DNA of 64,000 bases, taken from the NCBI GenBank assembly GCA_965208755.1, contig OZ242353.1, positions 4,974,714 through 5,038,713 of the forward strand, read 5' to 3'. The notes beneath the pieces were generated by a model. The model made no database searches, was not told the origin of the DNA, and was given only the letters and a program-made list of their open reading frames with translations. The DNA comes from Candidatus Multivorans sp. Lineage in GTDB: Bacteria > Acidobacteriota > Thermoanaerobaculia > Multivoradales > Multivoraceae. The position numbers and the translations under genes are program-made. This document shows positions 1 through 64,000 of this stretch, one piece after another. Each line of letters begins with the position of its first letter. Position 1 is the stretch's first letter.

Positions 1-236
1 TATGGCGAAAGCGGCTTCCACGCGCTTGAGGTCAAGAGGTCGAGCGTCGTCCACCCCCGCGACCTGAGCGGCCTTCGCGCCTTCGCTGCGGACTATCCGG
101 AGGCCACGCCGGTGCTCCTCTACGGCGGTCGTCGGACGCTTGCGAACGGCATCCTCTGCCTGCCGTACGAGGGCTTCCTTCGCGACCTCGTTCCCGGCCG
201 CTCCTTCGACGAGATTCTGGCCGCGGTCGGCGGCTA
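1..236 (+). CDS. 3' end of a gene running off the window start. Possible ATPase C-terminal region (DUF4143-like); partial.
   Basis: Frame 1 is open from nt 1 to the TAG at 234-236 (…LEVKRSSVVHPRDLSGLRAFAADYPEATPVLLYGGRRTLANGILCLPYEGFLRDL…). It resembles C-termini of AAA-ATPase/DUF4143 proteins. No start is visible in the window. Confidence 0.35.
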
Positions 237-1382
237 GCAGCCCGTGGCCAGGCCGGCGCCGGTCTCCGACACCAGGAGATCGACGACTTCCCGCAGGGCC
301 TCCTCCTTGCTCGCTCCCTCGACGAGTCGCAACCGGTAGAGGTCGAGCTGCCGGTCGGCGCTCGAGCCTTCGCGCACGATCGTCAGGCAGTGCCGTAGCT
401 CCCGCTCGCAGCCGAGGGCGCTGGCGTCTTCGGCGAGTTCGTCGACGAGTTCCTGCAGTTCGTCGGCGATGTCGATGCGGCCTCCGCGCCGGGTGTCGCC
501 CAGGAAGGCCAGCATGCCGTAGCGCTGCGCCAGCCACTTGTTCTCGACGATGATCTCGGTCGGCGGTTCGGGAGGAAGGGCGCCCTCCCGGTCACGCCGC
601 GCCAGCGTCCGGATGAGGGACGCGTAGAGGGCGACGATGCACATCGCGTCCTCGATCGCCGGACAGGTGTCGCAGATTCGGAGTTCCACTGTCGGGAACT
701 TGTGGGACGGACGGATGTCCCACCAGATCTCGCTGCCGTCCGTGATGAAGGCCATGCGCTGGTACTCGCCGAGAAGCGCTTCGTAGTCGGCTTGGGAGTT
801 GAGCGGCCCGGGAATGCTGGTCCGGGGCATCGCCTCGAAGAGATTCAGCCGGTTGCACTTGAATCCGGACTCGCGGCCCTCGCCGAACGGCGACGAGGCG
901 GAGAGCCCGATGAACAGGGGCAGGTAGCGGCGGAGCGCCGTCATCACCCGGACCCGGGTGTCGAAGTCGCCGAAGCCGGCGTGGACGTGCATGCCGCAGA
1001 TGACCAGGCGCCGGACCGTCTCCTGGTAGGTCGAGGCGAACTGGCGGTAGCGGTCCCTCGGCGTCGGGAGCTGGGCCTCCCAGGCCGCGAACGGATGGGT
1101 TGAGGCGCCGATCACCGCCGCGCCGTGGGCTTGCGCCGCCTCGACGACGAGCCGGCGGGCCGCTCTCAGACCCTCGCGCACTCCGGCGACGGAGTCGTGG
1201 ACGGCGGTGTTCGTTTCGATCTGGGAGCGAAGGAACTCGTGGACGATCTTCTGGCCGCCGCCGGCAGCGTCGCAGGCTTCGAAGATCCCGGGGTCGGGGT
1301 CGTTCAGGAGATCGCGCGAGTCGGGGTCGACGAGGAACAGTTCCTCCTCGACCCCGAGGGTGATCGTGACGTCGTCCGCCAC
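234..1382 (-). CDS. Carboxylate-amine ligase, YbdK / glutamate-cysteine ligase family 2
   Basis: 382-aa ORF. Begins MADDVTITLGVEEELFLVDP…, which matches the GCS2/YbdK N-terminal EEE(F/L)xLVD signature. Full length is typical for the family. Confidence 0.8.
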   Translation of the reverse strand: MADDVTITLGVEEELFLVDPDSRDLLNDPDPGIFEACDAAGGGQKIVHEFLRSQIETNTAVHDSVAGVREGLRAARRLVVEAAQAHGAAVIGASTHPFAAWEAQLPTPRDRYRQFASTYQETVRRLVICGMHVHAGFGDFDTRVRVMTALRRYLPLFIGLSASSPFGEGRESGFKCNRLNLFEAMPRTSIPGPLNSQADYEALLGEYQRMAFITDGSEIWWDIRPSHKFPTVELRICDTCPAIEDAMCIVALYASLIRTLARRDREGALPPEPPTEIIVENKWLAQRYGMLAFLGDTRRGGRIDIADELQELVDELAEDASALGCERELRHCLTIVREGSSADRQLDLYRLRLVEGASKEEALREVVDLLVSETGAGLATGC

Positions 1383-1383
1383 T

Positions 1384-2601
1384 TCAGTAGTTGAGCTCTT
1401 CGCCTTCGGATTTCGCGATGACGGCGGCGCCGACTGAGTCGGAGGTGATGTTGACCATCGTCCGGAACATGTCGAGCGGGCGGTCGACGCTGAGCATCAG
1501 GCCGGCGAGGGCGTATGCCTCGGGCGTGGTCAGGTCGATCGCTTCGAGCACGATGAAGATCATGACCAGGCCGGCCGACGGAATCGCGGCAGCGCCGACC
1601 GAGGCCAGCAGCGCGGTCAGCACGACGACCAACTGCGTGTACAGCGAGAGTTCGACCCCGAGGGCCTGGGCGATGAAGAGCGCGCCGACGATCTCCAGCA
1701 GGGCCGTGCCGTCCATGTTGACCGTCGCGCCCATGGGCGCGACGAAGCTCGTCACCCGATTCGAGGCCCCGACCTTCTCGCGCAGGCACTTCATCGTCAT
1801 CGGCAGGGTGGCCGCCGACGAACTGGTCGAGAACGCCATCGCCATGGCCGATGCCATCGCCCGGTAGTGGTGGATGGGGTTCTTCCGGGCCAGCAGGCTG
1901 AACAGCAGCGGCAGCACGACGAAGACGTGCAGCGTCAGACCGACCGCGATCGTCAACACGTACTTGCCGACCTGCTGGAAGACATCGAGGCCCATCTGGC
2001 TCACCGCGCGGGCGAGCAGGGCGAAGACGCCGATCGGCAGCAGACGGATGACCCACGTCGTCACCTTCATCATCGCTTCGAAGCCGGCGCTGAAGCCATC
2101 CCGGAGCAGGTCGCCCGTCTTGCCGGTCATCACGCCGATCGCGGCGCCGAGCACGATCGAGAAGAAGATGAGCCCCAGGATGTCGCCGCCGGCGGCCGCG
2201 CCCACCGGGTTGTCCGGGACCAGCCGCTGGATGATGTCGGCCATCGAGCTGGGGGTCTGCAGATCCTCCGGAGTGAGGGGCTCCACGCCTTCCGGCATGA
2301 CGAGACCCCGGCCGGGTCGTATGCTGTTGGCCAGCGTGAGTCCGACCAGGATGGCCATGAAACTGCTGAGCGCGTACCAGAGGAGGGTCTTGCCGCCAAG
2401 CCTCCCGATCGATCTGCCATCACCGATGCCGGACACGCCATGGACGATCGAAGTGAAGATCAGGGGCACGATGACCATCCTGAGCAGGCGCATGAAGAGG
2501 TCGGCGATCCAACCGATCCAGCCCACTTCGCCGAAGACCAGGGCGAAGCCGAGCCCCAATGCCATTCCGATCAGTACCTGCCAGTGAAGTGCGAGTTTCA
2601 T
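1384..2601 (-). CDS. Dicarboxylate/amino acid:cation symporter (DAACS family, GltP-like)
   Basis: Polytopic membrane protein with DAACS signature-like segments (…SSSAATLPMTM…, …NMDGTALLE…). Start taken at MKLALHW. Located 2 nt downstream of the ligase gene on the same strand. Confidence 0.8.
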   Translation of the reverse strand: MKLALHWQVLIGMALGLGFALVFGEVGWIGWIADLFMRLLRMVIVPLIFTSIVHGVSGIGDGRSIGRLGGKTLLWYALSSFMAILVGLTLANSIRPGRGLVMPEGVEPLTPEDLQTPSSMADIIQRLVPDNPVGAAAGGDILGLIFFSIVLGAAIGVMTGKTGDLLRDGFSAGFEAMMKVTTWVIRLLPIGVFALLARAVSQMGLDVFQQVGKYVLTIAVGLTLHVFVVLPLLFSLLARKNPIHHYRAMASAMAMAFSTSSSAATLPMTMKCLREKVGASNRVTSFVAPMGATVNMDGTALLEIVGALFIAQALGVELSLYTQLVVVLTALLASVGAAAIPSAGLVMIFIVLEAIDLTTPEAYALAGLMLSVDRPLDMFRTMVNITSDSVGAAVIAKSEGEELNY

Positions 2602-3772
2602 GAGTCGGCAGGGTAGCACGCGAAAACGGAGGGCTCGCAGTCCGTTTCGACGCCTCCCGCGCGTTCTTGCGCTGGCTGCAGCCGTCGTGCTGGCGGCGCT
2701 CGTGGCGAGCTGCGGCAGCGTCCGCTACTACACCCAGGCGGTCTGGGGCGGAGCCGATGTCCTGGTGAAGCGGAAGCCGATCGACCGCCTGCTCGAACCG
2801 GGCCGGGCGCAGGTTCTGGCTGCCGCGACGCGGGAACGGCTGCGGCTGAGCCAGGAGATCCGCGACTTCGCCAGCCGGGAGCTCGGACTCCCGGACAACC
2901 GGAGCTATCGCAGCTACGCCGACCTGGGCCGGCCCTACGCGGTCTGGAACGTGGTCGCCGCTCCCCGGCTCAGCCTGGAACCGAAGACCTGGTGCTACCC
3001 GTTCGCCGGTTGCGCCGCCTATCGCGGCTACTTCAGCGAGCGCGCGGCGCGGCGCCACGGCGACCGGCTGACCGCCGACGGCTACGACGTGCGCGTCGGC
3101 GGCGTGGCGGCGTACTCGACCCTGGGCTGGTTCGCGGATCCGGTGCTCAACACCTTTCTCGACTACGCCGAGGCGGACCTCGCGGCCCTGATCTTCCACG
3201 AACTCGCCCACCAGGTCGTCTACGTCAAGGACGACAGCGCGTTCAACGAGTCCTTCGCGACCGCGGTCGAGGTCGAAGGCGTGCGCCGGTGGCTGCGTTC
3301 GCTCGGCCGCGACGAGGAACTCGCCGCCTTCGAGAGCGCCCGGCGGCGCCGGCGCGACCTGAACCGCTTTCTTCTCGAGGCGCGAGCGGAACTCGAGTCG
3401 ATCTACGGGAGCGACGACAGCGACGAGCGGAAGCTGGGCTGGAAGGCGGAGTTGTTCCGGTCCCTGCCCTCGCGCTACCGGCGTGAACTCGTTCCGGCCT
3501 GGCGCGCGGCGGGCGACGATGCCGGCGGCGAATCGAACCTTGGCGAGTGGCTGTCGCGGCTCAACAACGCGGACCTCGTCGCGGTCGCCACCTACAACGA
3601 TCTCGTGCCGGCGTTCCGGGCCCTGCTGGAGGCGTCAGGAGACAGCTTCCCCGCGTTCTACGGGGAAGTGGAGCGGCTGGCGGGGCTGGAACCGGAGGAC
3701 CGGCGCCGCGCCCTCGACGTGCTGGCTACCGGCGGTCCAGAACCGCCCGCGCCCGGTCCGGGTAGTCGGTGA
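2600..3772 (+). CDS. Putative zinc aminopeptidase (Aminopep-like), lipoprotein
   Basis: N-terminal signal with lipobox-like LVASCGS. HELAH zinc-binding motif (FHELAHQVVY). 390 aa. Confidence 0.55.
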   Translation: MSRQGSTRKRRARSPFRRLPRVLALAAAVVLAALVASCGSVRYYTQAVWGGADVLVKRKPIDRLLEPGRAQVLAAATRERLRLSQEIRDFASRELGLPDNRSYRSYADLGRPYAVWNVVAAPRLSLEPKTWCYPFAGCAAYRGYFSERAARRHGDRLTADGYDVRVGGVAAYSTLGWFADPVLNTFLDYAEADLAALIFHELAHQVVYVKDDSAFNESFATAVEVEGVRRWLRSLGRDEELAAFESARRRRRDLNRFLLEARAELESIYGSDDSDERKLGWKAELFRSLPSRYRRELVPAWRAAGDDAGGESNLGEWLSRLNNADLVAVATYNDLVPAFRALLEASGDSFPAFYGEVERLAGLEPEDRRRALDVLATGGPEPPAPGPGSR

Positions 3773-4721
3773 ACACGCCGTCGACGCCGAGTTCGAACAG
3801 GTAGCGCTCAAGCTCGGCTTCGTGGCTGCCATGACGGTCCGGCACCTGGTCGGCGCGGAACGTGTAGGGATGGACGGTCAGGCCGGCGTCGCGCGCCCAG
3901 CCGATCAGCTCTGGCTGCCGCTCCAGCATCGTCTTGGCCGGGCCGATGCCGTCGGCGAACGCGACGACGCTGGCGATGCCCTCTGGACTGAGGAAGCGCT
4001 GGTACTGCTCGACCTCTGCCATCAGGAGGACCTGGGGCAGCTTCGAACCCAGCGCCCGCAGGCGTTGGAGACTCTCCGGCTCGAAGCTCTGGACGAAGAC
4101 CGGCGCGCCGGGCTTTCGGTAGCCGTAGCGCTCGAGAAGCTCAAGTAGCGCCGCCTCCATCGGCAGCCCTTGGGCGCGGTGCCAGGCGGGCGCCTTGATC
4201 TCGGGATAGATGCCGACCGTTCGGCCGGTGCGCTCGTTCAGGCCCTGGACGAGCTCGATCATCTCGGCGAAGGAGGGGACGGCGAAGCGGCTGCTGCCCC
4301 TGGGGAAGCGGTCGCGCAGCCGCTCCTCGGCCTCGAGTCTCCGAATCTCCGCGAGCGAAAAGTCGGCGGCGTACCAGCGGCCGTCCTCGCGGGCGCGGTC
4401 GGGGAAGACCTGCTCGACGTTCGTCGTCGCCTGCAGATGGATGTCGTGCAGGCAGATCAGATGCCCATCCCGGGTCAGGACGAGGTCAGGCTCGATGTAG
4501 TCGGCACCCATGCCGTGGGCGAGGGCGTAGGCCGCCAGGGTGTGCTCGGGAAGGTAGCCGCTGGCGCCGCGGTGGGCAATGACGATCTTGGCGGGTGGCG
4601 ACACGGCATCCTCCGTGTCCCCGTCGTCGCCGGCGAGCGTGGCGGCGGGCAGCGCGGTACTGCACGCCAGCGCGGCGGCAAGGAGCGGGACTCGGGCTCG
4701 CGACTCCACTTTGTGGCTCAC
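3726..4721 (-). CDS. glpQ: Glycerophosphodiester phosphodiesterase (periplasmic GlpQ-like)
   Basis: Signal peptide followed by IVIAHRGASGYLPEHTLAAY…DYIEPDLVLTRDG, the GP-PDE catalytic signature. GTG start at 4721 overlaps the upstream gene's TGA (GTGA). Confidence 0.8.
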   Translation of the reverse strand: MSHKVESRARVPLLAAALACSTALPAATLAGDDGDTEDAVSPPAKIVIAHRGASGYLPEHTLAAYALAHGMGADYIEPDLVLTRDGHLICLHDIHLQATTNVEQVFPDRAREDGRWYAADFSLAEIRRLEAEERLRDRFPRGSSRFAVPSFAEMIELVQGLNERTGRTVGIYPEIKAPAWHRAQGLPMEAALLELLERYGYRKPGAPVFVQSFEPESLQRLRALGSKLPQVLLMAEVEQYQRFLSPEGIASVVAFADGIGPAKTMLERQPELIGWARDAGLTVHPYTFRADQVPDRHGSHEAELERYLFELGVDGVFTDYPDRARAVLDRR

Positions 4722-6760
4722 TCCGACAGCGGCTCGACCTCGACCCGGGCGTCGTTGAAGCAGGCGCCCGCTCCGATGTCGGTCAGGGTGTCCGGCGCGA
4801 GGGCACAGGCGTTGTTCCCGGACTCCGTGCTCCGGCCCCAGACCCCCTTGGGCAGCAGGGCGACTCCGGGCTTGAGGTCGGAGTTGAGCCGGACGCGGCA
4901 GCGGACCTCGCCGTAGTCGTTGAACACGCGCACGCGCGGCTTGTCGCCGCCCAACCCGCGCGCCGCGGCGTCGTCCGGGTGCATCTCGAGCGGCACCTGG
5001 CCGCGGCGCAACTGGCCGAAGGTGGAACTCACCGTCTGCGGCACGGAGGGAGAGATGAGCGCCAGCGGGTACCGCCCGCCGTCCGGCTCGGAGTGGAAAG
5101 CGTAGAGCCCGCGGCTCGACTCGGCTTCGAGGGACGGCGGGCAGAGATGGACCTTGCGGTCGGCCGTGTGGGGGAAGACGTCGACGAACTGGACCGGCCG
5201 GCGACCGGTCTCCGGCAGCACCAGGCCCTCGTCCGCGAGCCGCCGTTGTCGTTCGCCGCCGAGCACCGCCTGCCGCCATTCCGCCCCCGTGCGCGGGTCA
5301 TCGTCGCGCAGGAGTCCGAGTCGGTCCGCCAGTGCGCCGAACACGCGGAGGTTGGAACGGGCCTCGCCGACCGGCTGCGCCACCGGCTTCGTGTCGTGGA
5401 GCACCATCGCTCCGTAGCCCATCGCCAGGTCGTCGTGTTCGAGGAAGGTCGTCGCCGGCAGCACCAGGTCGGCCCAGGCGGCGGTGTCCGTCATCACCTG
5501 GTCGAAGACGACGGTGAACAGGTCCTCCCGCTTCAGACCGCGGCGGACGAGCTCCTGGTTCGGCAGCGTCGCGAGCGGATTCGCGTTGTAGACGAAGAGG
5601 ACCTGGACGGGTGGTCCGGAGTTGGCGTCCGGGTCGGTCAGCACCCTGCCGACGTGGTTCATGTTCACGATCCGCGTGCCCGGCGACGGCTCGCGCCGGC
5701 CCACGTCGCGGAAGGCGGCGCCGTTGCTCATCGTGTAGCCGCCGGCGCGAACCTTGAACTTGCCGGCCACGGCGGGCAGGGCGAGGACCGCCGCGACCGC
5801 CGATCCGCCGTTCCGGTTGCGCTCGACGCCCCAGCCGCAACGGATGACCGCCGGCGAGGACGTGCTGTACCAGTCGTAGCAGCGGGCGATGTCGGGCGCC
5901 GGCACGCCAGTGACTTCGGCGGCGCGTTCGAAGGTCCACCGCTCAGCCCGCCGCCGGAGCTCGTCGACACCGGTCGCGTGTTCGGCCAGGAATTCGAGGT
6001 CCGCGTCGCCACGGCGGAACAGTTCGCGGTGAAGCGCCAGGGCGAGGCACAGGTCCGTGCCCGGCCGCGGCTGAAGGTGGAGGTCGGCCTGCTTCGCCAG
6101 TGGCGTGCGCCGCGGATCGACGACGACGAGCTTGCCGCCGCGGGCCCGGGCGGCGCGCAGGATCGGCACCAGGTGGATGCCGGTGGAGGAGGGATTGGCG
6201 CCCCACACGATCGCGAGTTGAGCGTGTTCGTAGTCCTCGAGGGCGACGCCGGCCATCTTGCCGTAGAGGCCGAGCGCGGCGGCGGTGCTGGGCGCCGCGC
6301 ACACGGTGCGCGCGAGCTGGGAGGCGCCGAAGCGACGGAACAGGATCGCGTCCGCTGTGTCCTGTGTGAGCAGGCCGTTCGAGCCGCCGTAGCTGAGCGG
6401 CAGCACGGATTCGCCTCCGAAGGTCCTCTTCGCCTCGGCCATCCGTTCGACGATCAGGTCGAGGGCGTCGTCCCAGGAGATCCGCCGGAAGCCGCCGTCG
6501 CCCCGGGCGCCGTCTCGCAGTGCCGGGTGGAGCAGGCGATCCTCGCCGTACAGGTGGCGCGAGATCCGTCCGACCTTCGAGCAGATGAAGCCGCTGGTCA
6601 GTGGATGGGCGACTTCCGGCGGCGCCGCCCGCACCTTGGCGACGCGGCCGTCCTCGACCTCGACCTCGAGCGAGCAGGAGTCGGGGCAGTCCAGCGTGCA
6701 GGCGGTGTGGTGAACAGCCGTGCTGTCCACCGCAGCCGGCGCGGGATCCGCGATCGTCAT
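4718..6760 (-). CDS. Molybdopterin-dependent oxidoreductase (MopB superfamily) with N-terminal 4Fe-4S CxxCxxxC motif
   Basis: 680 aa. HHTACTLDCPDSCSL supplies the cluster cysteines. Molybdopterin oxidoreductase-like body. Translationally coupled to glpQ. Confidence 0.75.
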   Translation of the reverse strand: MTIADPAPAAVDSTAVHHTACTLDCPDSCSLEVEVEDGRVAKVRAAPPEVAHPLTSGFICSKVGRISRHLYGEDRLLHPALRDGARGDGGFRRISWDDALDLIVERMAEAKRTFGGESVLPLSYGGSNGLLTQDTADAILFRRFGASQLARTVCAAPSTAAALGLYGKMAGVALEDYEHAQLAIVWGANPSSTGIHLVPILRAARARGGKLVVVDPRRTPLAKQADLHLQPRPGTDLCLALALHRELFRRGDADLEFLAEHATGVDELRRRAERWTFERAAEVTGVPAPDIARCYDWYSTSSPAVIRCGWGVERNRNGGSAVAAVLALPAVAGKFKVRAGGYTMSNGAAFRDVGRREPSPGTRIVNMNHVGRVLTDPDANSGPPVQVLFVYNANPLATLPNQELVRRGLKREDLFTVVFDQVMTDTAAWADLVLPATTFLEHDDLAMGYGAMVLHDTKPVAQPVGEARSNLRVFGALADRLGLLRDDDPRTGAEWRQAVLGGERQRRLADEGLVLPETGRRPVQFVDVFPHTADRKVHLCPPSLEAESSRGLYAFHSEPDGGRYPLALISPSVPQTVSSTFGQLRRGQVPLEMHPDDAAARGLGGDKPRVRVFNDYGEVRCRVRLNSDLKPGVALLPKGVWGRSTESGNNACALAPDTLTDIGAGACFNDARVEVEPLSE

Positions 6761-6816
6761 GCGTTGAAGCGTACACCGCTGAATGTCGGTACGATTCGCG
6801 CTCCCGGACTTCCACC

Positions 6817-7953
6817 ATGACCCTGACGCTCGATCGACAGTCCTCCGCGCAGCAGGCGCTGAACCAGCGGGTCTTCAACTTCTCGCCGGGTCCGGCGGTG
6901 TTGCCGCTGCCGGTCCTTCAGGAGATCCAGCGCGATCTGCTGGCGCTGCCGGGCGCGGGAAGCTCCGTGCTGGAGATCAGTCACCGTTCGCCGGCCTTCG
7001 ACGCGATTCTGGATGAGGCGGAATCCAACCTGCGCGAACTGCTCGCCATCCCGGCCGGCTACCGGGTGCTTTTCCTGCAGGGTGGCGCCTCGTTGCAGTT
7101 CTCCATGGTCCCGATCAACCTGCTGCGCGGTCAGAGCCTGCCGGCGACCTACATCCTGACCGGGTCCTGGGGCGGCAAGGCCGCGGTCGAAGCGCGGCGC
7201 GAGGGCGAGGTCCACGTCGCATGGGACGGAAACGCCGACAACTTCGTGCGGGTGCCGAGCGACGGGGACCTCGATCTGCCGCCGGCCTCGGCCTACGTCT
7301 ACTACACGTCGAACGAGACGATCCAGGGCGTCCAGTTCCGCCGTCCGCCCGCGGTCGGCGCCGTGCCCCTGGTGTGCGACGCGTCGTCGGACTTTCTCTC
7401 GGCCCCGGTCGACGTGAGTAAGTTCGGTCTGCTCTACGCCTGCGCCCAGAAGAACGCCGGTCCCTCGGGGCTGACCGTGGTCATCGTCTCGGACCAGGTT
7501 CTCGAACGGTGCGGCGACGACGTGCACTCCATGCTCAGCTTCCGGCGCCAGGCGGAGAAGGGCTCGCGCCTCAACACCCCGAACGTCTTCGGCGTCTACG
7601 TCTTCCTGCTCGTCACGCGTTGGTTGCGGGACGAGGTTGGCGGCCTGGAGGCCGCGGCCGAGCGGGCGGCGGCGAAGAGCGCGCTGATGTACGACGTGCT
7701 GGACCGGGACGGCGGCGAGTTCTTCATCGCCCATGCCGAGCGCGCTTGCCGTTCGCGCATGAACGTGACCTTCAGGCTGCGACGTGGCGATCTGGAAGAG
7801 GCGTTCGTCGCCGGTGCGGCCGAACTGGATCTCGTCTCGATCAAGGGCCACCGTTCAGTGGGCGGCTTCCGTATCTCCGCCTACAACGCGATGCCCGTCG
7901 AGGGCGTCGAACGCCTGCGCGACTACATGCTGGACTTCCGCGCCAGCCACTGA
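6817..7953 (+). CDS. serC: Phosphoserine aminotransferase
   Basis: Begins MTLTLDRQ…VFNFSPGPAVLP, the typical SerC N-terminus. 378 aa with class-V aminotransferase architecture. Confidence 0.85.
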   Translation: MTLTLDRQSSAQQALNQRVFNFSPGPAVLPLPVLQEIQRDLLALPGAGSSVLEISHRSPAFDAILDEAESNLRELLAIPAGYRVLFLQGGASLQFSMVPINLLRGQSLPATYILTGSWGGKAAVEARREGEVHVAWDGNADNFVRVPSDGDLDLPPASAYVYYTSNETIQGVQFRRPPAVGAVPLVCDASSDFLSAPVDVSKFGLLYACAQKNAGPSGLTVVIVSDQVLERCGDDVHSMLSFRRQAEKGSRLNTPNVFGVYVFLLVTRWLRDEVGGLEAAAERAAAKSALMYDVLDRDGGEFFIAHAERACRSRMNVTFRLRRGDLEEAFVAGAAELDLVSIKGHRSVGGFRISAYNAMPVEGVERLRDYMLDFRASH

Positions 7954-7958
7954 GCGGG

Positions 7959-9041
7959 TCATCGCCGGCTCGTCAGCAGCGCCGATCCCACGATTGCCAG
8001 CAGCAGCAACACGCCGCCGCCCCAGAGCAGGATCGGCGAGGCTCCGGTCTCGTCGTACGTGACCACGTCGTCCCTCGGCTCGTCGAAGAGCGAGTCGTAG
8101 GTTGCCGCCGCTGCTCGGGCCGCGGTCGCCGCCGCCGCCATCGCCGCCTCGTCTTCCGGCTGGCCCAGGCCGTCCTCGGCGATGATCCTCTCGACGGTGT
8201 GGACGAGATCCCAGAGCTCGTCCCGGCTGTAGGCGTCGCGATAACCCGGCATCGCCGTGCCGTCCATGCCGAGATAGAGGCGGCTGTAGATGTCGGCGCT
8301 GCGGTTGCCGCCCTTGAAGACCCCGCCGACGATGTTGGTCGGCAGGGTGTGGTTGCCCTCGAAATCCGGCATCGGGTCGTTGCGAAGCCGCCTGCCGTTC
8401 GGGCCGTGGCAGGAAGCGCAGGCCTCCAGGTAGATCCGTTCGCCCCGGGTGCGTCGTTCGTCGTCGAAGGGAGGCTCGGGCGGTATCTCGATCGCCCGCC
8501 CCGGCGTCGTTCGCCTCGCGAACTCCGCGTCGGCGTCCTCGGCGCTCAACTCGCCTGCGGCGACCTCCCGATCGAGTTCGCTCCGGATGGCGTCCAGACT
8601 GAAACTGCGCGTGTAGCGAGCCATCGCCGCGATCTCGGCGTCGGGAACCTGGCCCCAGGCCGACATTCCGGTGCCGGGCATGCCGCGCCGGATCGTCTCT
8701 TCCAGATCGCGGTCCGACGGGATCGAGTTCTCGGTCGTGGCCAGCTTGAACCGGCCCGACTGGAAGCTGCGGGGCCGCTCACCGGTGGTGTAGCTGAACT
8801 TGCCCAGGCCGTCGCCGTCTTCGCCGTGGCACTCGCGGCAGTAGCGGAGGAAGGCTTGCCTGCCTAGGTCGTCGGCATTCACGGCGGAGGTTGGGGGATC
8901 ATCGGCCGTGGTGCCCTGCGCCTTCAAGGTCGGCGGGCCGACAAGCAGAGCTGTCGCGCACAGCACGGCTGCGAGGTTCCATCTGTACGGTTGCGAGAGG
9001 CTCCGCGCCTGGACCGAGCATGACACGATGAAGGGCGTCAC
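7959..9041 (-). CDS. Diheme c-type cytochrome, membrane anchored
   Basis: Two CxxCH motifs (CRECHG and CASCHG). N-terminal signal peptide and a C-terminal hydrophobic helix (ILLWGGGVLLLLAIVGSALL). Confidence 0.7.
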   Translation of the reverse strand: MTPFIVSCSVQARSLSQPYRWNLAAVLCATALLVGPPTLKAQGTTADDPPTSAVNADDLGRQAFLRYCRECHGEDGDGLGKFSYTTGERPRSFQSGRFKLATTENSIPSDRDLEETIRRGMPGTGMSAWGQVPDAEIAAMARYTRSFSLDAIRSELDREVAAGELSAEDADAEFARRTTPGRAIEIPPEPPFDDERRTRGERIYLEACASCHGPNGRRLRNDPMPDFEGNHTLPTNIVGGVFKGGNRSADIYSRLYLGMDGTAMPGYRDAYSRDELWDLVHTVERIIAEDGLGQPEDEAAMAAAATAARAAAATYDSLFDEPRDDVVTYDETGASPILLWGGGVLLLLAIVGSALLTSRR

Positions 9042-9364
9042 TCCGGGGATACCGCGCTAGTGGTTCGAGAACATCGATAGTTGGACCCGATACAACGGCA
9101 GCGGCTTCACCGGGCCTCGGTGCCGGTCCATCGCTACTGGCACCCTTTCGACCGCACCTCAGTCCGCTGGCGCCGCCGAGTCTATGTCCGCGGCCGGATG
9201 GGTTCCGGGAGTGGACTCGAGATTCATGAAGATGTTGGCGGCAAGCACGCCGTCCGGTCGAGCGCCCGCGGTACGCGACCGTCCTGGGGACTGGGCACAA
9301 GTCGGGAGTCGTCAGCCCGGTGGTCGTGACAAGAGCGACGTAGCACGATACAACGGCACGTTGA

Positions 9365-11391
9365 TGAGATACGACGTCAGTCGAGCGCTGGCACTGCTCC
9401 GATCTGGTACGGGGCTTCCAGATTCCGCTTTCCGAGCCGGTCAGGAGGAAGCGGTGCGACACGTAGTCCAAGGCCGGGGACGGCTGCTGGTCGTCCAGCG
9501 TACTGGCTGGGGAAAGAGCTTCGTGTACTTCATCGCGGCGAAGCTCCTGCGAGAAGCCGAGATGGGTCCTGCACTGCTTGTGTCGCCACTACTGGCGCTA
9601 ATGCGGAACCAGCTTCTCGCCGCGGAACGGATGGGAGTCCGTGCCGAGAGGATTGACTCGTCGAATCAGGAGGACTGGGAGCGAGTCGAAGGGGCCGTCG
9701 TTGACGGAGCGGTCGACATCTTGCTGATTTCACCTGAGCGGTTGGGCAATCAGCGGTTCGTCGAACGCGTACTCTCCGCAGTCAGTGCCCACATCTCGCT
9801 ACTTGTGATTGATGAGGCGCATTGCATCTCTGATTGGGGGCACGACTTTCGGCCGGATTATCGCCGGATCGGCCGGATCTTGGAGGCCTTGCCACCTTCG
9901 CTTCGTCTGCTGGGCACGACGGCAACAGCGAACAACCGCGTCGTTCACGATCTCCAAGCGGTGCTGGGCCCGAATCTTGCCGTTTCGCGCGGCGACCTGG
10001 CAAGGCCGTCCTTGTCATTGCAGACAATCCGCCTGCGCAGCCAAGCGGAACGCCTCGCGTGGTTGGCGGAGCAGGTACCGGCGATGCAGGGCAGCGGCAT
10101 CATCTACGCGTTGACGGTGCGCGACGCCGAGCAGGTGGCTGAGTGGCTTCGTAGCCGCAGTCTCGCGGTGGAGGCCTACACGGGAGAGACCGCCGATCGC
10201 CCGACACTCGAGCAGGCGCTCCTCGACAACGACTTGAAGGCTCTGGTCGCGACGTCGGCGCTGGGCATGGGCTTCGACAAGCCCGATCTCGGCTTCGTCG
10301 TTCACTACCAGGCACCCGGCTCGGTGGTGACCTACTATCAGCAGGTGGGCCGCGCTGGCCGGGCGCTCGAATCCGCTTACGGCGTGCTTCTGAGCGGCGA
10401 GGAGGAAGAGGACATTACCGACTTCTTCATCGACACGGCGTTCCCGAGCCGCGAGCAGGTCGACACGGTCATTGCGGCACTTGAAGCGACGCCGGGCGGA
10501 CTGTCGAAGCCCATGCTTCTGGAACGCGTGAACATGCGGTCCGGCCGGTTTGATCGTCTTATGAAGATCCTCGCCCTGGAATCGCCGGCGCCCGTCGTCA
10601 AGGAGGGCCCCAGGTGGCAACTGACCGCCGCGACCCTGAGCGACCAGTTCTGGCAGCGGGTGGAGCGCTTGACTGCGCTGCGCCGGCAAGAACAGCAGGA
10701 GATGCAGCGCTACGTCGCCCTGGAGTCGGGGCACATGGAGTTCCTGATTCGGGCACTGGACGGAGATCCGGGCGACGGTGCCGTCGCTCCGCAGGCCGCC
10801 CTTCCAGTAGCGGCCAGCCACCACATGGTGTTGGAGGCGATCGCCTTCCTCAAGGGCGCATTCCAAGAGATCGAGCCTCGAAAAAGGGGGCCGAAGAAGA
10901 TCACTGCGGGACACCGGGCGGAAACTGGGAGGGCGCTGTGCCACTGGCAAGATGCCGGGTGGGGAGAGCTCGTCAGGAGGGGAAAGTACGAGATGGAGCG
11001 CTTTCCGGACGAACTCGTCGATGCCTGCCTCGATCTGGTGCGGACGTGGAATCCGAATCCGGCACCGCGTTGGGTAACCTGCATACCGTCACTACGGCAT
11101 CCCGGTCTGGTTCCCGATTTCGCTGAACGGCTCGCTGTGGCGATGGGGCTGCCCTTCCGGCCGCTATTGGTGAAGACGGAGAACCGCCCCGAGCAGAAGA
11201 CGATGGAGAACAGCGCCCAACAGGTAGCGAACGTCTGGGGCTCGCTTGAGCTGAGCGGTCCACCCTCGGCCGCGCCGGTGCTGCTGGTAGATGACATCGT
11301 CGATTCCCGCTGGACGTTCACGACGGCCGCGTGGCTGTTGAGAAGCGAGGGCAGCGGCGAGGTTTGGCCGTTGGCGCTCGCCCAGGCCTGA
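9365..11391 (+). CDS. RecQ-family DNA helicase fused to a C-terminal ComF-like phosphoribosyltransferase (PRTase) domain
   Basis: Walker A (TGWGKS), RecQ DEAH box (LLVIDEAHCISDWGHDFRPDYRR) and helicase-C (LVATSALGMGFDKPDLGFVVHYQAPGSVVTYYQQVGRAGRA). The C-terminal ~150 aa (…CIPSLRHPGL…FAERLAVAMGLPFRPLLVKT…APVLLVDDIVDSRWTFTTAAWLL) follow the ComF/PRTase PRPP-loop pattern. An alternative upstream start exists at 9184. Confidence 0.75.
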
Positions 11392-11399
11392 ATGCGAAG

Positions 11400-12983
11400 A
11401 TGAGCGAGTCGCTTTCGCAGAACACCAAGGCCATCCTGCTGCTGACGGCTCCGCTCATCGTTGGCCGCGGGGTAGCCAGGGATCGGACCGTGAGGCCGCT
11501 CTCGCTGAGACGCGAGTACTCCGAACTGGCGAGTCGCCTGCGCGAGGTCGGGCGCGAGCCAGCGGACCTGATCGGCGTGGACGATGTCGCTGTGCTCGAC
11601 GAGTGTCTCACGGGCGGCGAGCCTCGAATCGACCGTCAGCGGGTCGAGTCTCTGTTGGCGCGGGGGGTCCAGTTGAGTCTCGCAGTGGAACGGTGGCAGA
11701 CCCGAGCGATCTGGGTCGTAAGCCGAGCCGACCACGACTATCCCAGGCGGCTGAAGGCGCGGCTTCGCGAGAAGGCGCCTCCCGTTCTCTATGGCTGCGG
11801 CGACCGGTCATTGGTGGATAGGGGCGGTTTGGCAGTCGTTGGCCCTCGTGACGTCGGAACAGACCTGATCGACTATGCGCAGGAGGTCGGTGTCCTTGCC
11901 GCGCGGTCAGGCCGCGCCTTGATCTCAGGGGCTGCCAGAGGGGTCGACCGCGCGGCGATGACCGGTGCGCTCACCGCCGGAGGCTGGGCGGTGGGAGTCC
12001 TCGCAAACGACCTCGCCCGGGCCTCAACACAACGAGGGAACAGGGATGCTCTCCTCGATGGGAGACTCGTGCTGGTTTCGCCGTACGATCCCGCAGCGCG
12101 GTTCTTCGCCGGCCACGCGATGGAAAGAAACCACTCCGTCTATAGCCTCGCCGACGCATCGCTGGTCGTCGAGGCGCTGGTCGGCCGGGGAGGCACCTGG
12201 GCTGGTGCCACGGCGCAACTCGACAGGCACCTAGTCTCGCCGGTCTATGTGCGGGCGACCTTGGGTCACTCCGAAGGGCTTGCGGCATTGAGGGCTCGAG
12301 GGGCTCTTCCATGGCCGAATCCTCAGGACCCCGACGAGTTCGCAGCGGCTCTCGATCAGCGCATGGCCGGGACGGTGTTTCCCGGGGAGCAGCGGGCCTT
12401 GAACGCGGAGCTTGAGCCGTCGACTCTCGCAGAACCTCGTCGGGCCGGCGCCGCTGGTCTGTCGGGTGACTCGGTAGAAGCGGAGGATGCCGGCAAGGGC
12501 CCGGGCCTTGCAGATGAGCTCTGGCAAGCGGTTCGCGTAGCGGCCTGGAGAATCTGCCGTGAAGCGACACCGCTGAAGGCTGTCGCTTCAGGATTTGGCT
12601 CAACGGAGCCACAGGCCAAGGAGTGGTCCGGCAGGCTCGTTGCCGAGCGCGTACTACGTCTTGAGCAGAGGCCCGTGAGCTATGTGGCGGGCGAGGTTCC
12701 TCGAGAGTGGGAAGTCAGGAACGAGGCGTGCCAGGTCAAGCCGGTGACTCCAGGCGACGAACTATGGTGCGTGATTCGGGAGCTACTGGTGCGGCTGCTT
12801 GACGAGCCGAGGAGTAGCGAGGAGGTTGCTGGCGAGCTTCGGCTTACGCCCAGGCAGGCGCAACTCTGGCTGAAGCGACTTGCCGATGACGGTGTCTTGG
12901 AGAGGAGCGAGCGTCCAGTCCGCTACGTGGCGCGGACGGCCAACCTCCTGGAGGATGTAGGACCGCTACCCAGCGGCAACTGA
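11400..12983 (+). CDS. DprA/Smf-like DNA-processing protein with C-terminal winged-helix
   Basis: Rossmann-like DprA core (PPVLYGCGDRSLV…GLAVVGPRDVG…ALISGAARGVDRAAMTGALTAGGWAVGVLANDL…LVLVSPYDPAARFFAGHAMERNHSVY). C-terminal wHTH-like segment (SSEEVAGELRLTPRQAQLWLKRLADDGVL). Starts 8 nt after the helicase stop. Confidence 0.7.
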   Translation: MSESLSQNTKAILLLTAPLIVGRGVARDRTVRPLSLRREYSELASRLREVGREPADLIGVDDVAVLDECLTGGEPRIDRQRVESLLARGVQLSLAVERWQTRAIWVVSRADHDYPRRLKARLREKAPPVLYGCGDRSLVDRGGLAVVGPRDVGTDLIDYAQEVGVLAARSGRALISGAARGVDRAAMTGALTAGGWAVGVLANDLARASTQRGNRDALLDGRLVLVSPYDPAARFFAGHAMERNHSVYSLADASLVVEALVGRGGTWAGATAQLDRHLVSPVYVRATLGHSEGLAALRARGALPWPNPQDPDEFAAALDQRMAGTVFPGEQRALNAELEPSTLAEPRRAGAAGLSGDSVEAEDAGKGPGLADELWQAVRVAAWRICREATPLKAVASGFGSTEPQAKEWSGRLVAERVLRLEQRPVSYVAGEVPREWEVRNEACQVKPVTPGDELWCVIRELLVRLLDEPRSSEEVAGELRLTPRQAQLWLKRLADDGVLERSERPVRYVARTANLLEDVGPLPSGN

Positions 12984-13024
12984 TCTCCAAACCCCGAGGT
13001 TCTCGTGGAGACGCGGCACCAAAC

Positions 13025-14602
13025 CTACTCTCCGCCGACCCGCTCCAGGTACACCGCTTCCAGCAGGTCGAGCCTGTCCTTGATCACGCCCGGCGTTGCG
13101 TTGGGCTCCGGCGCGTCGAGCACCATCCAGGTGTCGCTTTCCGCGTCGTACTCCGGCCACTCCGGAGCGCCGTCGCCGTTCGGGTCGCCGGTGGCTGCGA
13201 AACGGGTCCAGTAGGCAGCCATCGCGTCGGCGAGGGCGGCGCCGTCCGCGCCGGGGTAGCGCTCGGCGTCGGGGTCGCCCGTGTCGCCGAAGGCGTAGGC
13301 GACCTCGGAACCGTGGGGGGCGCCGGGGAACGCCTCGCGCTGCGCCTCGGGGACGAACTGGAAGTAGTAGGCGCGCCCCGGCGAGGAGACGGTCTTCATC
13401 TGCTCCGCGAGGTAGCGGGCCGAGATGACGTAGCGCTGGTCGCCGAACAGGGTGGCGGCGGCGACCCGCTCGGCGTCGGCGTCGGATTTGCCGTCCGCTC
13501 CGTAGAGGGAGCGGGCCTGCCCCTCGCGCTTGCCGAAGGTGGCGAAGTGGTCGTTGGGTGTCGTCGCGAAGGCCCGGAAGATGGTCCCCTCGAAACTGTT
13601 GCCGCCGGTGATGTAGGGCACGTCGTGCTGCTCGCCTCGGGCGAACACGATGCCGGGCTCGTCCGGGAGCACGGTCCCCGTGATCGGCACCCAGAAGCCG
13701 GTGCCGAGGTGGATGAGTTCGTCGGACGGAAGCGCGCGCAGGTCGGCGGCCGAGGGCTCGTCTCCGAGATCGAAGGCGTCGGCGATCAGCGCCGACCCCT
13801 GGTCGCGCGCCGAAGGCAGCCCCCAGCGCGCCTCGCTGAGGTGGGGCAACCGCCAGGTGCCGTAGCCGCTCTGGGCGATCGCCCGGTGGAACAGGCCGGC
13901 GGACGCGGGCGTGCTCATCAGCGTGTTCACGGCCATCCCGCCGGCCGAGACGCCGAAGATCGTCACGCGGTCCGGATCGCCGCCGAAGGCCGCGGCGTTG
14001 CGCTGCACCCATTCGAGGGCGGCGATCATGTCGAGCACGCCGTGGCTGCCCTCGGGCTGCCCGGAAGCCGCGGCTTCGGCGGCCAGGGCGGGATGGGCGA
14101 AGAAGCCGAGGGCGCCCAGGCGGTACTGGATGCTGACGATGACGACGCCACGGCCTGCGAGGCCGGCGCCGCGGCCCGTCGCTGGAGCTTCGCCAAGCCG
14201 GCCGTTTCCGGTCCGGAAGCCGCCGCCGTGGATCCAGACCATGACCGGCATCGCGTCCGAGTCGGAGCGCTCGGCCGACGTCCAGACGTTCAGGTACAGG
14301 CAATTCTCGCTCTGGGGGAGCTGGGCGCGGCCCTGCGGGCAGATGGGACGGTACTCGTTGGCCTGGAGAGGCTCCGTCCAGGGCTCAACGGCTACGGGCG
14401 GCCGCCAGCGCAGGTGGCCCTCGGGGGCCTGCGCGAAGGGGATGCCGAGAAAGGCCGCGACATCGCTGGCGCCCTCGGGCGCGAAGCCCTGGACGGGGCC
14501 GGCGTCGCTCTGGACCAGGAAGGGGTCGGACGGTTCGGCGGCGCAGGCGAGGAGGAGAGGGAGGACGAGGGCGAGGAGGGGGGTGGATCGGGTCTTCATC
14601 AT
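13025..14602 (-). CDS. Carboxylesterase type B (secreted)
   Basis: Signal peptide. VMVWIHGGGF oxyanion-hole motif and GVSAGG nucleophile elbow (GxSxG). 525 aa. Confidence 0.8.
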   Translation of the reverse strand: MMKTRSTPLLALVLPLLLACAAEPSDPFLVQSDAGPVQGFAPEGASDVAAFLGIPFAQAPEGHLRWRPPVAVEPWTEPLQANEYRPICPQGRAQLPQSENCLYLNVWTSAERSDSDAMPVMVWIHGGGFRTGNGRLGEAPATGRGAGLAGRGVVIVSIQYRLGALGFFAHPALAAEAAASGQPEGSHGVLDMIAALEWVQRNAAAFGGDPDRVTIFGVSAGGMAVNTLMSTPASAGLFHRAIAQSGYGTWRLPHLSEARWGLPSARDQGSALIADAFDLGDEPSAADLRALPSDELIHLGTGFWVPITGTVLPDEPGIVFARGEQHDVPYITGGNSFEGTIFRAFATTPNDHFATFGKREGQARSLYGADGKSDADAERVAAATLFGDQRYVISARYLAEQMKTVSSPGRAYYFQFVPEAQREAFPGAPHGSEVAYAFGDTGDPDAERYPGADGAALADAMAAYWTRFAATGDPNGDGAPEWPEYDAESDTWMVLDAPEPNATPGVIKDRLDLLEAVYLERVGGE

Positions 14603-14605
14603 GGT

Positions 14606-16075
14606 TCAGTCCTGGCCGCCGGCGGTCGGCGTGAAGGCGCTTGGCCCGGTCCTGCGCCGGTCGGGCGCGACGGCGATCGTCTCGAGGAGGTCGAGCATCG
14701 TGCGCCAACCGCGTTCGACGTTCTGGACCGAGATCCGCTCGTTGTTGCCATGGACGCCGCCCTGGTCGGCGCCCGTGAGGACGGCGGGCGAGAAGCCGTA
14801 GGCGACGATTCCGCGGTCGCGGAAGAAGCGGCTGTCGGTGAAGCCGGCGGTCACGGCCGGGATGACGGTGGAGCCGGGGAAGCGGCGCGCGGTGACGGAC
14901 TCAATGGCCCGGTAGAGGTCGGTATCCGTCGAGGACACGGCCGGCGTGAACGAAAGCAGGACCTCGATCGAGATGGACGGCTGAGCGATCCGCTTCCGTA
15001 GTTCGTGGATGAAGGCCCGCGGCGCCTGGTCGGGAAGCAGCCGGCAGTCAAGTTCCGCCCACGCGGCGGGCGCGACGACGTTGATCGTGCTCGACGCGTT
15101 GAGCCTCGTGACGGCGCAGGTGTTGCGGGTGAGCGCGTGCAGCGTTGGGTTCGACCGGTGCAGGGCGGCGAGACGTTCGGGCGCCGCGATCAGGCGCTCC
15201 GGGTCGGCGAGGTCGCCGGCGCCGGAATGGAGCGCGGCCAGGTCCCGGAAGAAGTCGCCCACCTCCGGCACGATGCGGGGGGCGAACGGATCCTGGCGGA
15301 GACGTTCGAGCGCTTCGATCAGGTCGAGCACGGCGCTGCGGGGCGACGGGCTGGAGCCGTGGCCGCCGGGCCCGACCGCGTTCAGCCGGAGCCACATCGG
15401 CACCTTCTGCGTCACCTCGACGCTGAAGACGACCCGGTTGCCGCGAACGCCTCCGCTGCCGCCCTCGTTGAGCACCATTCCGACACCCTCCAGCCAGTCC
15501 GGCCGGTTGCGGACGATCCAGCCGACGCCGAGCCGGCCGCCTGCCTCCTCGTCCGCCGTGGCCAGGAAGATGACGTCGCGCTCGAGCGGTTGGCCGGAGC
15601 GGGCGAGGGCGAGGAAGGCCTCCAGGTGCATGATGCCCAGGCCCTTCGTGTCGAGGGCCCCGCGGCCGTTGAGGTAGCCGTTATCGTAGGTTCCGGACAG
15701 CGGGTCGTGCTTCCAGAACCGCGGATCGGCGGGCACGACGTCGATGTGGTGGAGCAGGATGAGCCCCGAGGCAGAGCCCCCTTCGAGCCGTGCCCGGATG
15801 CTGCCGCGGCCCGGCTCGGGCTCCACGGTTTCGTAGGCAATGCCCTCGCGCTCGAAGATGTCCGCGAAGAACGCGACCGCCTCGCTCTCGTTGCCCGGCG
15901 GGTTCGTCGTGTCGATGCGGATGTACTGCTGGAGTCGCCGCGAGGCCTCCGGCAGCCGCGGATCGCCGGAACCGTCCTGACTCACGCCCGGCGCCGGCGC
16001 CAGAGCCAGGAGCGCAGCCATCGCCGGAACGATCAGGGGGGCGATGCGCGTCGGGTTGGTGGCGGTGCGCATCGG
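14606..16075 (-). CDS. M20-family peptidase (ArgE/DapE/CPG2-like), secreted
   Basis: LLHHIDVVPAD and GRGALDTKG metal-binding motifs. Start taken at MRTATNP (signal peptide). The ORF is open upstream to 16210. Confidence 0.75.
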   Translation of the reverse strand, partial: PMRTATNPTRIAPLIVPAMAALLALAPAPGVSQDGSGDPRLPEASRRLQQYIRIDTTNPPGNESEAVAFFADIFEREGIAYETVEPEPGRGSIRARLEGGSASGLILLHHIDVVPADPRFWKHDPLSGTYDNGYLNGRGALDTKGLGIMHLEAFLALARSGQPLERDVIFLATADEEAGGRLGVGWIVRNRPDWLEGVGMVLNEGGSGGVRGNRVVFSVEVTQKVPMWLRLNAVGPGGHGSSPSPRSAVLDLIEALERLRQDPFAPRIVPEVGDFFRDLAALHSGAGDLADPERLIAAPERLAALHRSNPTLHALTRNTCAVTRLNASSTINVVAPAAWAELDCRLLPDQAPRAFIHELRKRIAQPSISIEVLLSFTPAVSSTDTDLYRAIESVTARRFPGSTVIPAVTAGFTDSRFFRDRGIVAYGFSPAVLTGADQGGVHGNNERISVQNVERGWRTMLDLLETIAVAPDRRRTGPSAFTPTAGGQD

Positions 16076-16313
16076 GTTGGTCGTTGAGGCGTCCGAACGG
16101 TCGGTCGGTGAAGGGCAAGCATATGGCACGAACTCGCGGCGTTCGTTGCCGTACAGAAGATGGGCGGCCGTTGTGTGGCTTGCCGCCGGTATGATCGCGC
16201 GGCCGCGCAACGACTGAGGATCACAAGCGGATGCCGGCCGGAAGGCCGGCGCACCGGCACTCGGACATACGAGCCGACACCGAGGACGACGGAAGGACTG
16301 AAGGAGAGGCCCT

Positions 16314-18296
16314 TTGACCAGATCACAACGAAGACTCGCGACGTCGATGCTGATGCCGGCGTTGCTGGCCCTCGCTTCGGCCGCGGCCTGGGCGCAGCAC
16401 GGCGCCGGTGCCGGCGACTGGCCTTCCTACGGCGGCGACTATGGCAGCACGAAGTACACCGCGCTCGACCAGATCGACGGGGACAACGTCGCCGACCTCG
16501 AGGTGGCCTGGCGCTGGGAGTCCCCCGACAACACGGAAGCGGCAGACCGGGCCCGGTTCCTCAGGCCCGGGCCCTACAAGGTGACGCCGCTCATGGTCGG
16601 CGGCACGCTTTACGTGTCGACCTCCTTCGGCCAGGTGGCCGCGGTCGACGGGGCGACCGGCGAGCAGAAGTGGGTCTTCGACACGGAGGACTGGCGCACG
16701 AGTCGACCGACGAACCTCGGCTACAACCACCGGGGCGTCGGCTACTGGACCGACGGCGAGCAGGCGCGGATCCTGATGCCGACGAACCAGGCCTGGCTCT
16801 GGGCGATCGATGCCCATACCGGCGAGCCGGTCGGCGGCTTCGGCGAGGGAGGCAAGGTCGACCTTACCCAGGGTCTCGGGCGGCCGGTGCAGCGTCGCAT
16901 CTACTCGGTCATCTCCGCGCCGATGATCATCGGCGACACCGTGGTCGTCGGTTCTTCCATCTTCGACGGGCCGACACGCAAGGAGATGCCGCCCGGCCAC
17001 GTGCGCGGTTTCGACATCCGCACCGGGGAGCAGAAGTGGATCTTCCACACCATTCCCCAGGGCGACGAACCGGGCGTCGAGACCTGGGAAGACGAGTCCT
17101 GGACCTACAGCGGCAACACGAACGTCTGGTCGCTGATGAGCGGCGATGCGGAACTGGGCTACGTCTACCTGCCGACGGGTACGCCGACGAACGACTGGTA
17201 CGGCGGCCACCGCCTGGGAGACAACCTCTACGCCGAGAGCCTGGTCTGCCTCGACGCCGACACCGGTGAGAAGGTGTGGCACTTCCAGTTCGTGCACCAC
17301 GGGCTCTGGGACTATGACGTGCCGGCGGCGCCGAACCTGGTCGACATCACGGTCGACGGCAAGGAGATCAAGGCGGTCGCCCAGATCACGAAGCAGGGCT
17401 TCATCTACGTCTTCGACCGCGCGACCGGGGAGCATGTGTGGCCGATCGAGGAGCGGCCGGTGCCGCAGACGGACGTCCCCGGCGAGCGGACGTCGCCGAC
17501 CCAGCCGTTCCCGACCAGGCCGGCGCCCTACGAACACCAGGGCTTCGAGAGCGATGACATGCTCATTTCGTTCACTCCCGAACTCCACGAAGCGGCGAAG
17601 GCGATTCGCGACAAGTGGGTTGCCGGACCGCTGTTCACGCCGCCGTCGCTGCAGGGGACCCTGCTGCTGCCGGGCTGGGGCGGCGGCGCGAACTGGTACG
17701 GCGCCGCGGTCGATCCGGAGACAGCGACCATCTACATCCCGTCCTTCACCATGCCGATGGTGGTCAGGCTGGTCGAGCCGGACGGCGCCCGTTCGAACTT
17801 CCGCTACGTGCGCGGGATGAGCGGCATCGAGAGCCTCTTCCTGCAGGGTCCCGAGGGCCTGCCCCTGACCAGGCCGCCCTACGGCCGGATGACGGCGATC
17901 AATCTGAACACGGGCGAGCACGCCTGGATGAGACCGCTGGGCGATGGACCGCGGCAGCAGGTGATCGAGATGACAGGTGAGGATCCGGGTCCACTCGGCG
18001 GTCCGCCGGCGGCCGGGCCGCTGGTGACGAAGACGTTGCTCTTCCAGGCCCAGGGCGGCGCCCCGGGATTGACCGGCGGCCCTGGCGGCGGCGAGGTCTC
18101 CGTCCTCCGGGCGCACGACAAGAAAACCGGCGAGGTGATCCACGAGATCGAGCTCGACGCGTCCCCGAGCGGGACGCCGATGTCCTACGCGATCGGCGGG
18201 CGCCAGTACATCGCGCTCGCAGTCGGAGGAGCCGAGAGGGCCGAGGTCATCGCCCTGGCGTTGCCGGGGGCCGTTGCGGAGGAAGCCGGTCCATGA
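16314..18296 (+). CDS. PQQ-dependent dehydrogenase (quinoprotein alcohol/glucose dehydrogenase family)
   Basis: Signal peptide. Repeated W-containing PQQ beta-propeller motifs (…DNVADLEVAWRW…). 660 aa. Confidence 0.8.
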   Translation: MTRSQRRLATSMLMPALLALASAAAWAQHGAGAGDWPSYGGDYGSTKYTALDQIDGDNVADLEVAWRWESPDNTEAADRARFLRPGPYKVTPLMVGGTLYVSTSFGQVAAVDGATGEQKWVFDTEDWRTSRPTNLGYNHRGVGYWTDGEQARILMPTNQAWLWAIDAHTGEPVGGFGEGGKVDLTQGLGRPVQRRIYSVISAPMIIGDTVVVGSSIFDGPTRKEMPPGHVRGFDIRTGEQKWIFHTIPQGDEPGVETWEDESWTYSGNTNVWSLMSGDAELGYVYLPTGTPTNDWYGGHRLGDNLYAESLVCLDADTGEKVWHFQFVHHGLWDYDVPAAPNLVDITVDGKEIKAVAQITKQGFIYVFDRATGEHVWPIEERPVPQTDVPGERTSPTQPFPTRPAPYEHQGFESDDMLISFTPELHEAAKAIRDKWVAGPLFTPPSLQGTLLLPGWGGGANWYGAAVDPETATIYIPSFTMPMVVRLVEPDGARSNFRYVRGMSGIESLFLQGPEGLPLTRPPYGRMTAINLNTGEHAWMRPLGDGPRQQVIEMTGEDPGPLGGPPAAGPLVTKTLLFQAQGGAPGLTGGPGGGEVSVLRAHDKKTGEVIHEIELDASPSGTPMSYAIGGRQYIALAVGGAERAEVIALALPGAVAEEAGP

Positions 18297-19153
18297 AGCT
18301 CCTTTCCCTGCTACGCGATGGCCGGTCCGCGATCGGCGTGCTCGCGAACGAGGAGACGGTCGTCGATCTGAGCGCGGCCGCGCCGGAACTGCCACGCGGC
18401 ATGTGCCGGTTCCTGGCGGCCGGTGATGAGGCGATGGCCGCGGCCCGCCGTGCCGTCGACTCCGGCGCCGGCCGCGTGCCGTTCGCCGATCAGACGTTGC
18501 TGGCGCCGGTGCCGAAGCCGCGGAAGTTCTTCGCCATCGGGCTCAACTACGCCGACCACGCGGCCGAGACCGGACAGCAGCTCCCCGAGTTCCCGACCGT
18601 CTTCAACAAGCAGGTCACCTGCGTCAACCGGCCGGGCGGAGCGATTCACATCCCGCGCGCGTCCTCCGCCGTCGACTACGAGGGCGAGTTCGCCTTCGTC
18701 ATCGGCAAGCGTTGCCGGGGCGTCGCGGCGGAGGATGCTGGCGGCGTGATCGGGGGCTACACGATCGTCAACGACGTGTCCGTCCGCGACTGGCAGCGTC
18801 GTTCGCCGACGATGATCCTCGGCAAGGGCTGGGACACCCACGGTCCGATGGGGCCGTACCTGGTGACCGCCGACGAGGTCGAGGATCCCAACGCGCTCGG
18901 CATCCGCACCTGGGTCAACGACGAACTGCGCCAGGACTCGAACACCCGGGAGCTCGTCTTCGATTGTCCGAAGCTGGTCGAGACGATCTCGACCATGTGC
19001 ACGCTCGAACCCGGCGACGTGGTGAGCACGGGAACGCCCGCCGGAGTGGGCGCGGCCTGTGATCCGCCGAAGTTCCTGGTTGCCGGCGACACGGTGCGGA
19101 TCGAGATCGACGGCCTGGGGACGCTCCAGAACCCGGTCGTCGCCGAGCGCTGA
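18293..19153 (+). CDS. Fumarylacetoacetate hydrolase (FAH) family protein
   Basis: FAH-fold motifs (FFAIGLNYADHAAE…DYEGEFAFVIGK…PGDVVSTGTPAGVG). ATGA overlap with the preceding PQQ dehydrogenase gene. Confidence 0.8.
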   Translation: MKLLSLLRDGRSAIGVLANEETVVDLSAAAPELPRGMCRFLAAGDEAMAAARRAVDSGAGRVPFADQTLLAPVPKPRKFFAIGLNYADHAAETGQQLPEFPTVFNKQVTCVNRPGGAIHIPRASSAVDYEGEFAFVIGKRCRGVAAEDAGGVIGGYTIVNDVSVRDWQRRSPTMILGKGWDTHGPMGPYLVTADEVEDPNALGIRTWVNDELRQDSNTRELVFDCPKLVETISTMCTLEPGDVVSTGTPAGVGAACDPPKFLVAGDTVRIEIDGLGTLQNPVVAER

Positions 19154-19217
19154 GACTGTATTCCGCTTCATGCGCTCGCCGGGCGTGGTGTCGATTCGCC
19201 GCTCCGTTGGACGCCCT

Positions 19218-19733
19218 TCAATCGCGGCTGGCGGAGGCGTTCGCCGATGGCCAGTCGCCCGCCTGGCAGGGGAAGGCCTGGATGTCGGCTTCGCCCAGCA
19301 GGGCTTCCTCGCCGTCGAATCGCTTCGACCGGTCCGTGGGCACATGCTTCACGGCGACTGTGAACGGTTGGTCGGTCGCCGTGCCGATGTAGACCCACCA
19401 GTGGCCGTTGTACCAGCAGCCGTTCAGCACCTTGATCAGAAGCTCCGGGTTCGTCGGGCTGTAGGCGAACATGAGCCCTGCCTCGTCGGTTCCCGGGAGC
19501 AGCACGCCCGTGGTCGGCACATCGCCCAGGTTGGCCCAGACGTTGAACTTTCCGCCCTGCAGGCAGAGTGGAGCGCGGCACTCTCCCGCGGTCACGGTCT
19601 CGCCGGCCAACGCCGGGGCGCGGGGCGCCTTGGCTCGGGCGCCCTCGCCGGCCGGAAGGGAATTCTGGGCCGCCGCGGGAAGCGCGGCGAGAACCAGGGC
19701 CGCGATACGGCTTCCTCGCATGAGTGTGTTCAT
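19218..19733 (-). CDS. Small secreted protein: a stand-alone, diverged copy of the C-terminal domain of the downstream tandem family
   Basis: Signal peptide (MNTLMRGSRIAALVLAALPAAAQ). Its body aligns to the array's C-domain: CLQGGKFNV…GVLLPGTDEAGLMFAYSPTNPELLIKVLNGCWYNGHWWVYIGTATDQPFTVAVKHV…EADIQAFPC versus CLRDSRFAVEVEW…VVHAGTNDSALFSFFDRANWEVLAKVLDGCAVNGSFWVFAASTTDLEFTIRVTD…DTEAFPGAC. Confidence 0.6.
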   Translation of the reverse strand: MNTLMRGSRIAALVLAALPAAAQNSLPAGEGARAKAPRAPALAGETVTAGECRAPLCLQGGKFNVWANLGDVPTTGVLLPGTDEAGLMFAYSPTNPELLIKVLNGCWYNGHWWVYIGTATDQPFTVAVKHVPTDRSKRFDGEEALLGEADIQAFPCQAGDWPSANASASRD

Positions 19734-19892
19734 CCGACTCCTCGCTGCTCTTGAACTGAACCTGGACAGGCCGGCGCCTTGAACTTCCCCCGGCTCCTTT
19801 CCGGGCGAGGCGCGGATACTATCGAGTACGCCATGTTCCCCGCCCCGGAACGGTTTGTTCGTCATCTTCGTGGCACGGTCGGGCCGGTCTCG

Positions 19893-21179
19893 ATGGCGCC
19901 GTTCTTCCTTGCGCTCGTTGCCGTTTCGGCGATGGGGCATGCCGCCGTTTCGGCGGCGGAATGCGAGAGCGCCTTCGCCCCGACGCCGCTGAGCGTGCCG
20001 GTGACATCGGTGCCCATCGTCGTCCCTTCGACGGCGGGAGACTACTTCGTTCTCTACGTGTCGCACGGGGAGCGGACTCTCCCCGTGTCAGTGACGCGGG
20101 GAAGGGAAGGCGCCACGCCGCTTGCGTGGCCGGTGGAGGGACTGCCGCCCGGACGGTACCGCGTGGAGAAGTACCCGATCTCCGAACCGGGGGACGTGGA
20201 CGGCGACTGCATCGATGATCTCACCGATCCCAACCCGGTGAACCCGGCTGGAGAGATCGCCTTCACGGACGGACTGACCTTGCTGTCGAGTTCCGCGCAG
20301 TGGCGGGCGATCGCTTTCGACGCGCTGCGCGACGGCTGCTCGATGTGCGAGGTCCCTGGCTCCGGAACGGACTGGCTGAAGCTCTCGGTGGACCGCCGGA
20401 ATCCGGTCCGGCCCGGCGTCTACTTCATCAACGCTCCGACCCATTGGGGCCACCCCCACTTCGCGTTCGCTTTGGGTCTGCCGCTGGATCTGATCTCTCT
20501 CGAACTCGACCGGGCCACCGGACTCCCCGGCTTCGCCCCCGACTCGACAACCTACTTCTTCTGGTTTTCCAACCCCGCGGACGCGCTGGATCTTGCCGGG
20601 ATGGTGCCGCTGCTTCACAGCGCGATCGGCGCCAGCATGCCGATCATGCGGGCGGAGGCCGCCGAATCGCGGCTTGCCTACTACGTTCCCGACACGGTCT
20701 GGAACAGAAGGTACTTCGAAGCGATCAGTCCCTGGCTTCCGAGCTACGAGGAGGCCGGGATCAGGGTTCTGGTCGATGGGTCCTTCGTCGACGATGCTCC
20801 CGAGGGCGCCTGCGAGAGCGACGAGACGAGGCGCTGCCTGCGGGATTCCCGTTTCGCGGTCGAGGTGGAGTGGACGGGTCCGGGCGGGACCGCCGGCGCC
20901 GCTCGGGTGGTCCACGCGGGCACGAACGACTCGGCGCTGTTCTCGTTCTTCGACCGGGCGAACTGGGAGGTTCTGGCGAAGGTTCTGGACGGTTGTGCGG
21001 TGAACGGGAGCTTCTGGGTGTTCGCGGCTTCGACGACGGACCTGGAGTTCACGATTCGGGTGACGGACACGGCGACCGGGGTTTCCCGCGCGTACTCGAA
21101 CGAGGCGGGCGCCGCCGCTCCCGCCGTCGCCGACACCGAGGCCTTCCCGGGCGCCTGCGGGAACGGCCGGGGCCGATGA
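19893..21179 (+). CDS. Array gene A. Secreted modular protein, shortest form: signal peptide + conserved N-domain + Cys-flanked C-domain; no linker or PKD.
   Basis: Start taken at MAPFFLALVAVSAMGHA; an upstream alternative exists at 19779. N-domain motifs YFVLYV, RYRVEKY, DVDGDCIDDLTDPNPVNP, INAPTHWGHP, LVPLLHSAI. C-domain CLRDSRFAVEVEW…AFPGACGNGRGR. Its stop overlaps the next ATG (ATGA). Confidence 0.7.
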   Translation: MAPFFLALVAVSAMGHAAVSAAECESAFAPTPLSVPVTSVPIVVPSTAGDYFVLYVSHGERTLPVSVTRGREGATPLAWPVEGLPPGRYRVEKYPISEPGDVDGDCIDDLTDPNPVNPAGEIAFTDGLTLLSSSAQWRAIAFDALRDGCSMCEVPGSGTDWLKLSVDRRNPVRPGVYFINAPTHWGHPHFAFALGLPLDLISLELDRATGLPGFAPDSTTYFFWFSNPADALDLAGMVPLLHSAIGASMPIMRAEAAESRLAYYVPDTVWNRRYFEAISPWLPSYEEAGIRVLVDGSFVDDAPEGACESDETRRCLRDSRFAVEVEWTGPGGTAGAARVVHAGTNDSALFSFFDRANWEVLAKVLDGCAVNGSFWVFAASTTDLEFTIRVTDTATGVSRAYSNEAGAAAPAVADTEAFPGACGNGRGR

Positions 21180-23359
21180 GAGGCGAACGGGCGGCGGGGT
21201 TGCGCGCGGGCCGGCTTCTCCCTTGGGCGCTGGCGACGGCGACGGCCGCCTTCGCCGCCGCCGGCGAGGGCCTGCGGGCGTCGGAATGCGAGGGCGACGG
21301 AACGACTCCGCCGACGCCGACCGCCGTCGCCGTGGAGTCCGTGCCCATCACGGTCCCTTCGACGGCGGCGGAGTACTTCGTGCTCTACGTGACCCACGAC
21401 CTGGGCGACGGCGATGTCCGCGAGGTTCCGGTGTCGGTGACCCGGGGGGAGGAGGGCGCGACGGCGCTCGAGTGGAACCTGTCCGGGCTTCCCGCGTCGA
21501 GGTACCGGGTCGAGAAGTACCGGATCGACGATCCGGGAGACGTGGACGGCGACTGCCGCGACGACCTGACGGACCCGAATCCGGTCAGCCCGGCCCGGGA
21601 GCTCGAATTCTCGGACGGCCTGAATCTGCTGTCGTCGTCCGAGCAGTGGGACGAGATCTACTTCGACGCCGTTCGCGACGGTTGCCCGGAGTGCGAGTTC
21701 TTTGGGCCGGGAACGCGGTACCTGAAGCTGCACGTCGCCCGCCCGGCCTCGCGGCCGCCGGCAATCTACGTCATCAACGCGCGGACCCACTGGGCGCACC
21801 CCATTTTCCGCAGTGCCGTGGGACTGCGAAGCGGCCTGTCGCTCGAGTTGGACAGGGAGACCGGGTTGGCCGGGACCGGGCCGGAGGTGGACACCTACTA
21901 CTGGTGGTTCTCGACCGGGGAGGATGCGGTCGAGTCCGCCGGTCTGGTGCCGTGGCTGCACAGCGCGGTCGCCGCCAGCCTTCCGATCATGCCGGCCGAG
22001 GCGTCGGAGTGGCGGCTTGCCTACTACATCCCGGACATCAAGTGGGACGAGCCGTTCGTCGAGGCGCTCCTGCCCCGGTTGGCCGGCTACGAGGGCGCGG
22101 GGGTTCCCGTTCTGCGCGACCGCTCGTTCAGGGCCGACCTGCCGAACATCTCGGTCTTGAGCGATCAGGAGTCCGTGACGGAGGGGCGGGACGCGACGTT
22201 CACGTTGACGGCGGATCCGCCGCCTCGGGAGGCCCTTGATGTCCTGTTGCAGGTTGTGGAGTCCAGCGGCAGCGACTTCCTGCACCCCGGTCGCAACCGG
22301 GGCTGCGTGGACATCCTGGGCCCCTCGGTCAACTCGGGCTACTGCTGGGTCAAGTTCGAGGCCGATGCCGCGTCCGCCGTCCTGACGATATCGATCGCGG
22401 ACGACGAGGTGAACGGTTCGGACGGTGTCGGGATCGTTTCCGTCGCGAAGTCGTCCGGCTACCTGCTTGGCATACCTCGTTCGGCGCGGGTCTCGGTGGT
22501 CGACAACGATGACGCTCCACCTCCTCCTCCGCCGCCGCCACCGCCGGAATCCGATCCACCGCCTCCTCCTCCTCCTCCTCCTACTACTCCTCCGCCTCCT
22601 ACTCCTCCGCCTCCTCCGGAATCCGATCCGCCGCCGCCCGCCGGTCCGCCGCCCGGGCCGCCGGCGCCCAATCCGGCGCCGGAACCCGAGCCTGAGCCCG
22701 AGCCCGAGCCGGCCGGTCCGCTGAAGGCGGACTTCACGGTGGACGCGGACTGCTCCTCGGATCCGTGCCGGCTGCGGACGGGCGTTCGCGTGGTGTTCTC
22801 GGATTCGAGCGGCGGCCGCGTCGTCGGCCGGCGCTGGAGCTTCGGGGACGGGTCGACGTCCCGCGGGCTGTCGCCGGCGCACGAGTACCGTTCGCCCGGC
22901 TTCTACGAGGTGTCGTTGACGGTGAGCGACGGGACGGAGGAATCGGTGGCGGCCCGCGTCTTCCTGGTGGAGGCCGGCGAGCCCGCCGGCGCCTGCGTGG
23001 GCGGCGCGTCCACCCGCTGCCTGCGGGATTCCCGGTTCGCGGTCGAGGTGGAGTGGACGGGTCCGGGCGGGGCCGCCGGCGCCGCTCGGGTGGTCCACGC
23101 CGGCACGAACGATTCGGCTCTGTTCTCGTTCTTCGACCGGGCGAACTGGGAGGTTCTGGCGAAGGTTCTGGACGGTTGTGCGGTGAACGGGAGCTTCTGG
23201 GTGTTCGCGGCTTCGACGACGGACCTGGAGTTCACGATCCGGGTGATCGACACGGTGACCGGGCGTTCTCGCGCGTACTCGAACGAGGCGGGCGCCGCTC
23301 CCGCCGTCGCCGACACCGAGGCCTTCCCGGGCGCCTGCGGGAACGGCCGGGGCCGATGA
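21176..23359 (+). CDS. Array gene B. Secreted modular protein: N-domain + ~125-aa insert (SDQESVTEGRDATFTLTADPPPREAL…VSVVDNDD) + Pro/PE linker + PKD + C-domain.
   Basis: Begins MRGERAAGLRAGRLLPWALATA (signal). Coupled ATGA junction at both ends. The ORF table extends the frame upstream to 20300, but the conserved start is at 21176. Confidence 0.75.
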   Translation: MRGERAAGLRAGRLLPWALATATAAFAAAGEGLRASECEGDGTTPPTPTAVAVESVPITVPSTAAEYFVLYVTHDLGDGDVREVPVSVTRGEEGATALEWNLSGLPASRYRVEKYRIDDPGDVDGDCRDDLTDPNPVSPARELEFSDGLNLLSSSEQWDEIYFDAVRDGCPECEFFGPGTRYLKLHVARPASRPPAIYVINARTHWAHPIFRSAVGLRSGLSLELDRETGLAGTGPEVDTYYWWFSTGEDAVESAGLVPWLHSAVAASLPIMPAEASEWRLAYYIPDIKWDEPFVEALLPRLAGYEGAGVPVLRDRSFRADLPNISVLSDQESVTEGRDATFTLTADPPPREALDVLLQVVESSGSDFLHPGRNRGCVDILGPSVNSGYCWVKFEADAASAVLTISIADDEVNGSDGVGIVSVAKSSGYLLGIPRSARVSVVDNDDAPPPPPPPPPPESDPPPPPPPPPTTPPPPTPPPPPESDPPPPAGPPPGPPAPNPAPEPEPEPEPEPAGPLKADFTVDADCSSDPCRLRTGVRVVFSDSSGGRVVGRRWSFGDGSTSRGLSPAHEYRSPGFYEVSLTVSDGTEESVAARVFLVEAGEPAGACVGGASTRCLRDSRFAVEVEWTGPGGAAGAARVVHAGTNDSALFSFFDRANWEVLAKVLDGCAVNGSFWVFAASTTDLEFTIRVIDTVTGRSRAYSNEAGAAPAVADTEAFPGACGNGRGR
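22516..22716 (+). repeat. Low-complexity coding repeat in gene B: poly-Pro / ESDPPPP / (PE)n linker. Analogous tracts lie near 25275-25466, 27723-27918, 30181-30425, 32355-32500, 34475-34585, 37120-37320, 39300-39545 and 40745-40830.
   Basis: The ccgcc/cctcc and gagccc/gaaccc triplet repeats are read directly in the sequence. Lengths differ between paralogs. Confidence 0.85.
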
Positions 23360-26112
23360 GAGGCGAACGGGCGGCGGGGTTTCGCGCGGGCCGGCTTCTC
23401 CCTTCGGCGCTGGCGGCGGCGACGGCGATGGCCTTCGCCTCCGCCGGCGTGGGCCTGCGGGCGTCGGAGTGCGAGGACGACGAAACGACTCCGCCGACGC
23501 CGACCGCCGTCGCCGTGGAGTCCGTGCCCGTCACGGTCGCTTCGACGGCGGCGGACTACTTCGTGCTCTACGTGAAGAACGACGTGGGCAACGGCGTTGT
23601 ACGCGAGGTTCCGGTTTCGGTGACCCGGGGAGAGGAGGGCGCGACGACGCTCGAGTGGAACCTGTCCGGGCTTCCCGCGTCGAGATACCGGGTGGAGAAG
23701 TACGGGATCGACGATCCGGGAGACGTGGACGGGGACTGCCGGGACGACCTGGCGGACCCGAATCCGGTGAATCCGGCCCGGGAGCTCGAACTCAGCGACG
23801 GCCTGAATCTGCTGTCGACGTCCGAGCAGTGGAACGCGCTGTACTTCGACACCGTTCGTGACGGTTGCCCGGAGTGCGAGTTCTTCGGGCCGGGAACGCG
23901 GTACCTCAAGCTGCACGTGGCCCGCCCGGCCTCGCGGCCGCCGGCAATCTACGTCATCAACGCGCGGACCCATTGGGCGCACTTCGAGTTCCGCGTTGCC
24001 TTGGGGCTCAAGAGGGACCTGTCGCTCGAGTTGGACAGGGAGACCGGGTTGACCGGGACCGGGCCGGAGGTGGACACCTACTACTGGTGGTTCTCTGATG
24101 CCAAGGATGCGGTCGCCTCCGCCGGTCTGGTGCCGTGGCTGCACGGCGCGATCGCCGCCAACCTTCCGATCATGCCGGCCGAGGCGTCGGAGTGGCGGCT
24201 TGCCTACTACATTCCGGACAGGACGTGGAGGAAGCGCTACATCGATCGGATAACGCCCCGGATAGCCGGTTACGAGCAGGCCGGGGTGCCGGTTTTGCGC
24301 GACGAGTCGTGGGTCGTCGACGTTTCCCTCGAGATGGAGACGGCCGTCGTGGACGAAGGCGGTACGGCGTCTCTTCTGGCGCGGTTGGCGAAGCCGCTGT
24401 CTTCCTCGGTCACCGTGCCGCTGATCGTGGTGGGGGCGGGGACGGCGAACGCCGTGCCCGCTAGCGTCAGGATCAGCGCCGGGATGACGGAGGCGTCGAC
24501 GAGCTTCGCGACGGCGGTCGACGGGGACACGGAGGACGAGATCGTGACCATCGGTTTCGGCGACCTTCCCTGGCAGGTCTCGCCCGGCAGCCCCGCCAGC
24601 GTGACCCTGGCGGTCAGGGACCTGACGCCGGCGGCGACGCTGGCGGTGAAGACCGACTCCTTGGAGGAGGGTTCGTCGACCGAAGTCGAGGTGCTTCTGA
24701 CCAGGGCCTGGACGAGTCCGCTCCTGATTCCCCTGACGACGTCCGGCACGGTGGAGAGCGGCGATTTCACGGTGCCGGCGAGCGTGACGATCGCGGCGGG
24801 GCGGAAGTCGGGAACCGCCGCCGTTTCCGCGGCGCGCGATGCGGACGCGGATGACGAGACGCTGACGGTGTCGCTGGGGACGCTGCCGGAGGAGGTCGCG
24901 CGCGCTTCGCCGGCCGCGGTCGACATCGTGATCCGCGACAGGAATACGGAGGTCACCCTGTCGGCGGCGCCTTCGACGGTGGAGGAGGGTGAGAGCGCGA
25001 CCGTCACCGCGAGCCTGAGCCGGGCGCGGTCCACCGCCGTGGCGATCCCGCTGCTCGTGAACGACGTGGACGCCGAGCCGGGCGACTACGCGGCGCCGTC
25101 GTTCATCGAAGTTGCGCCGAACGCCGTGACGGGCGCCGCGGCCCTTCTGACCGTGGATGACGGGGACCTGGACGACGAGACCTTCACCGTGTCGCTGGGC
25201 GCCGACCTGCCCGAGGGCATGGTCGCCGGCACGCCGGACGCCGTACTCGTGACCATCCGGGACGACGATTCGGCGCCTCCTCCCCCTCCGGAATCCGATC
25301 CGCCGCCGCCGCCACCTCCACCTCCGCCCGCCGATCCTCCTCCGCCCGCCGGCCCGGCGCCGCCGGAGTCCGATCCGCCGCCGCCCGCGCCTCCGCCCGC
25401 CGGCCCGCCGCCTGCTCCTCCCGAATCCGATCCGGCGCCCGAGCCGGAACCCGAGCCCGAACCGGCGGGTCCGCTGAAGGCTGACTTCACGGTGGACGCG
25501 GACTGCTCCTCGGCGCCGTGCCGGCTGCGGACGGGCGTTCGCGTGGTGTTCTCGGATTCGAGCGGCGGCCGCGTCGTCGGCCGGCGCTGGAGCTTCGGGG
25601 ACGGGTCGACGTCCCGCGGGCTGTCGCCGGCGCACGAGTACCGTTCGCCCGGCTTCTACGAGGTGTCGTTGACGGTGAGCGACGGGACGGAGGAATCGGT
25701 GGCGACTCGCGTCTTCCTGGTGGAGGCCGGCGAGCCCGCCGGCGCCTGCGTGGGCGGCGCGTCCGTCCGCTGCCTGCGGGATTCCCGGTTCGCGGTCGAG
25801 GTGGAGTGGACGGGTCCGGGCGGGGCCGCCGGCGCCGCTCGGGTGGTCCACGCCGGCACGAACGATTCGGCTCTGTTCTCGTTCTTCGACCGGGCGAACT
25901 GGGAGGTTCTGGCGAAGGTTCTGGACGGTTGTGCGGTGAACGGGAGCTTCTGGGTGTTCGCGGCTTCGACGACGGACCTGGAGTTCACGATCCGGGTGAC
26001 GGACACGGCGACCGGGGTTTCCCGCGCGTACTCGAACGAGGCGGGCGCCGCTCCCGCCGTCGCCGACGCGGAGGCGTTTCCGGGCGCCTGCGGGCGCCGC
26101 CGGGGCCGATGA
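23356..26112 (+). CDS. Array gene C. Long form: N-domain + 4 Calx-beta-like repeats + Pro/PE linker + PKD + C-domain.
   Basis: Conserved MRGERAAGFRAGRLLP start at the ATGA junction. Calx-beta-like segments end in …VTLAVRDL, …VDIVIRD and …VLVTIRDDD. Confidence 0.75.
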   Translation: MRGERAAGFRAGRLLPSALAAATAMAFASAGVGLRASECEDDETTPPTPTAVAVESVPVTVASTAADYFVLYVKNDVGNGVVREVPVSVTRGEEGATTLEWNLSGLPASRYRVEKYGIDDPGDVDGDCRDDLADPNPVNPARELELSDGLNLLSTSEQWNALYFDTVRDGCPECEFFGPGTRYLKLHVARPASRPPAIYVINARTHWAHFEFRVALGLKRDLSLELDRETGLTGTGPEVDTYYWWFSDAKDAVASAGLVPWLHGAIAANLPIMPAEASEWRLAYYIPDRTWRKRYIDRITPRIAGYEQAGVPVLRDESWVVDVSLEMETAVVDEGGTASLLARLAKPLSSSVTVPLIVVGAGTANAVPASVRISAGMTEASTSFATAVDGDTEDEIVTIGFGDLPWQVSPGSPASVTLAVRDLTPAATLAVKTDSLEEGSSTEVEVLLTRAWTSPLLIPLTTSGTVESGDFTVPASVTIAAGRKSGTAAVSAARDADADDETLTVSLGTLPEEVARASPAAVDIVIRDRNTEVTLSAAPSTVEEGESATVTASLSRARSTAVAIPLLVNDVDAEPGDYAAPSFIEVAPNAVTGAAALLTVDDGDLDDETFTVSLGADLPEGMVAGTPDAVLVTIRDDDSAPPPPPESDPPPPPPPPPPADPPPPAGPAPPESDPPPPAPPPAGPPPAPPESDPAPEPEPEPEPAGPLKADFTVDADCSSAPCRLRTGVRVVFSDSSGGRVVGRRWSFGDGSTSRGLSPAHEYRSPGFYEVSLTVSDGTEESVATRVFLVEAGEPAGACVGGASVRCLRDSRFAVEVEWTGPGGAAGAARVVHAGTNDSALFSFFDRANWEVLAKVLDGCAVNGSFWVFAASTTDLEFTIRVTDTATGVSRAYSNEAGAAPAVADAEAFPGACGRRRGR

Positions 26113-28565
26113 GAGGCGAACGGGCGGCCGGGTTGGGCGGGGGCCGGCTTCTCCCTTCGGCGCTGGCGGCGGCGGCGATGGCGGCCGCCACCGCCGGCGT
26201 GGGCCTGCGGGCGTCGGAGTGCGAGGACGACGGAACGACTCCTCCGACTCCGGTGGCCGTCGCCGTGGAGTCCGTGCCCATCACGGTCCCTTCGACGGCG
26301 GCGGAGTACTTCGTGCTCTACGTGACCCACGACCTGGGCGACGGCGATGTCCGCGAGGTTCCGGTTTCGGTGACCCGGGGGGAGGAGGGCGCGACGGCGC
26401 TCGAGTGGAACCTGTCCGGGCTTCCCGCGTCGCGATACCGGGTGGAGAAGTACCGGATCGACGATCCGGGAGACGTGGACGGCGACTGCCGCGACGACCT
26501 GACGGACCCGAATCCGGTCAATCCGGCCCGGGAGATCGAACTCGCGGACGGTCTGAATCTGCTGTCGACGTCCGAGCAGTGGAACGAAATCTACTTCGAC
26601 ACCGTTCGCGATCGTTGCCCGGGTTGCTTCTTCCACGGGCCCGGAACGAGATATCTCAAGTTGCACGGCGACCGCTCGGCCGCGCAGCCCCCGGCAACCT
26701 ACTTCATCAACGCGTCGACCCACTGGGCGCACGCTTTCTTCCGTGTCGCCGTTGGGCTGGAACGCGACTTGTCGCTCGGTCTCGACAGGGAGACCGGGTT
26801 GGGCGACACCGGGTCGGAGTTGGACACCTACTTCTGGTGGTTCACATGGTCCTCGGACGCGGTCGAGTACGCTCATCTGGTGCCCTGGCTGCACAGCGCG
26901 ATCGCCGCCAGCCTTCCGATCATGCCGGCCGATGCGTCCGAGTGGCGGCTTGCCTACTATGTCCCCGACAGGAAGTGGAACAAGAGCGACATCGACCAGA
27001 TCGCGGCCCGGATACCCGGTTACGAGCAGGCGGGGGTGCCGGTTCTGCGCGATGAGGCGTGGGTCGTCGACGTTTCCCTCGAGATGGAGACGGCCATCGT
27101 GGACGAAGGCGGTACGGCGTCCTTCCTGACGCGGCTCGCGAAGCCGCTGTCTTCCTCGGTCACCGTGCCGCTGATCGTGGTGGGGGCGGGGACGGCGAAC
27201 GCCGTGCCCGCTAGCGTCAGGATCAGCGCCGGGATGACGGAGGCGTCGACGAGCTTCGCGACGGCGGTGCACGCGGACGCGGAGGATGAAATCGTGACCA
27301 TCGCTTTCGGCGAGCTTCCCTGGCAGGTCTCGCCCGGCAGCCCCGCCAGCGTGACCTTGACGGTCAGGGACCTGACGCCGATCGGGGAAGCGACTCAGGA
27401 GGTCACCCTGTCGGTGGCGCCTTCGACGGTGGAGGAGGGCGCGGGCGCGACCGTCACCGCGAGCCTGAGCCGGGCGCGATTCACCGCGGTGGCGATTCCG
27501 CTGCTCGTGACCGACGTGGACGCCGAGCCGGGCGACTACGCGGCGCCGTCGTTCATCGAAGTTGCGCCGGACGCCGTGACGGGCGCCGCGGCCCTTCTGA
27601 CCGTGGATGACGGGGACCTGGACGACGAGACCTTCACCGTGTCGCTGGGCGCCGACCTGCCCGAGGGCATGGTCGCCGGCACGCCGGACGCCGTACTCGT
27701 GACCATCCGGGACGACGATTCGGCGCCTCCTCCCCCTCCGGAATCCGATCCGCCGCCGCCGCCACCTCCACCTCCGCCCGCCGATCCTCCTCCGCCCGCC
27801 GGCCCGGCGCCGCCGGAGTCCGATCCGCCGCCGCCCGCGCCTCCGCCCGCCGGCCCGCCGCCTGCTCCTCCCGAATCCGATCCGGCGCCCGAGCCGGAAC
27901 CCGAGCCCGAGCCGGCGGGTCCGCTGAAGGCGGACTTCACGGTGGACGCGGACTGCTCCTCGGCGCCGTGCCGGCTGCGGACGGGCGTTCGCGTGGTGTT
28001 CTCGGATTCGAGCGGCGGCCGCGTCGTCGGCCGGCGCTGGAGCTTCGGGGACGGGTCGACGTCCCGCGGGCTGTCGCCGGCGCACGAGTACCGTTCGCCC
28101 GGCTTCTACGAGGTGTCGTTGACGGTGAGCGACGGGACGGAGGAATCGGTGGCGGCCCGGGTCTTCCTGGTGGAGGCCGGCGAGCCCGCCGGCGCCTGCG
28201 TGGGCGGCGCGTCCACCCGCTGCCTGCGGGATTCCCGGTTCGCGGTCGAGGTGGAGTGGACGGGTCCGGGCGGGGCCGCCGGCGCCGCCCGGGTGGTCCA
28301 CGCCGGCACGAACGATTCGGCTCTGTTCTCGTTCTTCGACCGGGCGAACTGGGAGGTTCTGGCGAAGGTTCTGGACGGTTGTGCGGTGAACGGGAGCTTC
28401 TGGGTGTTCGCGGCTTCGACGACGGACCTGGAGTTCACGATCCGGGTGACGGACACGGCGACCGGGGTTTCCCGCGCGTACTCGAACGAGGCGGGCGCCG
28501 CCGCTCCCGCCGTCACCGACACGGAGGCGTTCCCGGGCGCCTGCGGGCGCCGCCGGGGCCGATGA
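26109..28565 (+). CDS. Array gene D. Long form with Calx-beta-like repeats, Pro/PE linker, PKD and C-domain.
   Basis: Same architecture and same ATGA junctions. The N-domain loop is CPGCFFHGPG, where B and C have CPECEFFGPG. Confidence 0.75.
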   Translation: MRGERAAGLGGGRLLPSALAAAAMAAATAGVGLRASECEDDGTTPPTPVAVAVESVPITVPSTAAEYFVLYVTHDLGDGDVREVPVSVTRGEEGATALEWNLSGLPASRYRVEKYRIDDPGDVDGDCRDDLTDPNPVNPAREIELADGLNLLSTSEQWNEIYFDTVRDRCPGCFFHGPGTRYLKLHGDRSAAQPPATYFINASTHWAHAFFRVAVGLERDLSLGLDRETGLGDTGSELDTYFWWFTWSSDAVEYAHLVPWLHSAIAASLPIMPADASEWRLAYYVPDRKWNKSDIDQIAARIPGYEQAGVPVLRDEAWVVDVSLEMETAIVDEGGTASFLTRLAKPLSSSVTVPLIVVGAGTANAVPASVRISAGMTEASTSFATAVHADAEDEIVTIAFGELPWQVSPGSPASVTLTVRDLTPIGEATQEVTLSVAPSTVEEGAGATVTASLSRARFTAVAIPLLVTDVDAEPGDYAAPSFIEVAPDAVTGAAALLTVDDGDLDDETFTVSLGADLPEGMVAGTPDAVLVTIRDDDSAPPPPPESDPPPPPPPPPPADPPPPAGPAPPESDPPPPAPPPAGPPPAPPESDPAPEPEPEPEPAGPLKADFTVDADCSSAPCRLRTGVRVVFSDSSGGRVVGRRWSFGDGSTSRGLSPAHEYRSPGFYEVSLTVSDGTEESVAARVFLVEAGEPAGACVGGASTRCLRDSRFAVEVEWTGPGGAAGAARVVHAGTNDSALFSFFDRANWEVLAKVLDGCAVNGSFWVFAASTTDLEFTIRVTDTATGVSRAYSNEAGAAAPAVTDTEAFPGACGRRRGR

Positions 28566-31072
28566 GAGACGAACGGGCGGTTGGGTTTCGCGCCGGCGGG
28601 CTTCTTCCTTCGGCGCTGGCGGCGGCGACGGCGATGGCCTTCGCCTCCGCCGGCGTGGGCCTGCGGGCGTCGGAGTGCGAGGACGACGAAACGACTCCGC
28701 CGACGCCGACCGCCGTCGCCGTGGAGTCCGTGCCCATCACGGTCCCTTCGACGGCGGCGGAGTACTTCGTGCTCTACGTGACCCACGACCTGGGCGACGG
28801 CGATGTCCGCGAGGTTCCGGTGTCGGTGACCCGGGGGGAGGAGGGCGCGACGACGCTCGAGTGGAACCTGTCCGGGCTTCCCGCGTCGAGGTACCGGGTC
28901 GAGAAGTACCGGATCGACGATCCGGGAGACGTGGACGGCGACTGCCGCGACGACCTGACGGACCCGAATCCGGTCAACCCGGCCCGGGAGATCGAACTCG
29001 TGAACGGTCTGAATCTGCTGTCGACGTTTGAGCAGTGGGACGAGCTCTACTTCGACACCGTTCGCGATCGTTGCTCGGAGTGCTTCTTTCACGGGCCCGG
29101 AACGAGATATCTCAAGCTGTTCGGCAATCGCTCGGGCTCGCGGCCGCCGGCAATCTACTTCATCAACGCGCCGACCCACTGGGGGCACCCTGCCTTTCGG
29201 ACCAGAATGAAACTGCAGGCCGGCTGGAACCTGGAGCTGGACAGGGAAACCGGGTTGGGCGACACAGGGCCGGAGGTGGACACCTACTACTGGTGGTTCT
29301 CCTTCCCACAGTACGCGGACGAGTACGCCCATCTGGTGCCCTGGCTGCACAGCGCGATCGCCGCCAACCTGCCGATCATGCGGGCGGATGCGTCCGAATG
29401 GCGGCTTGCCTACTACATCCCCGACAAGACGTGGGATTGGTACAACCTCGACCCGATCACGTCCCGGATAGCCGGTTACGAGCAGGCGGGGGTGCCGGTT
29501 CTGCGCGATGAGGCGTGGGTCGTCGACGTTTCCCTCGAGATGGAGACCGCCATCGTGGACGAAGGCGGTACGGCGTCTCTTCTGACGCGGTTGGCGAAGC
29601 CGCTGTCTTCCTCGGTCACCGTGCCGCTGCTTGTGGCGGGGCGGGACACGTCGACCGCGGTGCCCGCGAGCGTCGAGATCGCCGCCGGAAGCACGGAGGC
29701 GTCGACAAGCTTCTCGACGGCGGTCGACGGGGACACGGAGGACGAGATCGTGACCATCGGTTTCGGCGAGCTTCCCTGGCAGGTCTCGCCCGGCAGCGCC
29801 GCCAGCGTGACCTTGACGGTCAGGGACCTGACACCGATCGGGGAAGCGACTCAGGAGGTCACCCTGTCGGTGGCGCCTTCGACGGTGGAGGAGGGTGCGG
29901 GCGCGACCGTTACCGCGAGCCTGAGCCGGGCGCGATCCACCGCGGTGACGATCCCGCTGCTCGTGAACGACGTGGACGCCGAACCGGGCGACTACACGGC
30001 GCCGTCGTTCATCGGAGTAGCGCGGGGCGCCGTGACGGGCGCGGCGGCCCTTCAGGCCGTGGATGACGGCGACCTGGACGACGAGACCCTCACCGTGTCG
30101 CTGGGCGCCGCCCTGCCCGAGGGCATGGTCGCCGGGACGCCGGACGCCGTACTCGTGACCATCCGGGACGACGATTCGGCGCCTCCTCCTCCGGAATCCG
30201 ATCCTCCTCCTCCTCCTCCTCCTCCTCCTCCTCCTCCTCCTCCGCCGCCGCCCACGCCGCCGGAATCCGATCCTCCGCCTCCTCCTCCTCCGCCCACGCC
30301 GCCGCCCTCGGGTCCGCCGCCCGCGCCGCCGGCGCCCGATCCGGCGCCTGAACCCGAGCCTGAGCCCGCGCCCGAGCCCGAGCCGGAACCCGAGCCTGAA
30401 CCCGAGCCCGAGCCGGCGCCGGCCGGTCCGCTGAAGGCGGACTTCACGGTGGACGCGGACTGCTCCTCGGCGCCGTGCCGGCTGCGGACGGGCGTTCGCG
30501 TGGTGTTCTCGGATTCGAGCGGCGGCCGCGTCGTCGGCCGGCGCTGGAGCTTCGGGGACGGGTCGACGTCCCGCGGGCTGTCGCCGGCGCACGAGTACCG
30601 TTCGCCCGGCTTCTACGAGGTGTCGTTGACGGTGAGCGACGGGACGGAGGAATCGGTGGCGGCCCGGGTCTTCCTGGTGGAGGCGGGGGAGCCCGCGGGC
30701 GCCTGCGTGGGCGGCGCGTCCGTCCGCTGTCTGCGGGATTCCCGTTTCGCGGTCGAGGTGGAGTGGACGGGTCCGGGCGGGGCCGCCGGCGCCGCTCGGG
30801 TGGTCCACGCGGGCACGAACGACTCGGCGCTGTTCTCGTTCTTCGACCGGGCGAACTGGGAGGTTCTGGCGAAGGTTCTGGACGGTTGTGCGGTGAACGG
30901 GAGCTTCTGGGTGTTCGCGGCTTCGACGACGGACCTGGAGTTCACGATTCGGGTGACGGACACGGCGACCGGGGTTTCCCGCGCGTACTCGAACGAGGCG
31001 GGCGCCGCCGCTCCCGCCGTCGCCGACACCGAGGCCTTCCCGGGCGCCTGCGGGAACGGCCGGGGCCGATGA
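28562..31072 (+). CDS. Array gene E. Long form carrying the longest Pro/(PEPA)n linker.
   Basis: Starts MRDERAVGFRAGGLLP. The linker (PPPPPPPPPPPPPPPPPTPPESDPPPPPPPPTPPPSGPPPAPPAPDPAPEPEPEPAPEPEPEPEPEPEPEPAPAGP) is followed by the PKD and C-domains. Confidence 0.75.
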   Translation: MRDERAVGFRAGGLLPSALAAATAMAFASAGVGLRASECEDDETTPPTPTAVAVESVPITVPSTAAEYFVLYVTHDLGDGDVREVPVSVTRGEEGATTLEWNLSGLPASRYRVEKYRIDDPGDVDGDCRDDLTDPNPVNPAREIELVNGLNLLSTFEQWDELYFDTVRDRCSECFFHGPGTRYLKLFGNRSGSRPPAIYFINAPTHWGHPAFRTRMKLQAGWNLELDRETGLGDTGPEVDTYYWWFSFPQYADEYAHLVPWLHSAIAANLPIMRADASEWRLAYYIPDKTWDWYNLDPITSRIAGYEQAGVPVLRDEAWVVDVSLEMETAIVDEGGTASLLTRLAKPLSSSVTVPLLVAGRDTSTAVPASVEIAAGSTEASTSFSTAVDGDTEDEIVTIGFGELPWQVSPGSAASVTLTVRDLTPIGEATQEVTLSVAPSTVEEGAGATVTASLSRARSTAVTIPLLVNDVDAEPGDYTAPSFIGVARGAVTGAAALQAVDDGDLDDETLTVSLGAALPEGMVAGTPDAVLVTIRDDDSAPPPPESDPPPPPPPPPPPPPPPPPTPPESDPPPPPPPPTPPPSGPPPAPPAPDPAPEPEPEPAPEPEPEPEPEPEPEPAPAGPLKADFTVDADCSSAPCRLRTGVRVVFSDSSGGRVVGRRWSFGDGSTSRGLSPAHEYRSPGFYEVSLTVSDGTEESVAARVFLVEAGEPAGACVGGASVRCLRDSRFAVEVEWTGPGGAAGAARVVHAGTNDSALFSFFDRANWEVLAKVLDGCAVNGSFWVFAASTTDLEFTIRVTDTATGVSRAYSNEAGAAAPAVADTEAFPGACGNGRGR

Positions 31073-33144
31073 GAGGCGAACGGGCGGCGGGGTTGCGCGC
31101 GGGCCGGCTTCTCCCTTGGGCGCTGGCGACGGCGATTGCCTTGGCCGCCGCCGCCGGCGATCTGTGGGCGTCGGAATGCGAGGACGACGGAACGACTCCG
31201 CCGACGCCGACCGCCGTCGCCGTGGAGTCCGTGCCCATCACGGTCCCTTCGACGGCGGCGGAGTACTTCGTGCTCTACGTGACCCACGACCTGGGCGACG
31301 GCGATGTCCGCGAGGTTCCGGTGTCGGTGACCCGGGGGGAGGAGGGCGCGACGACGCTCGAGTGGAACCTGTCCGGGCTTCCCGCGTCGCGATACCGGGT
31401 GGAGAAGTACGAGGTCGACGATCCGGGAGACGTGGACGGCGACTGCCGCGACGACCTGACGGACCCGAATCCGGTCAATCCGGCCCGGGAGCTCGAATTC
31501 TCGGACGGTCTGAATCTGCTGTCGACGTCCGAGCAGTGGGACGAGATCTACTTCGACACCGTTCGCGATCGTTGCGGGGCGTGCGAGTTCTTCGGGCCGG
31601 GAACGCGATACCTGAAGCTGCACGTTTCCCGCTCGGACTCGAAGCCGCCGCAGATCTACGTCATCAACTCGCGGACACACTGGGGGCATCCCTGGTTCCG
31701 CAACGCCGTGGGGCTGGAAAAGGACCTGCCGATCGAGTTGGACCGGGGCGCCGGGGTGGGCGACACCGGGTCGGAGGTGGAGACCTACTACTGGTGGTTC
31801 TCCGATGCCAAGGATGCGGTCGCCTCCGCCGGTCTGGTGCCCTGGCTGCACAGTGCGATCGCGGCCAGCCTTCCGATCATGCCGGCCGAGTCCGAGGAGT
31901 GGCGGCTCGCCTACTACATTCCGGACACCAAGTGGGATGCGCCGGCTGTCGAGGCGCTCCCGCCCTGGATTGCCGGCTACGAGGGCGCGGGGGTCCCCGT
32001 TCTGCGCGACCGCTCGTTCGCCCCCGACGCGCCCATCGTCTCGGTCTCGAGCGACCAGGAAACCGTGACGGAGGGGCAGGACGCAAGTTTCACGTTCACG
32101 GCGGATCGGTTTGCCCAGGAGGCCTTTGCGGTCGGATTCAGCGTCGTCGAGAGACCGCGGTTCGCCGGCACCCGGAGGGCAGGAGAAGTCAGGTTCGAGG
32201 CTGGCGCCGCGTCCGCCGTCCTGACGTTGCCGACCGAAGACGACGGCGTGGCCGGAAGAGAGCGTGTGGCGATCGTCCACCTCGAGACGGGGGCCGGCTA
32301 TCTGCCCGGTCCGCGGCGCTCGGCGCGGGTCACGGTGGTCGACAACGATGACGCCTCTCCTCCTCCGCCGCCGCCCTCCGATCCTCCTCCTCCTTCGCCT
32401 CCTCCTCCTTCGCCTCCTCCTCCTTCGCCTCCGCCGCCCGCGCCTCCGGCGCCCGATCCGGCGCCGGAACCCGAGCCCGAACCCGAGCCCGAGCCGGCGG
32501 GTCCGCTGAAGGCGGACTTCACGGTGGACGCGGACTGCTCCTCGGCGCCGTGCCGGCTGCGGACGGGCGTTCGCGTGGTGTTCTCGGATTCGAGCGGCGG
32601 CCGCGTCGTCGGCCGGCGCTGGAGCTTCGGGGACGGGTCGACGTCCCGCGGGCTGTCGCCGGCGCACGAGTACCGTTCGCCCGGCTTCTACGAGGTGTCG
32701 TTGACGGTGAGCGACGGGACGGAGGAATCGGTGGCGACTCGCGTCTTCCTGGTGGAGGCCGGCGAGCCCGCCGGCGCCTGCGTGGGCGGCGCGTCCGTCC
32801 GCTGCCTGCGGGATTCCCGGTTCGCGGTCGAGGTGGAGTGGACGGGTCCGGGCGGGGCCGCCGGCGCCGCCCGGGTGGTCCACGCCGGCACGAACGATTC
32901 GGCTCTGTTCTCGTTCTTCGACCGGGCGAACTGGGAGGTTCTGGCGAAGGTTCTGGACGGTTGTGCGGTGAACGGGAGCTTCTGGGTGTTCGCGGCTTCG
33001 ACGACGGACCTGGAGTTCACGATCCGGGTGACGGACACGGCGACCGGGGTTTCCCGCGCGTACTCGAACGAGGCGGGCGCCGCCGCCGCCGTCGCCGACA
33101 CGGAGGCGTTCCCGGGCGTCTGCGGGAACGGCCGGGGCCGATGA
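31069..33144 (+). CDS. Array gene F. Medium form: N-domain + one insert domain + Pro/PE linker + PKD + C-domain.
   Basis: Conserved start and junctions. The insert domain is a diverged variant (SDQETVTEGQDASFTFTADRFAQEAF…). Confidence 0.75.
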   Translation: MRGERAAGLRAGRLLPWALATAIALAAAAGDLWASECEDDGTTPPTPTAVAVESVPITVPSTAAEYFVLYVTHDLGDGDVREVPVSVTRGEEGATTLEWNLSGLPASRYRVEKYEVDDPGDVDGDCRDDLTDPNPVNPARELEFSDGLNLLSTSEQWDEIYFDTVRDRCGACEFFGPGTRYLKLHVSRSDSKPPQIYVINSRTHWGHPWFRNAVGLEKDLPIELDRGAGVGDTGSEVETYYWWFSDAKDAVASAGLVPWLHSAIAASLPIMPAESEEWRLAYYIPDTKWDAPAVEALPPWIAGYEGAGVPVLRDRSFAPDAPIVSVSSDQETVTEGQDASFTFTADRFAQEAFAVGFSVVERPRFAGTRRAGEVRFEAGAASAVLTLPTEDDGVAGRERVAIVHLETGAGYLPGPRRSARVTVVDNDDASPPPPPPSDPPPPSPPPPSPPPPSPPPPAPPAPDPAPEPEPEPEPEPAGPLKADFTVDADCSSAPCRLRTGVRVVFSDSSGGRVVGRRWSFGDGSTSRGLSPAHEYRSPGFYEVSLTVSDGTEESVATRVFLVEAGEPAGACVGGASVRCLRDSRFAVEVEWTGPGGAAGAARVVHAGTNDSALFSFFDRANWEVLAKVLDGCAVNGSFWVFAASTTDLEFTIRVTDTATGVSRAYSNEAGAAAAVADTEAFPGVCGNGRGR

Positions 33145-35231
33145 GAAACGAACGGGCGGCGGGGTTGCGCGCGGGGCGGCCTCTCCCTTGGGCGCTGGCG
33201 GCGGCGATGGCCGCCTTCGCCGGCGGCCCGTGGGCGGTGGAGTCCGACGACGACGAAACGACTCCGCCGACGCCGACCGCCGTCGCCGTGGAGTCCGTGC
33301 CCATCACGGTCCCTTCGACGGCGGCGGAGTACTTCGTGCTCTACGTGACCCACGACCTGGGCGACGGCGATGTCCGCGAGGTTCCGGTGTCGGTGACCCG
33401 GGGGGAGGAGGGCGCGACGACGCTCGAGTGGAACCTGTCCGGGCTTCCCGCGTCGCGATACCGGGTGGAGAAGTACGAGGTCGACGATCCGGGAGACGTG
33501 GACGGCGACTGCCGCGACGACCTGACGGACCCGAATCCGGTCAACCCGGCCCGGGAGCTCGAATTCTCGGACGGCCTGAATCTGCTGTCGACGTCCGAGC
33601 AGTGGGACGAGATCTACTTTGACGCCGTTCGCAGTCGTTGCGGGGCGTGCGAGTTCTTCGGGCCGGGAACGCGGTACCTGAAGCTGCACGTCGCCCGCTC
33701 GGCCTCGCGGCCCCCGGCGGCCTACTTCATCAACGCGCGGACCCACTTGGTGCACTTCTTGTTCCGCCGCGCCGTGGGGCTGGAAAAGGACCTGTCGCTC
33801 GAGCTGGACAGGGAGACCGGGTTGGCCGGGACCGGGTCGGAGGTGGACACCTACTACTGGTGGTTCTCCGATGCCAGGGATGCGGTCGAATCCGCCGGTC
33901 TGGTGCCCTGGCTGCACAGCGCGATCGCGGCCAGCCTTCCGATCATGCCGGCCGATGCGTCGGAGTGGCGGCTCGCCTACTACATCCCGGACACCAGGTG
34001 GCAGGAGCTGGCCGTCGAGGCGCTGCTGCCCCGGTTGGCCGGCTACGAGAGCGCGGGGGTTCCCGTTCTGCGGGACCGTTCGTTCGACGCCGACCTGCCG
34101 AACATCTCGGTCTCGAGCGATCGGGAGTCCGTGACGGAGGGGCGGGAGGCGACTTTCACGTTCACCGCGGATCCGCCGCCTCGGGAGGCCCTTGAAGTCC
34201 TGTTCCAGGTTGTGGAATCCAGCGGCAGCGACTTCCTGCGCCCCGGTCTCAACCAGGTCTGCGACGACTTCCCGGGCACCCTGGGCAACGCGGGCTACTG
34301 CTGGCTCAGGTTCGAGGCCGATGCCGCGTCCGCCGTCCTGACGATACCGACCGTGGACGACGACGTGGACGGATCGGACGGTGTCGGGACCGTCTCCGTC
34401 GCGAGGTCGTCCCGCTACCTGCTCGGCATGCCTCGTTCGGCGCGGGTCTCGGTGGTCGACAACGATGACGCTCCTCTTTCTCCTCTTCCTCCGCCTCCTC
34501 CTCCTCCTCCTTCGCCTCCGCCGCCCGCGCCTCCGGCGCCCGATCCGGCGCCGGAACCCGAGCCCGAACCCGAGCCCGAGCCGGCGGGTCCGCTGAAGGC
34601 GGACTTCACGGTGAAGGCGGACTGCTCCTCGGATCCGTGCCGGCTGCGGACGGGCGTTCGCGTGGTGTTCTCGGATTCGAGCGGCGGCCGCGTTGTCGGC
34701 CGGCGCTGGAACTTCGGGGACGGGTCGACGTCCCGCGGGCTGTCGCCGGCGCACGAGTACCGTTCGCCCGGCTTCTACGAGGTGTCGTTGACGGTGAGCG
34801 ACGGGACGGAGGAATCGGTGGCGGCCCGGGTCTTCCTGGTGGAGGCCGGCGAGCCCGCCGGCGCCTGCGTGGGCGGCGCGTCCACCCGCTGCCTGCAAGA
34901 TTCCCGGTTCGCGGTCGAGGTGGAGTGGACGGGTCCGGGCGGGGCCGCCGGCGCCGCTCGGGTGGTCCACGCCGGCACGGACGATTCGGCGCTGTTCTCG
35001 TTCTTCGACCGGGCGAACTGGGAGGTTCTGGCGAAGGTTCTGGACGGTTGTGCGGTGAACGGGAGCTTCTGGGTGTTCGCGGCGGCGACGACGGACCTGG
35101 AGTTCACGATCCGGGTGACGGACACGGCGACCGGGGTTTCCCGCGCGTACTCGAACGAGGCGGGCGCCGCCGCCGCCGTCGCCGACACCGAGGCCTTCCC
35201 GGGCGCCTGCGGGAACGGCCGGGGCCGATGA
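33141..35231 (+). CDS. Array gene G. Medium form.
   Basis: Starts MRNERAAGLRAGRPLPWALAAAMAAFAGGPWAVESDDDETTPPTPTAVAVESVPITV. Same domain order as B, F and I. Confidence 0.75.
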   Translation: MRNERAAGLRAGRPLPWALAAAMAAFAGGPWAVESDDDETTPPTPTAVAVESVPITVPSTAAEYFVLYVTHDLGDGDVREVPVSVTRGEEGATTLEWNLSGLPASRYRVEKYEVDDPGDVDGDCRDDLTDPNPVNPARELEFSDGLNLLSTSEQWDEIYFDAVRSRCGACEFFGPGTRYLKLHVARSASRPPAAYFINARTHLVHFLFRRAVGLEKDLSLELDRETGLAGTGSEVDTYYWWFSDARDAVESAGLVPWLHSAIAASLPIMPADASEWRLAYYIPDTRWQELAVEALLPRLAGYESAGVPVLRDRSFDADLPNISVSSDRESVTEGREATFTFTADPPPREALEVLFQVVESSGSDFLRPGLNQVCDDFPGTLGNAGYCWLRFEADAASAVLTIPTVDDDVDGSDGVGTVSVARSSRYLLGMPRSARVSVVDNDDAPLSPLPPPPPPPPSPPPPAPPAPDPAPEPEPEPEPEPAGPLKADFTVKADCSSDPCRLRTGVRVVFSDSSGGRVVGRRWNFGDGSTSRGLSPAHEYRSPGFYEVSLTVSDGTEESVAARVFLVEAGEPAGACVGGASTRCLQDSRFAVEVEWTGPGGAAGAARVVHAGTDDSALFSFFDRANWEVLAKVLDGCAVNGSFWVFAAATTDLEFTIRVTDTATGVSRAYSNEAGAAAAVADTEAFPGACGNGRGR

Positions 35232-37966
35232 GAGGCGAACGGGCGGCGGGGTTGCGCGCGGGGCGGCCTCTCCCTTGGGCGCTGGCGGCGGCGATGGCCG
35301 CCTTCGCCGGCGGCCCGTGGGCGGTGGAGTCCGACGACGACGAAACGACTCCGCCGACGCCGACCGCCGTCGCCGTGGAGTCCGTGCCCATCACGGTCTC
35401 TTCGACGGCGGCGGACTACTTCGTGCTCTACGTGAAGAACGACGTGGGCAACGGCGTTGTACGCGAGGTTCCGGTTTCGGTGACCCGGGGGGAGGAGGGC
35501 TCGACGACGCTCGAGTGGAACCTGTCCGGGCTTCCCGCGTCGAGATACCGGGTCGAGAAGTACCGGATCGACGATCCGGGAGACGTGGACGGCGACGGCC
35601 GGGACGACCTGACGGACCCGAACCCGGTGAACCCGGCCCGGGAGCTCGCGCTCGGCGACGGTCTGAATCTGCTGTCGACGTCCGAGCAGTGGAACGCGCT
35701 GTACTTCGACACCCTTCGCGACGATTGCAAACCGTGCTTCTTCCACGGGCCCGGAACGAGATATCTCAAGCTGCTCGTAGACGGCTCGGAGGCGCCGGCA
35801 ACCTACTTCATCAACGCGCCGACCCACTGGGGGCACCCCTTCTTCCGGATCAGAATGAAATTGGCGTCCGGCGTTTACCTGGAGTTGGACAGGGAAACCG
35901 GGTTGGTCGGGACCGGGTCTGAGATGGACACCTACTTCTGGTGGTTCTCCTATGCGACCGACGCGGTCGCGTACGCTCATCTGGTGCCCTGGCTGCACAG
36001 TGTGGTCGCCGCCAACCTTCCGATCATGCCGGCCGAGGCGTCGGAGTGGCGGCTTGCCTACTACATCCCGGACAGGACGTGGCCGATGCGCTACATCGAC
36101 CGGATCACGCCCCGGATAGCCGGTTACGAGCAGGCTGGGGTGCCGGTTCTGCGCGACGAGTCGTGGGTCGTCGACGTTTCCCTCGAGATGGAGACGACCA
36201 TCGTGGACGAAGGCGGTACGGCGTCCTTCGTGACGCGGCTCGCGAAGCCGCTGTCTTCCTCGGTCACCGTGCCGTTGCTTGTGGCGGGGGCGGGGACGGC
36301 GCCCGCGAGGGTCGAGATCGCCGCCGGGAGCACGGAGGCGTCGGCGAGCTTCGCGACGGCGGTCGACGGGGACACCGAGGACGAGATCGTGACCATCGGT
36401 TTCGGCGAGCTTCCCTGGCAGGTCTCGCCCGGCAGCGCCGCCAGCGTGACCCTGGCGGTCAGGGACCTGACGCCGGCGGCGACGCTGGCGGTGAAGACCG
36501 ACTCCTTGGAGGAGGGTTCGTCGACCGAGGTCGAGGTGCTTCTGACCAGGGCCTGGAGGAGTCCGCTCCTGATTCCCCTGACGACGTCCGGCTCGGCGGA
36601 GAGCGGCGATTTCACGGCCCCGGCGAGCGTGACGATCGCGGCGGGGCGGAAGTCGGGAACGGCTACGATCGCCGCGATGCGCGATCCGGACGCGGACGAC
36701 GAGACCCTGATGGTGTCGCTGGGGACGCTGCCGGAGGAGGTCGCGCGCGGTTCGCCGGCCGCGGTCGAGATCGTGATCCGCGACACGAATCCGGAGGTCA
36801 CCCTGTCGGTGGCGCCTTCGACGGTGGGGGAGGGTGAGAGCGCGACCGTCACCGCGAGCCTGAGCCGGACGCGGTCCACCGCCGTGGCGATTCCGCTGCT
36901 CGTGACCGACGTGGACGCCGAACCGGGCGACTACACGGCGCCGTCGTTCATCGGGGTAGCGCCGAACGTCGTGACGGGCGCCGCGGCCCTTCTGACCGTC
37001 GATGACGGCGACCTGGACGACGAGACCCTCACCGTGTCGCTGGGCGCCGCCCTGCCCGAGGGCATGGTCGCCGGGACGCCGGACGCCGTACTCGTGACCA
37101 TCCGGGACGACGATTCGGCGCCTCCTCCTCCGGAATCCGATCCACCGCCTCCTCCTCCTCCTACTCCTCCGCCTCCTCCGGAATCCGATCCGCCGCCGCC
37201 CGCCGGTCCGCCGCCCGGGCCGCCGGCGCCCAATCCGGCGCCGGAACCCGAGCCTGAGCCCGAGCCTGAACCTGAACCCGAGCTTGAACCCGAGCCCGAT
37301 CCCGAGCCCGAGCCGGCCGGTCCGCTGAAGGCGGACTTCACGGTGGAGGCGGACTGCTCCTCGGATCCGTGCCGGCTGCGGACGGGCGTTCGCGTGGTGT
37401 TCTCGGATTCGAGCGGCGGCCGCGTCGTCGGCCGGCGCTGGAGCTTCGGGGACGGGTCGACGTCCCGCGGGCTGTCGCCGACGCACGAGTACCGTTCGCC
37501 CGGCTTCTACGAGGTGTCGTTGACGGTGAGCGACGGGACGGAGGAATCGGTGGCGGCCCGGGTCTTCCTGGTGGAGGCGGGGGAGCCCGCGGGCGCCTGC
37601 GTGGGCGGCGCGTCCATCCGCTGCCTGCGGGATTCCCGGTTCGCGGTCGAGGTGGAGTGGACGGGTCCGGGCGGGGCCGCCGGCGCCGCTCGGGTGGTCC
37701 ACGCCGGCACGAACGATTCGGCTCTGTTCTCGTTCTTCGACCGGGCGAACTGGGAGGTTCTGGCGAAGGTTCTGGACGGTTGTGCGGTGAACGGGAGCTT
37801 CTGGGTGTTCGCGGCTTCGACGACGGACCTGGAGTTCACGATCCGGGTGACGGACACGGCGACCGGGGTTTCCCGCGCGTACTCGAACGAGGCGGGCGCC
37901 GCCGCCGCCGCCGTCGCCGACGCCGAGGCGTTTCCGGGCGCCTGCGGGAACGGCCGGGGCCGATGA
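35228..37966 (+). CDS. Array gene H. Long form with Calx-beta-like repeats.
   Basis: N-terminus near-identical to gene G. The body resembles C, D and E. Its N-domain variant lacks the central Cys pair (CKPCFFHGPG…DGDGRDD). Confidence 0.75.
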   Translation: MRGERAAGLRAGRPLPWALAAAMAAFAGGPWAVESDDDETTPPTPTAVAVESVPITVSSTAADYFVLYVKNDVGNGVVREVPVSVTRGEEGSTTLEWNLSGLPASRYRVEKYRIDDPGDVDGDGRDDLTDPNPVNPARELALGDGLNLLSTSEQWNALYFDTLRDDCKPCFFHGPGTRYLKLLVDGSEAPATYFINAPTHWGHPFFRIRMKLASGVYLELDRETGLVGTGSEMDTYFWWFSYATDAVAYAHLVPWLHSVVAANLPIMPAEASEWRLAYYIPDRTWPMRYIDRITPRIAGYEQAGVPVLRDESWVVDVSLEMETTIVDEGGTASFVTRLAKPLSSSVTVPLLVAGAGTAPARVEIAAGSTEASASFATAVDGDTEDEIVTIGFGELPWQVSPGSAASVTLAVRDLTPAATLAVKTDSLEEGSSTEVEVLLTRAWRSPLLIPLTTSGSAESGDFTAPASVTIAAGRKSGTATIAAMRDPDADDETLMVSLGTLPEEVARGSPAAVEIVIRDTNPEVTLSVAPSTVGEGESATVTASLSRTRSTAVAIPLLVTDVDAEPGDYTAPSFIGVAPNVVTGAAALLTVDDGDLDDETLTVSLGAALPEGMVAGTPDAVLVTIRDDDSAPPPPESDPPPPPPPTPPPPPESDPPPPAGPPPGPPAPNPAPEPEPEPEPEPEPELEPEPDPEPEPAGPLKADFTVEADCSSDPCRLRTGVRVVFSDSSGGRVVGRRWSFGDGSTSRGLSPTHEYRSPGFYEVSLTVSDGTEESVAARVFLVEAGEPAGACVGGASIRCLRDSRFAVEVEWTGPGGAAGAARVVHAGTNDSALFSFFDRANWEVLAKVLDGCAVNGSFWVFAASTTDLEFTIRVTDTATGVSRAYSNEAGAAAAAVADAEAFPGACGNGRGR

Positions 37967-40209
37967 GAGGCGAACGGGCGGTTGGGTTGGGCGGGGGCCG
38001 GCTTCTCCCTTGGGCGCTGGCGGTGGCGGCGATGGCGGCCGCCACCGGCAATTTGTGGGGGGGGGGGGAATGTGAGGACGACGGCTCGACTCCGCCGACG
38101 CCGACCGCCGTCGCCGTGGAGTCCGTGCCCATCACGGTCTCTTCGACGGCGGCGGAGTACTTCGTGCTCTACGTGACCCACGACCTGGGCGACGGCGATG
38201 TCCGCGAGGTTCCGGTGTCGGTGACCCGCGGGGGGGAGGGCGAGACGACGCTTGAGTGGAGCCTGTCCGGGCTTCCGGCGTCGAGATACCGGGTCGAGAA
38301 GTACCGGATCGACGATCCGGGAGACGTGGACGGCGACTGCCGCGACGACCTGACGGACCCGAATCCGGTCAATCCGGCCCGGGAGATTGAACTCGCGGAC
38401 GGCCTGAATCTGCTGTCGACGTCCGAGCAGTGGAACGAGATCTACTTCGACGCCGCTCGCGATCGTTGCGGGGGGTGCGAGTTCTTCGGGCCGGGAACGC
38501 GGTACCTCAAGGTGCACGTCGCCCGCTCGGCCTCGCGGCCGCCTGCGATCTACTTCATCAACGCGGGGACTCACGCGCTGCACATCAAGTTCCGGGGCGC
38601 CGTGGGGCTGGGAAGCGGCGTTTCGCTCGAGCTGGACAGGGAGACCGGGTTGGCCGGGACCGGCCCGGAGGTGGACACCTACTACTGGTGGTTCTCGCGT
38701 CCTCAGGAGGCGGTCGCGTCCGCCGGTCTGGTGCCCTGGCTGCACAGCGCGGTCGCCGCCAGCCTGCCGATCATGGCGGCCGATGCGTCGGAGTGGCGGC
38801 TCGCCTACTACATCCCGGACACCAGGTGGCAGGAGCCGACCGTCGAGGCGCTCCTGCCCCGGTTGGCCGGCTACGAGGGAGCGGGGGTTCCCGTTCTGCG
38901 GGACCGTTCGTTCGACGCCGACCTGCCGAACATCTCGGTTTCGAGCGATCGGGAGTCCGTGACGGAGGGGCGGGAGGCGACTTTCACGTTCACCGCGGAT
39001 CCGCCGCCTCGGGAGGCCCTTGAAGTCCTGTTCCAGGTCGTGGAATCCAGCGGCAGCGACTTCCTGCGCCCCGGTCGCAACCAGGTCTGCGACGACTTCC
39101 TGGGCGCCGAGCGCAACGCGGGCTACTGCTGGCTCAGGTTCGAGGCCGATGCCGCGTCCGCCGTCCTGACGATACCGACCGTGGACGACGACGTGGACGG
39201 ATCGGACGGTGTCGGGATCGTCTCCGTCGCGAAGTCGTCCGGCTACCTGCTCGGCATGCCTCGTTCGGCGCGGGTCTCGGTGGTCGACAACGATGACGCT
39301 CCTCTTCCTCCACCTCCTCCTCCGCCGCCGCCGGAATCCGATCCTCCTCCGCCGCCGCCACCGCCGGAATCCGATCCACCGCCTCCTCCTCCTCCTCCTC
39401 CTCCGCCTCCTCCGGAATCCGATCCGCCGCCGCCCGCCGGTCCGCCGCCCGGGCCGCCGGCGCCCAATCCGGCGCCGGAACCCGAGCCTGAGCCCGAGCC
39501 TGAACCTGAACCCGAGCCTGAACCCGAGCCCGAGCCGGCCGGTCCGCTGAAGGCGGACTTCACGGTGGAGGCGGACTGCTCCTCGGATCCGTGCCGGCTG
39601 CGGACGGGCGTTCGCGTGGTGTTCTCGGATTCGAGCGGCGGCCGCGTCGTCGGCCGGCGCTGGAGCTTCGGGGACGGGTCGACGTCCCGCGGGCTGTCGC
39701 CGGCGCACGAGTACCGTTCGCCCGGCTTCTACGAGGTGTCGTTGACGGTGAGCGACGGGACGGAGGAATCGGTGGCGACTCGCGTCTTCCTGGTGGAGGC
39801 CGGCGAGCCCGCCGGCGCCTGCGTGGGCGGCGCGTCCGTCCGCTGCCTGCGGGATTCCCGGTTCGCGGTCGAGGTGGAGTGGACGGGTCCGGGCGGGGCC
39901 GCCGGCGCCGCTCGGGTGGTCCACGCCGGCACGAACGATTCGGCTCTGTTCTCGTTCTTCGACCGGGCGAACTGGGAGGTTCTGGCGAAGGTTCTGGACG
40001 GTTGTGCGGTGAACGGGAGCTTCTGGGTGTTCGCGGCTTCGACGACGGACCTGGAGTTCACGATCCGGGTGACGGACACGGCGACCGGGGTTTCCCGCGC
40101 GTACTCGAACGAGGCGGGCGCCGCCGCCGCCGTCACCGACACGGAGGCCTTCCCGGGCGCCTGTGCCGTTCGGCGAAACCAGGCGCTCGGGCAGGGAGCA
40201 GGCCCCTGA
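37963..40209 (+). CDS. Array gene I. Medium form; last canonical member.
   Basis: Same architecture. The C-terminus ends …AFPGACAVRRNQALGQGAGP rather than GNGRGR, because no coupled gene follows. Confidence 0.75.
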   Translation: MRGERAVGLGGGRLLPWALAVAAMAAATGNLWGGGECEDDGSTPPTPTAVAVESVPITVSSTAAEYFVLYVTHDLGDGDVREVPVSVTRGGEGETTLEWSLSGLPASRYRVEKYRIDDPGDVDGDCRDDLTDPNPVNPAREIELADGLNLLSTSEQWNEIYFDAARDRCGGCEFFGPGTRYLKVHVARSASRPPAIYFINAGTHALHIKFRGAVGLGSGVSLELDRETGLAGTGPEVDTYYWWFSRPQEAVASAGLVPWLHSAVAASLPIMAADASEWRLAYYIPDTRWQEPTVEALLPRLAGYEGAGVPVLRDRSFDADLPNISVSSDRESVTEGREATFTFTADPPPREALEVLFQVVESSGSDFLRPGRNQVCDDFLGAERNAGYCWLRFEADAASAVLTIPTVDDDVDGSDGVGIVSVAKSSGYLLGMPRSARVSVVDNDDAPLPPPPPPPPPESDPPPPPPPPESDPPPPPPPPPPPPPESDPPPPAGPPPGPPAPNPAPEPEPEPEPEPEPEPEPEPEPAGPLKADFTVEADCSSDPCRLRTGVRVVFSDSSGGRVVGRRWSFGDGSTSRGLSPAHEYRSPGFYEVSLTVSDGTEESVATRVFLVEAGEPAGACVGGASVRCLRDSRFAVEVEWTGPGGAAGAARVVHAGTNDSALFSFFDRANWEVLAKVLDGCAVNGSFWVFAASTTDLEFTIRVTDTATGVSRAYSNEAGAAAAVTDTEAFPGACAVRRNQALGQGAGP

Positions 40210-40315
40210 CGGGAGCGCGATGGAGCGCGGGCAGTGTAAGATGCGGCCGGGAGAGAGCCCTCGGGCGGATGGCGCCGTGCAGATCGTTGATGACAGTTCT
40301 TTCGGCCGCCAGGAC

Positions 40316-41470
40316 ATGAGGGCCGGCGATCCCGGATGGAGAGGCGGGAGGGCCGCGGGTCTGCTGTGCGCTCTGGCGCTGGTTGTCGTTCCGGCCGATG
40401 GCCAGCGGTCCGCGATAGAGGTCTTCGGCGGCGGCGCGGTCACGGAAGGGATGCCCGCCGTGTTCACGGTGACCGCCAATCCCGCCCCGGTTTCGGACCT
40501 CGCCGTGACCGTCTTCGTCAATGACGATTTCACGAGCGACTTCGTTGCCGAGAGCGACGAGGGCATGAAGGTGCTCACGATTCGTGCCGGCGAATCGGCG
40601 GCGGTCTGGTCCGTGCCGACCGTCGACGACGCCGAGGAGGAAGCGGACGGCATCGTGGAACTGTTTCCCTGGCCGGGTGGAGGCGACTACGACCTGGGGC
40701 CGACGCACGAGGCCAGCATTGTCGTGAGGGACAACGATTCACCAGGGGGTGTGCCTCCTCCTCCTCCTCCTCCTCCTCCTCCTCCGCCCGAGCCGGAGCC
40801 CGAGCCGGAGCCCGAGCCCGAGCCGGTCGGTCCGCTGGAGGCGGACTTCGCGGTGGAGGGCGCCGACTGTTCCTCGGATCCGTGCCGGCTGCTGACGGGC
40901 GTTCGCGTGGCCTTTTCCGACTTGAGCAGCGGCGGCGTCATCGATTGGCTCTGGAGCTTCGGGGACGGGGAGACGTCCCGGAGGTCGTCGCCGGTTTACG
41001 AGTATCGTTCGCCGGGCTTCTACGAGGTGTCGTTGACGGTGAGCGACGGGACCGAGGAATCGGTGGCGACCCGCGTCTTTCTGGTGGATCCCGGCGAGCC
41101 CGAGGGCGTTTGCGCGGGCGACGCGGCCACCCGCTGTCTGCGGAACTCCCGGTTCGCGGTCGAGGTGGAGTGGAGGGGGCCGGACGGAACCGTCGGCGAC
41201 GGGCGGGTGGTCCACGCCGGCACGAACGATTCGGCGCTGTTCTCGTTCTTCGACCCGACGAACTGGGAGGTGCTGGTCAAGGTTCTGGACGGTTGCCGGG
41301 TGAACCGCGGCTTCTGGGTGTTCGCCGCGTCGACGACGGACCTGGAGTTCACGATCCGGGTGACCGATACGGTGACCGGGTTTTCTCGCGCGTACTCGAA
41401 CGAGGCGGGCGTCGCCGCCCCCGCCGTCACCGACACCGAAGCCTTCCTGAGAGCCTGTGCCAGCCGCTAG
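40316..41470 (+). CDS. Array gene J. Diverged member without the N-domain: signal peptide + Calx-beta-like domain + P/PE linker + PKD + C-domain.
   Basis: Start taken at MRAGDPGWRGGRAAGLLCALALVVVPA; the ORF is open upstream to 40163. C-domain is CLRNSRFAVEVEWRGPDG…AFLRACASR, about 80% identical to the canonical copies. Confidence 0.65.
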   Translation: MRAGDPGWRGGRAAGLLCALALVVVPADGQRSAIEVFGGGAVTEGMPAVFTVTANPAPVSDLAVTVFVNDDFTSDFVAESDEGMKVLTIRAGESAAVWSVPTVDDAEEEADGIVELFPWPGGGDYDLGPTHEASIVVRDNDSPGGVPPPPPPPPPPPPEPEPEPEPEPEPVGPLEADFAVEGADCSSDPCRLLTGVRVAFSDLSSGGVIDWLWSFGDGETSRRSSPVYEYRSPGFYEVSLTVSDGTEESVATRVFLVDPGEPEGVCAGDAATRCLRNSRFAVEVEWRGPDGTVGDGRVVHAGTNDSALFSFFDPTNWEVLVKVLDGCRVNRGFWVFAASTTDLEFTIRVTDTVTGFSRAYSNEAGVAAPAVTDTEAFLRACASR

Positions 41471-44144
41471 GACGCGTCGACCGAGCTTGAGCGCGGCCCG
41501 CGGCCGCGGCCTTCTGCTGCTTGCGGCGGGCCTTGCGGCCGCGCCGGCCGTCGGCGAGCCCGAGGCCTGTCCGACGCCGGGCGGCGCGCCGGCGCCCGAG
41601 GCGGTCCCGGTCACGGCGACGCCTATCCGGGTCGCTTCGGCGCCGACGGACTACTTCGTCCTCTACGCCGGCCACGAGGTCTCGGGCGAAGAGCGCGAGG
41701 TTCCGGTCGCGGTCGTCCGCGGGCAGGCCGGCACGACGACGCTTGGAGAGAACGTCGCCGCGCTGCCGGTCTCGCGCTATCGTGTGGAGAAGTACCGGGT
41801 TGGCGATCCGGCGGACGTGGATGGCGACTGCATCGACGATCTCGCCGACTCCAACCCGGTCAACGCCGCGCCCCCGATCGACCCGGTCGACGGCGCCGTG
41901 CTGCTCGAGGACGCCGCCAGCTTCGAGGCCCTGGCCTTCGATCACCCCCAGACCGGCAACTCGTACCTCAAGCTGCTGGTGTTCGACTGGGAAACCGATC
42001 GCCCCGGCGTCTACTTTCAGAACGCGAAGACCCATCCCGGCCACTTCACGTTCGCGGCGAAGATAGGGCGATCGCTGAACGAGATCATCGCCTTCGAACT
42101 GGACTACGACCCGAATCTCGTCGCCCCGGACGGAACCCGCGGCGTCTACTACTACTACTGGTCCCTTCTTCAGGACGCGCGGTTCGCCGATCTCGTTCCC
42201 TGGTTCCACACCGTGCTCGCGGCCAGCATGCCGTTGATCGACGACAACCTGGCCTTCTACGTTCCGAACTCGCTGCTTCCGCACGTGCAGCCCTGGCTGT
42301 CGGCCTGGAGCGCTTCCCGAGTGCGGCTTCTGTTCGAGGACGACCTGTCAGGCCCCGACGCCGACTTCGTCGCGCTGAATCCGGGCGTTGGGCTGGGCCT
42401 GCTGCGCGCGCTGGAACCGGACGAACGGCCCCATCCTCGCGATATCGGGCTCTACGAGACGCTGCCCAACGAGCTGCCGCGGCTGGCTGGCATCATCAGC
42501 GCGACGCCGCAGACGCCCTTGTCCCATGTCAATCTCAGGGCCATTCAGAGCGGCATTCCCAATGCCTACGTTCGCGGCGCGCTGGAGGACCCGGACATCG
42601 ACTCGCTGCTCGACAGCTACGTCCGCTACACGGTTACCGCGGACGGCTGGTCGCTGCGCGAGGCGACGGTCGAAGAGGTGCTCGACCACTACGCCGACTC
42701 CCGTCCGCCGGCGCCGCAAACGCCCGAAAGGGATCTGTCGGTTCGGGAGATCGCGCCACTCCGCCGCGTGTCCTTCGACGACTGGGATGCGTTCGGCGTC
42801 AAGGCCGCGAACGTCGCGGAACTGGGCCGGCTCGGCTTTCCGCCCGGGACGGTCCCCGAGGGGTTCGCCATTCCCTTCGCGTTCTACGACGAGTTCATGA
42901 AGGCGAACGGCCTGTACGACGAGGTCCGGGAGATGTTGGCGGAACCCGGATTCAGCGGCGACTTCGATCTCCAGGAGAAGCGCCTGAAGGACCTCCGTTC
43001 GAGAATCCGGAAAGCCGAGACGGCGGAGTGGATGATCGAGGCGCTGCGGGAGATGCACGCTTCCTGGCCGGACAGCGACCAGTCTCTGCGCTATCGGTCG
43101 AGTACGAACAACGAGGACCTTCCCGGCTTCAATGGCGCCGGGCTCTACGATTCCTACACGCAGCACCCGGAGGAGACGGTCGAAGACGGGATCGACAAAT
43201 CGCTCAAGCAGGTGTTCTCGAGTCTCTGGAACTTCCGCGCGTTCACGGAGCGCGAGTTCTTCCGCATCGATCATCTGGAGGCGGCGATGGGGGTGCTGGT
43301 CCACCCCAACTTCGAGGACGAACGGGCGAACGGGGTGGCCGTCAGTTTCGATCCATTCTTCGGGCGGCCCACTCACTACTACGTGAACACGCAGCTCGGA
43401 GAGGATCTCGTCACGAATCCGGAAGCGCGTTCGGTGCCCGAGGAACTTCTCCTGTCGAAGACGGGAACGGGCGACGATCTCTTCGTCGTCCTGGCCCTCT
43501 CCAACCTGGCGCCGCCCGGGGAGCTTCTGATGAGCGAGAGCCAGCTCGATCAGTTGCGCCGGCACCTCTCGACGATTCACGACCACTTCCAAAGTCTCTA
43601 CGGTCCTGCTCCAGGCGAGCGCTTCGCCATGGAGATCGAATTCAAGATCACGAAGGACGACGTTCTCTCGATCAAGCAGGCGCGTCCCTGGGTCTTCGGG
43701 ACCGGGGTTGACGGCGAGCCGCCGCCGCCGGACGGCGCCTGCGTGGCCGACGACGTGACGCTCTGTCTCCTGAACTCCCGTTTCGCGGTCACGGTGGAAT
43801 GGTCGAACCCGGAAGGCCGGCAGGGGCCGGGCTTTGCCGTTCATGAAGGAACCGGCGATTCCGGCCTGTTCCGGTTCTTCGACTCCGAGAACTGGGAAGT
43901 GCTGATCAAGGTGCTCGACGGCTGCGAGGCGAACGGACGAGCGTGGGTGTTCGCGGCATCGACGACGGATCTCGGCCTCGTGATTCGCGTCGAGGACACG
44001 GCGCCGGGTTCGACGGATCCTCCCCGGGAGTACGCGAGCCGGCCGGGAACCGCGGCGCCGGCGATCACGGACACCGCCGCTTTCCGGGATGTTTGCCGTG
44101 GGCGCGACGAGCTCGGACAGGTCGTCGCCGCCGCCGGACACTGA
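41457..44144 (+). CDS. Array gene K. Chimeric secreted protein: family N-domain (diverged) + PEP-utilizer mobile-domain-like segment + PPDK_N-like (PEP/pyruvate-binding, ATP-grasp) domain + family C-domain (diverged).
   Basis: N-domain motifs retained (YFVLYAGHEV, RYRVEKYRVGDPADVDGDCIDDLADSNPVN, YLKLLVFDW, LVPWFHTVLAASMPL). LPRLAGIISATPQTPLSHVNLRAIQSGIPNAYVRGA resembles the PEP-utilizers swivel domain. LRYRSSTNNEDLPGFNGAGLYDSY matches the PPDK_N VRSSATAEDLP motif. C-terminus is CLLNSRFAVTVEWSNPEG…WEVLIKVLDGC…AFRDVC. Confidence 0.7.
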   Translation: MPAARTRRPSLSAARGRGLLLLAAGLAAAPAVGEPEACPTPGGAPAPEAVPVTATPIRVASAPTDYFVLYAGHEVSGEEREVPVAVVRGQAGTTTLGENVAALPVSRYRVEKYRVGDPADVDGDCIDDLADSNPVNAAPPIDPVDGAVLLEDAASFEALAFDHPQTGNSYLKLLVFDWETDRPGVYFQNAKTHPGHFTFAAKIGRSLNEIIAFELDYDPNLVAPDGTRGVYYYYWSLLQDARFADLVPWFHTVLAASMPLIDDNLAFYVPNSLLPHVQPWLSAWSASRVRLLFEDDLSGPDADFVALNPGVGLGLLRALEPDERPHPRDIGLYETLPNELPRLAGIISATPQTPLSHVNLRAIQSGIPNAYVRGALEDPDIDSLLDSYVRYTVTADGWSLREATVEEVLDHYADSRPPAPQTPERDLSVREIAPLRRVSFDDWDAFGVKAANVAELGRLGFPPGTVPEGFAIPFAFYDEFMKANGLYDEVREMLAEPGFSGDFDLQEKRLKDLRSRIRKAETAEWMIEALREMHASWPDSDQSLRYRSSTNNEDLPGFNGAGLYDSYTQHPEETVEDGIDKSLKQVFSSLWNFRAFTEREFFRIDHLEAAMGVLVHPNFEDERANGVAVSFDPFFGRPTHYYVNTQLGEDLVTNPEARSVPEELLLSKTGTGDDLFVVLALSNLAPPGELLMSESQLDQLRRHLSTIHDHFQSLYGPAPGERFAMEIEFKITKDDVLSIKQARPWVFGTGVDGEPPPPDGACVADDVTLCLLNSRFAVTVEWSNPEGRQGPGFAVHEGTGDSGLFRFFDSENWEVLIKVLDGCEANGRAWVFAASTTDLGLVIRVEDTAPGSTDPPREYASRPGTAAPAITDTAAFRDVCRGRDELGQVVAAAGH

Positions 44145-44187
44145 TCGGCCCGGAACTTCCGCGCCGCGAGGTGGAACCTGGCGCCGG

Positions 44188-47100
44188 TCAGCCGCGGCCG
44201 CGGCCGACGGTCATCCGCACTTCGCGATCGTTCCGCTCGTCCCGCGGTTCCACCTTGATGGCCTGCACCTCGCGGGGAGTCAACGGCTCGCTCGTGGAGT
44301 AGCCGAGCATGTACTGGCTGCGCAGTTCCTCGCCGATGTGCCCGTAGGCCCGGAACACGGCCTCCATGCTCGCGACGTAGTAAACGCGACCGCCGCTCGC
44401 CTTCGTGATCGCTTCCAGGTCCAGCTTGCGGGGACCGCGCGCCCCGGGGACTTCGGGCTGGCTCATCGAGATGACGTAGATCGGCACGCCGGTGTTCCCG
44501 GCCGTCCGGAAGGTCCGGCGGTAGCCGCTCTGGCTTCCCTGGTCGTCGCCGTCGGTCAGCACGACCAGGGCGCGACGCCCCTGATCCCGGGCGAGGTGCA
44601 CCAGGCTGAACTGGATGGCGTCGTAGAGGGCTGTGAAACCGTCTGCCTGGATCTTCCCGAGGGTGCCGATCAGTTCGGCGACGTCGGCGGTGGTGTCGGA
44701 GAGCAGGCGCGGACGGGAGTCGAAGTCGACGACGAACGCCTGGTCGATCCGGGTCAGGGTGTTGCCGAGGAAGCGGGCCGCCGCCTGCCGGGTGTCCGGC
44801 ATCAGGGCCCACATGCTCTGGGAACTGTCGACCGCCAGGCCGAGCACCAGGGGCACGTCCTCGGCAACCGCGAAGCGCTCGATCGGGATCTCTCTTCGAC
44901 CCGCTCGCAGCACGAAGTCGTCAGGCTCGAGGGTCGTGATCGGCTTGCCCTCGGCGTCGTTGACGACGACGTAGACCTCGACCAGGTTGACCACCGTCTC
45001 GGCCATGGGCGTGTCGGCCGAGAGAAACTCCACGTCTTCGATGATCGTGCCGTCGTCCAGGTAGACCGCGACCCGGGCGAAGTCGGCGCCGGGCAGCGCG
45101 GGACCCGGCAGAACGGTGCGGAACGGAGGCCGCGTCAGGGTGGCCGCGAGACGGTCGTTGCGGTAGAACTCGACCCGGTCGAGAACGCGGCCGCCGGCCA
45201 ACTCGACCTGGGCTTCGACGGCGTAGCGGCCCCCGGGCCCCTCTTCCACTGCCGCGATGCCGACTCCGGCCCGTGTTCGGTGCTCGTTGATCGTCAGTTC
45301 GTCCTCGCTCAGCCATCGGTCCGACCGGTCGTAGGCGACGATCCGGATCGTGTGAGGCACCGCCTCCGGTCCCAGGTCGATCGTGGTCTGGAAGGGCTTG
45401 CGTCGATCGTCAAAGACCTGCTCGCCATCGAGGTAGAACTCCACCCGCCGCACCACGTCGCTCGTGGTCACCGTACTGAAGGACTTCCTGCCGCTGAGTC
45501 CCGACCGCTCGCCGCGAGGCGGGATCAGACGGACCAGACTGGAGCCGGGGCCGGGGTCCAGGAGGTTCGCGCGGCGGGGACCACGGGAGCCGCCGGTCCA
45601 GCCGGCCCGGCGTGCCGCGGCCCTGGCAGCCTGGAGGATCTCGGCCTCGGTCGGTGTGGCCGCAAGCGAACCGGCGCCGGTTTCCGGCACGAGCAGCTCG
45701 ACGTCGCCGCGGTCGTCGAGAGGGTTTGACGCTGTTTCGAGGAACTCGACCCGCCAGCGGTCGTTGCGAAGGTCCTCGACCATCAGGACGAGTTCGTCGA
45801 TGGCCACCGGCAGGTCGAAGAGGGTGCGGAACCGCCATGCGCCTCCCCTGAGCCGGGTTCCGTTTCCCGCGCGGTGAAGCAGGAAAGCCGGTGAATCGAG
45901 GCCGCGGCCGTAGACCGTGAGCCGGAGGGCGTCGCTCGACGGCGGGGGATCGGTGACGGTGGCGAGGCCGTCGAGCGTGACGAACTCGGCGGGCGCGCCC
46001 TCGGTGGCCGACTGGATGCCCTGGGGCAGGAGAACGCCGCGGATCGCGAGTTGGCCGTTGCCTGCGAGGCTGGACCGGTCGCCGTCCCGGCTCAAGGCGT
46101 CGAGGGCGCGGCTGGCGCGCAGGGCGGCGAGGTCAGCCGGCGCCGCGACCGTGGCCCAGCGGCGCGCGGCGACCTCGGGCGGAGGTTCGCCGGACCCGGC
46201 GGTGGAGGCGATGCGCACGTCGATTGGATAAGCGGCCCCGTCGCGAGTGCCGGACGAACGGTAGCGGATCCGCCAGGACGCCTGCAGCCGCTCGATCGCC
46301 GCGGCGAGCTCAGCGCCGTCGGCGAGCGCCTCGCCGCCGGCGGCGTGCGCGAACGCCTCGGCCGACTCAAGCCGTCCGGGCAGGAGACCGTCAACCTCCT
46401 GGGCTGCGGGCGCAAGCTGAAGGGAGTAGACGCGCCATCCGAGCGCCGCGACGGTGCGCGTCAGGCTGCGCTGCCGTCGCTGCTCGCTCAGGGCCGCGCG
46501 TTCGAAAGCCGGCGTGGGCTCGCCGAGGAGCTCCTGGGCGAACGCGTCCGCGTTCAGGTCGGTCGCGTCTCGCACGAGGAACAGGGCCCGCGGCGGCCCG
46601 TCGGCCCAGGTTGCGCCCTCGATCGACTCGAGCAGGTTGGCCCGCTGCCAGCGCAGTGTGTCGAGTTCCAGCAGGACTCCCTCGAGCAGGTCGGCGGTGC
46701 GTAGCGCGTCCGCGTCCGGGTCGCCCGAGCGTGCGTCGGCGGCTGCCCGCAGGTCCCGGCGTCTGTCCAGCAGGACGCCCGCCGCGCCGGCCCGCGTGGC
46801 GACGGCCGCGGCGGCGGTCCGTACCGCTCCGGCATTCGCGGTCGGGGCGAGTTCGACCTCTGCGATCCGGTCGGCAACGATCATCTCGACGTCGCCGAGA
46901 GCCACCAGAGCCTCGGCGGCGTCGCCTACCGCCCCTGCCGCCGCCTCGATGCCCTCGGGCGTCGAGCCCGGCAAGTCGAAGTAGATGACGATTCGCCACC
47001 GCTCCGCCACCGGTTCGACCGACAGAATCTTCCTGCTCGCGCCGTTCTCCAGGAGCTCGACGCTGCCGGCGTCGAGCTGCCGGAGCGGGCCCGGGGCGGG

Positions 47101-47220
47101 GATTTGGAGGATGATCTCGGACTCGCGGTCCCACGTCTGCGCCGCCGCGGCGGGGCAGAGGACAGCGAGTAGCGCGACAACGGTGCCCTGCAGACCGTGC
47201 CGCGAGCAGGTGGAGGTCAT
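44188..47220 (-). CDS. Large secreted von Willebrand factor A (VWA) domain protein
   Basis: 1010 aa. Signal peptide. C-terminal VWA/MIDAS-like region (LVLGLAVDSSQSM…ALVVLTDGDDQGS…). Confidence 0.65.
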   Translation of the reverse strand: MTSTCSRHGLQGTVVALLAVLCPAAAAQTWDRESEIILQIPAPGPLRQLDAGSVELLENGASRKILSVEPVAERWRIVIYFDLPGSTPEGIEAAAGAVGDAAEALVALGDVEMIVADRIAEVELAPTANAGAVRTAAAAVATRAGAAGVLLDRRRDLRAAADARSGDPDADALRTADLLEGVLLELDTLRWQRANLLESIEGATWADGPPRALFLVRDATDLNADAFAQELLGEPTPAFERAALSEQRRQRSLTRTVAALGWRVYSLQLAPAAQEVDGLLPGRLESAEAFAHAAGGEALADGAELAAAIERLQASWRIRYRSSGTRDGAAYPIDVRIASTAGSGEPPPEVAARRWATVAAPADLAALRASRALDALSRDGDRSSLAGNGQLAIRGVLLPQGIQSATEGAPAEFVTLDGLATVTDPPPSSDALRLTVYGRGLDSPAFLLHRAGNGTRLRGGAWRFRTLFDLPVAIDELVLMVEDLRNDRWRVEFLETASNPLDDRGDVELLVPETGAGSLAATPTEAEILQAARAAARRAGWTGGSRGPRRANLLDPGPGSSLVRLIPPRGERSGLSGRKSFSTVTTSDVVRRVEFYLDGEQVFDDRRKPFQTTIDLGPEAVPHTIRIVAYDRSDRWLSEDELTINEHRTRAGVGIAAVEEGPGGRYAVEAQVELAGGRVLDRVEFYRNDRLAATLTRPPFRTVLPGPALPGADFARVAVYLDDGTIIEDVEFLSADTPMAETVVNLVEVYVVVNDAEGKPITTLEPDDFVLRAGRREIPIERFAVAEDVPLVLGLAVDSSQSMWALMPDTRQAAARFLGNTLTRIDQAFVVDFDSRPRLLSDTTADVAELIGTLGKIQADGFTALYDAIQFSLVHLARDQGRRALVVLTDGDDQGSQSGYRRTFRTAGNTGVPIYVISMSQPEVPGARGPRKLDLEAITKASGGRVYYVASMEAVFRAYGHIGEELRSQYMLGYSTSEPLTPREVQAIKVEPRDERNDREVRMTVGRGRG

Positions 47221-47226
47221 CCCCGC

Positions 47227-50193
47227 CTACCTTACCTCCCGCCCCTCGATCGTTCGGGCCACCACACCGGTACGGTCGAGTTCCACGTTGACCTCCCGCC
47301 AGTTGGGACCACCCGGCTCCTCGTTCGGGTAGTAGGTCAGGAGGTAGTGGCTGCGGAGTTCGCGGCTGATCGAGTCGAAGATCGGTTCCAGGTCCTGGTC
47401 GTGGCGCACGTAGTAGACGCGCCCGCCCCCGGCTCTCGCCATTCGCTCGAGCTTGCTGACGAAGGTGCGGGTGCTGAAGCTCCGGCCGTCGGTGCGGGCC
47501 GCTTCGTCGTTCATCAGTACGAGGTAGACCGGCACCCTGGCGCGTCGCGCCTGCTCGAGGCTCTGGCGGAAGGCGGCGTCGGAGTCCTCGTCGTCGCCGT
47601 CGTAGAAGACGACCAGCGCCTTGCGGCCGCGCAGACCCTCGAGCTGGTCCAGGGCCAGCGACAGCGCGCCCCAGACGGCGGTGCGTCCGCGCGGTCTGAG
47701 CGCGCCGATGCCGCCGCGCACCGAGCTCAGGTTGTAGGTGGCGGCCCGGACCAGTCGCGGTTCGGTGCCGAAGCCGACCAGGAACGCGCGGTCGCGCGTC
47801 GGCTCGAGCGAATCGAGGAACTCCACTGCGGCCCGCTTCACGTCGGGCATGCGCAGGAACAGGCTGCTCGAGGTGTCGATCGCCAGCCCCAGCGTGAGCG
47901 GCAGGTCGAAGGCGATCCGGAAGGACTCGAGTTCCTGGGCGCGGTCGTCCTCGAAGACGGAGAAGTCACCGGCCGTCAGGTCTCTAACGGGTTGTCCCGA
48001 ACGGTCCGTGGCGACGACGTAGAGCTGGACGAGTTCGACCCCGATGCGGGCGGAGAGGCCCGGACGGCTCAGGAACAGGACGTCCTCGGCGATCCGCCCG
48101 TCCGTCAACTGGGCCTCGACCCGCAGGTACGACTCGGGATCGCCCACCGGCACCAGCACTTCGTGGCGAAACGGCGCCTCGGTTGCCGTCCCCGCCAGCC
48201 GGTCCTTGACGAAGAAGCGCATCTCGAGCAGGCGTCCGCCTCGCGGCAGCTTGAGCTCGGCGGCGACGCCCACCGGCCCGGCCAGCAGCCCCTCCTCGGG
48301 CTCGGTGATGCGGACCCAGAAGGCGTGCGGCGGCTGGTTGACCAGGAGTTCGTGGCGGTCGAGCTCCCGGTCCTCGGCGTCGAAGGCGACCGCCTCGACC
48401 CGGCCGAGTCGGTCGCCGCGGCCGAGGTCGATCCGCGCCCGGTACGGCGCCCGATTACGGGCCGCGACTCGCCGGCCGTTGAAGTAGAAGACGACCCGCT
48501 CGACCTGGTCGGTGAACGGGTCGAGGACCTCGGCCATGAAGGTCGCCCGGCCGCGCCGGTTCATGGGGTCCTCCGGCCTGAGGCTGATCGCCCGGGTGCG
48601 GGTCGCCGTGCCGGAATCCACGGCCTGTTCCACCAGATCGAGGAAGTCGACCACGGCGTAGCCCCAGCGTCCATCGCGGAGATTCTCGGCCAGGACGATC
48701 GCCGAATCCGTTCCAGGAGGAAGCTGGAGCGGTCGCTCGAACGAGAGGTTCTCCGCTTCGGGGCCGGCGAACGGAACGCCGTGGCTGGTGAGGACGCTGC
48801 CGTCCTCGCGGTGGAGGCCGGTGCTGACCCTCCACGTCGAAGCGTCGGCCGGCGGCGAGCCGGCGGGCGGCACCATCGTGCTTGTCAGCCGGCCGACAAC
48901 CCGCTCGGGCGAGGCCGACTCGATCCGGATCGAGGCCACGACCTCGACTCCGGCGTCGCCGCCTTCGAACTCGCTGTCAAGCTCGCCCTCGAAGGCGCGG
49001 CGCAGTCGTACCTCGGCCACGTCATCCGGTGAACCCGCTCCGGGAGTGACGGTGGGGGCGTTGATCTCGCGCTCGCCCGCGGCGTCGCTCAGGCCGAAGG
49101 CGCCGGCGGCCGCGCTCCCGTCCGGCAGTTCGAAACTCGCCTCGAAGCGGCGGGGGAGCCGCTCGATCCAGTCCGCGATGGCGACTTCGTTCAGAAGCAC
49201 CTCGCCGCCCGTGGCGTCGGCGGCCACCGTCCAGCCGGACGGCTGCACGAAGAGGCCCAGTTCCTCCTCGACCGTCTGCGAAGCCCCGGAGCGCGGCCGG
49301 TTGAAGCGGAGCGTGAAGCCGACGGTCACATCGTTCGAGCGGACTCGAACGCCGTCGCCGTCCTCGCTCGCGGCAAAGGCCACCGGCGCCGCCGTCCAGC
49401 CGAACGCCGCCGCGGCGCGGGCGACTCCGCCGAGATCGGGAATCGTCGCCGCCTCGACGGCGAGGGAACCGGCGGTCGGCACGAGTTCGAGGTAGTAGCT
49501 CAACGGATCGGTGACCAGCCCGTCGGCCAGCAGGATGAGGTGTCGGCGGGTGGACTGCGTTGCGCTTGGCGCGTCGCGCCTCAGGTCCTCGCGCGCCGCC
49601 AGGAACGAAACGATCTCATCGATCTGGCTGCGCCGCATCGCCGCCTCCTCGCGGATCGCGTCCCTCGCCATCTGCTCCAGCACGACCTCCAGTTCGGTCA
49701 GGCGGTCGCGGCTTCCCGCCGCGGCCTGCTGCCGGGCTCTCGAGAACTCGATGTCCCGTTCGCTGGTGAACAGACGTCGCCTGTCGACCAGCGCGCTGGC
49801 CGCTTCCTCAGCCGTGGCGAGGCGGTTCAGCGCCGCCTCCGCCAGGTCGCGGTCCCGAGTCGGCGGCAGAATCGTCCGCGCCTGCGGGTTGGCCACCACG
49901 ATCTCCAGGCTGCCGACCTCAAGCAGTGGATCGAGCTGCTCCAGCAGCACCTCGGCGAGTTGAAACACCGGCCCCGGCGTGGTCAGCGCGAGATCGACAT
50001 AGACCAGCGTCTGCCAGCCGCTCTCCGCCCGTGCGACGCCCTCGATCTCGACGTTCTCCCCGTCGATCCGAAGCTCCAGTTCTCCACGCAGGTCCCGCTC
50101 CGAAGCGCCATCGGCCTCGAACGTCACCGTCTGCTGGCCTGGCACCGCACTCGCTGCGCAGGCCCACAAGGCGACCGACGCGCTCCAACGCAC
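47227..50193 (-). CDS. Large secreted VWA-domain protein, paralog of the preceding gene
   Basis: The C-terminal region is collinear with the neighbour (LTLGLAIDTSSSL…ALVVFYDGDDEDS…RVYYVRHDQ). Start is uncertain; candidate GTG/TTG codons lie at 50193 and 50199. The ORF is open to 50307 but would then overlap the next gene. Confidence 0.6.
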   Translation of the reverse strand: MRWSASVALWACAASAVPGQQTVTFEADGASERDLRGELELRIDGENVEIEGVARAESGWQTLVYVDLALTTPGPVFQLAEVLLEQLDPLLEVGSLEIVVANPQARTILPPTRDRDLAEAALNRLATAEEAASALVDRRRLFTSERDIEFSRARQQAAAGSRDRLTELEVVLEQMARDAIREEAAMRRSQIDEIVSFLAAREDLRRDAPSATQSTRRHLILLADGLVTDPLSYYLELVPTAGSLAVEAATIPDLGGVARAAAAFGWTAAPVAFAASEDGDGVRVRSNDVTVGFTLRFNRPRSGASQTVEEELGLFVQPSGWTVAADATGGEVLLNEVAIADWIERLPRRFEASFELPDGSAAAGAFGLSDAAGEREINAPTVTPGAGSPDDVAEVRLRRAFEGELDSEFEGGDAGVEVVASIRIESASPERVVGRLTSTMVPPAGSPPADASTWRVSTGLHREDGSVLTSHGVPFAGPEAENLSFERPLQLPPGTDSAIVLAENLRDGRWGYAVVDFLDLVEQAVDSGTATRTRAISLRPEDPMNRRGRATFMAEVLDPFTDQVERVVFYFNGRRVAARNRAPYRARIDLGRGDRLGRVEAVAFDAEDRELDRHELLVNQPPHAFWVRITEPEEGLLAGPVGVAAELKLPRGGRLLEMRFFVKDRLAGTATEAPFRHEVLVPVGDPESYLRVEAQLTDGRIAEDVLFLSRPGLSARIGVELVQLYVVATDRSGQPVRDLTAGDFSVFEDDRAQELESFRIAFDLPLTLGLAIDTSSSLFLRMPDVKRAAVEFLDSLEPTRDRAFLVGFGTEPRLVRAATYNLSSVRGGIGALRPRGRTAVWGALSLALDQLEGLRGRKALVVFYDGDDEDSDAAFRQSLEQARRARVPVYLVLMNDEAARTDGRSFSTRTFVSKLERMARAGGGRVYYVRHDQDLEPIFDSISRELRSHYLLTYYPNEEPGGPNWREVNVELDRTGVVARTIEGREVR

Positions 50194-50206
50194 AGGCAAA
50201 CGGCCG

Positions 50207-51685
50207 TCAGGCGACGATCTGGTGGATCGGTTCCGCGCCCTCGACGCCGACCAGCTTCTGGTCGAGGCCGGCGTGGAAGTAGGACAGCGCGTTCGGGTCG
50301 AGGCCAAGTTGCTGCAGCACCGTGGCGTGCAGGTTCTTGACGTGGAAGCGGTCGACCTCGGCGCGGTTGCCGAGTTCGTCCGTCTCGCCGACGCTGGTAC
50401 CGCCCTTGATCCCTCCGCCGGCCATCCACATCGTGAAGCCGTAGGCGTTGTGGTCGCGGCCGGTGCCCTCGGCGTACTCGGCCGTGGGCTGACGCCCGAA
50501 CTCGCCGCCCCAGATGACCAGCGTGCTGTCGAGCAGCCCGCGCTGCTTCAGGTCGCGCAGCAGGCCGGCGATCGGCTTGTCGGTGCCGCCGGCGTGATAC
50601 TCGTGGTTCTTGACCAGATCGCCGTGGGCGTCCCAGTTGTTGTCGTTGTGATTGCCGCCCGAGTAGACCTGAATGAAGCGGACGCCGCGTTCGACCAGGC
50701 GGCGCGCCAGGAGGCAGCGACGCCCGAAGTCCTTCGTGCGATCCTGGTCCAGGCCGTAGAGGCGGCGGGTCTCGTCCGACTCGCCGGAGAGCTCGACCGC
50801 CTCGGGCGCATGCTGCTGCATCCGGTAGGCCAGCTCGTAGCTGGCGATGCGGGCGGCCAGCTCGCTGTTCTCGGAGCGGGTTTCGGCGTGCTCCTCGTTG
50901 TACTCCCTCAGGCGGTCGAGCAGCCGGCGCTGCGCCTGGCGCGACATGCCCGGCGGCGGGTCGAGGGACAGGATCGGCGTCCCGCTCGAACGGATCACGG
51001 TGCCCTGGTAGCTGGCCGGCATGTAGCCGCTCGACCAGTTCTTGGCGCCGCTGATCGGCCCGCCGGTGGGGTCGAGCATGACGACGAAGCCGGGCAGGTT
51101 CTCGTTCTCGGTGCCGAGGCCGTAGTTCACCCAGGAACCGAGAGCGGGGCTGCCGGAGAGGATGCGGCCGCTGTTCATCTGCAGCATCGCCGAGCCGTGA
51201 AGCGGAGCGTCCGCGGTCATCGAGTGGATGAAGGCGATGTCGTCGACGCAGCCCCCGAGGTGCGGGAACAGGTCGGAGACCCACTTGCCGCATTCGCCGT
51301 ACTGCTTGAACTGCCATTTCGGCCCGACGACGCGGCCCTGGTTGCGCGTGCCGCCGCGGCCCTTCGTGTTGATCTCGATCGTCTTGCCGTCGAGCGGGTA
51401 GAGATCGGGCTTGTAGTCGAAGGTGTCGACCTGGCTCGGTCCGCCGTACATGAAGAGGAAGATGACCGCCTTGGCCGGACCGTCGAAGTGGGGCGGCTTG
51501 GCGGCGAGCGGGTTCTTCCACGCGGTCACACCGTCGGCGGCGACGGTCTGCGCGCCCAGGAAGTCGTCGGTGCTCAGCATGCCGGCAAGGGCGACGGAAG
51601 TGAAGGCGCCGCCGGCTTCCCAGAGGAACTCGCGCCGGGTGCGGCCGCAGAAGGTGTTGCGGGGGCGTTCGCTGTCGTGGTTCAT
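50207..51685 (-). CDS. DUF1501 domain protein (sulfatase-like fold), Tat signal
   Basis: N-terminal RREFLW twin-arginine motif. Conserved DUF1501 body (…YGGPSQVDTFDYKP…HNAYGFTMWMAGGGIKGG…). Confidence 0.8.
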   Translation of the reverse strand: MNHDSERPRNTFCGRTRREFLWEAGGAFTSVALAGMLSTDDFLGAQTVAADGVTAWKNPLAAKPPHFDGPAKAVIFLFMYGGPSQVDTFDYKPDLYPLDGKTIEINTKGRGGTRNQGRVVGPKWQFKQYGECGKWVSDLFPHLGGCVDDIAFIHSMTADAPLHGSAMLQMNSGRILSGSPALGSWVNYGLGTENENLPGFVVMLDPTGGPISGAKNWSSGYMPASYQGTVIRSSGTPILSLDPPPGMSRQAQRRLLDRLREYNEEHAETRSENSELAARIASYELAYRMQQHAPEAVELSGESDETRRLYGLDQDRTKDFGRRCLLARRLVERGVRFIQVYSGGNHNDNNWDAHGDLVKNHEYHAGGTDKPIAGLLRDLKQRGLLDSTLVIWGGEFGRQPTAEYAEGTGRDHNAYGFTMWMAGGGIKGGTSVGETDELGNRAEVDRFHVKNLHATVLQQLGLDPNALSYFHAGLDQKLVGVEGAEPIHQIVA

Positions 51686-51722
51686 CGTTCTGCTCCTTCG
51701 ACTCCTAGTCGAGGCGGGTCTC

Positions 51723-54119
51723 CTAGTCCAGATAGGCGAACTCGTTCAGATTCAATAACAGAAGGGAGTAGCTGGCAAATGCGGCGGAGGCGTCGAAGCC
51801 CTCCTCCCGTTGCAGTTCCTCGATCAGGCCGACGCCTCGGGCGACTTCGACCGGATGGGCCCGTCTCGCCAGCACGGCCTCGAGCGCTTCGGTCACGCGA
51901 TCCTCAACCGTACCGTCGGCGCCTTCGATCCGGTCCGTGAGCGCCCTGGCCTGCTCGCTCATGAAGTCGCCGTTCAGCATCATCAGCGCCTGCGTCGGCT
52001 GGGTCGTGGTGAAGCGGACCGGGCAGGTCGAGTCGGTGTCGGCCAGGTCGAGACTCTCCAGCAGCGGGTGCAGCAGGGAGCGCTTGACGTGGATGTAGAT
52101 GCTTCGCCGCGCCGCCTCGTCGGGGGTCGCCTCGCCCCAGGCCTTGTCGGGCTGGGACGCCGTGGCCAGCACCTCCGCCGGCATCGGCGGATAGACGCTC
52201 GGGCCGCCGATTTCGAGGTTCAGCGTGCCGGTCGCCGCCAGCACCGAGTCCCGGATCTCCTCGGCCGCCAGACGCCTCATGTTGAAGCGGCTGAACAGGT
52301 CGTTGCCGGGATCGACCTCCAGCGCGCCCTCGGGCGGCCGCGAGGACATCTGGTAGGCGCGGCTGGTCATGAGCAGCCGGTGCATCGACTTCAGGCTCCA
52401 GTCGCGCTCCGTGAACTCCGTCGCCAGCCAGTCGAGGAGTTCCGGGTGCGTCGCCTCCTGACCGAAACGGCCCAGATCGTTGGGAGTCGGCGACAGGCCG
52501 CGGCCGAAGTGATACTGCCAGAGGCGGTTCGCCATCACCCGGGAGGTGCGCAGATTGCCGTCGTCGGCGATCCAGCGGGCCAGGGCGAGCCGGCGGCCGG
52601 TCGTGGGGGAGGCGGGAGCCTGGGGCTCCAGCCCGGGGTCCGCGTCGCCGAGGATGAGCGGGAACCCGGGTTCGACCCGCTCGGCCGGCGCATGCGGATT
52701 GCCGCGGATCAGGACGTGGGTCGGCGGCGCCTCCGGCCCGATCTCCTTGACCCGCAGCACCTCGATGAGGTTCGCCGGCGGACCTTCCACGGGAGGGCCG
52801 CCGGCGTCCGCCGTTCCGAGATCGGCCGGGATCCAGTCCGTGTAGTTCTCCGGGGTCGGCTCGTTGCCGCCGCCGACCTTGTAAGGCGCGATGCCGCGGA
52901 AGAACGACAGCATCCGGTAGTAGTCGGTCTGGGGGATCGGGTCGCCGCGGTGGTTGTGGCAGCGCGCGCAGCCGATCGACATGCCGAGCATCACCCGGGA
53001 GGTCACATCGAGGACCGAGTCCAGATCGTCATACTGGGCGAGCGCCGTGTCCGTCGGCTCGTCGTCCCAGATCCCGAGCCGCAGGTAGCCCGTGGCGATG
53101 ACCGAGGCCGCGGTCGGGTTGTCGAGTTCGTCGCCGGCGAGCTGATGGGTCAGGAACTCGTCATACGGCATGTCCGCGTTCAGCGCGTCGACAACCCAGT
53201 CGCGATAGCGCCAGGCGGAGGGCTTCTTGCGGTCGCGCTCGTAGCCGTCCGTTTCCGCGTAGCGGACGAGGTCGAGCCAGTGCCGGCCCCAGCGCTCGCC
53301 GTAGTGAGGCGACGCGAGCAGGCGGTCGATCAGGCGTTCCCAGGCGTCGGGACGCTGGTCCCGCTCGAAGGCCTCGACTTCCTCGAGCGTCGGCGGGAGT
53401 CCGGTCAGGTCGTAGCTCGCGCGCCGGATCAGGGCGCGGCGATCGGCGGTCGGCGGCGGTTCGAGGCCGGCCGCCTCGATCTTCGCGAGCAGGAAGTTGT
53501 CGACCGGGTTGAGCGGCCAGTCCGGGTCCGCGACGGCGGGGACGTCGGGGCGCCCGAGCGGCCGCACGGACCACCATTCCCGGTCGGCGTCGGTGATCTC
53601 GAACGCGTCCTCGGCTGGTGCGACTTCCGTGAGTCCGTCCTCATCGCCGCCGAACGGTGCGCCGAGAAGCACCCACTGCCGGATGACCTCGAGGTCCGCC
53701 TCGGCCAGCCGGCCCGAGGGCGGCATCTGCAACTGCTCGTCGCCGTACCCGACCGCGTGGAGGAGCAGGCTCAGGGCCGGCTCGGAGGTCGAGATCGCCG
53801 GTCCCCGTTCGCCTCCGCGCAGGAGTCCGGCCCTGGTGGTCAGGAGGAGGCCGTTCTCGGCCCGTTCCGGGTCCGAGTGGCACATGTGGCAGTTCGCCTC
53901 CAGAACGGGCCGGACGTTCTCTTCGAACAGCTTGATGCCGTCGGCCGGTGTCTGGGCGGTCTGGCCGTAGGCGACCGCTGAGGCAAGGGTCAGCAGAACC
54001 GCCAGAGTGGAACCGGCCTGGCGGCCGGTGCGCTTTCCCGGCCGCCTCCGGCGGCAGCGGGTCAGAAGACCCGCGCACCCAGTCCAGCGCGGTGGCCACG
54101 CTGCGGACACTTCGAGCAT
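51723..54119 (-). CDS. PSCyt1/DUF1549/DUF1553 domain protein
   Basis: N-terminal CHMCHS heme-binding-like PSCyt motif. DUF1549 and DUF1553 regions. Canonical partner of DUF1501 proteins. The exact start is uncertain. Confidence 0.75.
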   Translation of the reverse strand: MLEVSAAWPPRWTGCAGLLTRCRRRRPGKRTGRQAGSTLAVLLTLASAVAYGQTAQTPADGIKLFEENVRPVLEANCHMCHSDPERAENGLLLTTRAGLLRGGERGPAISTSEPALSLLLHAVGYGDEQLQMPPSGRLAEADLEVIRQWVLLGAPFGGDEDGLTEVAPAEDAFEITDADREWWSVRPLGRPDVPAVADPDWPLNPVDNFLLAKIEAAGLEPPPTADRRALIRRASYDLTGLPPTLEEVEAFERDQRPDAWERLIDRLLASPHYGERWGRHWLDLVRYAETDGYERDRKKPSAWRYRDWVVDALNADMPYDEFLTHQLAGDELDNPTAASVIATGYLRLGIWDDEPTDTALAQYDDLDSVLDVTSRVMLGMSIGCARCHNHRGDPIPQTDYYRMLSFFRGIAPYKVGGGNEPTPENYTDWIPADLGTADAGGPPVEGPPANLIEVLRVKEIGPEAPPTHVLIRGNPHAPAERVEPGFPLILGDADPGLEPQAPASPTTGRRLALARWIADDGNLRTSRVMANRLWQYHFGRGLSPTPNDLGRFGQEATHPELLDWLATEFTERDWSLKSMHRLLMTSRAYQMSSRPPEGALEVDPGNDLFSRFNMRRLAAEEIRDSVLAATGTLNLEIGGPSVYPPMPAEVLATASQPDKAWGEATPDEAARRSIYIHVKRSLLHPLLESLDLADTDSTCPVRFTTTQPTQALMMLNGDFMSEQARALTDRIEGADGTVEDRVTEALEAVLARRAHPVEVARGVGLIEELQREEGFDASAAFASYSLLLLNLNEFAYLD

Positions 54120-54158
54120 GGTGTGGCGATCCTATCGCGGCGTTAGACTTCCGGCCTC

Positions 54159-55052
54159 TTGGTCGAACACAGGCATGGCGCGCGGACAGTGTCGCACGAC
54201 GTTACGGCGACCCTGCTGCTGAGTTGCGACGACGCGATCGGCATCATCGCGACCGTCACGGGCTTCGTGAACGAGCACGGAGGCATCATCTGCTCGTCCG
54301 AGACCCACCGGGACGAGGAACTCGGCAAGTTCTTCCAGCGGCTCGAGTTCGAGGTCGACCACTTCGATCTGGACCGGGAGACGATCAAGCCGCTGCTCGA
54401 ATGGGCAATCGGGGACCACTTCTCGGTCAGGAGCCGCATCGCCTTTTCGGACCAGGAGCAGCGGGTGGGCGTGCTGGCCTCGAAGCCGGCCCACTGCCTG
54501 CACGACCTGCTGTCCCGCTGGCGGCTGGGCGAGCTGCCCGGGCGCCCGGTCTGCATCATCAGCAACCATCCCGACCACGCGGCGGAGGCCGAGTACAACG
54601 GGCTGCCGTACCACCACCTGCCGGTGACGCCGGAGACGCGCAGCGAGCAGGAAGAGCGGATGATCCGGATCCTCGAGGAGGCGCGAGTCGACCTCGTCGT
54701 GCTCGCCCGCTACATGCAGATCCTCACGCCTCGCTTCCTGGAGTGCTTCCCGAACCGGGTGATCAACATCCATCACTCGTTCCTGCCGGCCTTTCCCGGA
54801 GGCAGTCCCTACCGCCAGGCCTACCTGCGCGGCGTCAAGGTCGTCGGCGCCACCGCCCACTACGCGACGGCGGAACTCGACCAGGGACCGATCATCGAGC
54901 AGGACGTGACGCGGGTCAGCCACCGCGACTCGGTAACCACCCTGGTGCGTCGCGGCAGGGACCTCGAACGCGTCGTCCTCGCCCGCGCCGTCCAGGCCCA
55001 CCTGGAGCACCGCGTCCTCGTCGTCGACAACCGCGCGATCGTCTTCGGGTAG
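54159..55052 (+). CDS. purU: Formyltetrahydrofolate deformylase
   Basis: N-terminal ACT-like segment (LLLSCDDAIGIIATVTGFV). Formyl-transferase core (…HHSFLPAFPGGSPYRQAY…HYATAELDQGPIIEQDV). TTG start inferred. Confidence 0.8.
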   Translation: MVEHRHGARTVSHDVTATLLLSCDDAIGIIATVTGFVNEHGGIICSSETHRDEELGKFFQRLEFEVDHFDLDRETIKPLLEWAIGDHFSVRSRIAFSDQEQRVGVLASKPAHCLHDLLSRWRLGELPGRPVCIISNHPDHAAEAEYNGLPYHHLPVTPETRSEQEERMIRILEEARVDLVVLARYMQILTPRFLECFPNRVINIHHSFLPAFPGGSPYRQAYLRGVKVVGATAHYATAELDQGPIIEQDVTRVSHRDSVTTLVRRGRDLERVVLARAVQAHLEHRVLVVDNRAIVFG

Positions 55053-56864
55053 CTAGCGGTTCGCGCAGGCGGCGCGCAGTTGCTGCGATGCCTGGGCGAA
55101 GACCGGATCGTTCGCGGCGAAGCGGCTGCCATCGTCGAGGAGCGTGATGGCTTCCTCGCAGCGGTCGGTCTGAGCGAGGATGGCGGCGAGGCGGAGGCGG
55201 GCCAATGTGAGGTCGGGACGGACGGCGAGCGCGGCGGCGAAGGCGCGGGCCGCCTCCTCGGGGCGTCGGAGGTCCAGGAGGACCATGCCGAGGACGAAAC
55301 TGGTCTGGGGTTCCGCCGGATCGAGCTGTTGCGCTGCGCCGAGTTCCCGGGCGGCGTCGCGGAGACGCCCGTCGATGGCCAGGATGCCGCCGAGTTCGGT
55401 GCGCAGCCTGGCTTCGTCGGCGGGCGCGAAGTCAACCGAGCGGAGGCTCCTCTCCAGCGCGGTGCGGGCTTCTTGCAGCCGGTTCTCCTGCCGGAGCACG
55501 ACGCTCAGCGCCTGCACCGCGGCGGCGTCCGCGGGGACGTTGGCGACTCGTGTGCGCAGGATCTCGAGCGCTTCCTCCGGCCGTCCCGACGATGCGAGCG
55601 CGGCGGCGCGCCGGGTCCTTGCCTCGGCATAGTCGGGGTCGAGCGCCAGTACACGGTCATAGCGCTCCAGCGCTTCCGCGGGGCGGCCCGCTCGATCGAG
55701 GAGCAGGGCGAGCTGGTAGTGGGCCTGCTTGTAGTCGGGAGCCAGCCCGGTCGCCCGGGTCAGGTGCGCGATCGCTTCGGTCGCCCGGCCGCGGTTGGCC
55801 AGAAGCTGGGCGAGTTCGAAGTGCGCCGGCGCGTGGTCGGGGGCGAGCGCCAGGAGTTCTTCCCAGGCGTTTTCGGCCCGCTCGAACTGGCCGGCGTCGA
55901 CGTGGGCCAGCGCCAGGTGCTTGCGTGCCTCCAGGTTCGTCGGATCCGCCTCGATGGCGCGGGCGAAGACCGTCGCGGCGGCGGCGAACTCGCCGGCCTG
56001 TACCGCGATCAGGCCCTGCTGGACCAGCGCGGCGCTGCCGGCCGGCAGGTAGGCGAGTTCCCGGACCAGAGGGTCGTCGAACGGGAAGTCGGTGTGGCTT
56101 GCCTGCGCGAAGTGCCGGGCCGCGCGGTCTTCATCGCCGCGGCGGCGCCAGGCCATGGCGAGGGAGTAGTGTCCGCGGCCGGCTCCCGGTTCGGCGGCGA
56201 CTGCGCGCTTGAGGTAGTCGGTCGCGGTCTCCGTGTCGCCGCGCACCAGAGCGAGGGTTCCGAGCCCGTGGAGGGCGGGCGGAAACTCGGGCTGCAGTTC
56301 CAGCGCACGGTTCCACAGAGCGGCGGCTTCGTCGGGCCGGCCGCGCTCCACCTCCGATTGGGCGAGGCGCTGGATCGCCGGCACCAGGTCGGGCTCGGTC
56401 GCCAATGCGGCGCGGTAGGAGGCGGCCGCCGCCTCGTGGTCGCCGCGGGTCTCTTCGACAAAGCCGCGGAGGTAGGGCCAGCGGTGGTCGGATGGGTCGA
56501 GTCGCTGAGCTTCCCGGTAGCAGGCTTCGGCCGCCTCGAGCGCGGCGAAAGCGTGGGTATCGAGCAGTTGCACGCCGTGGTAGAGCCTGCCGAGCTCGCC
56601 GACCGCGGCCGCCAGCTCGGGGCCGGCTGCGCCGGCGTCTTCCAGCGAGCGGACATCGCGTTCCAGGCTGGCGATCTGGCCGCGGACCGCCGGATCGTGG
56701 GCTTCGTAGCCAGAGGGAAGCGGCAGGCGCTCGGCGGCGCCGCAGGCGATGAGGGTGGCGACGACAAGAAAGCGTGGCGTGAACGAACGGACTGCAAGTC
56801 CGGCTTCGATCGGAAACGGATGCCGGCCAGAAGGCCGGCGCACCGGCACTGGCACGGCGGTCAC
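55053..56864 (-). CDS. Tetratricopeptide-repeat (TPR) protein
   Basis: 603 aa of repeated A/L-rich 34-residue units. Signal peptide. GTG start overlapping the upstream gene's TGA. Confidence 0.7.
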   Translation of the reverse strand: MTAVPVPVRRPSGRHPFPIEAGLAVRSFTPRFLVVATLIACGAAERLPLPSGYEAHDPAVRGQIASLERDVRSLEDAGAAGPELAAAVGELGRLYHGVQLLDTHAFAALEAAEACYREAQRLDPSDHRWPYLRGFVEETRGDHEAAAASYRAALATEPDLVPAIQRLAQSEVERGRPDEAAALWNRALELQPEFPPALHGLGTLALVRGDTETATDYLKRAVAAEPGAGRGHYSLAMAWRRRGDEDRAARHFAQASHTDFPFDDPLVRELAYLPAGSAALVQQGLIAVQAGEFAAAATVFARAIEADPTNLEARKHLALAHVDAGQFERAENAWEELLALAPDHAPAHFELAQLLANRGRATEAIAHLTRATGLAPDYKQAHYQLALLLDRAGRPAEALERYDRVLALDPDYAEARTRRAAALASSGRPEEALEILRTRVANVPADAAAVQALSVVLRQENRLQEARTALERSLRSVDFAPADEARLRTELGGILAIDGRLRDAARELGAAQQLDPAEPQTSFVLGMVLLDLRRPEEAARAFAAALAVRPDLTLARLRLAAILAQTDRCEEAITLLDDGSRFAANDPVFAQASQQLRAACANR

Positions 56865-58672
56865 GGCTGTCCCCGGGCTCTGCCCTGGCCTTCGCGGAGT
56901 TGGTGGTACTCGCCTGGATTGAGCGTTCCGAAGGACTCCTCGGCGCCGCCGAGCCAGTCGACGCGGATGTCCTCGATGGTGGCGTCGCCGAGGCCGACAA
57001 GGACGCGCGGATCGCTTGAGGATGCGTAGCTCATCGCCGCGCGGACCCTGCGCGTGATCGTCCGGCCGTCGGTGAGCCGGACCCGGACCAGGCTTCCGAC
57101 GGCGTCTCGCCCGCCGTCCGCGGTGACCAGGCGGAGGCCGATCCAGCCGTTGTCCTGACCGGTCAGGTTGAGCAGCAGCCGTGCCGGTCCGTTGTTGTTC
57201 GTGATGAGAACGTCCGTGTCTCCGTCGTTGTCGACGTCGCCGAAGGCGGCGCCGCGGGAGACCTCGTAGGCCGTGAAGGCCGGTCCGCCGAGTGCGGATA
57301 CGTCCTCGAAGCGGCCGTCGCCGAGGTTGCGGAAGATCTGGTTCGGTTGGCCGAAGCGACGCTCGTGTTCGCTGCCCGCGGCCGCGCGCGCGGCTGCCGG
57401 GTCGCCCGAGCGGGCGCGGTCCAGGCGCCGCACGGCGCCGTTCACCGCCAGCAGGTCGAGGTCGCCGTCGTTGTCGAAATCGAACCAGCCGGTGCCGAAA
57501 CCGGTCATCGGCAGGCTGGGGGTGTCCAGGCCGGCCGGCATGCCGGCGTCGGTGAACAGGCCGTCGCCGTCGTTCAGGTAGAGGGTGCTCGTCTCGTTCG
57601 TGATGTGGGTCACGTAGAGATCCTCGTCGCCGTCTCCGTCCAGGTCACCGGCGTCGACACCCATGCCCGCCTCGGCCTCGCCGCGGCGATTGACCGCCGA
57701 GCCGCCGAACAGGGCCCGGTTCTCGAAGCGGCCGCCACCGCGGTTCATCCACATCTGGTTCGGCGTACCGTCGTTGGCGACGTAGAGGTCGAGGCGGCCG
57801 TCGAGGTCGAGGTCGGCCGGCACGGCGCCGAGGCCGTTGCCGAACTCGGTGGCGAGGCCGGCGCGCTCCGTCGTCTGTTCGAAGCGTCCGTCCCCGAGGT
57901 TGCGGAACAGGCGGTCCGGCTCGGCCCGGTAGGTCTTCGGGCTGCAGTAGTCCGGCTCGCCGCTGCCGAAGGTGCAGAGCGTGTGGCTGCCGAGGTTGAA
58001 GTCGACGTAGTTGGCGACGAACAGGTCGAGCATGCCGTCGCCGTCGTAGTCGAAGAAAGTGGCGGGCACGCTCCATCTGGGATCGTCGGCCTCGGCAGCC
58101 GCCGCCACGTCCTCGAAGCGGCCGTTGCCGAGATTCCGCCAGAGCCGGTTGGAGCCCAGGTTCGTCACGTAGAGGTCGACGCGGCCGTCCCCGTCGAAGT
58201 CCCCGGCGGCGACGCCCATGCCGTAGCCGGTGGAACCGATGCCGGACTCTTCGGTGACGTCGACGAAGCGCAGTTCGCCGGTCTCGACCAGTTCATTGCG
58301 GAACAGGCGGTCACGGGCGGGAGAGCCGGCCGCTCCGTCGGCCGGCTCCAGGTCGGCTCCCTGGACCAGGTAGGCGTCCAGATCGCCGTCGCCGTCGGCG
58401 TCGAACAGCGCCGCGCCCGAACCCATGATCTCGGGCAGCAGGTAGCGGCCCCGGGCGCCGTTTCGGTGGCGGAAGACGAGGCCTGTTTCGGTGGCTCGTT
58501 CCTCGAAGGCGACAGGCGTCTCCGGCGCTGCGGCTACTCTCGATGCGGTCGGTTCCGTACCGTCCGCGGTCTGAGGTTGCCTGGAACATGCAGCGATCCC
58601 GGCCGTGCCGATGAGAACCCCGGCAAGAGCGAGCGGAAGGAGTGCATGGCGATGCTTCACCGCCGGATACAC
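56861..58672 (-). CDS. CRTAC1/ASPIC-UnbV family protein (FG-GAP repeats), probable lipoprotein
   Basis: Multiple FG-GAP-like D-x-D-G-D-G repeats (DADGDGDLD, DFDGDGRVDLYVTN, DYDGDGMLDLFVAN). C-terminal UnbV_ASPIC-like region. Confidence 0.75.
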   Translation of the reverse strand: MYPAVKHRHALLPLALAGVLIGTAGIAACSRQPQTADGTEPTASRVAAAPETPVAFEERATETGLVFRHRNGARGRYLLPEIMGSGAALFDADGDGDLDAYLVQGADLEPADGAAGSPARDRLFRNELVETGELRFVDVTEESGIGSTGYGMGVAAGDFDGDGRVDLYVTNLGSNRLWRNLGNGRFEDVAAAAEADDPRWSVPATFFDYDGDGMLDLFVANYVDFNLGSHTLCTFGSGEPDYCSPKTYRAEPDRLFRNLGDGRFEQTTERAGLATEFGNGLGAVPADLDLDGRLDLYVANDGTPNQMWMNRGGGRFENRALFGGSAVNRRGEAEAGMGVDAGDLDGDGDEDLYVTHITNETSTLYLNDGDGLFTDAGMPAGLDTPSLPMTGFGTGWFDFDNDGDLDLLAVNGAVRRLDRARSGDPAAARAAAGSEHERRFGQPNQIFRNLGDGRFEDVSALGGPAFTAYEVSRGAAFGDVDNDGDTDVLITNNNGPARLLLNLTGQDNGWIGLRLVTADGGRDAVGSLVRVRLTDGRTITRRVRAAMSYASSSDPRVLVGLGDATIEDIRVDWLGGAEESFGTLNPGEYHQLREGQGRARGQP

Positions 58673-58678
58673 CCGTGG

Positions 58679-59107
58679 TTACGGCCGGACCACGGTGAGA
58701 AACGGGAAGCGCCGGAAGTCCGTATCGCGGGTGCGGATCCGTCCGATCCCGTGTTCGCGCATGAGAACCGCGGTGTGCAGGTCGTGGCAGAGATTGCCTC
58801 GCGTTTCGGGCAGTTCGTCGAGGGTCTGCTCAAGCACGAGTTCGTGACGGGAGGTCGCGACGAGCACTTCGATTCCCGGCGCCGCCAGGATCTCCCGGAT
58901 GAAGCTCATGGCGTCTTGCGCGGCCCATGGCGTTGGCAGGACGCGCGGGTGGGTGACGACGCGAAGGAACTCGTAGCAGATGCTCCATGTCAGGAACGTC
59001 GGCGAGGGATCGCGCCGCGCCCGGTTCAACGCCTCCCGGCATACGTGGTGGAACTGCGACGTTCTGTTGGCGGCATCGACCAGCACGTTCGTGTCGATGA
59101 CCTCCAA
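58679..59107 (-). CDS. vapC: PIN-domain ribonuclease toxin (VapC-like)
   Basis: MEVIDTNVLVDA… start is typical of PIN domains. Acidic PIN residues are present. TTG start abuts the upstream antitoxin stop. Confidence 0.75.
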   Translation of the reverse strand: MEVIDTNVLVDAANRTSQFHHVCREALNRARRDPSPTFLTWSICYEFLRVVTHPRVLPTPWAAQDAMSFIREILAAPGIEVLVATSRHELVLEQTLDELPETRGNLCHDLHTAVLMREHGIGRIRTRDTDFRRFPFLTVVRP

Positions 59108-59350
59108 TTACCGCTCCTCTTCCATCGCCCGGTATAGCTCCTCCCGATCGGCGATGTCCACGCGTGGCAGCCCCCCATCCCAACTGGGAAGGGGCTTGAG
59201 GTCGGCGCCCCCTGCGCTCGGTCCCGGATCGGCGGCCAGGACGCGCCTGAGCCCGGCTTCGACCAGAGCGGACATCGTCGTGCCGCGCGCCGCCGCGGTT
59301 TCCTTGAGCCTCTGCATGACCGTGTCGTCGATGCTCAATGTCGTCTTCAT
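59108..59350 (-). CDS. vapB: Antitoxin, VapB-type (ribbon-helix-helix-like)
   Basis: ~80 aa beginning MKTTLSIDDTVMQRLKETAAARGTTMSALVEAGLRRVL. Immediately upstream of the PIN gene. Confidence 0.65.
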   Translation of the reverse strand: MKTTLSIDDTVMQRLKETAAARGTTMSALVEAGLRRVLAADPGPSAGGADLKPLPSWDGGLPRVDIADREELYRAMEEER

Positions 59351-59427
59351 ATGGAAAACCATACCTGGCCTGTCCCGGTGGCGTCAATGCGTTCCCCATC
59401 GAATGGCCGCGCGGGCCGGGACGGAAC

Positions 59428-60441
59428 TCAACGCTTGCGCTTTCGGCGTCTTTCCATGAGGCGGAGGAAGTCCGTTGCGCTCGCGCACCGGAGAGCCGCG
59501 CGCATGAGTTCGACCTCGTCGAGGTCGCCGGTGGCGCTCAGCGCCGCGCTCAACTCCGGCGTGACGGCTATTCCTCGTTCCTCGAGGACGGCGATTGCGC
59601 TGGCCGCTCTTGCTTGAGCCCTGCCCTCGATTCTCCCTTCGGCCCGGCCTTCGTCGCGGCCTTCGTCGCGGTGACGCCGCAGCCAGGGATCGGCGTCCGG
59701 TCCGGCGCCGGCGACTGCCGCCAACGCCATTCCCACGCGGTGAAGGGCCTCGACCGTGCCGTGTGACCTCGCGGGTTCGTTGAGCGCCGCGTGGATCTCC
59801 TCCGCCTTCCAAGCGGGGAACGCGCGGCTGCCGGCCGCCTCGCGGAAGCGCCCGCCTTCGAGAACGTGAATCGTGAGGCCTGATTTCCGGGATTTCGGAC
59901 GCCCCTCCCAGTGGGCCTCCGGCACGTCGACCCACACCTCGGGGAAGCCCCAGGCTTCGTAGAGCGGCACCTTCCAGCCCCGTACGTCGGTGGAGTAGTC
60001 GACTTCGAGGACGACGTCGGGTTTGTCGTCCACTTCCACGTCGACCCTCCGTTTCAACTCTCCGGCAGCCGGCGGGTTGAGAAAGACGATCTGGTCCGCC
60101 TGCAGCAACTGGAGAATCCTGCCGCTGCGTCCGAACCGAGCCAGATCGGCGGTCCCGAACGTCTCGATGGGCGCACCCCTGGAAGCGGCGATCAGGTGCG
60201 CGAGGCCGGCCAACCGCTGCGAGGGCTGTTCGTGGTAGGTGCTCGTCGGCTCGCTGACGACCATCGCCGTCGCGGTGCGCGCTTCCCAGTACTCCACGCG
60301 GCCTTCGTAGTCCTCGATCTGCTCGGGCGGGATGTGGATGGCCTCGCAGCCGGGGAAGTCCGCCCGGTCGAGCGGCGCGGCCGCCAAGTCGTGGTCTTCG
60401 TGCTTCGGCGCCGCTGTCGCGGCGTGCATGGGCTCCGCCAT
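59428..60441 (-). CDS. Uma2-family (DUF820) PD-(D/E)xK endonuclease with an Rpn/YhgA-like C-terminal tail
   Basis: Restriction-endonuclease-like Uma2 body. C-terminal DEGRDEGRAEGRIEGR… followed by IAVLEERGIAVTPELSAA…, which resembles the Rpn (transposase_31) C-terminal repeat/helix. Confidence 0.6.
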   Translation of the reverse strand: MAEPMHAATAAPKHEDHDLAAAPLDRADFPGCEAIHIPPEQIEDYEGRVEYWEARTATAMVVSEPTSTYHEQPSQRLAGLAHLIAASRGAPIETFGTADLARFGRSGRILQLLQADQIVFLNPPAAGELKRRVDVEVDDKPDVVLEVDYSTDVRGWKVPLYEAWGFPEVWVDVPEAHWEGRPKSRKSGLTIHVLEGGRFREAAGSRAFPAWKAEEIHAALNEPARSHGTVEALHRVGMALAAVAGAGPDADPWLRRHRDEGRDEGRAEGRIEGRAQARAASAIAVLEERGIAVTPELSAALSATGDLDEVELMRAALRCASATDFLRLMERRRKRKR

Positions 60442-60606
60442 GAGCGGATCCTATAGTGCCGGACGCTGCTTTCAGGCCAAGCGGGTCTCAGGTCCTCCTG
60501 GCCATCTTGTAGCGTAAGTCTTCGGCGAGGCGCGAGAAGGCGAGTCCACACGTCCCTCAATGGGCTGCGCCGGCTGCCGATCCCAACGTCAATGAGAGAC
60601 AGGAAA

Positions 60607-60634
60607 GGGGGAGAGAGCCGATGCCCTCTCCCCC
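60607..60634. terminator. Perfect 9-bp inverted repeat (gggggagag…ctctccccc, 10-nt loop) between convergent/divergent genes. Probable intrinsic terminator for the TonB-receptor gene on the minus strand.
   Basis: The palindrome is read directly in the sequence. A pyrimidine/T-rich tract follows on both strands. It lies 48 nt downstream of the receptor's stop codon. Confidence 0.4.
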
Positions 60635-60682
60635 TTGATTCTCTGATCCGGTGACCGGGAGGTCCGGATCGTGTGACCCGAT

Positions 60683-63600
60683 CTAGAACCGAATCTTGAA
60701 GTTCGCGCGGATAGTCCGTGGGCGCTGGAAGAACCGGCGCACGGGAAGAACCTCGCCGCTGCTGTTCCACGAGCGCCGGCGCTGTTGGTTCGTCACGTTC
60801 AGCACCTCGACCTGCAGTTCGCCGCGCGTTTCGCGGAAACCCAGGGGGAAGCCCCAGGCACCGCTCATGTTGACCGTGTACTCGTCCGCGGTCCGCCGTC
60901 CTTCCGTGCCCGACGGGTGGAGGGGGAAGCCGACGCCCGTGTTCGAAGTTCCGGGGCGCTGGTTGGCGTTCGCGTCCGTGACGTCGACGGGCAGGCAGAT
61001 CGGGATGTTCGCCGGGATGCCGGGGGGCCGCGGACCGCAGGGGCGTTCGTAGCCGGCGCCGGAGGTCGTGTTCCAGGGCGTTCCGGTCTGGAACGTCAGG
61101 TGGCCGCCCAGGGTCAGGTCGTTGCTGCCCAGGCGCCAGGTCTTGAACCCGAAGCTGTTCCAGATCCACTCGCGGTCGGTGGTGCCGTTGGCGCCGCGCC
61201 GGTTGATCATGCTCGCCGGGTATCCCAGCCAGTCCGTCAGACGGGCGACGCAGTCCTCTGGATAGAGCGGCGTCCTGCCGGTACGACGATCCGGCCTCGT
61301 CTGTGCCGCCTGGCAACTGTCGATGTTCTGCTGGTTCAGAACCACATGGGCCGCTTCGAGGTAGCTGCTGTTCGTGTTGTTCCACCAGGCGCCGGCGCCG
61401 GTTGTGTCCGTACTGGCCCAGGCCATGTTGTTGTACAGCGCCCAACCGTCCGCGAAGCGGCGGTTCAACTGGAGTTGAACCCCCTTGAACGAGTTCTTCG
61501 CCGGATCGGCCCTCTCCAGGGCTTCACGGTTCAGTTGCGCGGGCCGTTCTGCCGGGTCGTAGCCCTGCGCGGCCCAGGTCGCGGCCCGCGCGTCGTCGAA
61601 TGCGACCAGGATGTCGAACAGATCGTGGTAGTTCTCGGTGACGCCGATGTTTCGTCCGAGATGGTCGAGCTGGTTGTTGGAGAACATCATGTCCTGCAAC
61701 TGCCAGTCGATGTACTTGACGTCGAGCGCCCAGTTCGGCCGGAACTGCCACTCGAGGCCGAGAATCGCCTCCTGCTTGTAGTACGTCTGGACGTCGTAGT
61801 CCAGAACGCCTGCCTGAACGGCGTCCCACATGCGGCCCGGCGTCGTCAGCTCCCAGGAGAGGTTGTAGCCGGGCAGCGGCGCGCCGACCGTTCCGTTGTG
61901 GAGCGAGTCTCTCCGCTGCGGAACGCGGCAGCCGTAGTTCGTCAGGCCGACAGCCTGCAGGAAGTCGAACGTCGCTATGTCCGCCGGGTCGCAGAAGAGG
62001 AAGACCTCGTGCCCTTCGTAGCCGTTCCACAGGTCGTGCAGGCTGGGGACGTCCGAGTCTCCGCCCGAGACCCACGCCTGGTTCAGCATCGCGTGGTACT
62101 GGCCCCAGCTCGCGTTGAGCAACAGGGCGCCGTCGCCCTTGATGTCGTAGGTGATGTTCAGCCGCGGGTCGACGTAGCTGTCGTCGATGACCTGGCGCCG
62201 AACGTCGTTCCAGGCTTCCTGGGTCTCGGCCCGGAGGCCCATGTTGACCGTCCAGTGATCGCCGATCGTGAAGCGGTCGCGGACGTAGTAGCCGAGGTTG
62301 CGGACCTCGCTGTCGCCGCTGCCGCGTCCGACGCAGGTGCCGACGGTGCGGACCGTCTCGCCGTTGATGTGCTCGACCGTGGTCGGCCGGTGAGGCATTC
62401 CGTCGGGCGCGTTGCCCTCGCAGGTCAGGAAGGTCGAGTTGTGATCGGTGAAGTAGCAGGTCCGGCCCCGGATGGCCGAAGTCCCGGTGCGGGTGAACGG
62501 CGTGGCGCAGGTGTCGTCGGCGATCGTGCCGGCGCCCAGGTAACCGAACGGGTTCGTCGGATCGAAGCCCCAGCCCTGGAGCAGGGGCACGCGGGCATTC
62601 TCGCCCTCCCACTTCGTGTCCTGGTAGTCGAATCCGTACTTCAGCTCGTGGTTCGCGCCCGCGAAGTGGGTCAGGCCGACGTTCGCCTGTTCGCGCGGGA
62701 ACGCGTTGAAGCCGAAGCCGTCGGAGAGGATCCAGCCGTTATGCCAGGAGGAGAGGTTCTCGCCGTCCCGGTAGACGTTGTAGTTGTTGCCGGGGTAGAA
62801 GATGCCCTTGCTCGGATCGAACGGGAAGCGCAGCGGGTAGCTGGTGTCGCCGCCCGACGTGTTCGTCGCCGTGTGGCCGGCGACCGGACCGCGGTCGAGC
62901 GACTTCGCCTGCAGGCAGGTCTCGACCATGCGCGCCGGCGTGTCGCGGTAGTTGTCCTGGGACAACCACTCCAGGATCGGAATGCCGTCCACCGCCTGGG
63001 CGGCCGGGTTCTCCTGCTCGAGCATGTCGTGGCAGGCGAGGAACTTGTTCTCCTGCGTCTCCTGGTCGGCGATCTTCGCTTCCATGAACCAGTTGCTGGA
63101 GAGGGCCCAGTTCCAACTGACGGTGGAGAGGACGCTGTCGTTCTCGTGCGGCGTCGGCGTCCAGTAGTCGTAGGACTGCCAGTTGAAGTAGTTCCTGAAC
63201 GCCGGGGTGTCGATCCAGGAGGCGGCGAACGAGTGCGGCGCCGACGGCTGCATGTTCAGCTTGAGGATGCGGGCGTCGGCGAACAGGCTGACGTCGTACG
63301 GGTCGCCGCCGAGCAGGCGCTCGGAGTAGGCGTCGTCGAACTCGGAGGCGCCGAGGAAGAACCAGAACTTGTCCCGCCGCAGCGGGCCGCCGGTCGAGAA
63401 CTCGTAGCCGTCGCTGGAGCCGGCCCACTCGTCGCTGCCCGGCAGGCAGGCGTCGCGGTTGATCGTCGAGACCTCCTCGACGATGCTGGGCGGAATCTGG
63501 CCGCGGCCCTGGTCCCGTTCGTCGCCGTGGCAGCGCTTGAACCAATCGACCGGGTAAGGCCGGTTCCGCCGTTCCGCCAGCGAGGGCTGGTCCTTGTAGT

Positions 63601-64000
63601 CGGCGCTCCAGTCGACGCGCTGGTGGTTCCAGAGGACGTCCGCGTGCCACCGGTTCGTGCCCGACTTGACGATCACGTTGGTCGAGGATCCGATGTAGCG
63701 GCCGTACTCGGCGGAGGAGCCGCCGGCCTCCATCGACACCTCGGTCAGCGCCGTGGTGGGCAGGAAGACGCGGCTGCCGCCGAACTTGGCGAACGTCGTG
63801 TCGACGCCGTCTACGTAGACGCCCTGGTCGGCGAAGTGGGTGCCGTTGACGGAAGGCCGCGTCTGCTGGATGTCGTCGTTCTCCGCGTCGGAGGTGACCC
63901 CAGGCAAGGCGTTGATCACGCCGTAGTACGTCCTCGTCGTGCCGGCGGTCCGCTCGCCGATCTCGGAGGTGACGGTGCTGCCGGCGGTGACGTTGAACTT
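60683..64000 (-). CDS. TonB-dependent outer-membrane receptor; 5' end lies beyond the window
   Basis: The frame is open to the window end. C-terminus …FQRPRTIRANFKIRF ends in a terminal aromatic residue, typical of TBDR beta-barrels. Large beta-rich, Gly/Tyr/Asn-rich body. Confidence 0.6.
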   Translation of the reverse strand, partial: KFNVTAGSTVTSEIGERTAGTTRTYYGVINALPGVTSDAENDDIQQTRPSVNGTHFADQGVYVDGVDTTFAKFGGSRVFLPTTALTEVSMEAGGSSAEYGRYIGSSTNVIVKSGTNRWHADVLWNHQRVDWSADYKDQPSLAERRNRPYPVDWFKRCHGDERDQGRGQIPPSIVEEVSTINRDACLPGSDEWAGSSDGYEFSTGGPLRRDKFWFFLGASEFDDAYSERLLGGDPYDVSLFADARILKLNMQPSAPHSFAASWIDTPAFRNYFNWQSYDYWTPTPHENDSVLSTVSWNWALSSNWFMEAKIADQETQENKFLACHDMLEQENPAAQAVDGIPILEWLSQDNYRDTPARMVETCLQAKSLDRGPVAGHTATNTSGGDTSYPLRFPFDPSKGIFYPGNNYNVYRDGENLSSWHNGWILSDGFGFNAFPREQANVGLTHFAGANHELKYGFDYQDTKWEGENARVPLLQGWGFDPTNPFGYLGAGTIADDTCATPFTRTGTSAIRGRTCYFTDHNSTFLTCEGNAPDGMPHRPTTVEHINGETVRTVGTCVGRGSGDSEVRNLGYYVRDRFTIGDHWTVNMGLRAETQEAWNDVRRQVIDDSYVDPRLNITYDIKGDGALLLNASWGQYHAMLNQAWVSGGDSDVPSLHDLWNGYEGHEVFLFCDPADIATFDFLQAVGLTNYGCRVPQRRDSLHNGTVGAPLPGYNLSWELTTPGRMWDAVQAGVLDYDVQTYYKQEAILGLEWQFRPNWALDVKYIDWQLQDMMFSNNQLDHLGRNIGVTENYHDLFDILVAFDDARAATWAAQGYDPAERPAQLNREALERADPAKNSFKGVQLQLNRRFADGWALYNNMAWASTDTTGAGAWWNNTNSSYLEAAHVVLNQQNIDSCQAAQTRPDRRTGRTPLYPEDCVARLTDWLGYPASMINRRGANGTTDREWIWNSFGFKTWRLGSNDLTLGGHLTFQTGTPWNTTSGAGYERPCGPRPPGIPANIPICLPVDVTDANANQRPGTSNTGVGFPLHPSGTEGRRTADEYTVNMSGAWGFPLGFRETRGELQVEVLNVTNQQRRRSWNSSGEVLPVRRFFQRPRTIRANFKIRF

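Follow-up and report, generated by a model that had tools for sequence, protein, structure and literature searches.

Tandem arrays of secreted or surface paralogues, among them the Staphylococcus aureus lpl and ssl clusters and the vsp/vlp families of mycoplasmas, expand by unequal crossing-over and are homogenised by gene conversion. At the scale of single gene boundaries, ATGA overlaps form a frequent type of junction in prokaryotes (PMC6728339), and termination-reinitiation couples such pairs in both E. coli and H. volcanii (PMC6728339; PMC10666635). Coupling requires an overlap or a very short distance between stop and restart (PMC10666635). In most bacterial groups, 50-70% of overlapping pairs have an intragenic Shine-Dalgarno motif (SD) ahead of the restart codon, and SD removal lowered reinitiation by 60-100% in four of the five E. 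coli pairs tested (PMC6728339). Such a motif is usual in coupled bacterial pairs without strictly defining them. Most of the ATGA pairs tested are coupled; the overlapping E. coli pair bioBF is nevertheless initiated de novo (PMC6728339).

We analyzed a window of 64,000 nucleotides from contig OZ242353.1 of Candidatus Multivorans sp., in which an 11-gene cluster (genes 0-10) encodes secreted multidomain proteins. Array proteins begin with a signal peptide, followed by an N domain without annotation, Calx/LapA-like modules, a Pro/PE linker and a PKD domain, and they close with a C-terminal domain that likewise has no annotation. The features of the locus are listed below by position in the window.

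19218..19733, minus strand: small divergent gene (~171 aa) with a predicted signal peptide and a diverged stand-alone C-terminal domain
19734..19832, no strand: divergent intergenic region of 99 nt, the sole non-coding DNA upstream of the array
19833..21179, plus strand: gene 0, 448 aa; signal peptide, diverged N domain, then C domain; ends GNGRGR-stop in the first ATGA; protein identical to P0001 in a public collection
20840..40165, plus strand: homogenised tandem array, comprising the gene 0 C-domain block and 8 units of 2072-2753 nt
21176..23359, plus strand: array gene 1, 727 aa; ATGA 21176-21179; PKD_4 at 51.9 bits
23356..26112, plus strand: array gene 2, 918 aa, with three middle modules; ATGA 23356-23359
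26109..28565, plus strand: array gene 3, 818 aa; ATGA 26109-26112; identical to P0072
28562..31072, plus strand: array gene 4, 836 aa; ATGA 28562-28565; one mismatch in the junction motif
31069..33144, plus strand: array gene 5, 691 aa; ATGA 31069-31072; identical to P0003
33141..35231, plus strand: array gene 6, 696 aa; ATGA 33141-33144; two mismatches in the junction motif; identical to P0004
35228..37966, plus strand: array gene 7, 912 aa; ATGA 35228-35231
37963..40209, plus strand: array gene 8, 748 aa, the last unit; ATGA 37963-37966; tail ...ACAVRRNQALGQGAGP-stop; stop without ATGA
40210..40315, no strand: gene 8/gene 9 spacer of 106 nt, the sole non-overlapping junction of the run
40316..41470, plus strand: gene 9, 384 aa on the assumption of a start at ATG 40316; a single Calx-like module between signal peptide and Pro/PE linker, then PKD and C domain
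41457..44144, plus strand: gene 10, at most 895 aa; signal peptide, N domain, PPDK_N ATP-grasp-type domain, C domain

A sequence-only reading of this DNA had reported eight ATG/TGA overlaps set in an identical context. The 24-mer GGCCGATGAGAGGCGAACGGGCGG matched the plus strand eight times, at 21171, 23351, 26104, 28557, 31064, 33136, 35223 and 37958, with one mismatch at 28557 and two at 33136; chance expectation was 0, there being no match in any of 100 dinucleotide-preserving shuffles. These matches put the ATGs at 21176, 23356, 26109, 28562, 31069, 33141, 35228 and 37963, so that all eight overlaps were recovered at exactly the coordinates reported. At each ATGA the TGA closes the upstream ORF and the ATG opens the next one on the same strand, the two overlapping by 4 nt (distance -4 nt) with zero intergenic bases. 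The ORFs opened in this way were all uninterrupted (727, 918, 818, 836, 691, 696, 912 and 748 aa), the first seven stopped at the TGA within the next ATGA, and every offset between successive gene starts was 2 mod 3. Such overlaps are not confined to the array: the window holds at least two others of 4 nt, probably three, including an ATGA at 18293 and a GTGA at 56861-56864.

Several observations support these ORFs as genes. GC3 was 0.82-0.83 in the plus-strand frames, PKD domains scored above the Pfam threshold, and homologues were present in other genomes. A signal-peptide-like sequence starts right at the junction ATG and can be aligned to the N-terminal ends of genes 0 and 9, which stand free. 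Public gene calls on the source contig (5,074,318 bp) used the same starts for genes 0, 1, 2, 3, 5 and 6, in a comparison that covered genes 0-3, 5, 6, 8 and 9. The exact 748-aa product of gene 8 was not found in that collection, so its called start may differ; the exact product of gene 9 from ATG 40316 was likewise not found there, and its start is uncertain.

The context claim stood only approximately. The motif was present at all eight junctions, but tails and N-termini varied: upstream tails read GNGRGR-stop in six of eight and GRRRGR-stop in two, and the downstream N-terminus was MRGERAAG in five, with MRDERAVG, MRNERAAG and MRGERAVG as the remaining variants. Two copies that were exact in the motif search differed in their wider flank. 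Aligned from -60 to +64 around the ATG, the junctions were invariant in 98 of 124 columns, that is, mostly and not fully identical, and at this level of conservation the invariance of all four ATGA bases was expected with P ~0.39. The identity profile across units gave 0.91-0.93 at the junction versus 0.93-1.00 immediately upstream. Conservation of the junction is not above that of its flanks; it lies embedded in a block of ~1 kb (-550 to +500 nt) with inter-unit identity of 0.80-1.00 and no peak at the junction itself.

The array has clear edges. Alignment placed the left one at ~20840, inside the part of gene 0 that codes for the C domain, and the right one at 40163-40165, just past the last Cys codon of gene 8, where GCCTG is followed by CGGG in the internal copies versus TGCC in gene 8. 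The tail of gene 8 (ACAVRRNQALGQGAGP-stop) resembles that of gene 9 (GCCTGTGCC...), not the internal tails. From these edges the structure is C0 + 8 x [junction-SP-N-middle-linker-PKD-C], which is the expected product of recombination between C-domain sequences of adjacent paralogues. The units are also mosaic, the nearest neighbour shifting by segment in between-unit comparison; gene 6 is closest to gene 7 in the signal peptide, to gene 5 in N part 1 and to gene 8 in N part 2. Inter-unit identity was 96-99% in PKD/C versus 69-91% in N-domain part 2, and pS ranged from 0.02 to 0.45 along the gene. The locus thus combines head-to-tail units, a shared junction, edges within homologous sequence, a terminal copy with a distinct outer end, and mosaicism.

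The genes around the array share domains with its units. Gene 0 carries its C domain directly after the N domain, without a linker or PKD domain, and its AlphaFold2 model had a pLDDT of 87. Gene 9, a more diverged paralogue, is without an N domain. Gene 10 is 43% identical to gene 0 in the N domain and 57% in the C domain, and could start at GTG 41457 (overlapping gene 9 by 14 nt) or TTG 41487. For the small gene at 19218..19733 (translation MNTLMRGSRIAALVLAALPAAAQ...), tblastn matches fall on C-domain positions of related loci. PKD family membership (PF18911/PF00801) was assigned at the Pfam gathering threshold, with PKD_4 scores of 50-52 bits for genes 1, 2 and 9 where the cut-off is 27 (51.8 bits in gene 9), and sequence matches in the PDB were to the PKD domains of collagenases ColH/ColG (E 4e-9). 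The N domain and the C-terminal domain had no match in Pfam, NCBIfam or the PDB, yet the C domain is widespread, with ~9,400 cluster representatives across public data, and we regard the protein family as the more interesting by-product of this analysis.

A syntenic locus, L002, comes from a distant relative, with flanking genes 72-93% identical at the protein level, and contains two N...PKD-C genes plus an orthologue of gene 10 (2+1), versus 10+1 genes here. The gene 10 orthologue is 77% identical, and the counterpart of the small gene at 19218..19733 is 57% identical. There is no ATGA in L002: each of the three genes ends in TAG with a spacer behind it, and ATG 12051 has a GGGAG SD in front. 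A second genome of Candidatus Multivorans sp., OZ242040.1, has at least seven ATGA junctions between PKD+C genes encoding protease-like proteins of ~1450 aa; the terminal genes of these arrays differ in their tails, and remnants of decayed junctions lie at the array ends.

The suggestion that unequal crossing-over enlarged the array, with the junction as part of the exchanged unit, is supported, because the junction shows no special conservation, the edges lie within homologous sequence, the units are mosaic and the distant relative has 2+1 genes. Most likely the junction descends from a single ancestral gene pair and was duplicated together with its unit. Judging from the anatomy, the ancestral state would have been gene 0 and the ancestor of genes 1-8, adjacent paralogues already overlapped by ATGA, both encoding secreted proteins with the same domain at the C-terminus. 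The unequal crossovers would have taken place between homologous 3' coding blocks, the C domain first and the PKD+C block among later copies, so that the unit repeatedly duplicated would be [ATGA-signal peptide-N domain-middle modules-Pro linker-PKD-C domain]. Subsequent gene conversion may have held the 3' block and the junction at 91-100% identity, while divergence or shuffling affected the signal-peptide core, the N domain in its second half, the middle modules and the microsatellite-like linkers. A double constraint would hold the ATGA in place: a change in A, T or G kills the start, a change in T, G or A kills the stop, and an indel breaks the frame. We think it probable that the eight ATGAs are copies of one ancestral boundary, with the amplification described here and the expression history set out below.

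The sequence-only reading had further proposed obligate translational coupling along a ~20-kb polycistron. Coupling is plausible from the sequence; "obligate" is unsupported. The 99-nt region at 19734..19832 is presumably, from its position, the promoter site for gene 0 and those that follow it, and genes 0-8 would probably be transcribed from there as a single message; its plus strand had no match to the sigma-70 consensus. Between 19200 and 45000 a consensus scan, which is crude for Acidobacteriota, found no promoter-like sites on the plus strand, and a scan with the same limit found no terminator-like sites at the junctions save a weak 5-bp stem at 28587. All eight junctions share a weak SD (GGGG at -7 to -4, duplex -5.0 kcal/mol), this GGGG match being the only intragenic SD before the restart codons. 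Four well-defined starts in the window, few as they are, gave -8.5 to -11.2 kcal/mol (PQQ-DH, FAA hydrolase and two others); the FAA hydrolase start at 18293 in this strong-SD set is itself ATGA-overlapped. Junction RNA has folding energies of -58 to -70 kcal/mol per 120 nt, with no special structure (z -0.19 to +2.02). Because a weak SD sits at an ATG in strongly folding GC-rich RNA, much of the downstream initiation is probably by termination-reinitiation: ribosomes would terminate on the TGA and begin again at the ATG that overlaps it, probably alongside some de novo initiation. The SD evidence has two sides, since SD removal cut reinitiation in E. coli and a weak SD therefore argues equally for low expression and for coupling. 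Were all eight reinitiations strictly dependent in series, expression would be steeply attenuated.

It is possible, if the less favoured reading, that the overlap reflects compact spacing only, with downstream translation independent of upstream. De novo initiation of each gene would then use the weak GGGG match, 30S binding that needs no SD, or internal promoters located in the preceding coding sequence. Genes 0 and 9, neither of which can be coupled, have equally poor SD duplexes (-3.3 and -4.0 kcal/mol), so a weak SD may simply be a family habit, and the family can evidently initiate without a strong one; eight serial sub-maximal reinitiations would also leave the distal genes little expression, and bioBF offers a precedent for de novo initiation at an overlap (PMC6728339). 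Against this stand the lack of plus-strand promoter-like sites in 20 kb, the folding around the start codons, which disfavours free 30S binding, and the coupling seen in most tested ATGA pairs (PMC6728339). At the other extreme is a translational relay with its sole true de novo initiation at gene 0, ribosomes being passed through eight SD-poor ATGA junctions so that one message yields eight variant secreted proteins in fixed, graded amounts, while the homogenised PKD/C-domain/junction block doubles as a recombination substrate for shuffling N domains and middle modules and the recurrence of ATGA in OZ242040.1 reflects selection; we consider it quite improbable. A polyprotein made by programmed frameshifting or readthrough is hardly credible. 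Successive frames do differ by -1 and the ORFs are open far upstream of each ATG, but open upstream frames are usual at 70% GC, direct reading of GGGGCCGATGA shows no slippery heptamer, the X XXY YYZ motif of programmed -1 frameshifting is absent from GGGGCCGATGAGAGG, the RNA structure is unremarkable (z -0.2 to +2.0), and each unit opens with its own signal-peptide-like sequence.

Turning from expression to the array itself, active selection of ATGA for coupling, for example to fix paralogue stoichiometry, would account for both conservation and recurrence in amplified arrays, and it draws on three diverged variants in OZ242040.1 that keep ATGA (MKSRAGDG.., MIEGDGRS.., MKVRARYG..) and on ATGA having been seen in amplified arrays alone and not at the other C-domain gene ends examined. 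We consider it unlikely: conservation within the window is no higher than in the flanks, the syntenic L002 works with spacers, and the sample is two genomes. Retention needs no extra selection, because start and stop are both required and any ATGA overlap is frozen anyway. It is very improbable that faulty assembly of a repeat-rich region in a metagenome-assembled genome created the array or altered its copy number. The array is known from a single assembly, its proteins from one contig, and the units have ~1 kb blocks in common at 96-100% identity; on the other hand, unit length varies (2072-2753 nt), as do middle-module type and linker repeats, the units are set apart by many substitutions and every ORF is intact, the 5.07 Mb contig suggests long-read assembly, and the independent genome OZ242040.1 has a comparable array. 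A different history, single-gene duplication followed by gene conversion into gene 0, is conceivable, but requires an extra change in the gene 8 tail. Unequal crossing-over of the junction-containing unit remains our preferred account, and the locus is a recently amplified gene array with an ordinary, very common bacterial overlap and no new mechanism.

The junction is textbook biology, given that a large fraction of prokaryotic operons contain ATGA overlaps and that tandem arrays carry the unit boundary along. Because the ancestral outer ends can still be seen, the locus is a clean, fully resolved case of a single stop/start overlap multiplied, most likely, by unequal crossing-over, and its eight SD-poor restart sites form a natural series usable for measuring how reinitiation efficiency compounds along a message.

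Among the systems closest to the present array are those of OZ242040.1 (loci L004-L009), which share a C-terminal cassette of low-complexity linker, PKD and C domain (the C domain ~60% identical between the two), ATGA junctions leading directly into a signal peptide, and near-identical internal junctions with differing tails on terminal genes. They differ in a passenger of ~1100 aa, read from the sequence as carrying a GGSSGSP serine-protease-like motif and repeated Ig-like modules, in a Gly-rich rather than Pro-rich linker, in a tail of 2 rather than 6 aa past the last Cys, and in shorter runs of 2-3 genes. Known coupled ATGA pairs (Huber et al. 2019, PMC6728339; PMC10666635; review PMC12548453) have the same overlap geometry, co-directional and without intergenic DNA. 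Those pairs typically have a single junction between different genes, often encoding subunits of a complex (PMC10666635), whereas here the same junction occurs eightfold in series between paralogues and the intragenic SD is weak.

Compared with arrays of the lpl/ssl and vsp/vlp type, the present units are joined without a spacer, and they encode an unannotated family in an uncultured Thermoanaerobaculia-like bacterium; phase-variable or one-at-a-time expression is not in evidence for this array. In organization the likeness is close, with head-to-tail copies, identical unit boundaries, edges within homologous sequence, mosaic copies, variable and conserved segments, and a copy number that differs from that of a distantly related genome.

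Eleven plus-strand genes (genes 0 to 10) lie in a run and share a C-terminal domain of ~125 aa (the C domain). Signal peptides were called by eye from a basic n-region, an Ala/Leu-rich core and an A-x-A-like site.

Genes of the run (coordinates, strand, product).
19833-21179, +: gene 0; signal-peptide-like N-terminus, diverged N domain (~285 aa), C domain.
21176-40209, +: genes 1-8, the array units; signal peptide, N domain, 1-3 Calx/LapA-like modules, Pro-rich and PE-repeat linker, PKD, C domain.
40316-41470, +: gene 9; like genes 1-8 without the N domain, with a 106-nt spacer in front.
41457-44144, +: gene 10; N domain, PPDK_N (ATP-grasp type) domain, C domain.

The sequence-only reading had placed at eight sites an ATGA in which the ATG of a unit overlaps the TGA of the preceding gene, and these positions were borne out. 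The 24-mer GGCCGATGAGAGGCGAACGGGCGG matched the plus strand eight times, at 21171, 23351, 26104, 28557, 31064, 33136, 35223 and 37958, with six copies exact, one carrying a single mismatch and one carrying two; 100 dinucleotide-preserving shuffles gave no match. The eight ATGs opened intact ORFs of 727, 918, 818, 836, 691, 696, 912 and 748 aa, in that order, and the first seven terminated in the TGA of the following ATGA. Start-to-start distances were all 2 mod 3, as they must be for a 4-nt overlap. Third-position GC in the plus-strand frames was 0.82-0.83 in a window of ~70% GC. We compared genes 0, 1, 2, 3, 5, 6 and 8 with the gene predictions publicly available for the source contig (5,074,318 bp, NCBI/ENA); the predicted starts were the same for the first six, and the exact gene 8 product was absent from the public gene-prediction collection. 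The junction context had also been called identical, which was mostly right and slightly overstated: 26 of 124 columns vary between -60 and +64, the upstream tail reads GRRRGR instead of GNGRGR at two of the eight junctions, and three of the eight downstream genes begin with something other than MRGERAAG. An exact-pattern scan of JGI metagenome contigs returned a sole match to the motif, L022, which lies inside an unrelated gene of lower GC and was dismissed as chance. Besides the array, the window holds at least two, probably three, further 4-nt stop/start overlaps. The one at 18293-18296, between the PQQ dehydrogenase and FAA hydrolase genes, is an ATGA with a strong Shine-Dalgarno (SD) sequence, GGAGGAAG; those on the minus strand, at 56861-56864 and about 4718-4721, are both GTGA.

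In an alignment of the eight junctions that extended 900 nt upstream and 1100 nt downstream, they fall within a block (about -550 to +500) whose mean pairwise identity is 0.80-1.00.

Mean pairwise identity by position relative to the ATG.
-350 to -100: 0.93-1.00
about ±50: 0.91-0.93
+47 to +97 (signal-peptide core): 0.69
+150 to +450: 0.93-0.97

Alignment across the copies gave no sign that the junction is specially conserved. Identity there was no higher than in the flanks, and with 79% of nearby columns invariant, the probability that four given columns are all invariant is ~0.39. The overlap is in any case doubly constrained, since no base of ATGA can be substituted without loss of a start or stop codon. 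The sameness of the junctions points to recent common descent or homogenisation; no extra constraint was detected.

The limits of the homology indicate how the array was built. On the left, unit-level homology begins within gene 0, where its C domain starts (~20840); 5' of this point no alignment was obtained between gene 0 and the units' PKD region. On the right, homology ends at 40163-40165, immediately 3' of gene 8's last Cys codon, after which internal copies continue with GCCTGCGGGAACGGCCGGGGCCGATGA and gene 8 with GCCTGTGCCGTTCGG... Gene 8 stops 45 nt beyond this edge and is followed by a spacer, and GCCTGTGCC of its tail is similar to the end of gene 9. Because the edges lie where they do, the array has the structure C0 + 8 x (ATGA-SP-N-middle-linker-PKD-C), with SP the signal peptide. 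Such an array is the expected product of unequal crossing-over between two neighbouring paralogues, gene 0 and an ancestor X, at their C-domain sequences. Gene 0 would have ended in GNGRGR plus ATGA and X in another tail; each new copy would have gained the tail and ATGA of gene 0, with X's own end kept in the last copy alone. The recombination substrate would have been the C-domain block and, later, the PKD and C blocks together. An alternative history, in which a single gene was duplicated and gene conversion into gene 0 followed, is less parsimonious, since the tail of gene 8 would have had to change later. We also considered that the array might be an assembly artefact and rejected this as very improbable. 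The earlier proposal of expansion by unequal crossing-over of a unit that includes the junction is thus supported and refined by the array edges and the mosaicism of the units. These comparisons support a reading of the junction as a passenger, probably inherited from one ancestral gene pair.

Mosaicism among the units implies that exchange is ongoing. In the signal-peptide region the pairs were genes 6 and 7 (0.985) and genes 2 and 4 (0.956); in N-domain nt 136-500, genes 5 and 6 and genes 2 and 7; and in nt 501-1000, genes 6 and 8 and genes 4 and 7. Along the array the two types of middle module are interleaved as A B B B A A B A. Nucleotide identity between units was 96-99% in the PKD/C blocks versus 69-91% in the second part of the N domain, and along the gene the synonymous difference spanned 0.02-0.45. 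The diverged segment is the second half of the N domain, nt 501-1000 of each unit (21676-22175 in gene 1), and its divergence may stem from diversifying selection on a surface patch or from an older origin that escaped homogenisation. A crude pN/pS exceeded 1 in several 15-codon windows (codons 16-30, 61-75 and 286-300 of the units); these values do not bear a claim of diversifying selection, the method being too rough and the copies too recombinant. Linker length varies through CCN and CCCGAG-type microsatellites. The linker repeats lie at 22562-22617, 25274-25412, 27724-27862, 30202-30422, 32352-32447, 37111-37314, 39309-39536 and 40754-40824, where CCN, CCCGAG and 12-51-nt tandem repeats of unit-dependent copy number encode Pro-rich and PE-repeat linkers; slippage at these repeats is a likely source of the length variation.

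A syntenic locus is present in a relative, Ca. Multivorans sp. CBDCRA010000005.1 (1-15611; L002). Protein identity to the window was 83% for its carboxylesterase, 57% for a small C-domain protein, 72% for an M20 peptidase, 77% for the gene 10 orthologue and 93% for the PQQ dehydrogenase. This locus has 2+1 family genes, that is, only two N...PKD-C genes before the gene 10 orthologue. Each of the three has TAG as its stop codon with a non-coding spacer behind it, and a GGGAG SD sequence precedes the ATG at 12051. With so few genes and no overlap in the relative, the eight-fold array and its ATGA appear to be specific to the lineage of the window, and the overlap would be dispensable for expression of the C-domain gene family. 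Gene order is rearranged in L002, where the PQQ dehydrogenase lies 3' of the gene 10 orthologue, versus upstream of the array in the window; no FAA hydrolase was seen within its 15.6 kb.

In a second genome, OZ242040.1, at least seven ATGA junctions join genes of ~1450 aa that encode a protease-like passenger region, a Gly-rich linker, a PKD domain and a C domain. We found three diverged variants of junction and signal peptide. The array-terminal genes have tails that differ from the internal ones, and the arrays end in short decayed remnants consisting of ATGA plus a 44-codon ORF (MIEGRRPVPRGEF...). There are several short arrays in this related genome (L004-L009, about 2.06-2.16 Mb; L005, 4.35 Mb). 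No ATGA was found at the other C-domain gene ends examined. The recurrence of ATGA in the arrays of a second genome, two genomes in all, is suggestive.

Genes 0 to 8 are separated by zero intergenic bases, and the sole non-coding DNA upstream of gene 0 is a divergent region of 99 nt (19734-19832). A consensus scan of 19200-45000 found no plus-strand promoter-like sites, and no terminator-like sites at the junctions; one weak 5-bp stem at 28587 falls within the signal-peptide coding part of gene 4. A single transcript for genes 0 to 8 is likely. Upstream of the junction ATG the only SD-like sequence is GGGG at -7 to -4, with a duplex to the anti-SD of -5.0 kcal/mol; the PQQ dehydrogenase, FAA hydrolase and two other genes in the window scored -8.5 to -11.2. 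RNA folds of five junctions (±60 nt) gave -58 to -70 kcal/mol with z values from -0.19 to +2.02 against shuffled sequences, which rules out a dedicated coupling hairpin, and at gathering thresholds Rfam reported no RNA family in the whole window. A polyprotein made by frameshifting was considered and discarded as having next to no likelihood. ATGA pairs are usually coupled through termination-reinitiation (PMC6728339; PMC10666635), and the contribution of the SD varies: among five tested E. coli pairs it proved essential in one and important in three (PMC6728339). Reinitiation probably contributes substantially at each junction. Coupling is plausible in part, and the claim that it is obligate is not supported: genes 0 and 9, which cannot be coupled, likewise have no good SD, an SD-poor context could equally mean weak reinitiation, and eight strictly serial restarts would strongly attenuate the distal genes. 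In front of gene 0, the first of the cluster, TACTAT stands 12 nt 5' of the ATG with no SD (19800-19835); a speculative reading is that the transcript has a very short leader or none at all.

The PKD domain scored 50-52 bits against a Pfam threshold of 27, and the middle modules barely exceeded the cut-off of the LapA model (29.5 against 27). For the N and C domains there was no match in Pfam (E up to 10) or NCBIfam (E up to 0.1), and in a sequence profile search of the PDB the PKD domains alone matched. Foldseek with a confident AlphaFold2 model of gene 0 (pLDDT 87) found no PDB match with E below 0.1. The relatives found are MAGs of Candidatus Multivorans, Multivoraceae, other Thermoanaerobaculia and Holophagales, and on this basis the window probably belongs to a Thermoanaerobaculia-like acidobacterium; a literature search on Ca. 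Multivorans found nothing specific. The C domain (22967-23356 in gene 1) stands at the 3' ends of genes 0 to 10, with a diverged stand-alone copy at 19218-19733 (minus strand). It contains Cys, with the motif ...C-x6-8-RCL-x-[DN]SRFAVEVEW...DSALFSFFD..NWEVL.KVLDGC..N..FWVFAA.TTDLEFTI.VTDT... A phmmer search with it returned 9,404 cluster representatives at E<=1e-3, 2,125 of them at E<=1e-30. The domain often occurs in 2-4 copies per protein, is mostly C-terminal and accompanies varied passengers (M10 peptidase, FN3, PKD, Tricorn-like). It is apparently an uncharacterised module of high abundance, possibly with a role in binding or anchoring. The N domain (21296-22150 in gene 1; present too in genes 0, 2-8 and 10) has two conserved motifs, the calcium-site-like DVDGDC.DDL.DPNPVN and INA.TH..H. 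Gene 10 and the database proteins P0027, P0028, P0046 and P0047 have it fused to a PPDK_N ATP-grasp-type domain, an odd placement of a domain like that of PEP-utilising enzymes within an apparently secreted protein. The N domain and the widespread, unannotated C domain are more promising leads than the junction.

Tandem arrays that carry their own unit junction and evolve in concert are well known, and head-to-tail units, homologous edges, a distinct terminal end and mosaicism are all present here. The 4-nt class is the commonest of gene overlaps, and in most prokaryotic groups co-directional overlaps account for ~15% of gene pairs (PMC6728339). Array and junction both belong to kinds already known. 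Less common features are that one SD-poor overlap recurs in series between paralogues and that the ancestral ends of the array are very cleanly preserved.

Follow-up and report, generated by a model that had tools for sequence, protein, structure and literature searches.

The gene K, located in the window of 64,000 nucleotides from Candidatus Multivorans sp. which was analysed here, probably encodes an exported phosphotransferase of the dikinase type, i.e., a predicted extracytoplasmic 'X, water dikinase', and would be a full member of a large family of such enzymes, as yet undescribed. K is no one-off: its undescribed relatives number >1,500, and some of these, at the least, belong to symbionts of marine sponges. 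The β-sandwich, the mid domain, the swivel and the ATP-grasp domain (Table 1) form a conserved core of ~710 aa in these proteins. The core is present in 553 loci from genomes of Acidobacteriota, Dehalococcoidia, Acidimicrobiia, Latescibacterota, Binatia and Thermodesulfobacteriota (six phyla); three of these loci are from bins of the sponge Ircinia ramosa. In the 78 cross-lineage loci which were kept, again from six phyla, core identity is 49-61% over ~710 aa. The proteins which contain the core reach 3,769 aa in length, and some relatives of K carry fn3, PKD, cadherin and TIG domains at the C-terminus. A conserved neighbour gene which points to a pathway was not found in 79 loci, nor was a conserved secretion-system, immunity or chaperone gene. 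One relative has as neighbours an LRR and fn3 protein, another copy of the family and genes for conjugative transfer. The searchable literature yielded no account of K's dikinase family.

Table 1. Positions of gene K, its domains and the upstream array in the window
Feature	Residues	Position	Strand	Basis and details
Co-directional array A-H plus J, upstream of K		21176..41470	+	alignments
Gene K	895 aa	41457..44144	+	start GTG 41457; 14-nt overlap with end of gene J
Signal-like leader	1-33	41457..41555	+	read off sequence
N-terminal β-sandwich	~45-115	41589..41801	+	AlphaFold strands 48-114, pLDDT ~90; alignments
Acidic loop DPADVDGDCIDDLAD	117-131	41805..41849	+	invariant D122, D124, D127, D128; contains Cys125
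Mid domain, α/β	140-298	41874..42350	+	AlphaFold model, conservation
Predicted phosphohistidine swivel domain	~299-420	42351..42716	+	Foldseek fold match; His357 codon 42525-42527
ATP-grasp nucleotide-binding domain (PPDK_N)	436-749	42762..43703	+	K449, R547, S566, E726, E728, Q741, R743
C-terminal β-sandwich (C-domain), four Cys	~761-886	43737..44114	+	model, alignments

Residues 446-744 of K match Pfam PF01326 at positions 4-308 of the 328 in the profile (E 3.1e-26; 92.9 bits, cut-off 27). The domain aligns with residues 14-342 of E. coli PpsA (hhalign E 2.5e-9) and with the ATP domain of rifampin phosphotransferase (RPH; 5hv6, Foldseek E 1.3e-13, target-normalised TM 0.76). R743 is kept in 55 of 56 sequences, the other six site residues in all 56. 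They align with the PEPS motifs GGK, RSS..ED, AGQ..T and DIEW...QARP; S566 is a Ser replacing Thr. By alignment, the ATP/Mg-site residues correspond to the Lys22/Arg117/Thr136/Glu297 class of RPH, for which roles were assigned by mutagenesis or structure (PMC4844700). An earlier note on this DNA had proposed a PPDK_N-like domain, and the three methods bear this out; with its ATP-binding residues in place the domain does not look like the degenerate one for which that note had allowed. Both peptides quoted there, AGIISATPQTPLSHVNLRAIQSGIPNAYVRGA (aa 344-375) and RYRSSTNNEDLPGFNGAGLYDSY (aa 545-567), are found in K.

The swivel of K has no match in Pfam (PEP-utilizers included), NCBIfam or PDB sequence searches. 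When its profile was compared by hhalign with five PEP-utilizer domains from E. coli, the match was marginal (P 0.039), with His357 in register with His189 of enzyme I. An AlphaFold model of residues 140-435 (pLDDT 86) was compared with the PDB by Foldseek. The top match is RPH (5hv2; 111 columns, rmsd 3.4 Å, E 1.1e-3, prob 1.00); the output gives no aligned residue range, so the matched part of 5hv2 is not specified. Next are the UPF0107 protein AF_0055 (E 7.6e-3) and then MccF chains, which, we presume from the SCOP classification, have the 'swivelling β/β/α' fold in common. His357 is predicted to be the N-terminus of the helix 357-364. It is conserved in 56 of 56 sequences, which answers the question about a catalytic His in the swivel-like segment. 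In two divergent cluster representatives the His is lost and the RSSxxED motif pattern is unmatched, a coincidence which suggests that the His site and the ATP site are coupled. A phosphohistidine swivel domain at aa ~299-420 is thus supported as a prediction at the level of the fold, the sequence evidence alone being marginal, and at that level, together with the invariant His357, the PEP-utilizer swivel-like segment proposed earlier has stood up. The PPDK_N domain, the ATP/Mg residues and the swivel His, the swivel itself at fold level only, would place K in the His-swivel/ATP-grasp dikinase superfamily, as judged from sequence and model.

The N-terminal β-sandwich is common to the array genes A-H, with 52-61% identity in the three array genes compared. 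The acidic loop looks like a calcium-binding loop. Its Cys125, with Cys38 (41568-41570), makes up the sole conserved Cys pair, each residue being kept in 54 of 56 sequences. The mid domain directly precedes the swivel and is collinear with the N-terminus of a cytoplasmic Streptomyces homologue. It belongs to no Pfam family, and Foldseek of the 140-435 model against the PDB returned no significant neighbour for it and no likeness to a known acceptor domain. Its polar residues are (near-)invariant, K172 in 55 of 56 relatives and Y186, N189 and H196 in 56 of 56, and all four are retained in array genes A-H. We propose that the mid domain is the putative acceptor-binding and second phosphotransfer site. 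The C-terminal β-sandwich is lineage-specific; identities are 56-63% to array genes A-J and 53-83% to orthologous dikinases of related Acidobacteriota. The alignments agree with the earlier statement that K shares an N-domain (aa ~38-295) and the C-domain with the array genes.

Among known dikinases, potato GWD1 resembles K in the order of acceptor-side domain, His domain and C-terminal PPDK_N ATP domain (central 483-926; His 931-1050, joined by a very short linker; ATP 1069-1387; PMC13553574). In K the corresponding mid, swivel and ATP-grasp domains span aa 140-298, 299-420 and 436-749, i.e., K has the domain order of GWD and PWD. By analogy with the α-glucan, water dikinase (GWD; EC 2.7.9.4) of plants and algae and with phosphoglucan, water dikinase (PWD), K would convert ATP to AMP, Pi and a phospho-acceptor via a phosphohistidine. 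We take the His motif, LSHV.[LV]RA, to resemble the GWD motif, consistent with the published GWD1 numbering H992/C1003/C1007. The acceptor sides differ: K has a ~70-aa sandwich and a ~160-aa α/β domain, GWD1 a ~440-aa all-helical central domain (20 helices). No CBM45 or CBM20 was found in K, as no Pfam match lies N-terminal of aa 446; for CBM45 this null is weaker, the Pfam model being uncertain. Further, K is bacterial and predicted to be exported whereas GWD is plastidial, and the likeness of the two rests on the published domain description.

RPH (RPH-Lm; PDB 5FBS, 5HV1-5HV6) is the best structural match for the ATP-grasp and the swivel of K, and both share a three-part logic of ATP-grasp, swivel His and separate acceptor domain (PMC4844700). 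However, RPH is cytoplasmic and is ordered ATP-grasp, rifampin-binding domain, C-terminal swivel. K was rejected as a rifampin phosphotransferase because of this order, the lack of a rifampin-binding-like domain and an NF041857 score of 43.8 (cut-off 999). PEP synthase and PPDK have a homologous ATP-grasp and the His-swivel principle. K was rejected as a PEP synthase too: the order is reversed, as noted earlier, with the His domain ahead of the ATP-grasp; a PEP-utilizers_C match and a PEP/pyruvate TIM-barrel are absent; and the scores are 74 for NF005057 (cut-off 598) and 70.8 for TIGR01418 (cut-off 739.75). In a two-protein system a His-carrying acceptor-binding protein is encoded first and a PPDK_N protein second; a hydroxyl is phosphorylated with MgATP via pyrophosphoryl-His (bioRxiv 10.1101/2022.04.28.489975). 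HpeI (9goj) of this system is among the Foldseek structural matches of K; the system differs from K in being split into two cytoplasmic polypeptides and in using small aromatic substrates.

The mid domain, swivel and ATP-grasp of K are collinear with cytoplasmic 'PEP/pyruvate-binding domain-containing proteins' of Streptomyces (WP_142270066.1, WP_331760287.1), which share the PLSH motif. Identity of the Streptomyces homologue to K is 29% (BLASTP E 4e-29; hhalign E 1.2e-26 over K 141-748). These proteins lack leader, β-sandwich, acidic loop and C-terminal tails, and have Cys in the core, and their genes share a cassette with one that resembles ATP-grasp ligases and with an MFS transporter; relatives exist in Amycolatopsis, Bdellovibrionota and cyanobacteria. 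The presence of the mid-His-ATP chain in cytoplasmic proteins suggests that the catalytic unit is older than the exported form.

The leader of K, when inspected by hand, has an Arg-rich, positively charged n-region, followed by the hydrophobic stretch GLLLLAAGLAAA and by A-V-G ahead of EPE. This fits a Sec signal, in line with the signal-like leader claimed earlier. By a crude test of hydrophobicity, K scores positive (best 12-residue hydropathy 2.27), as do 106 of the 145 relatives which have an N-terminal core, all these calls being heuristic. The leader is retained with either candidate start, GTG 41457 or the alternative TTG 41487, the latter being the start of the 885-aa database copy P0001. 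In 51 of 56 members the catalytic core (aa 140-750) is without Cys. Export of K is thus supported by the leaders, the Cys-free core, the C38/C125 pair and the fn3, PKD and cadherin tails of relatives. Outside the cytoplasm, ATP is normally unavailable; therefore, an exported, ATP-dependent K has no obvious donor. The remark in the earlier note that a secreted phosphotransfer/ATP-grasp protein is unusual remains valid.

By homology with PEP synthase, PPDK, rifampin phosphotransferase, phenylphosphate synthase and glucan,water dikinase, the ATP-grasp domain of K would bind MgATP, and His357 would attack the β-phosphate with release of AMP. The γ-phosphate would be hydrolysed. The swivel would then carry His357~P to the adjoining mid domain, where the phosphate would be passed on to a hydroxyl-bearing acceptor. 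The net reaction would be X + ATP + H2O -> X-P + AMP + Pi. K would act outside the cytoplasm, either secreted or at the cell surface, and the acceptor would belong to its surroundings, with material of the host or of a matrix as a plausible candidate.

A different origin had been suggested, namely that K is a chimera of recent date, with an enzymatic, toxin-like cargo where an array scaffold protein has its Calx/PKD middle. K closes the co-directional array, and its N- and C-terminal modules are common to nine upstream genes. A-H possess the K-type N-module (sandwich and mid domain) without swivel and ATP-grasp, and carry Calx-like repeats, a Pro-rich linker, PKD and the C-domain where K has the catalytic domains; J consists of C-terminal parts only. 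Yet the chain of N-module, swivel and ATP-grasp is that of the widespread family core, orthologues with the same C-domain are present in related genomes, and the N-module of K is 69% identical to orthologues and 48-52% to distant family members versus 41% to A-H. We give a recent chimera next to no credence. K shares N-module and C-domain with the local array family, yet it is nearer to the dikinase family, and with a core so widespread the array genes look like offshoots which lack the two catalytic domains, a direction for which identities and distribution, rather than a rooted tree, were the guide. In a Candidatus Multivorans genome, too, paralogues with the N- and C-domain lie upstream of the gene for the dikinase. 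Since A-H keep the N-module of K without catalytic domains, their products may bind the ligand of K without modifying it.

As to function, the ATP problem would be solved if K were an effector which phosphorylates a target inside another cell, be it host cytosol or phagosome or a competing microbe, where ATP is available. The relative beside conjugative-transfer genes would fit, as would the enrichment of fn3, LRR, cadherin and Calx-β proteins in sponge symbionts (PMC11706023). Nevertheless an effector is unlikely, and the tests made lent no support to the toxin- or effector-like cargo of the earlier note: secretion-system, immunity or chaperone genes are not conserved beside the family in the 79 loci, an entry mechanism is not evident, and the leader resembles a general Sec signal, Tat-like leaders occurring in only 17 of 145 relatives. 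Polymorphic toxins have the toxin domain at the C-terminus; in the family of K the N-terminus is the usual place of the catalytic unit, and the tails are adhesin-like. K could also consume extracellular ATP with water as main acceptor (ATP -> AMP + 2 Pi), thereby lowering or reshaping ATP around the symbiont or scavenging phosphate. Dikinases do hydrolyse ATP without acceptor: GWD1, truncated and full-length, consumes ATP without glucan (PMC13553574), RPH variants retain ATP pyrophosphatase activity (PMC4844700), and animal tissue would be a plausible source of extracellular ATP. However, the retention of the mid-domain polar residues even in non-catalytic array paralogues favours a specific ligand over water, and simpler nucleotidases exist for ATP removal; this makes a mere ATP consumer rather improbable. 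Finally, K might be a binding or adhesin protein without catalytic activity, or an ordinary cytoplasmic PEP-synthase-like enzyme whose leader is a start-codon artefact. The loss of His and ATP motifs in a few family members and the ambiguous start of K would agree with this. Both are very improbable because K keeps every catalytic residue, the leader is retained with both starts, the Cys-free core, Cys pair and extracellular-type tails point to export, and K differs from PEP synthase in the missing TIM-barrel and the low NCBIfam score.

An exported dikinase of the 'X, water' type thus is the preferred reading of K. Beyond this, we suggest tentatively, and with more doubt than confidence, that such proteins are horizontally spread extracellular dikinases of sponge symbionts in at least six phyla, which may use a polymer of host or matrix as phosphate acceptor, or else use up extracellular ATP of the host. 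The array paralogues, being catalytically empty, may then serve to bind the ligand in question. If true, this would add a new enzyme class to host-symbiont interactions, and the proteins would be among the rare bacterial ATP-grasp enzymes which are active outside the cell.

Gene K is a genuine open reading frame of 895 aa, the last of ten co-directional genes, and it contains both peptides quoted in the earlier note. Two starts are candidates: GTG at 41457, which entails a 14-nt overlap with the end of gene J, and TTG at 41487, the start of P0001, an identical database entry of 885 aa. With either start the leader is unchanged: an Arg-rich stretch, then GLLLLAAGLAAA, then A-V-G followed by EPE. 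The gene 3' of K is convergently oriented; a site resembling a terminator was sought after K and none was found. Coordinates of K, its surroundings and selected loci of relatives are collected in the table.

Features of the window and of loci encoding relatives of K
Feature	Location	Strand	Description
Array genes A-H	window 21176-40209	+	upstream of K; ATG starts at 21176, 23356, 26109, 28562, 31069, 33141, 35228, 37963
Gene J	window 40163-41470	+	short array member: own leader, one Calx-like unit, Pro/PE linker, PKD, C-domain
Gene K	window 41457-44144	+	leader, β-sandwich, mid, swivel, ATP-grasp and C-domains
K, leader	window 41457-41555	+	
K, catalytic core	window 41874-43706	+	610 aa
K, C-domain	window 43737-44114	+	aa 761-886
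Convergent paralogues	window 44188-50307	-	two adjoining genes, ~1,000 aa each; Big_7 Ig domain, C-terminal VWA
Further genes	window 50207-63919	-	DUF1501 and PSCyt1/PSCyt2/PSD1 gene pair, then TPR protein, FG-GAP/ASPIC protein, TonB-dependent-receptor-like barrel
L081 (Terriglobia)	1-16143		two family genes beside conjugation-type genes
L086 (Streptomyces linear plasmid)	6145-10972		conserved cassette with K homologue
L087 (Streptomyces linear plasmid)	5148-9828		conserved cassette with K homologue

The ATP-grasp domain of K is evident. Pfam PPDK_N covers aa 446-744 (E 3.1e-26), PDB PEP synthases match aa 431-652, and by means of a family profile K 436-749 can be placed on PpsA 14-342 of E. 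coli (hhalign, E 2.5e-9), with MEIEFKI...IKQARP of K against MDIEWAK...IVQARP. The NCBIfam models for PEP synthase, rifampin phosphotransferase (RPH) and RedH find the same stretch with scores far under their cut-offs; K falls within the superfamily and outside PEP synthase, RPH and glucan,water dikinase (GWD) proper. The best PDB match of the full-length AlphaFold model (pLDDT 82, pTM 0.70) is the ATP domain of RPH (E 1.3e-13, TM 0.76), followed by PEP synthase, HpeI and PPDK. In RPH the residues which position the ATP phosphates and Mg are established (PMC4844700). According to the alignments with PDB PEP synthases and PpsA their counterparts in K are K449, R547, S566, E726, E728, Q741 and R743. 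The first six are identical in 56 of 56 aligned relatives, R743 is kept in 55.

The swivel domain is less readily recognized. Upstream of aa 431 not a single match was obtained in Pfam (E ≤ 1; K and 11 relatives), in an NCBIfam search of K, or in the PDB using phmmer and a 56-sequence profile. When hhalign compared the family profile with the swivel of E. coli PpsA as a single sequence, the outcome was a spurious match of 15 columns. With a profile of five E. coli PEP-utilizer domains, LPRLAGIISATPQTPLSHVNLRAIQSGIPN aligned to the enzyme I segment around His189 in the expected register, at a P of only 0.039. The AlphaFold model of aa 140-435 (pLDDT 86) has RPH 5hv2 as its best PDB match (111 columns, rmsd 3.4 Å, prob 1.00, E 1.1e-3), followed by AF_0055 and several MccF chains. 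Because the query held only the mid and swivel domains, the matched part of 5hv2 is assumed to be its C-terminal swivel. AF_0055 and MccF are representatives of the swivelling β/β/α fold of SCOP. The swivel assignment is better supported by the predicted fold than by sequence. His357, invariant in the 56 aligned relatives, opens helix 357-364 in the model.

The remaining parts of K are less familiar. Residues 45-131 comprise a β-sandwich and, after it, DPADVDGDCIDDLAD, which looks like a calcium-binding loop. The mid domain (aa 140-298), which together with the β-sandwich constitutes the N-module, is a well-predicted α/β domain for which structure searches returned no significant PDB neighbour and Pfam no family. 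Its polar residues K172, Y186, N189 and H196 are invariant or nearly so in 56 relatives. The C-domain is a β-sandwich with four Cys, is matched by no Pfam or NCBIfam model and is always located at the extreme C-terminus. Outside the array and the orthologous dikinases it was found only in Holophagales/Thermoanaerobaculia-type Acidobacteriota (P0282-P0352), where it often closes proteins of about 200 aa consisting of PKD and C-domain. A role in sorting or anchoring, specific to this lineage, is possible.

The domains and residues are present in K; the chemistry we infer by homology. The ATP-grasp domain would bind ATP, His357 would take over the β-γ pyrophosphate and water would remove the γ-phosphate. 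The swivel domain would then swing over to the mid domain and there hand the phosphate to an acceptor. The sequence of acceptor-side domain, His domain and C-terminal ATP-binding domain is the same in potato GWD1. In two-protein aryl kinases the protein that bears the His and binds the acceptor comes ahead of the PPDK_N protein; from MgATP a pyrophosphoryl-His is formed, the γ-phosphate is hydrolysed and the β-phosphate is transferred to a hydroxyl (bioRxiv 10.1101/2022.04.28.489975). The chemistry of RPH is as in these kinases, yet its domain order is different (PMC4844700). In cultured bacteria the nearest relatives of K come from Streptomyces; these cytoplasmic mid-His-PPDK_N proteins bear no annotation beyond 'PEP/pyruvate-binding domain-containing protein' and are collinear with K 141-748 (hhalign E 1.2e-26). 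On linear plasmids their genes reside in a conserved cassette, between an ATP-grasp gene preceded by a divergent PAS/HTH regulator and an MFS transporter gene. These distant homologues were retrieved when the plasmid collection was searched by tblastn, which gave no close relative.

Several observations bear on export. Inspected by hand, the K leader is compatible with a Sec signal. Of 145 relatives in which the family core is N-terminal, 106 were positive in a crude hydrophobicity test of the leader; 87 further relatives carry extra domains ahead of the core. In 51 of 56 relatives the catalytic core of 610 aa lacks Cys altogether, and C38 and C125 are each retained in 54 of the 56. The tails of the relatives are extracellular-type domains. 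The distant, cytoplasmic Streptomyces homologues have neither a leader nor the sandwich-and-loop N-terminal part, and their core has several Cys, four by count in the translation of one. Export by the Tat pathway was considered because of TRRPSLS in K and dropped as a general explanation since no more than 17 of the 145 leaders conform to a loosely defined Tat motif. K and many Terriglobia relatives (P0020-P0141) have in common the leader pattern RRPS(T/L)(F)SAA...G.GR.LL.LLAA, which is reminiscent of a twin-arginine signal without fitting one. The domains which the earlier note had described behind a signal peptide are confirmed. Its interpretation stands in part: the data point to an exported dikinase, but as a general and not a local phenomenon.

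The family is large. Of 8,000 candidates scored in a search with K, 1,576 proteins reached E ≤ 0.001; the nearest relatives are 64-100% identical, and for most of the best 120 matches identity is 53-62% across roughly 80% of the K sequence (aa ~38-747). The C-terminal tails vary greatly (fn3, PKD, cadherin, TIG). With aa 38-441 as the sole query, an exhaustive search yielded 336 representatives of clusters at 50% identity with E ≤ 1e-30, and at times the core is embedded in a larger protein, the longest having 3,769 aa. In one-genome-per-species data relatives are encoded at 553 loci. The best 79 of these belong to Dehalococcoidia, Acidobacteriota (Thermoanaerobaculia, Terriglobia, Vicinamibacterales), Acidimicrobiia, Latescibacterota, Binatia and Thermodesulfobacteriota; apart from the closest, L001 (70%), identities are 49-61%. 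Several genomes have two or three copies. The family is strongly conserved across six phyla. No description of an exported dikinase family was found in the searchable literature. Two divergent cluster representatives, P0197 and P0254, have Met or Pro at the position of the swivel His, and both fail to match RSSxxED, the pattern of the ATP-grasp domain. This joint loss fits a coupled function and suggests pseudoenzyme branches in the family; by its sequence K is not one of them.

How is K related to the upstream array? The earlier note saw in K a chimera, which could present an enzymatic cargo on the family scaffold. The C-domain of K is indeed 56-63% identical to the array copies, and it is 53-83% identical to those of orthologous dikinases. 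Genes A-H can be aligned with K up to aa ~295 and retain K172, Y186, N189 and H196; divergence begins at the swivel. A local chimera is contradicted by the N-module, which is 69% identical to orthologues and 48-52% to distant family members, yet only 41% to A-H, and by the wide distribution of the entire chain. A Candidatus Multivorans genome has the same layout, with two N-module plus C-domain genes immediately upstream of the K orthologue. Within the array, A-H each begin at an ATG that shares 4 nt with the stop before it (ATGA). A mechanical list gives far longer ORFs here, which are in-frame upstream extensions through the end of the preceding gene. The middles of A-H vary in the number of Calx-like repeats and the lengths of Pro-rich and PEPE linkers, and gene J lacks a K-type N-module. 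Considering identities and distribution, the simplest history would derive the array from the ligand-binding half of a K-type gene. The most plausible view of the tandem array is that this half of a dikinase has expanded, not that a scaffold has gained an enzyme.

All-against-all BLAST clustering of the neighbours at the best 79 of the 553 loci disclosed no conservation past lineage-level synteny, i.e., a two-component system in about ten Dehalococcoidia loci and a serine recombinase in six loci. In L081 two family genes flank an LRR+fn3 protein, followed by ArdC, TrbC, VirB3 and VirB4 genes; an integrative conjugative element may thus carry the family gene here. These surroundings and the cross-phylum conservation are compatible with horizontal spread and do not prove it. 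Three loci originate from 'SB06xx' bins, and the bacteria binned as SB0661 live as symbionts in the sponge Ircinia ramosa (PMC11706023). One host genus bears the name Poriferisodalis. The 'bacterium OM1 bin76' is an Aplysina aerophoba bin, and the phyla represented are the typical set of high-microbial-abundance sponges. A sponge-symbiont family is a well-motivated inference and not a result, because the isolation source was checked for a minority of the loci.

The known dikinases of this superfamily are cytoplasmic or plastidial, i.e., PEP synthase, PPDK, antibiotic and phenol kinases, and starch dikinases. What is unusual about K, an apparently exported dikinase, is general across the family rather than local to the window. 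Domain-based surveys would miss this family since its members would be listed there only as 'PPDK_N' or 'fn3'. An exported dikinase poses two questions: what is the source of the phosphoryl donor, and what is phosphorylated outside the cell? Given its size, its conservation across six phyla, the genomes with multiple copies and the origin of at least a part of its members from sponge-associated bacteria, the family is a good candidate for a symbiosis factor.
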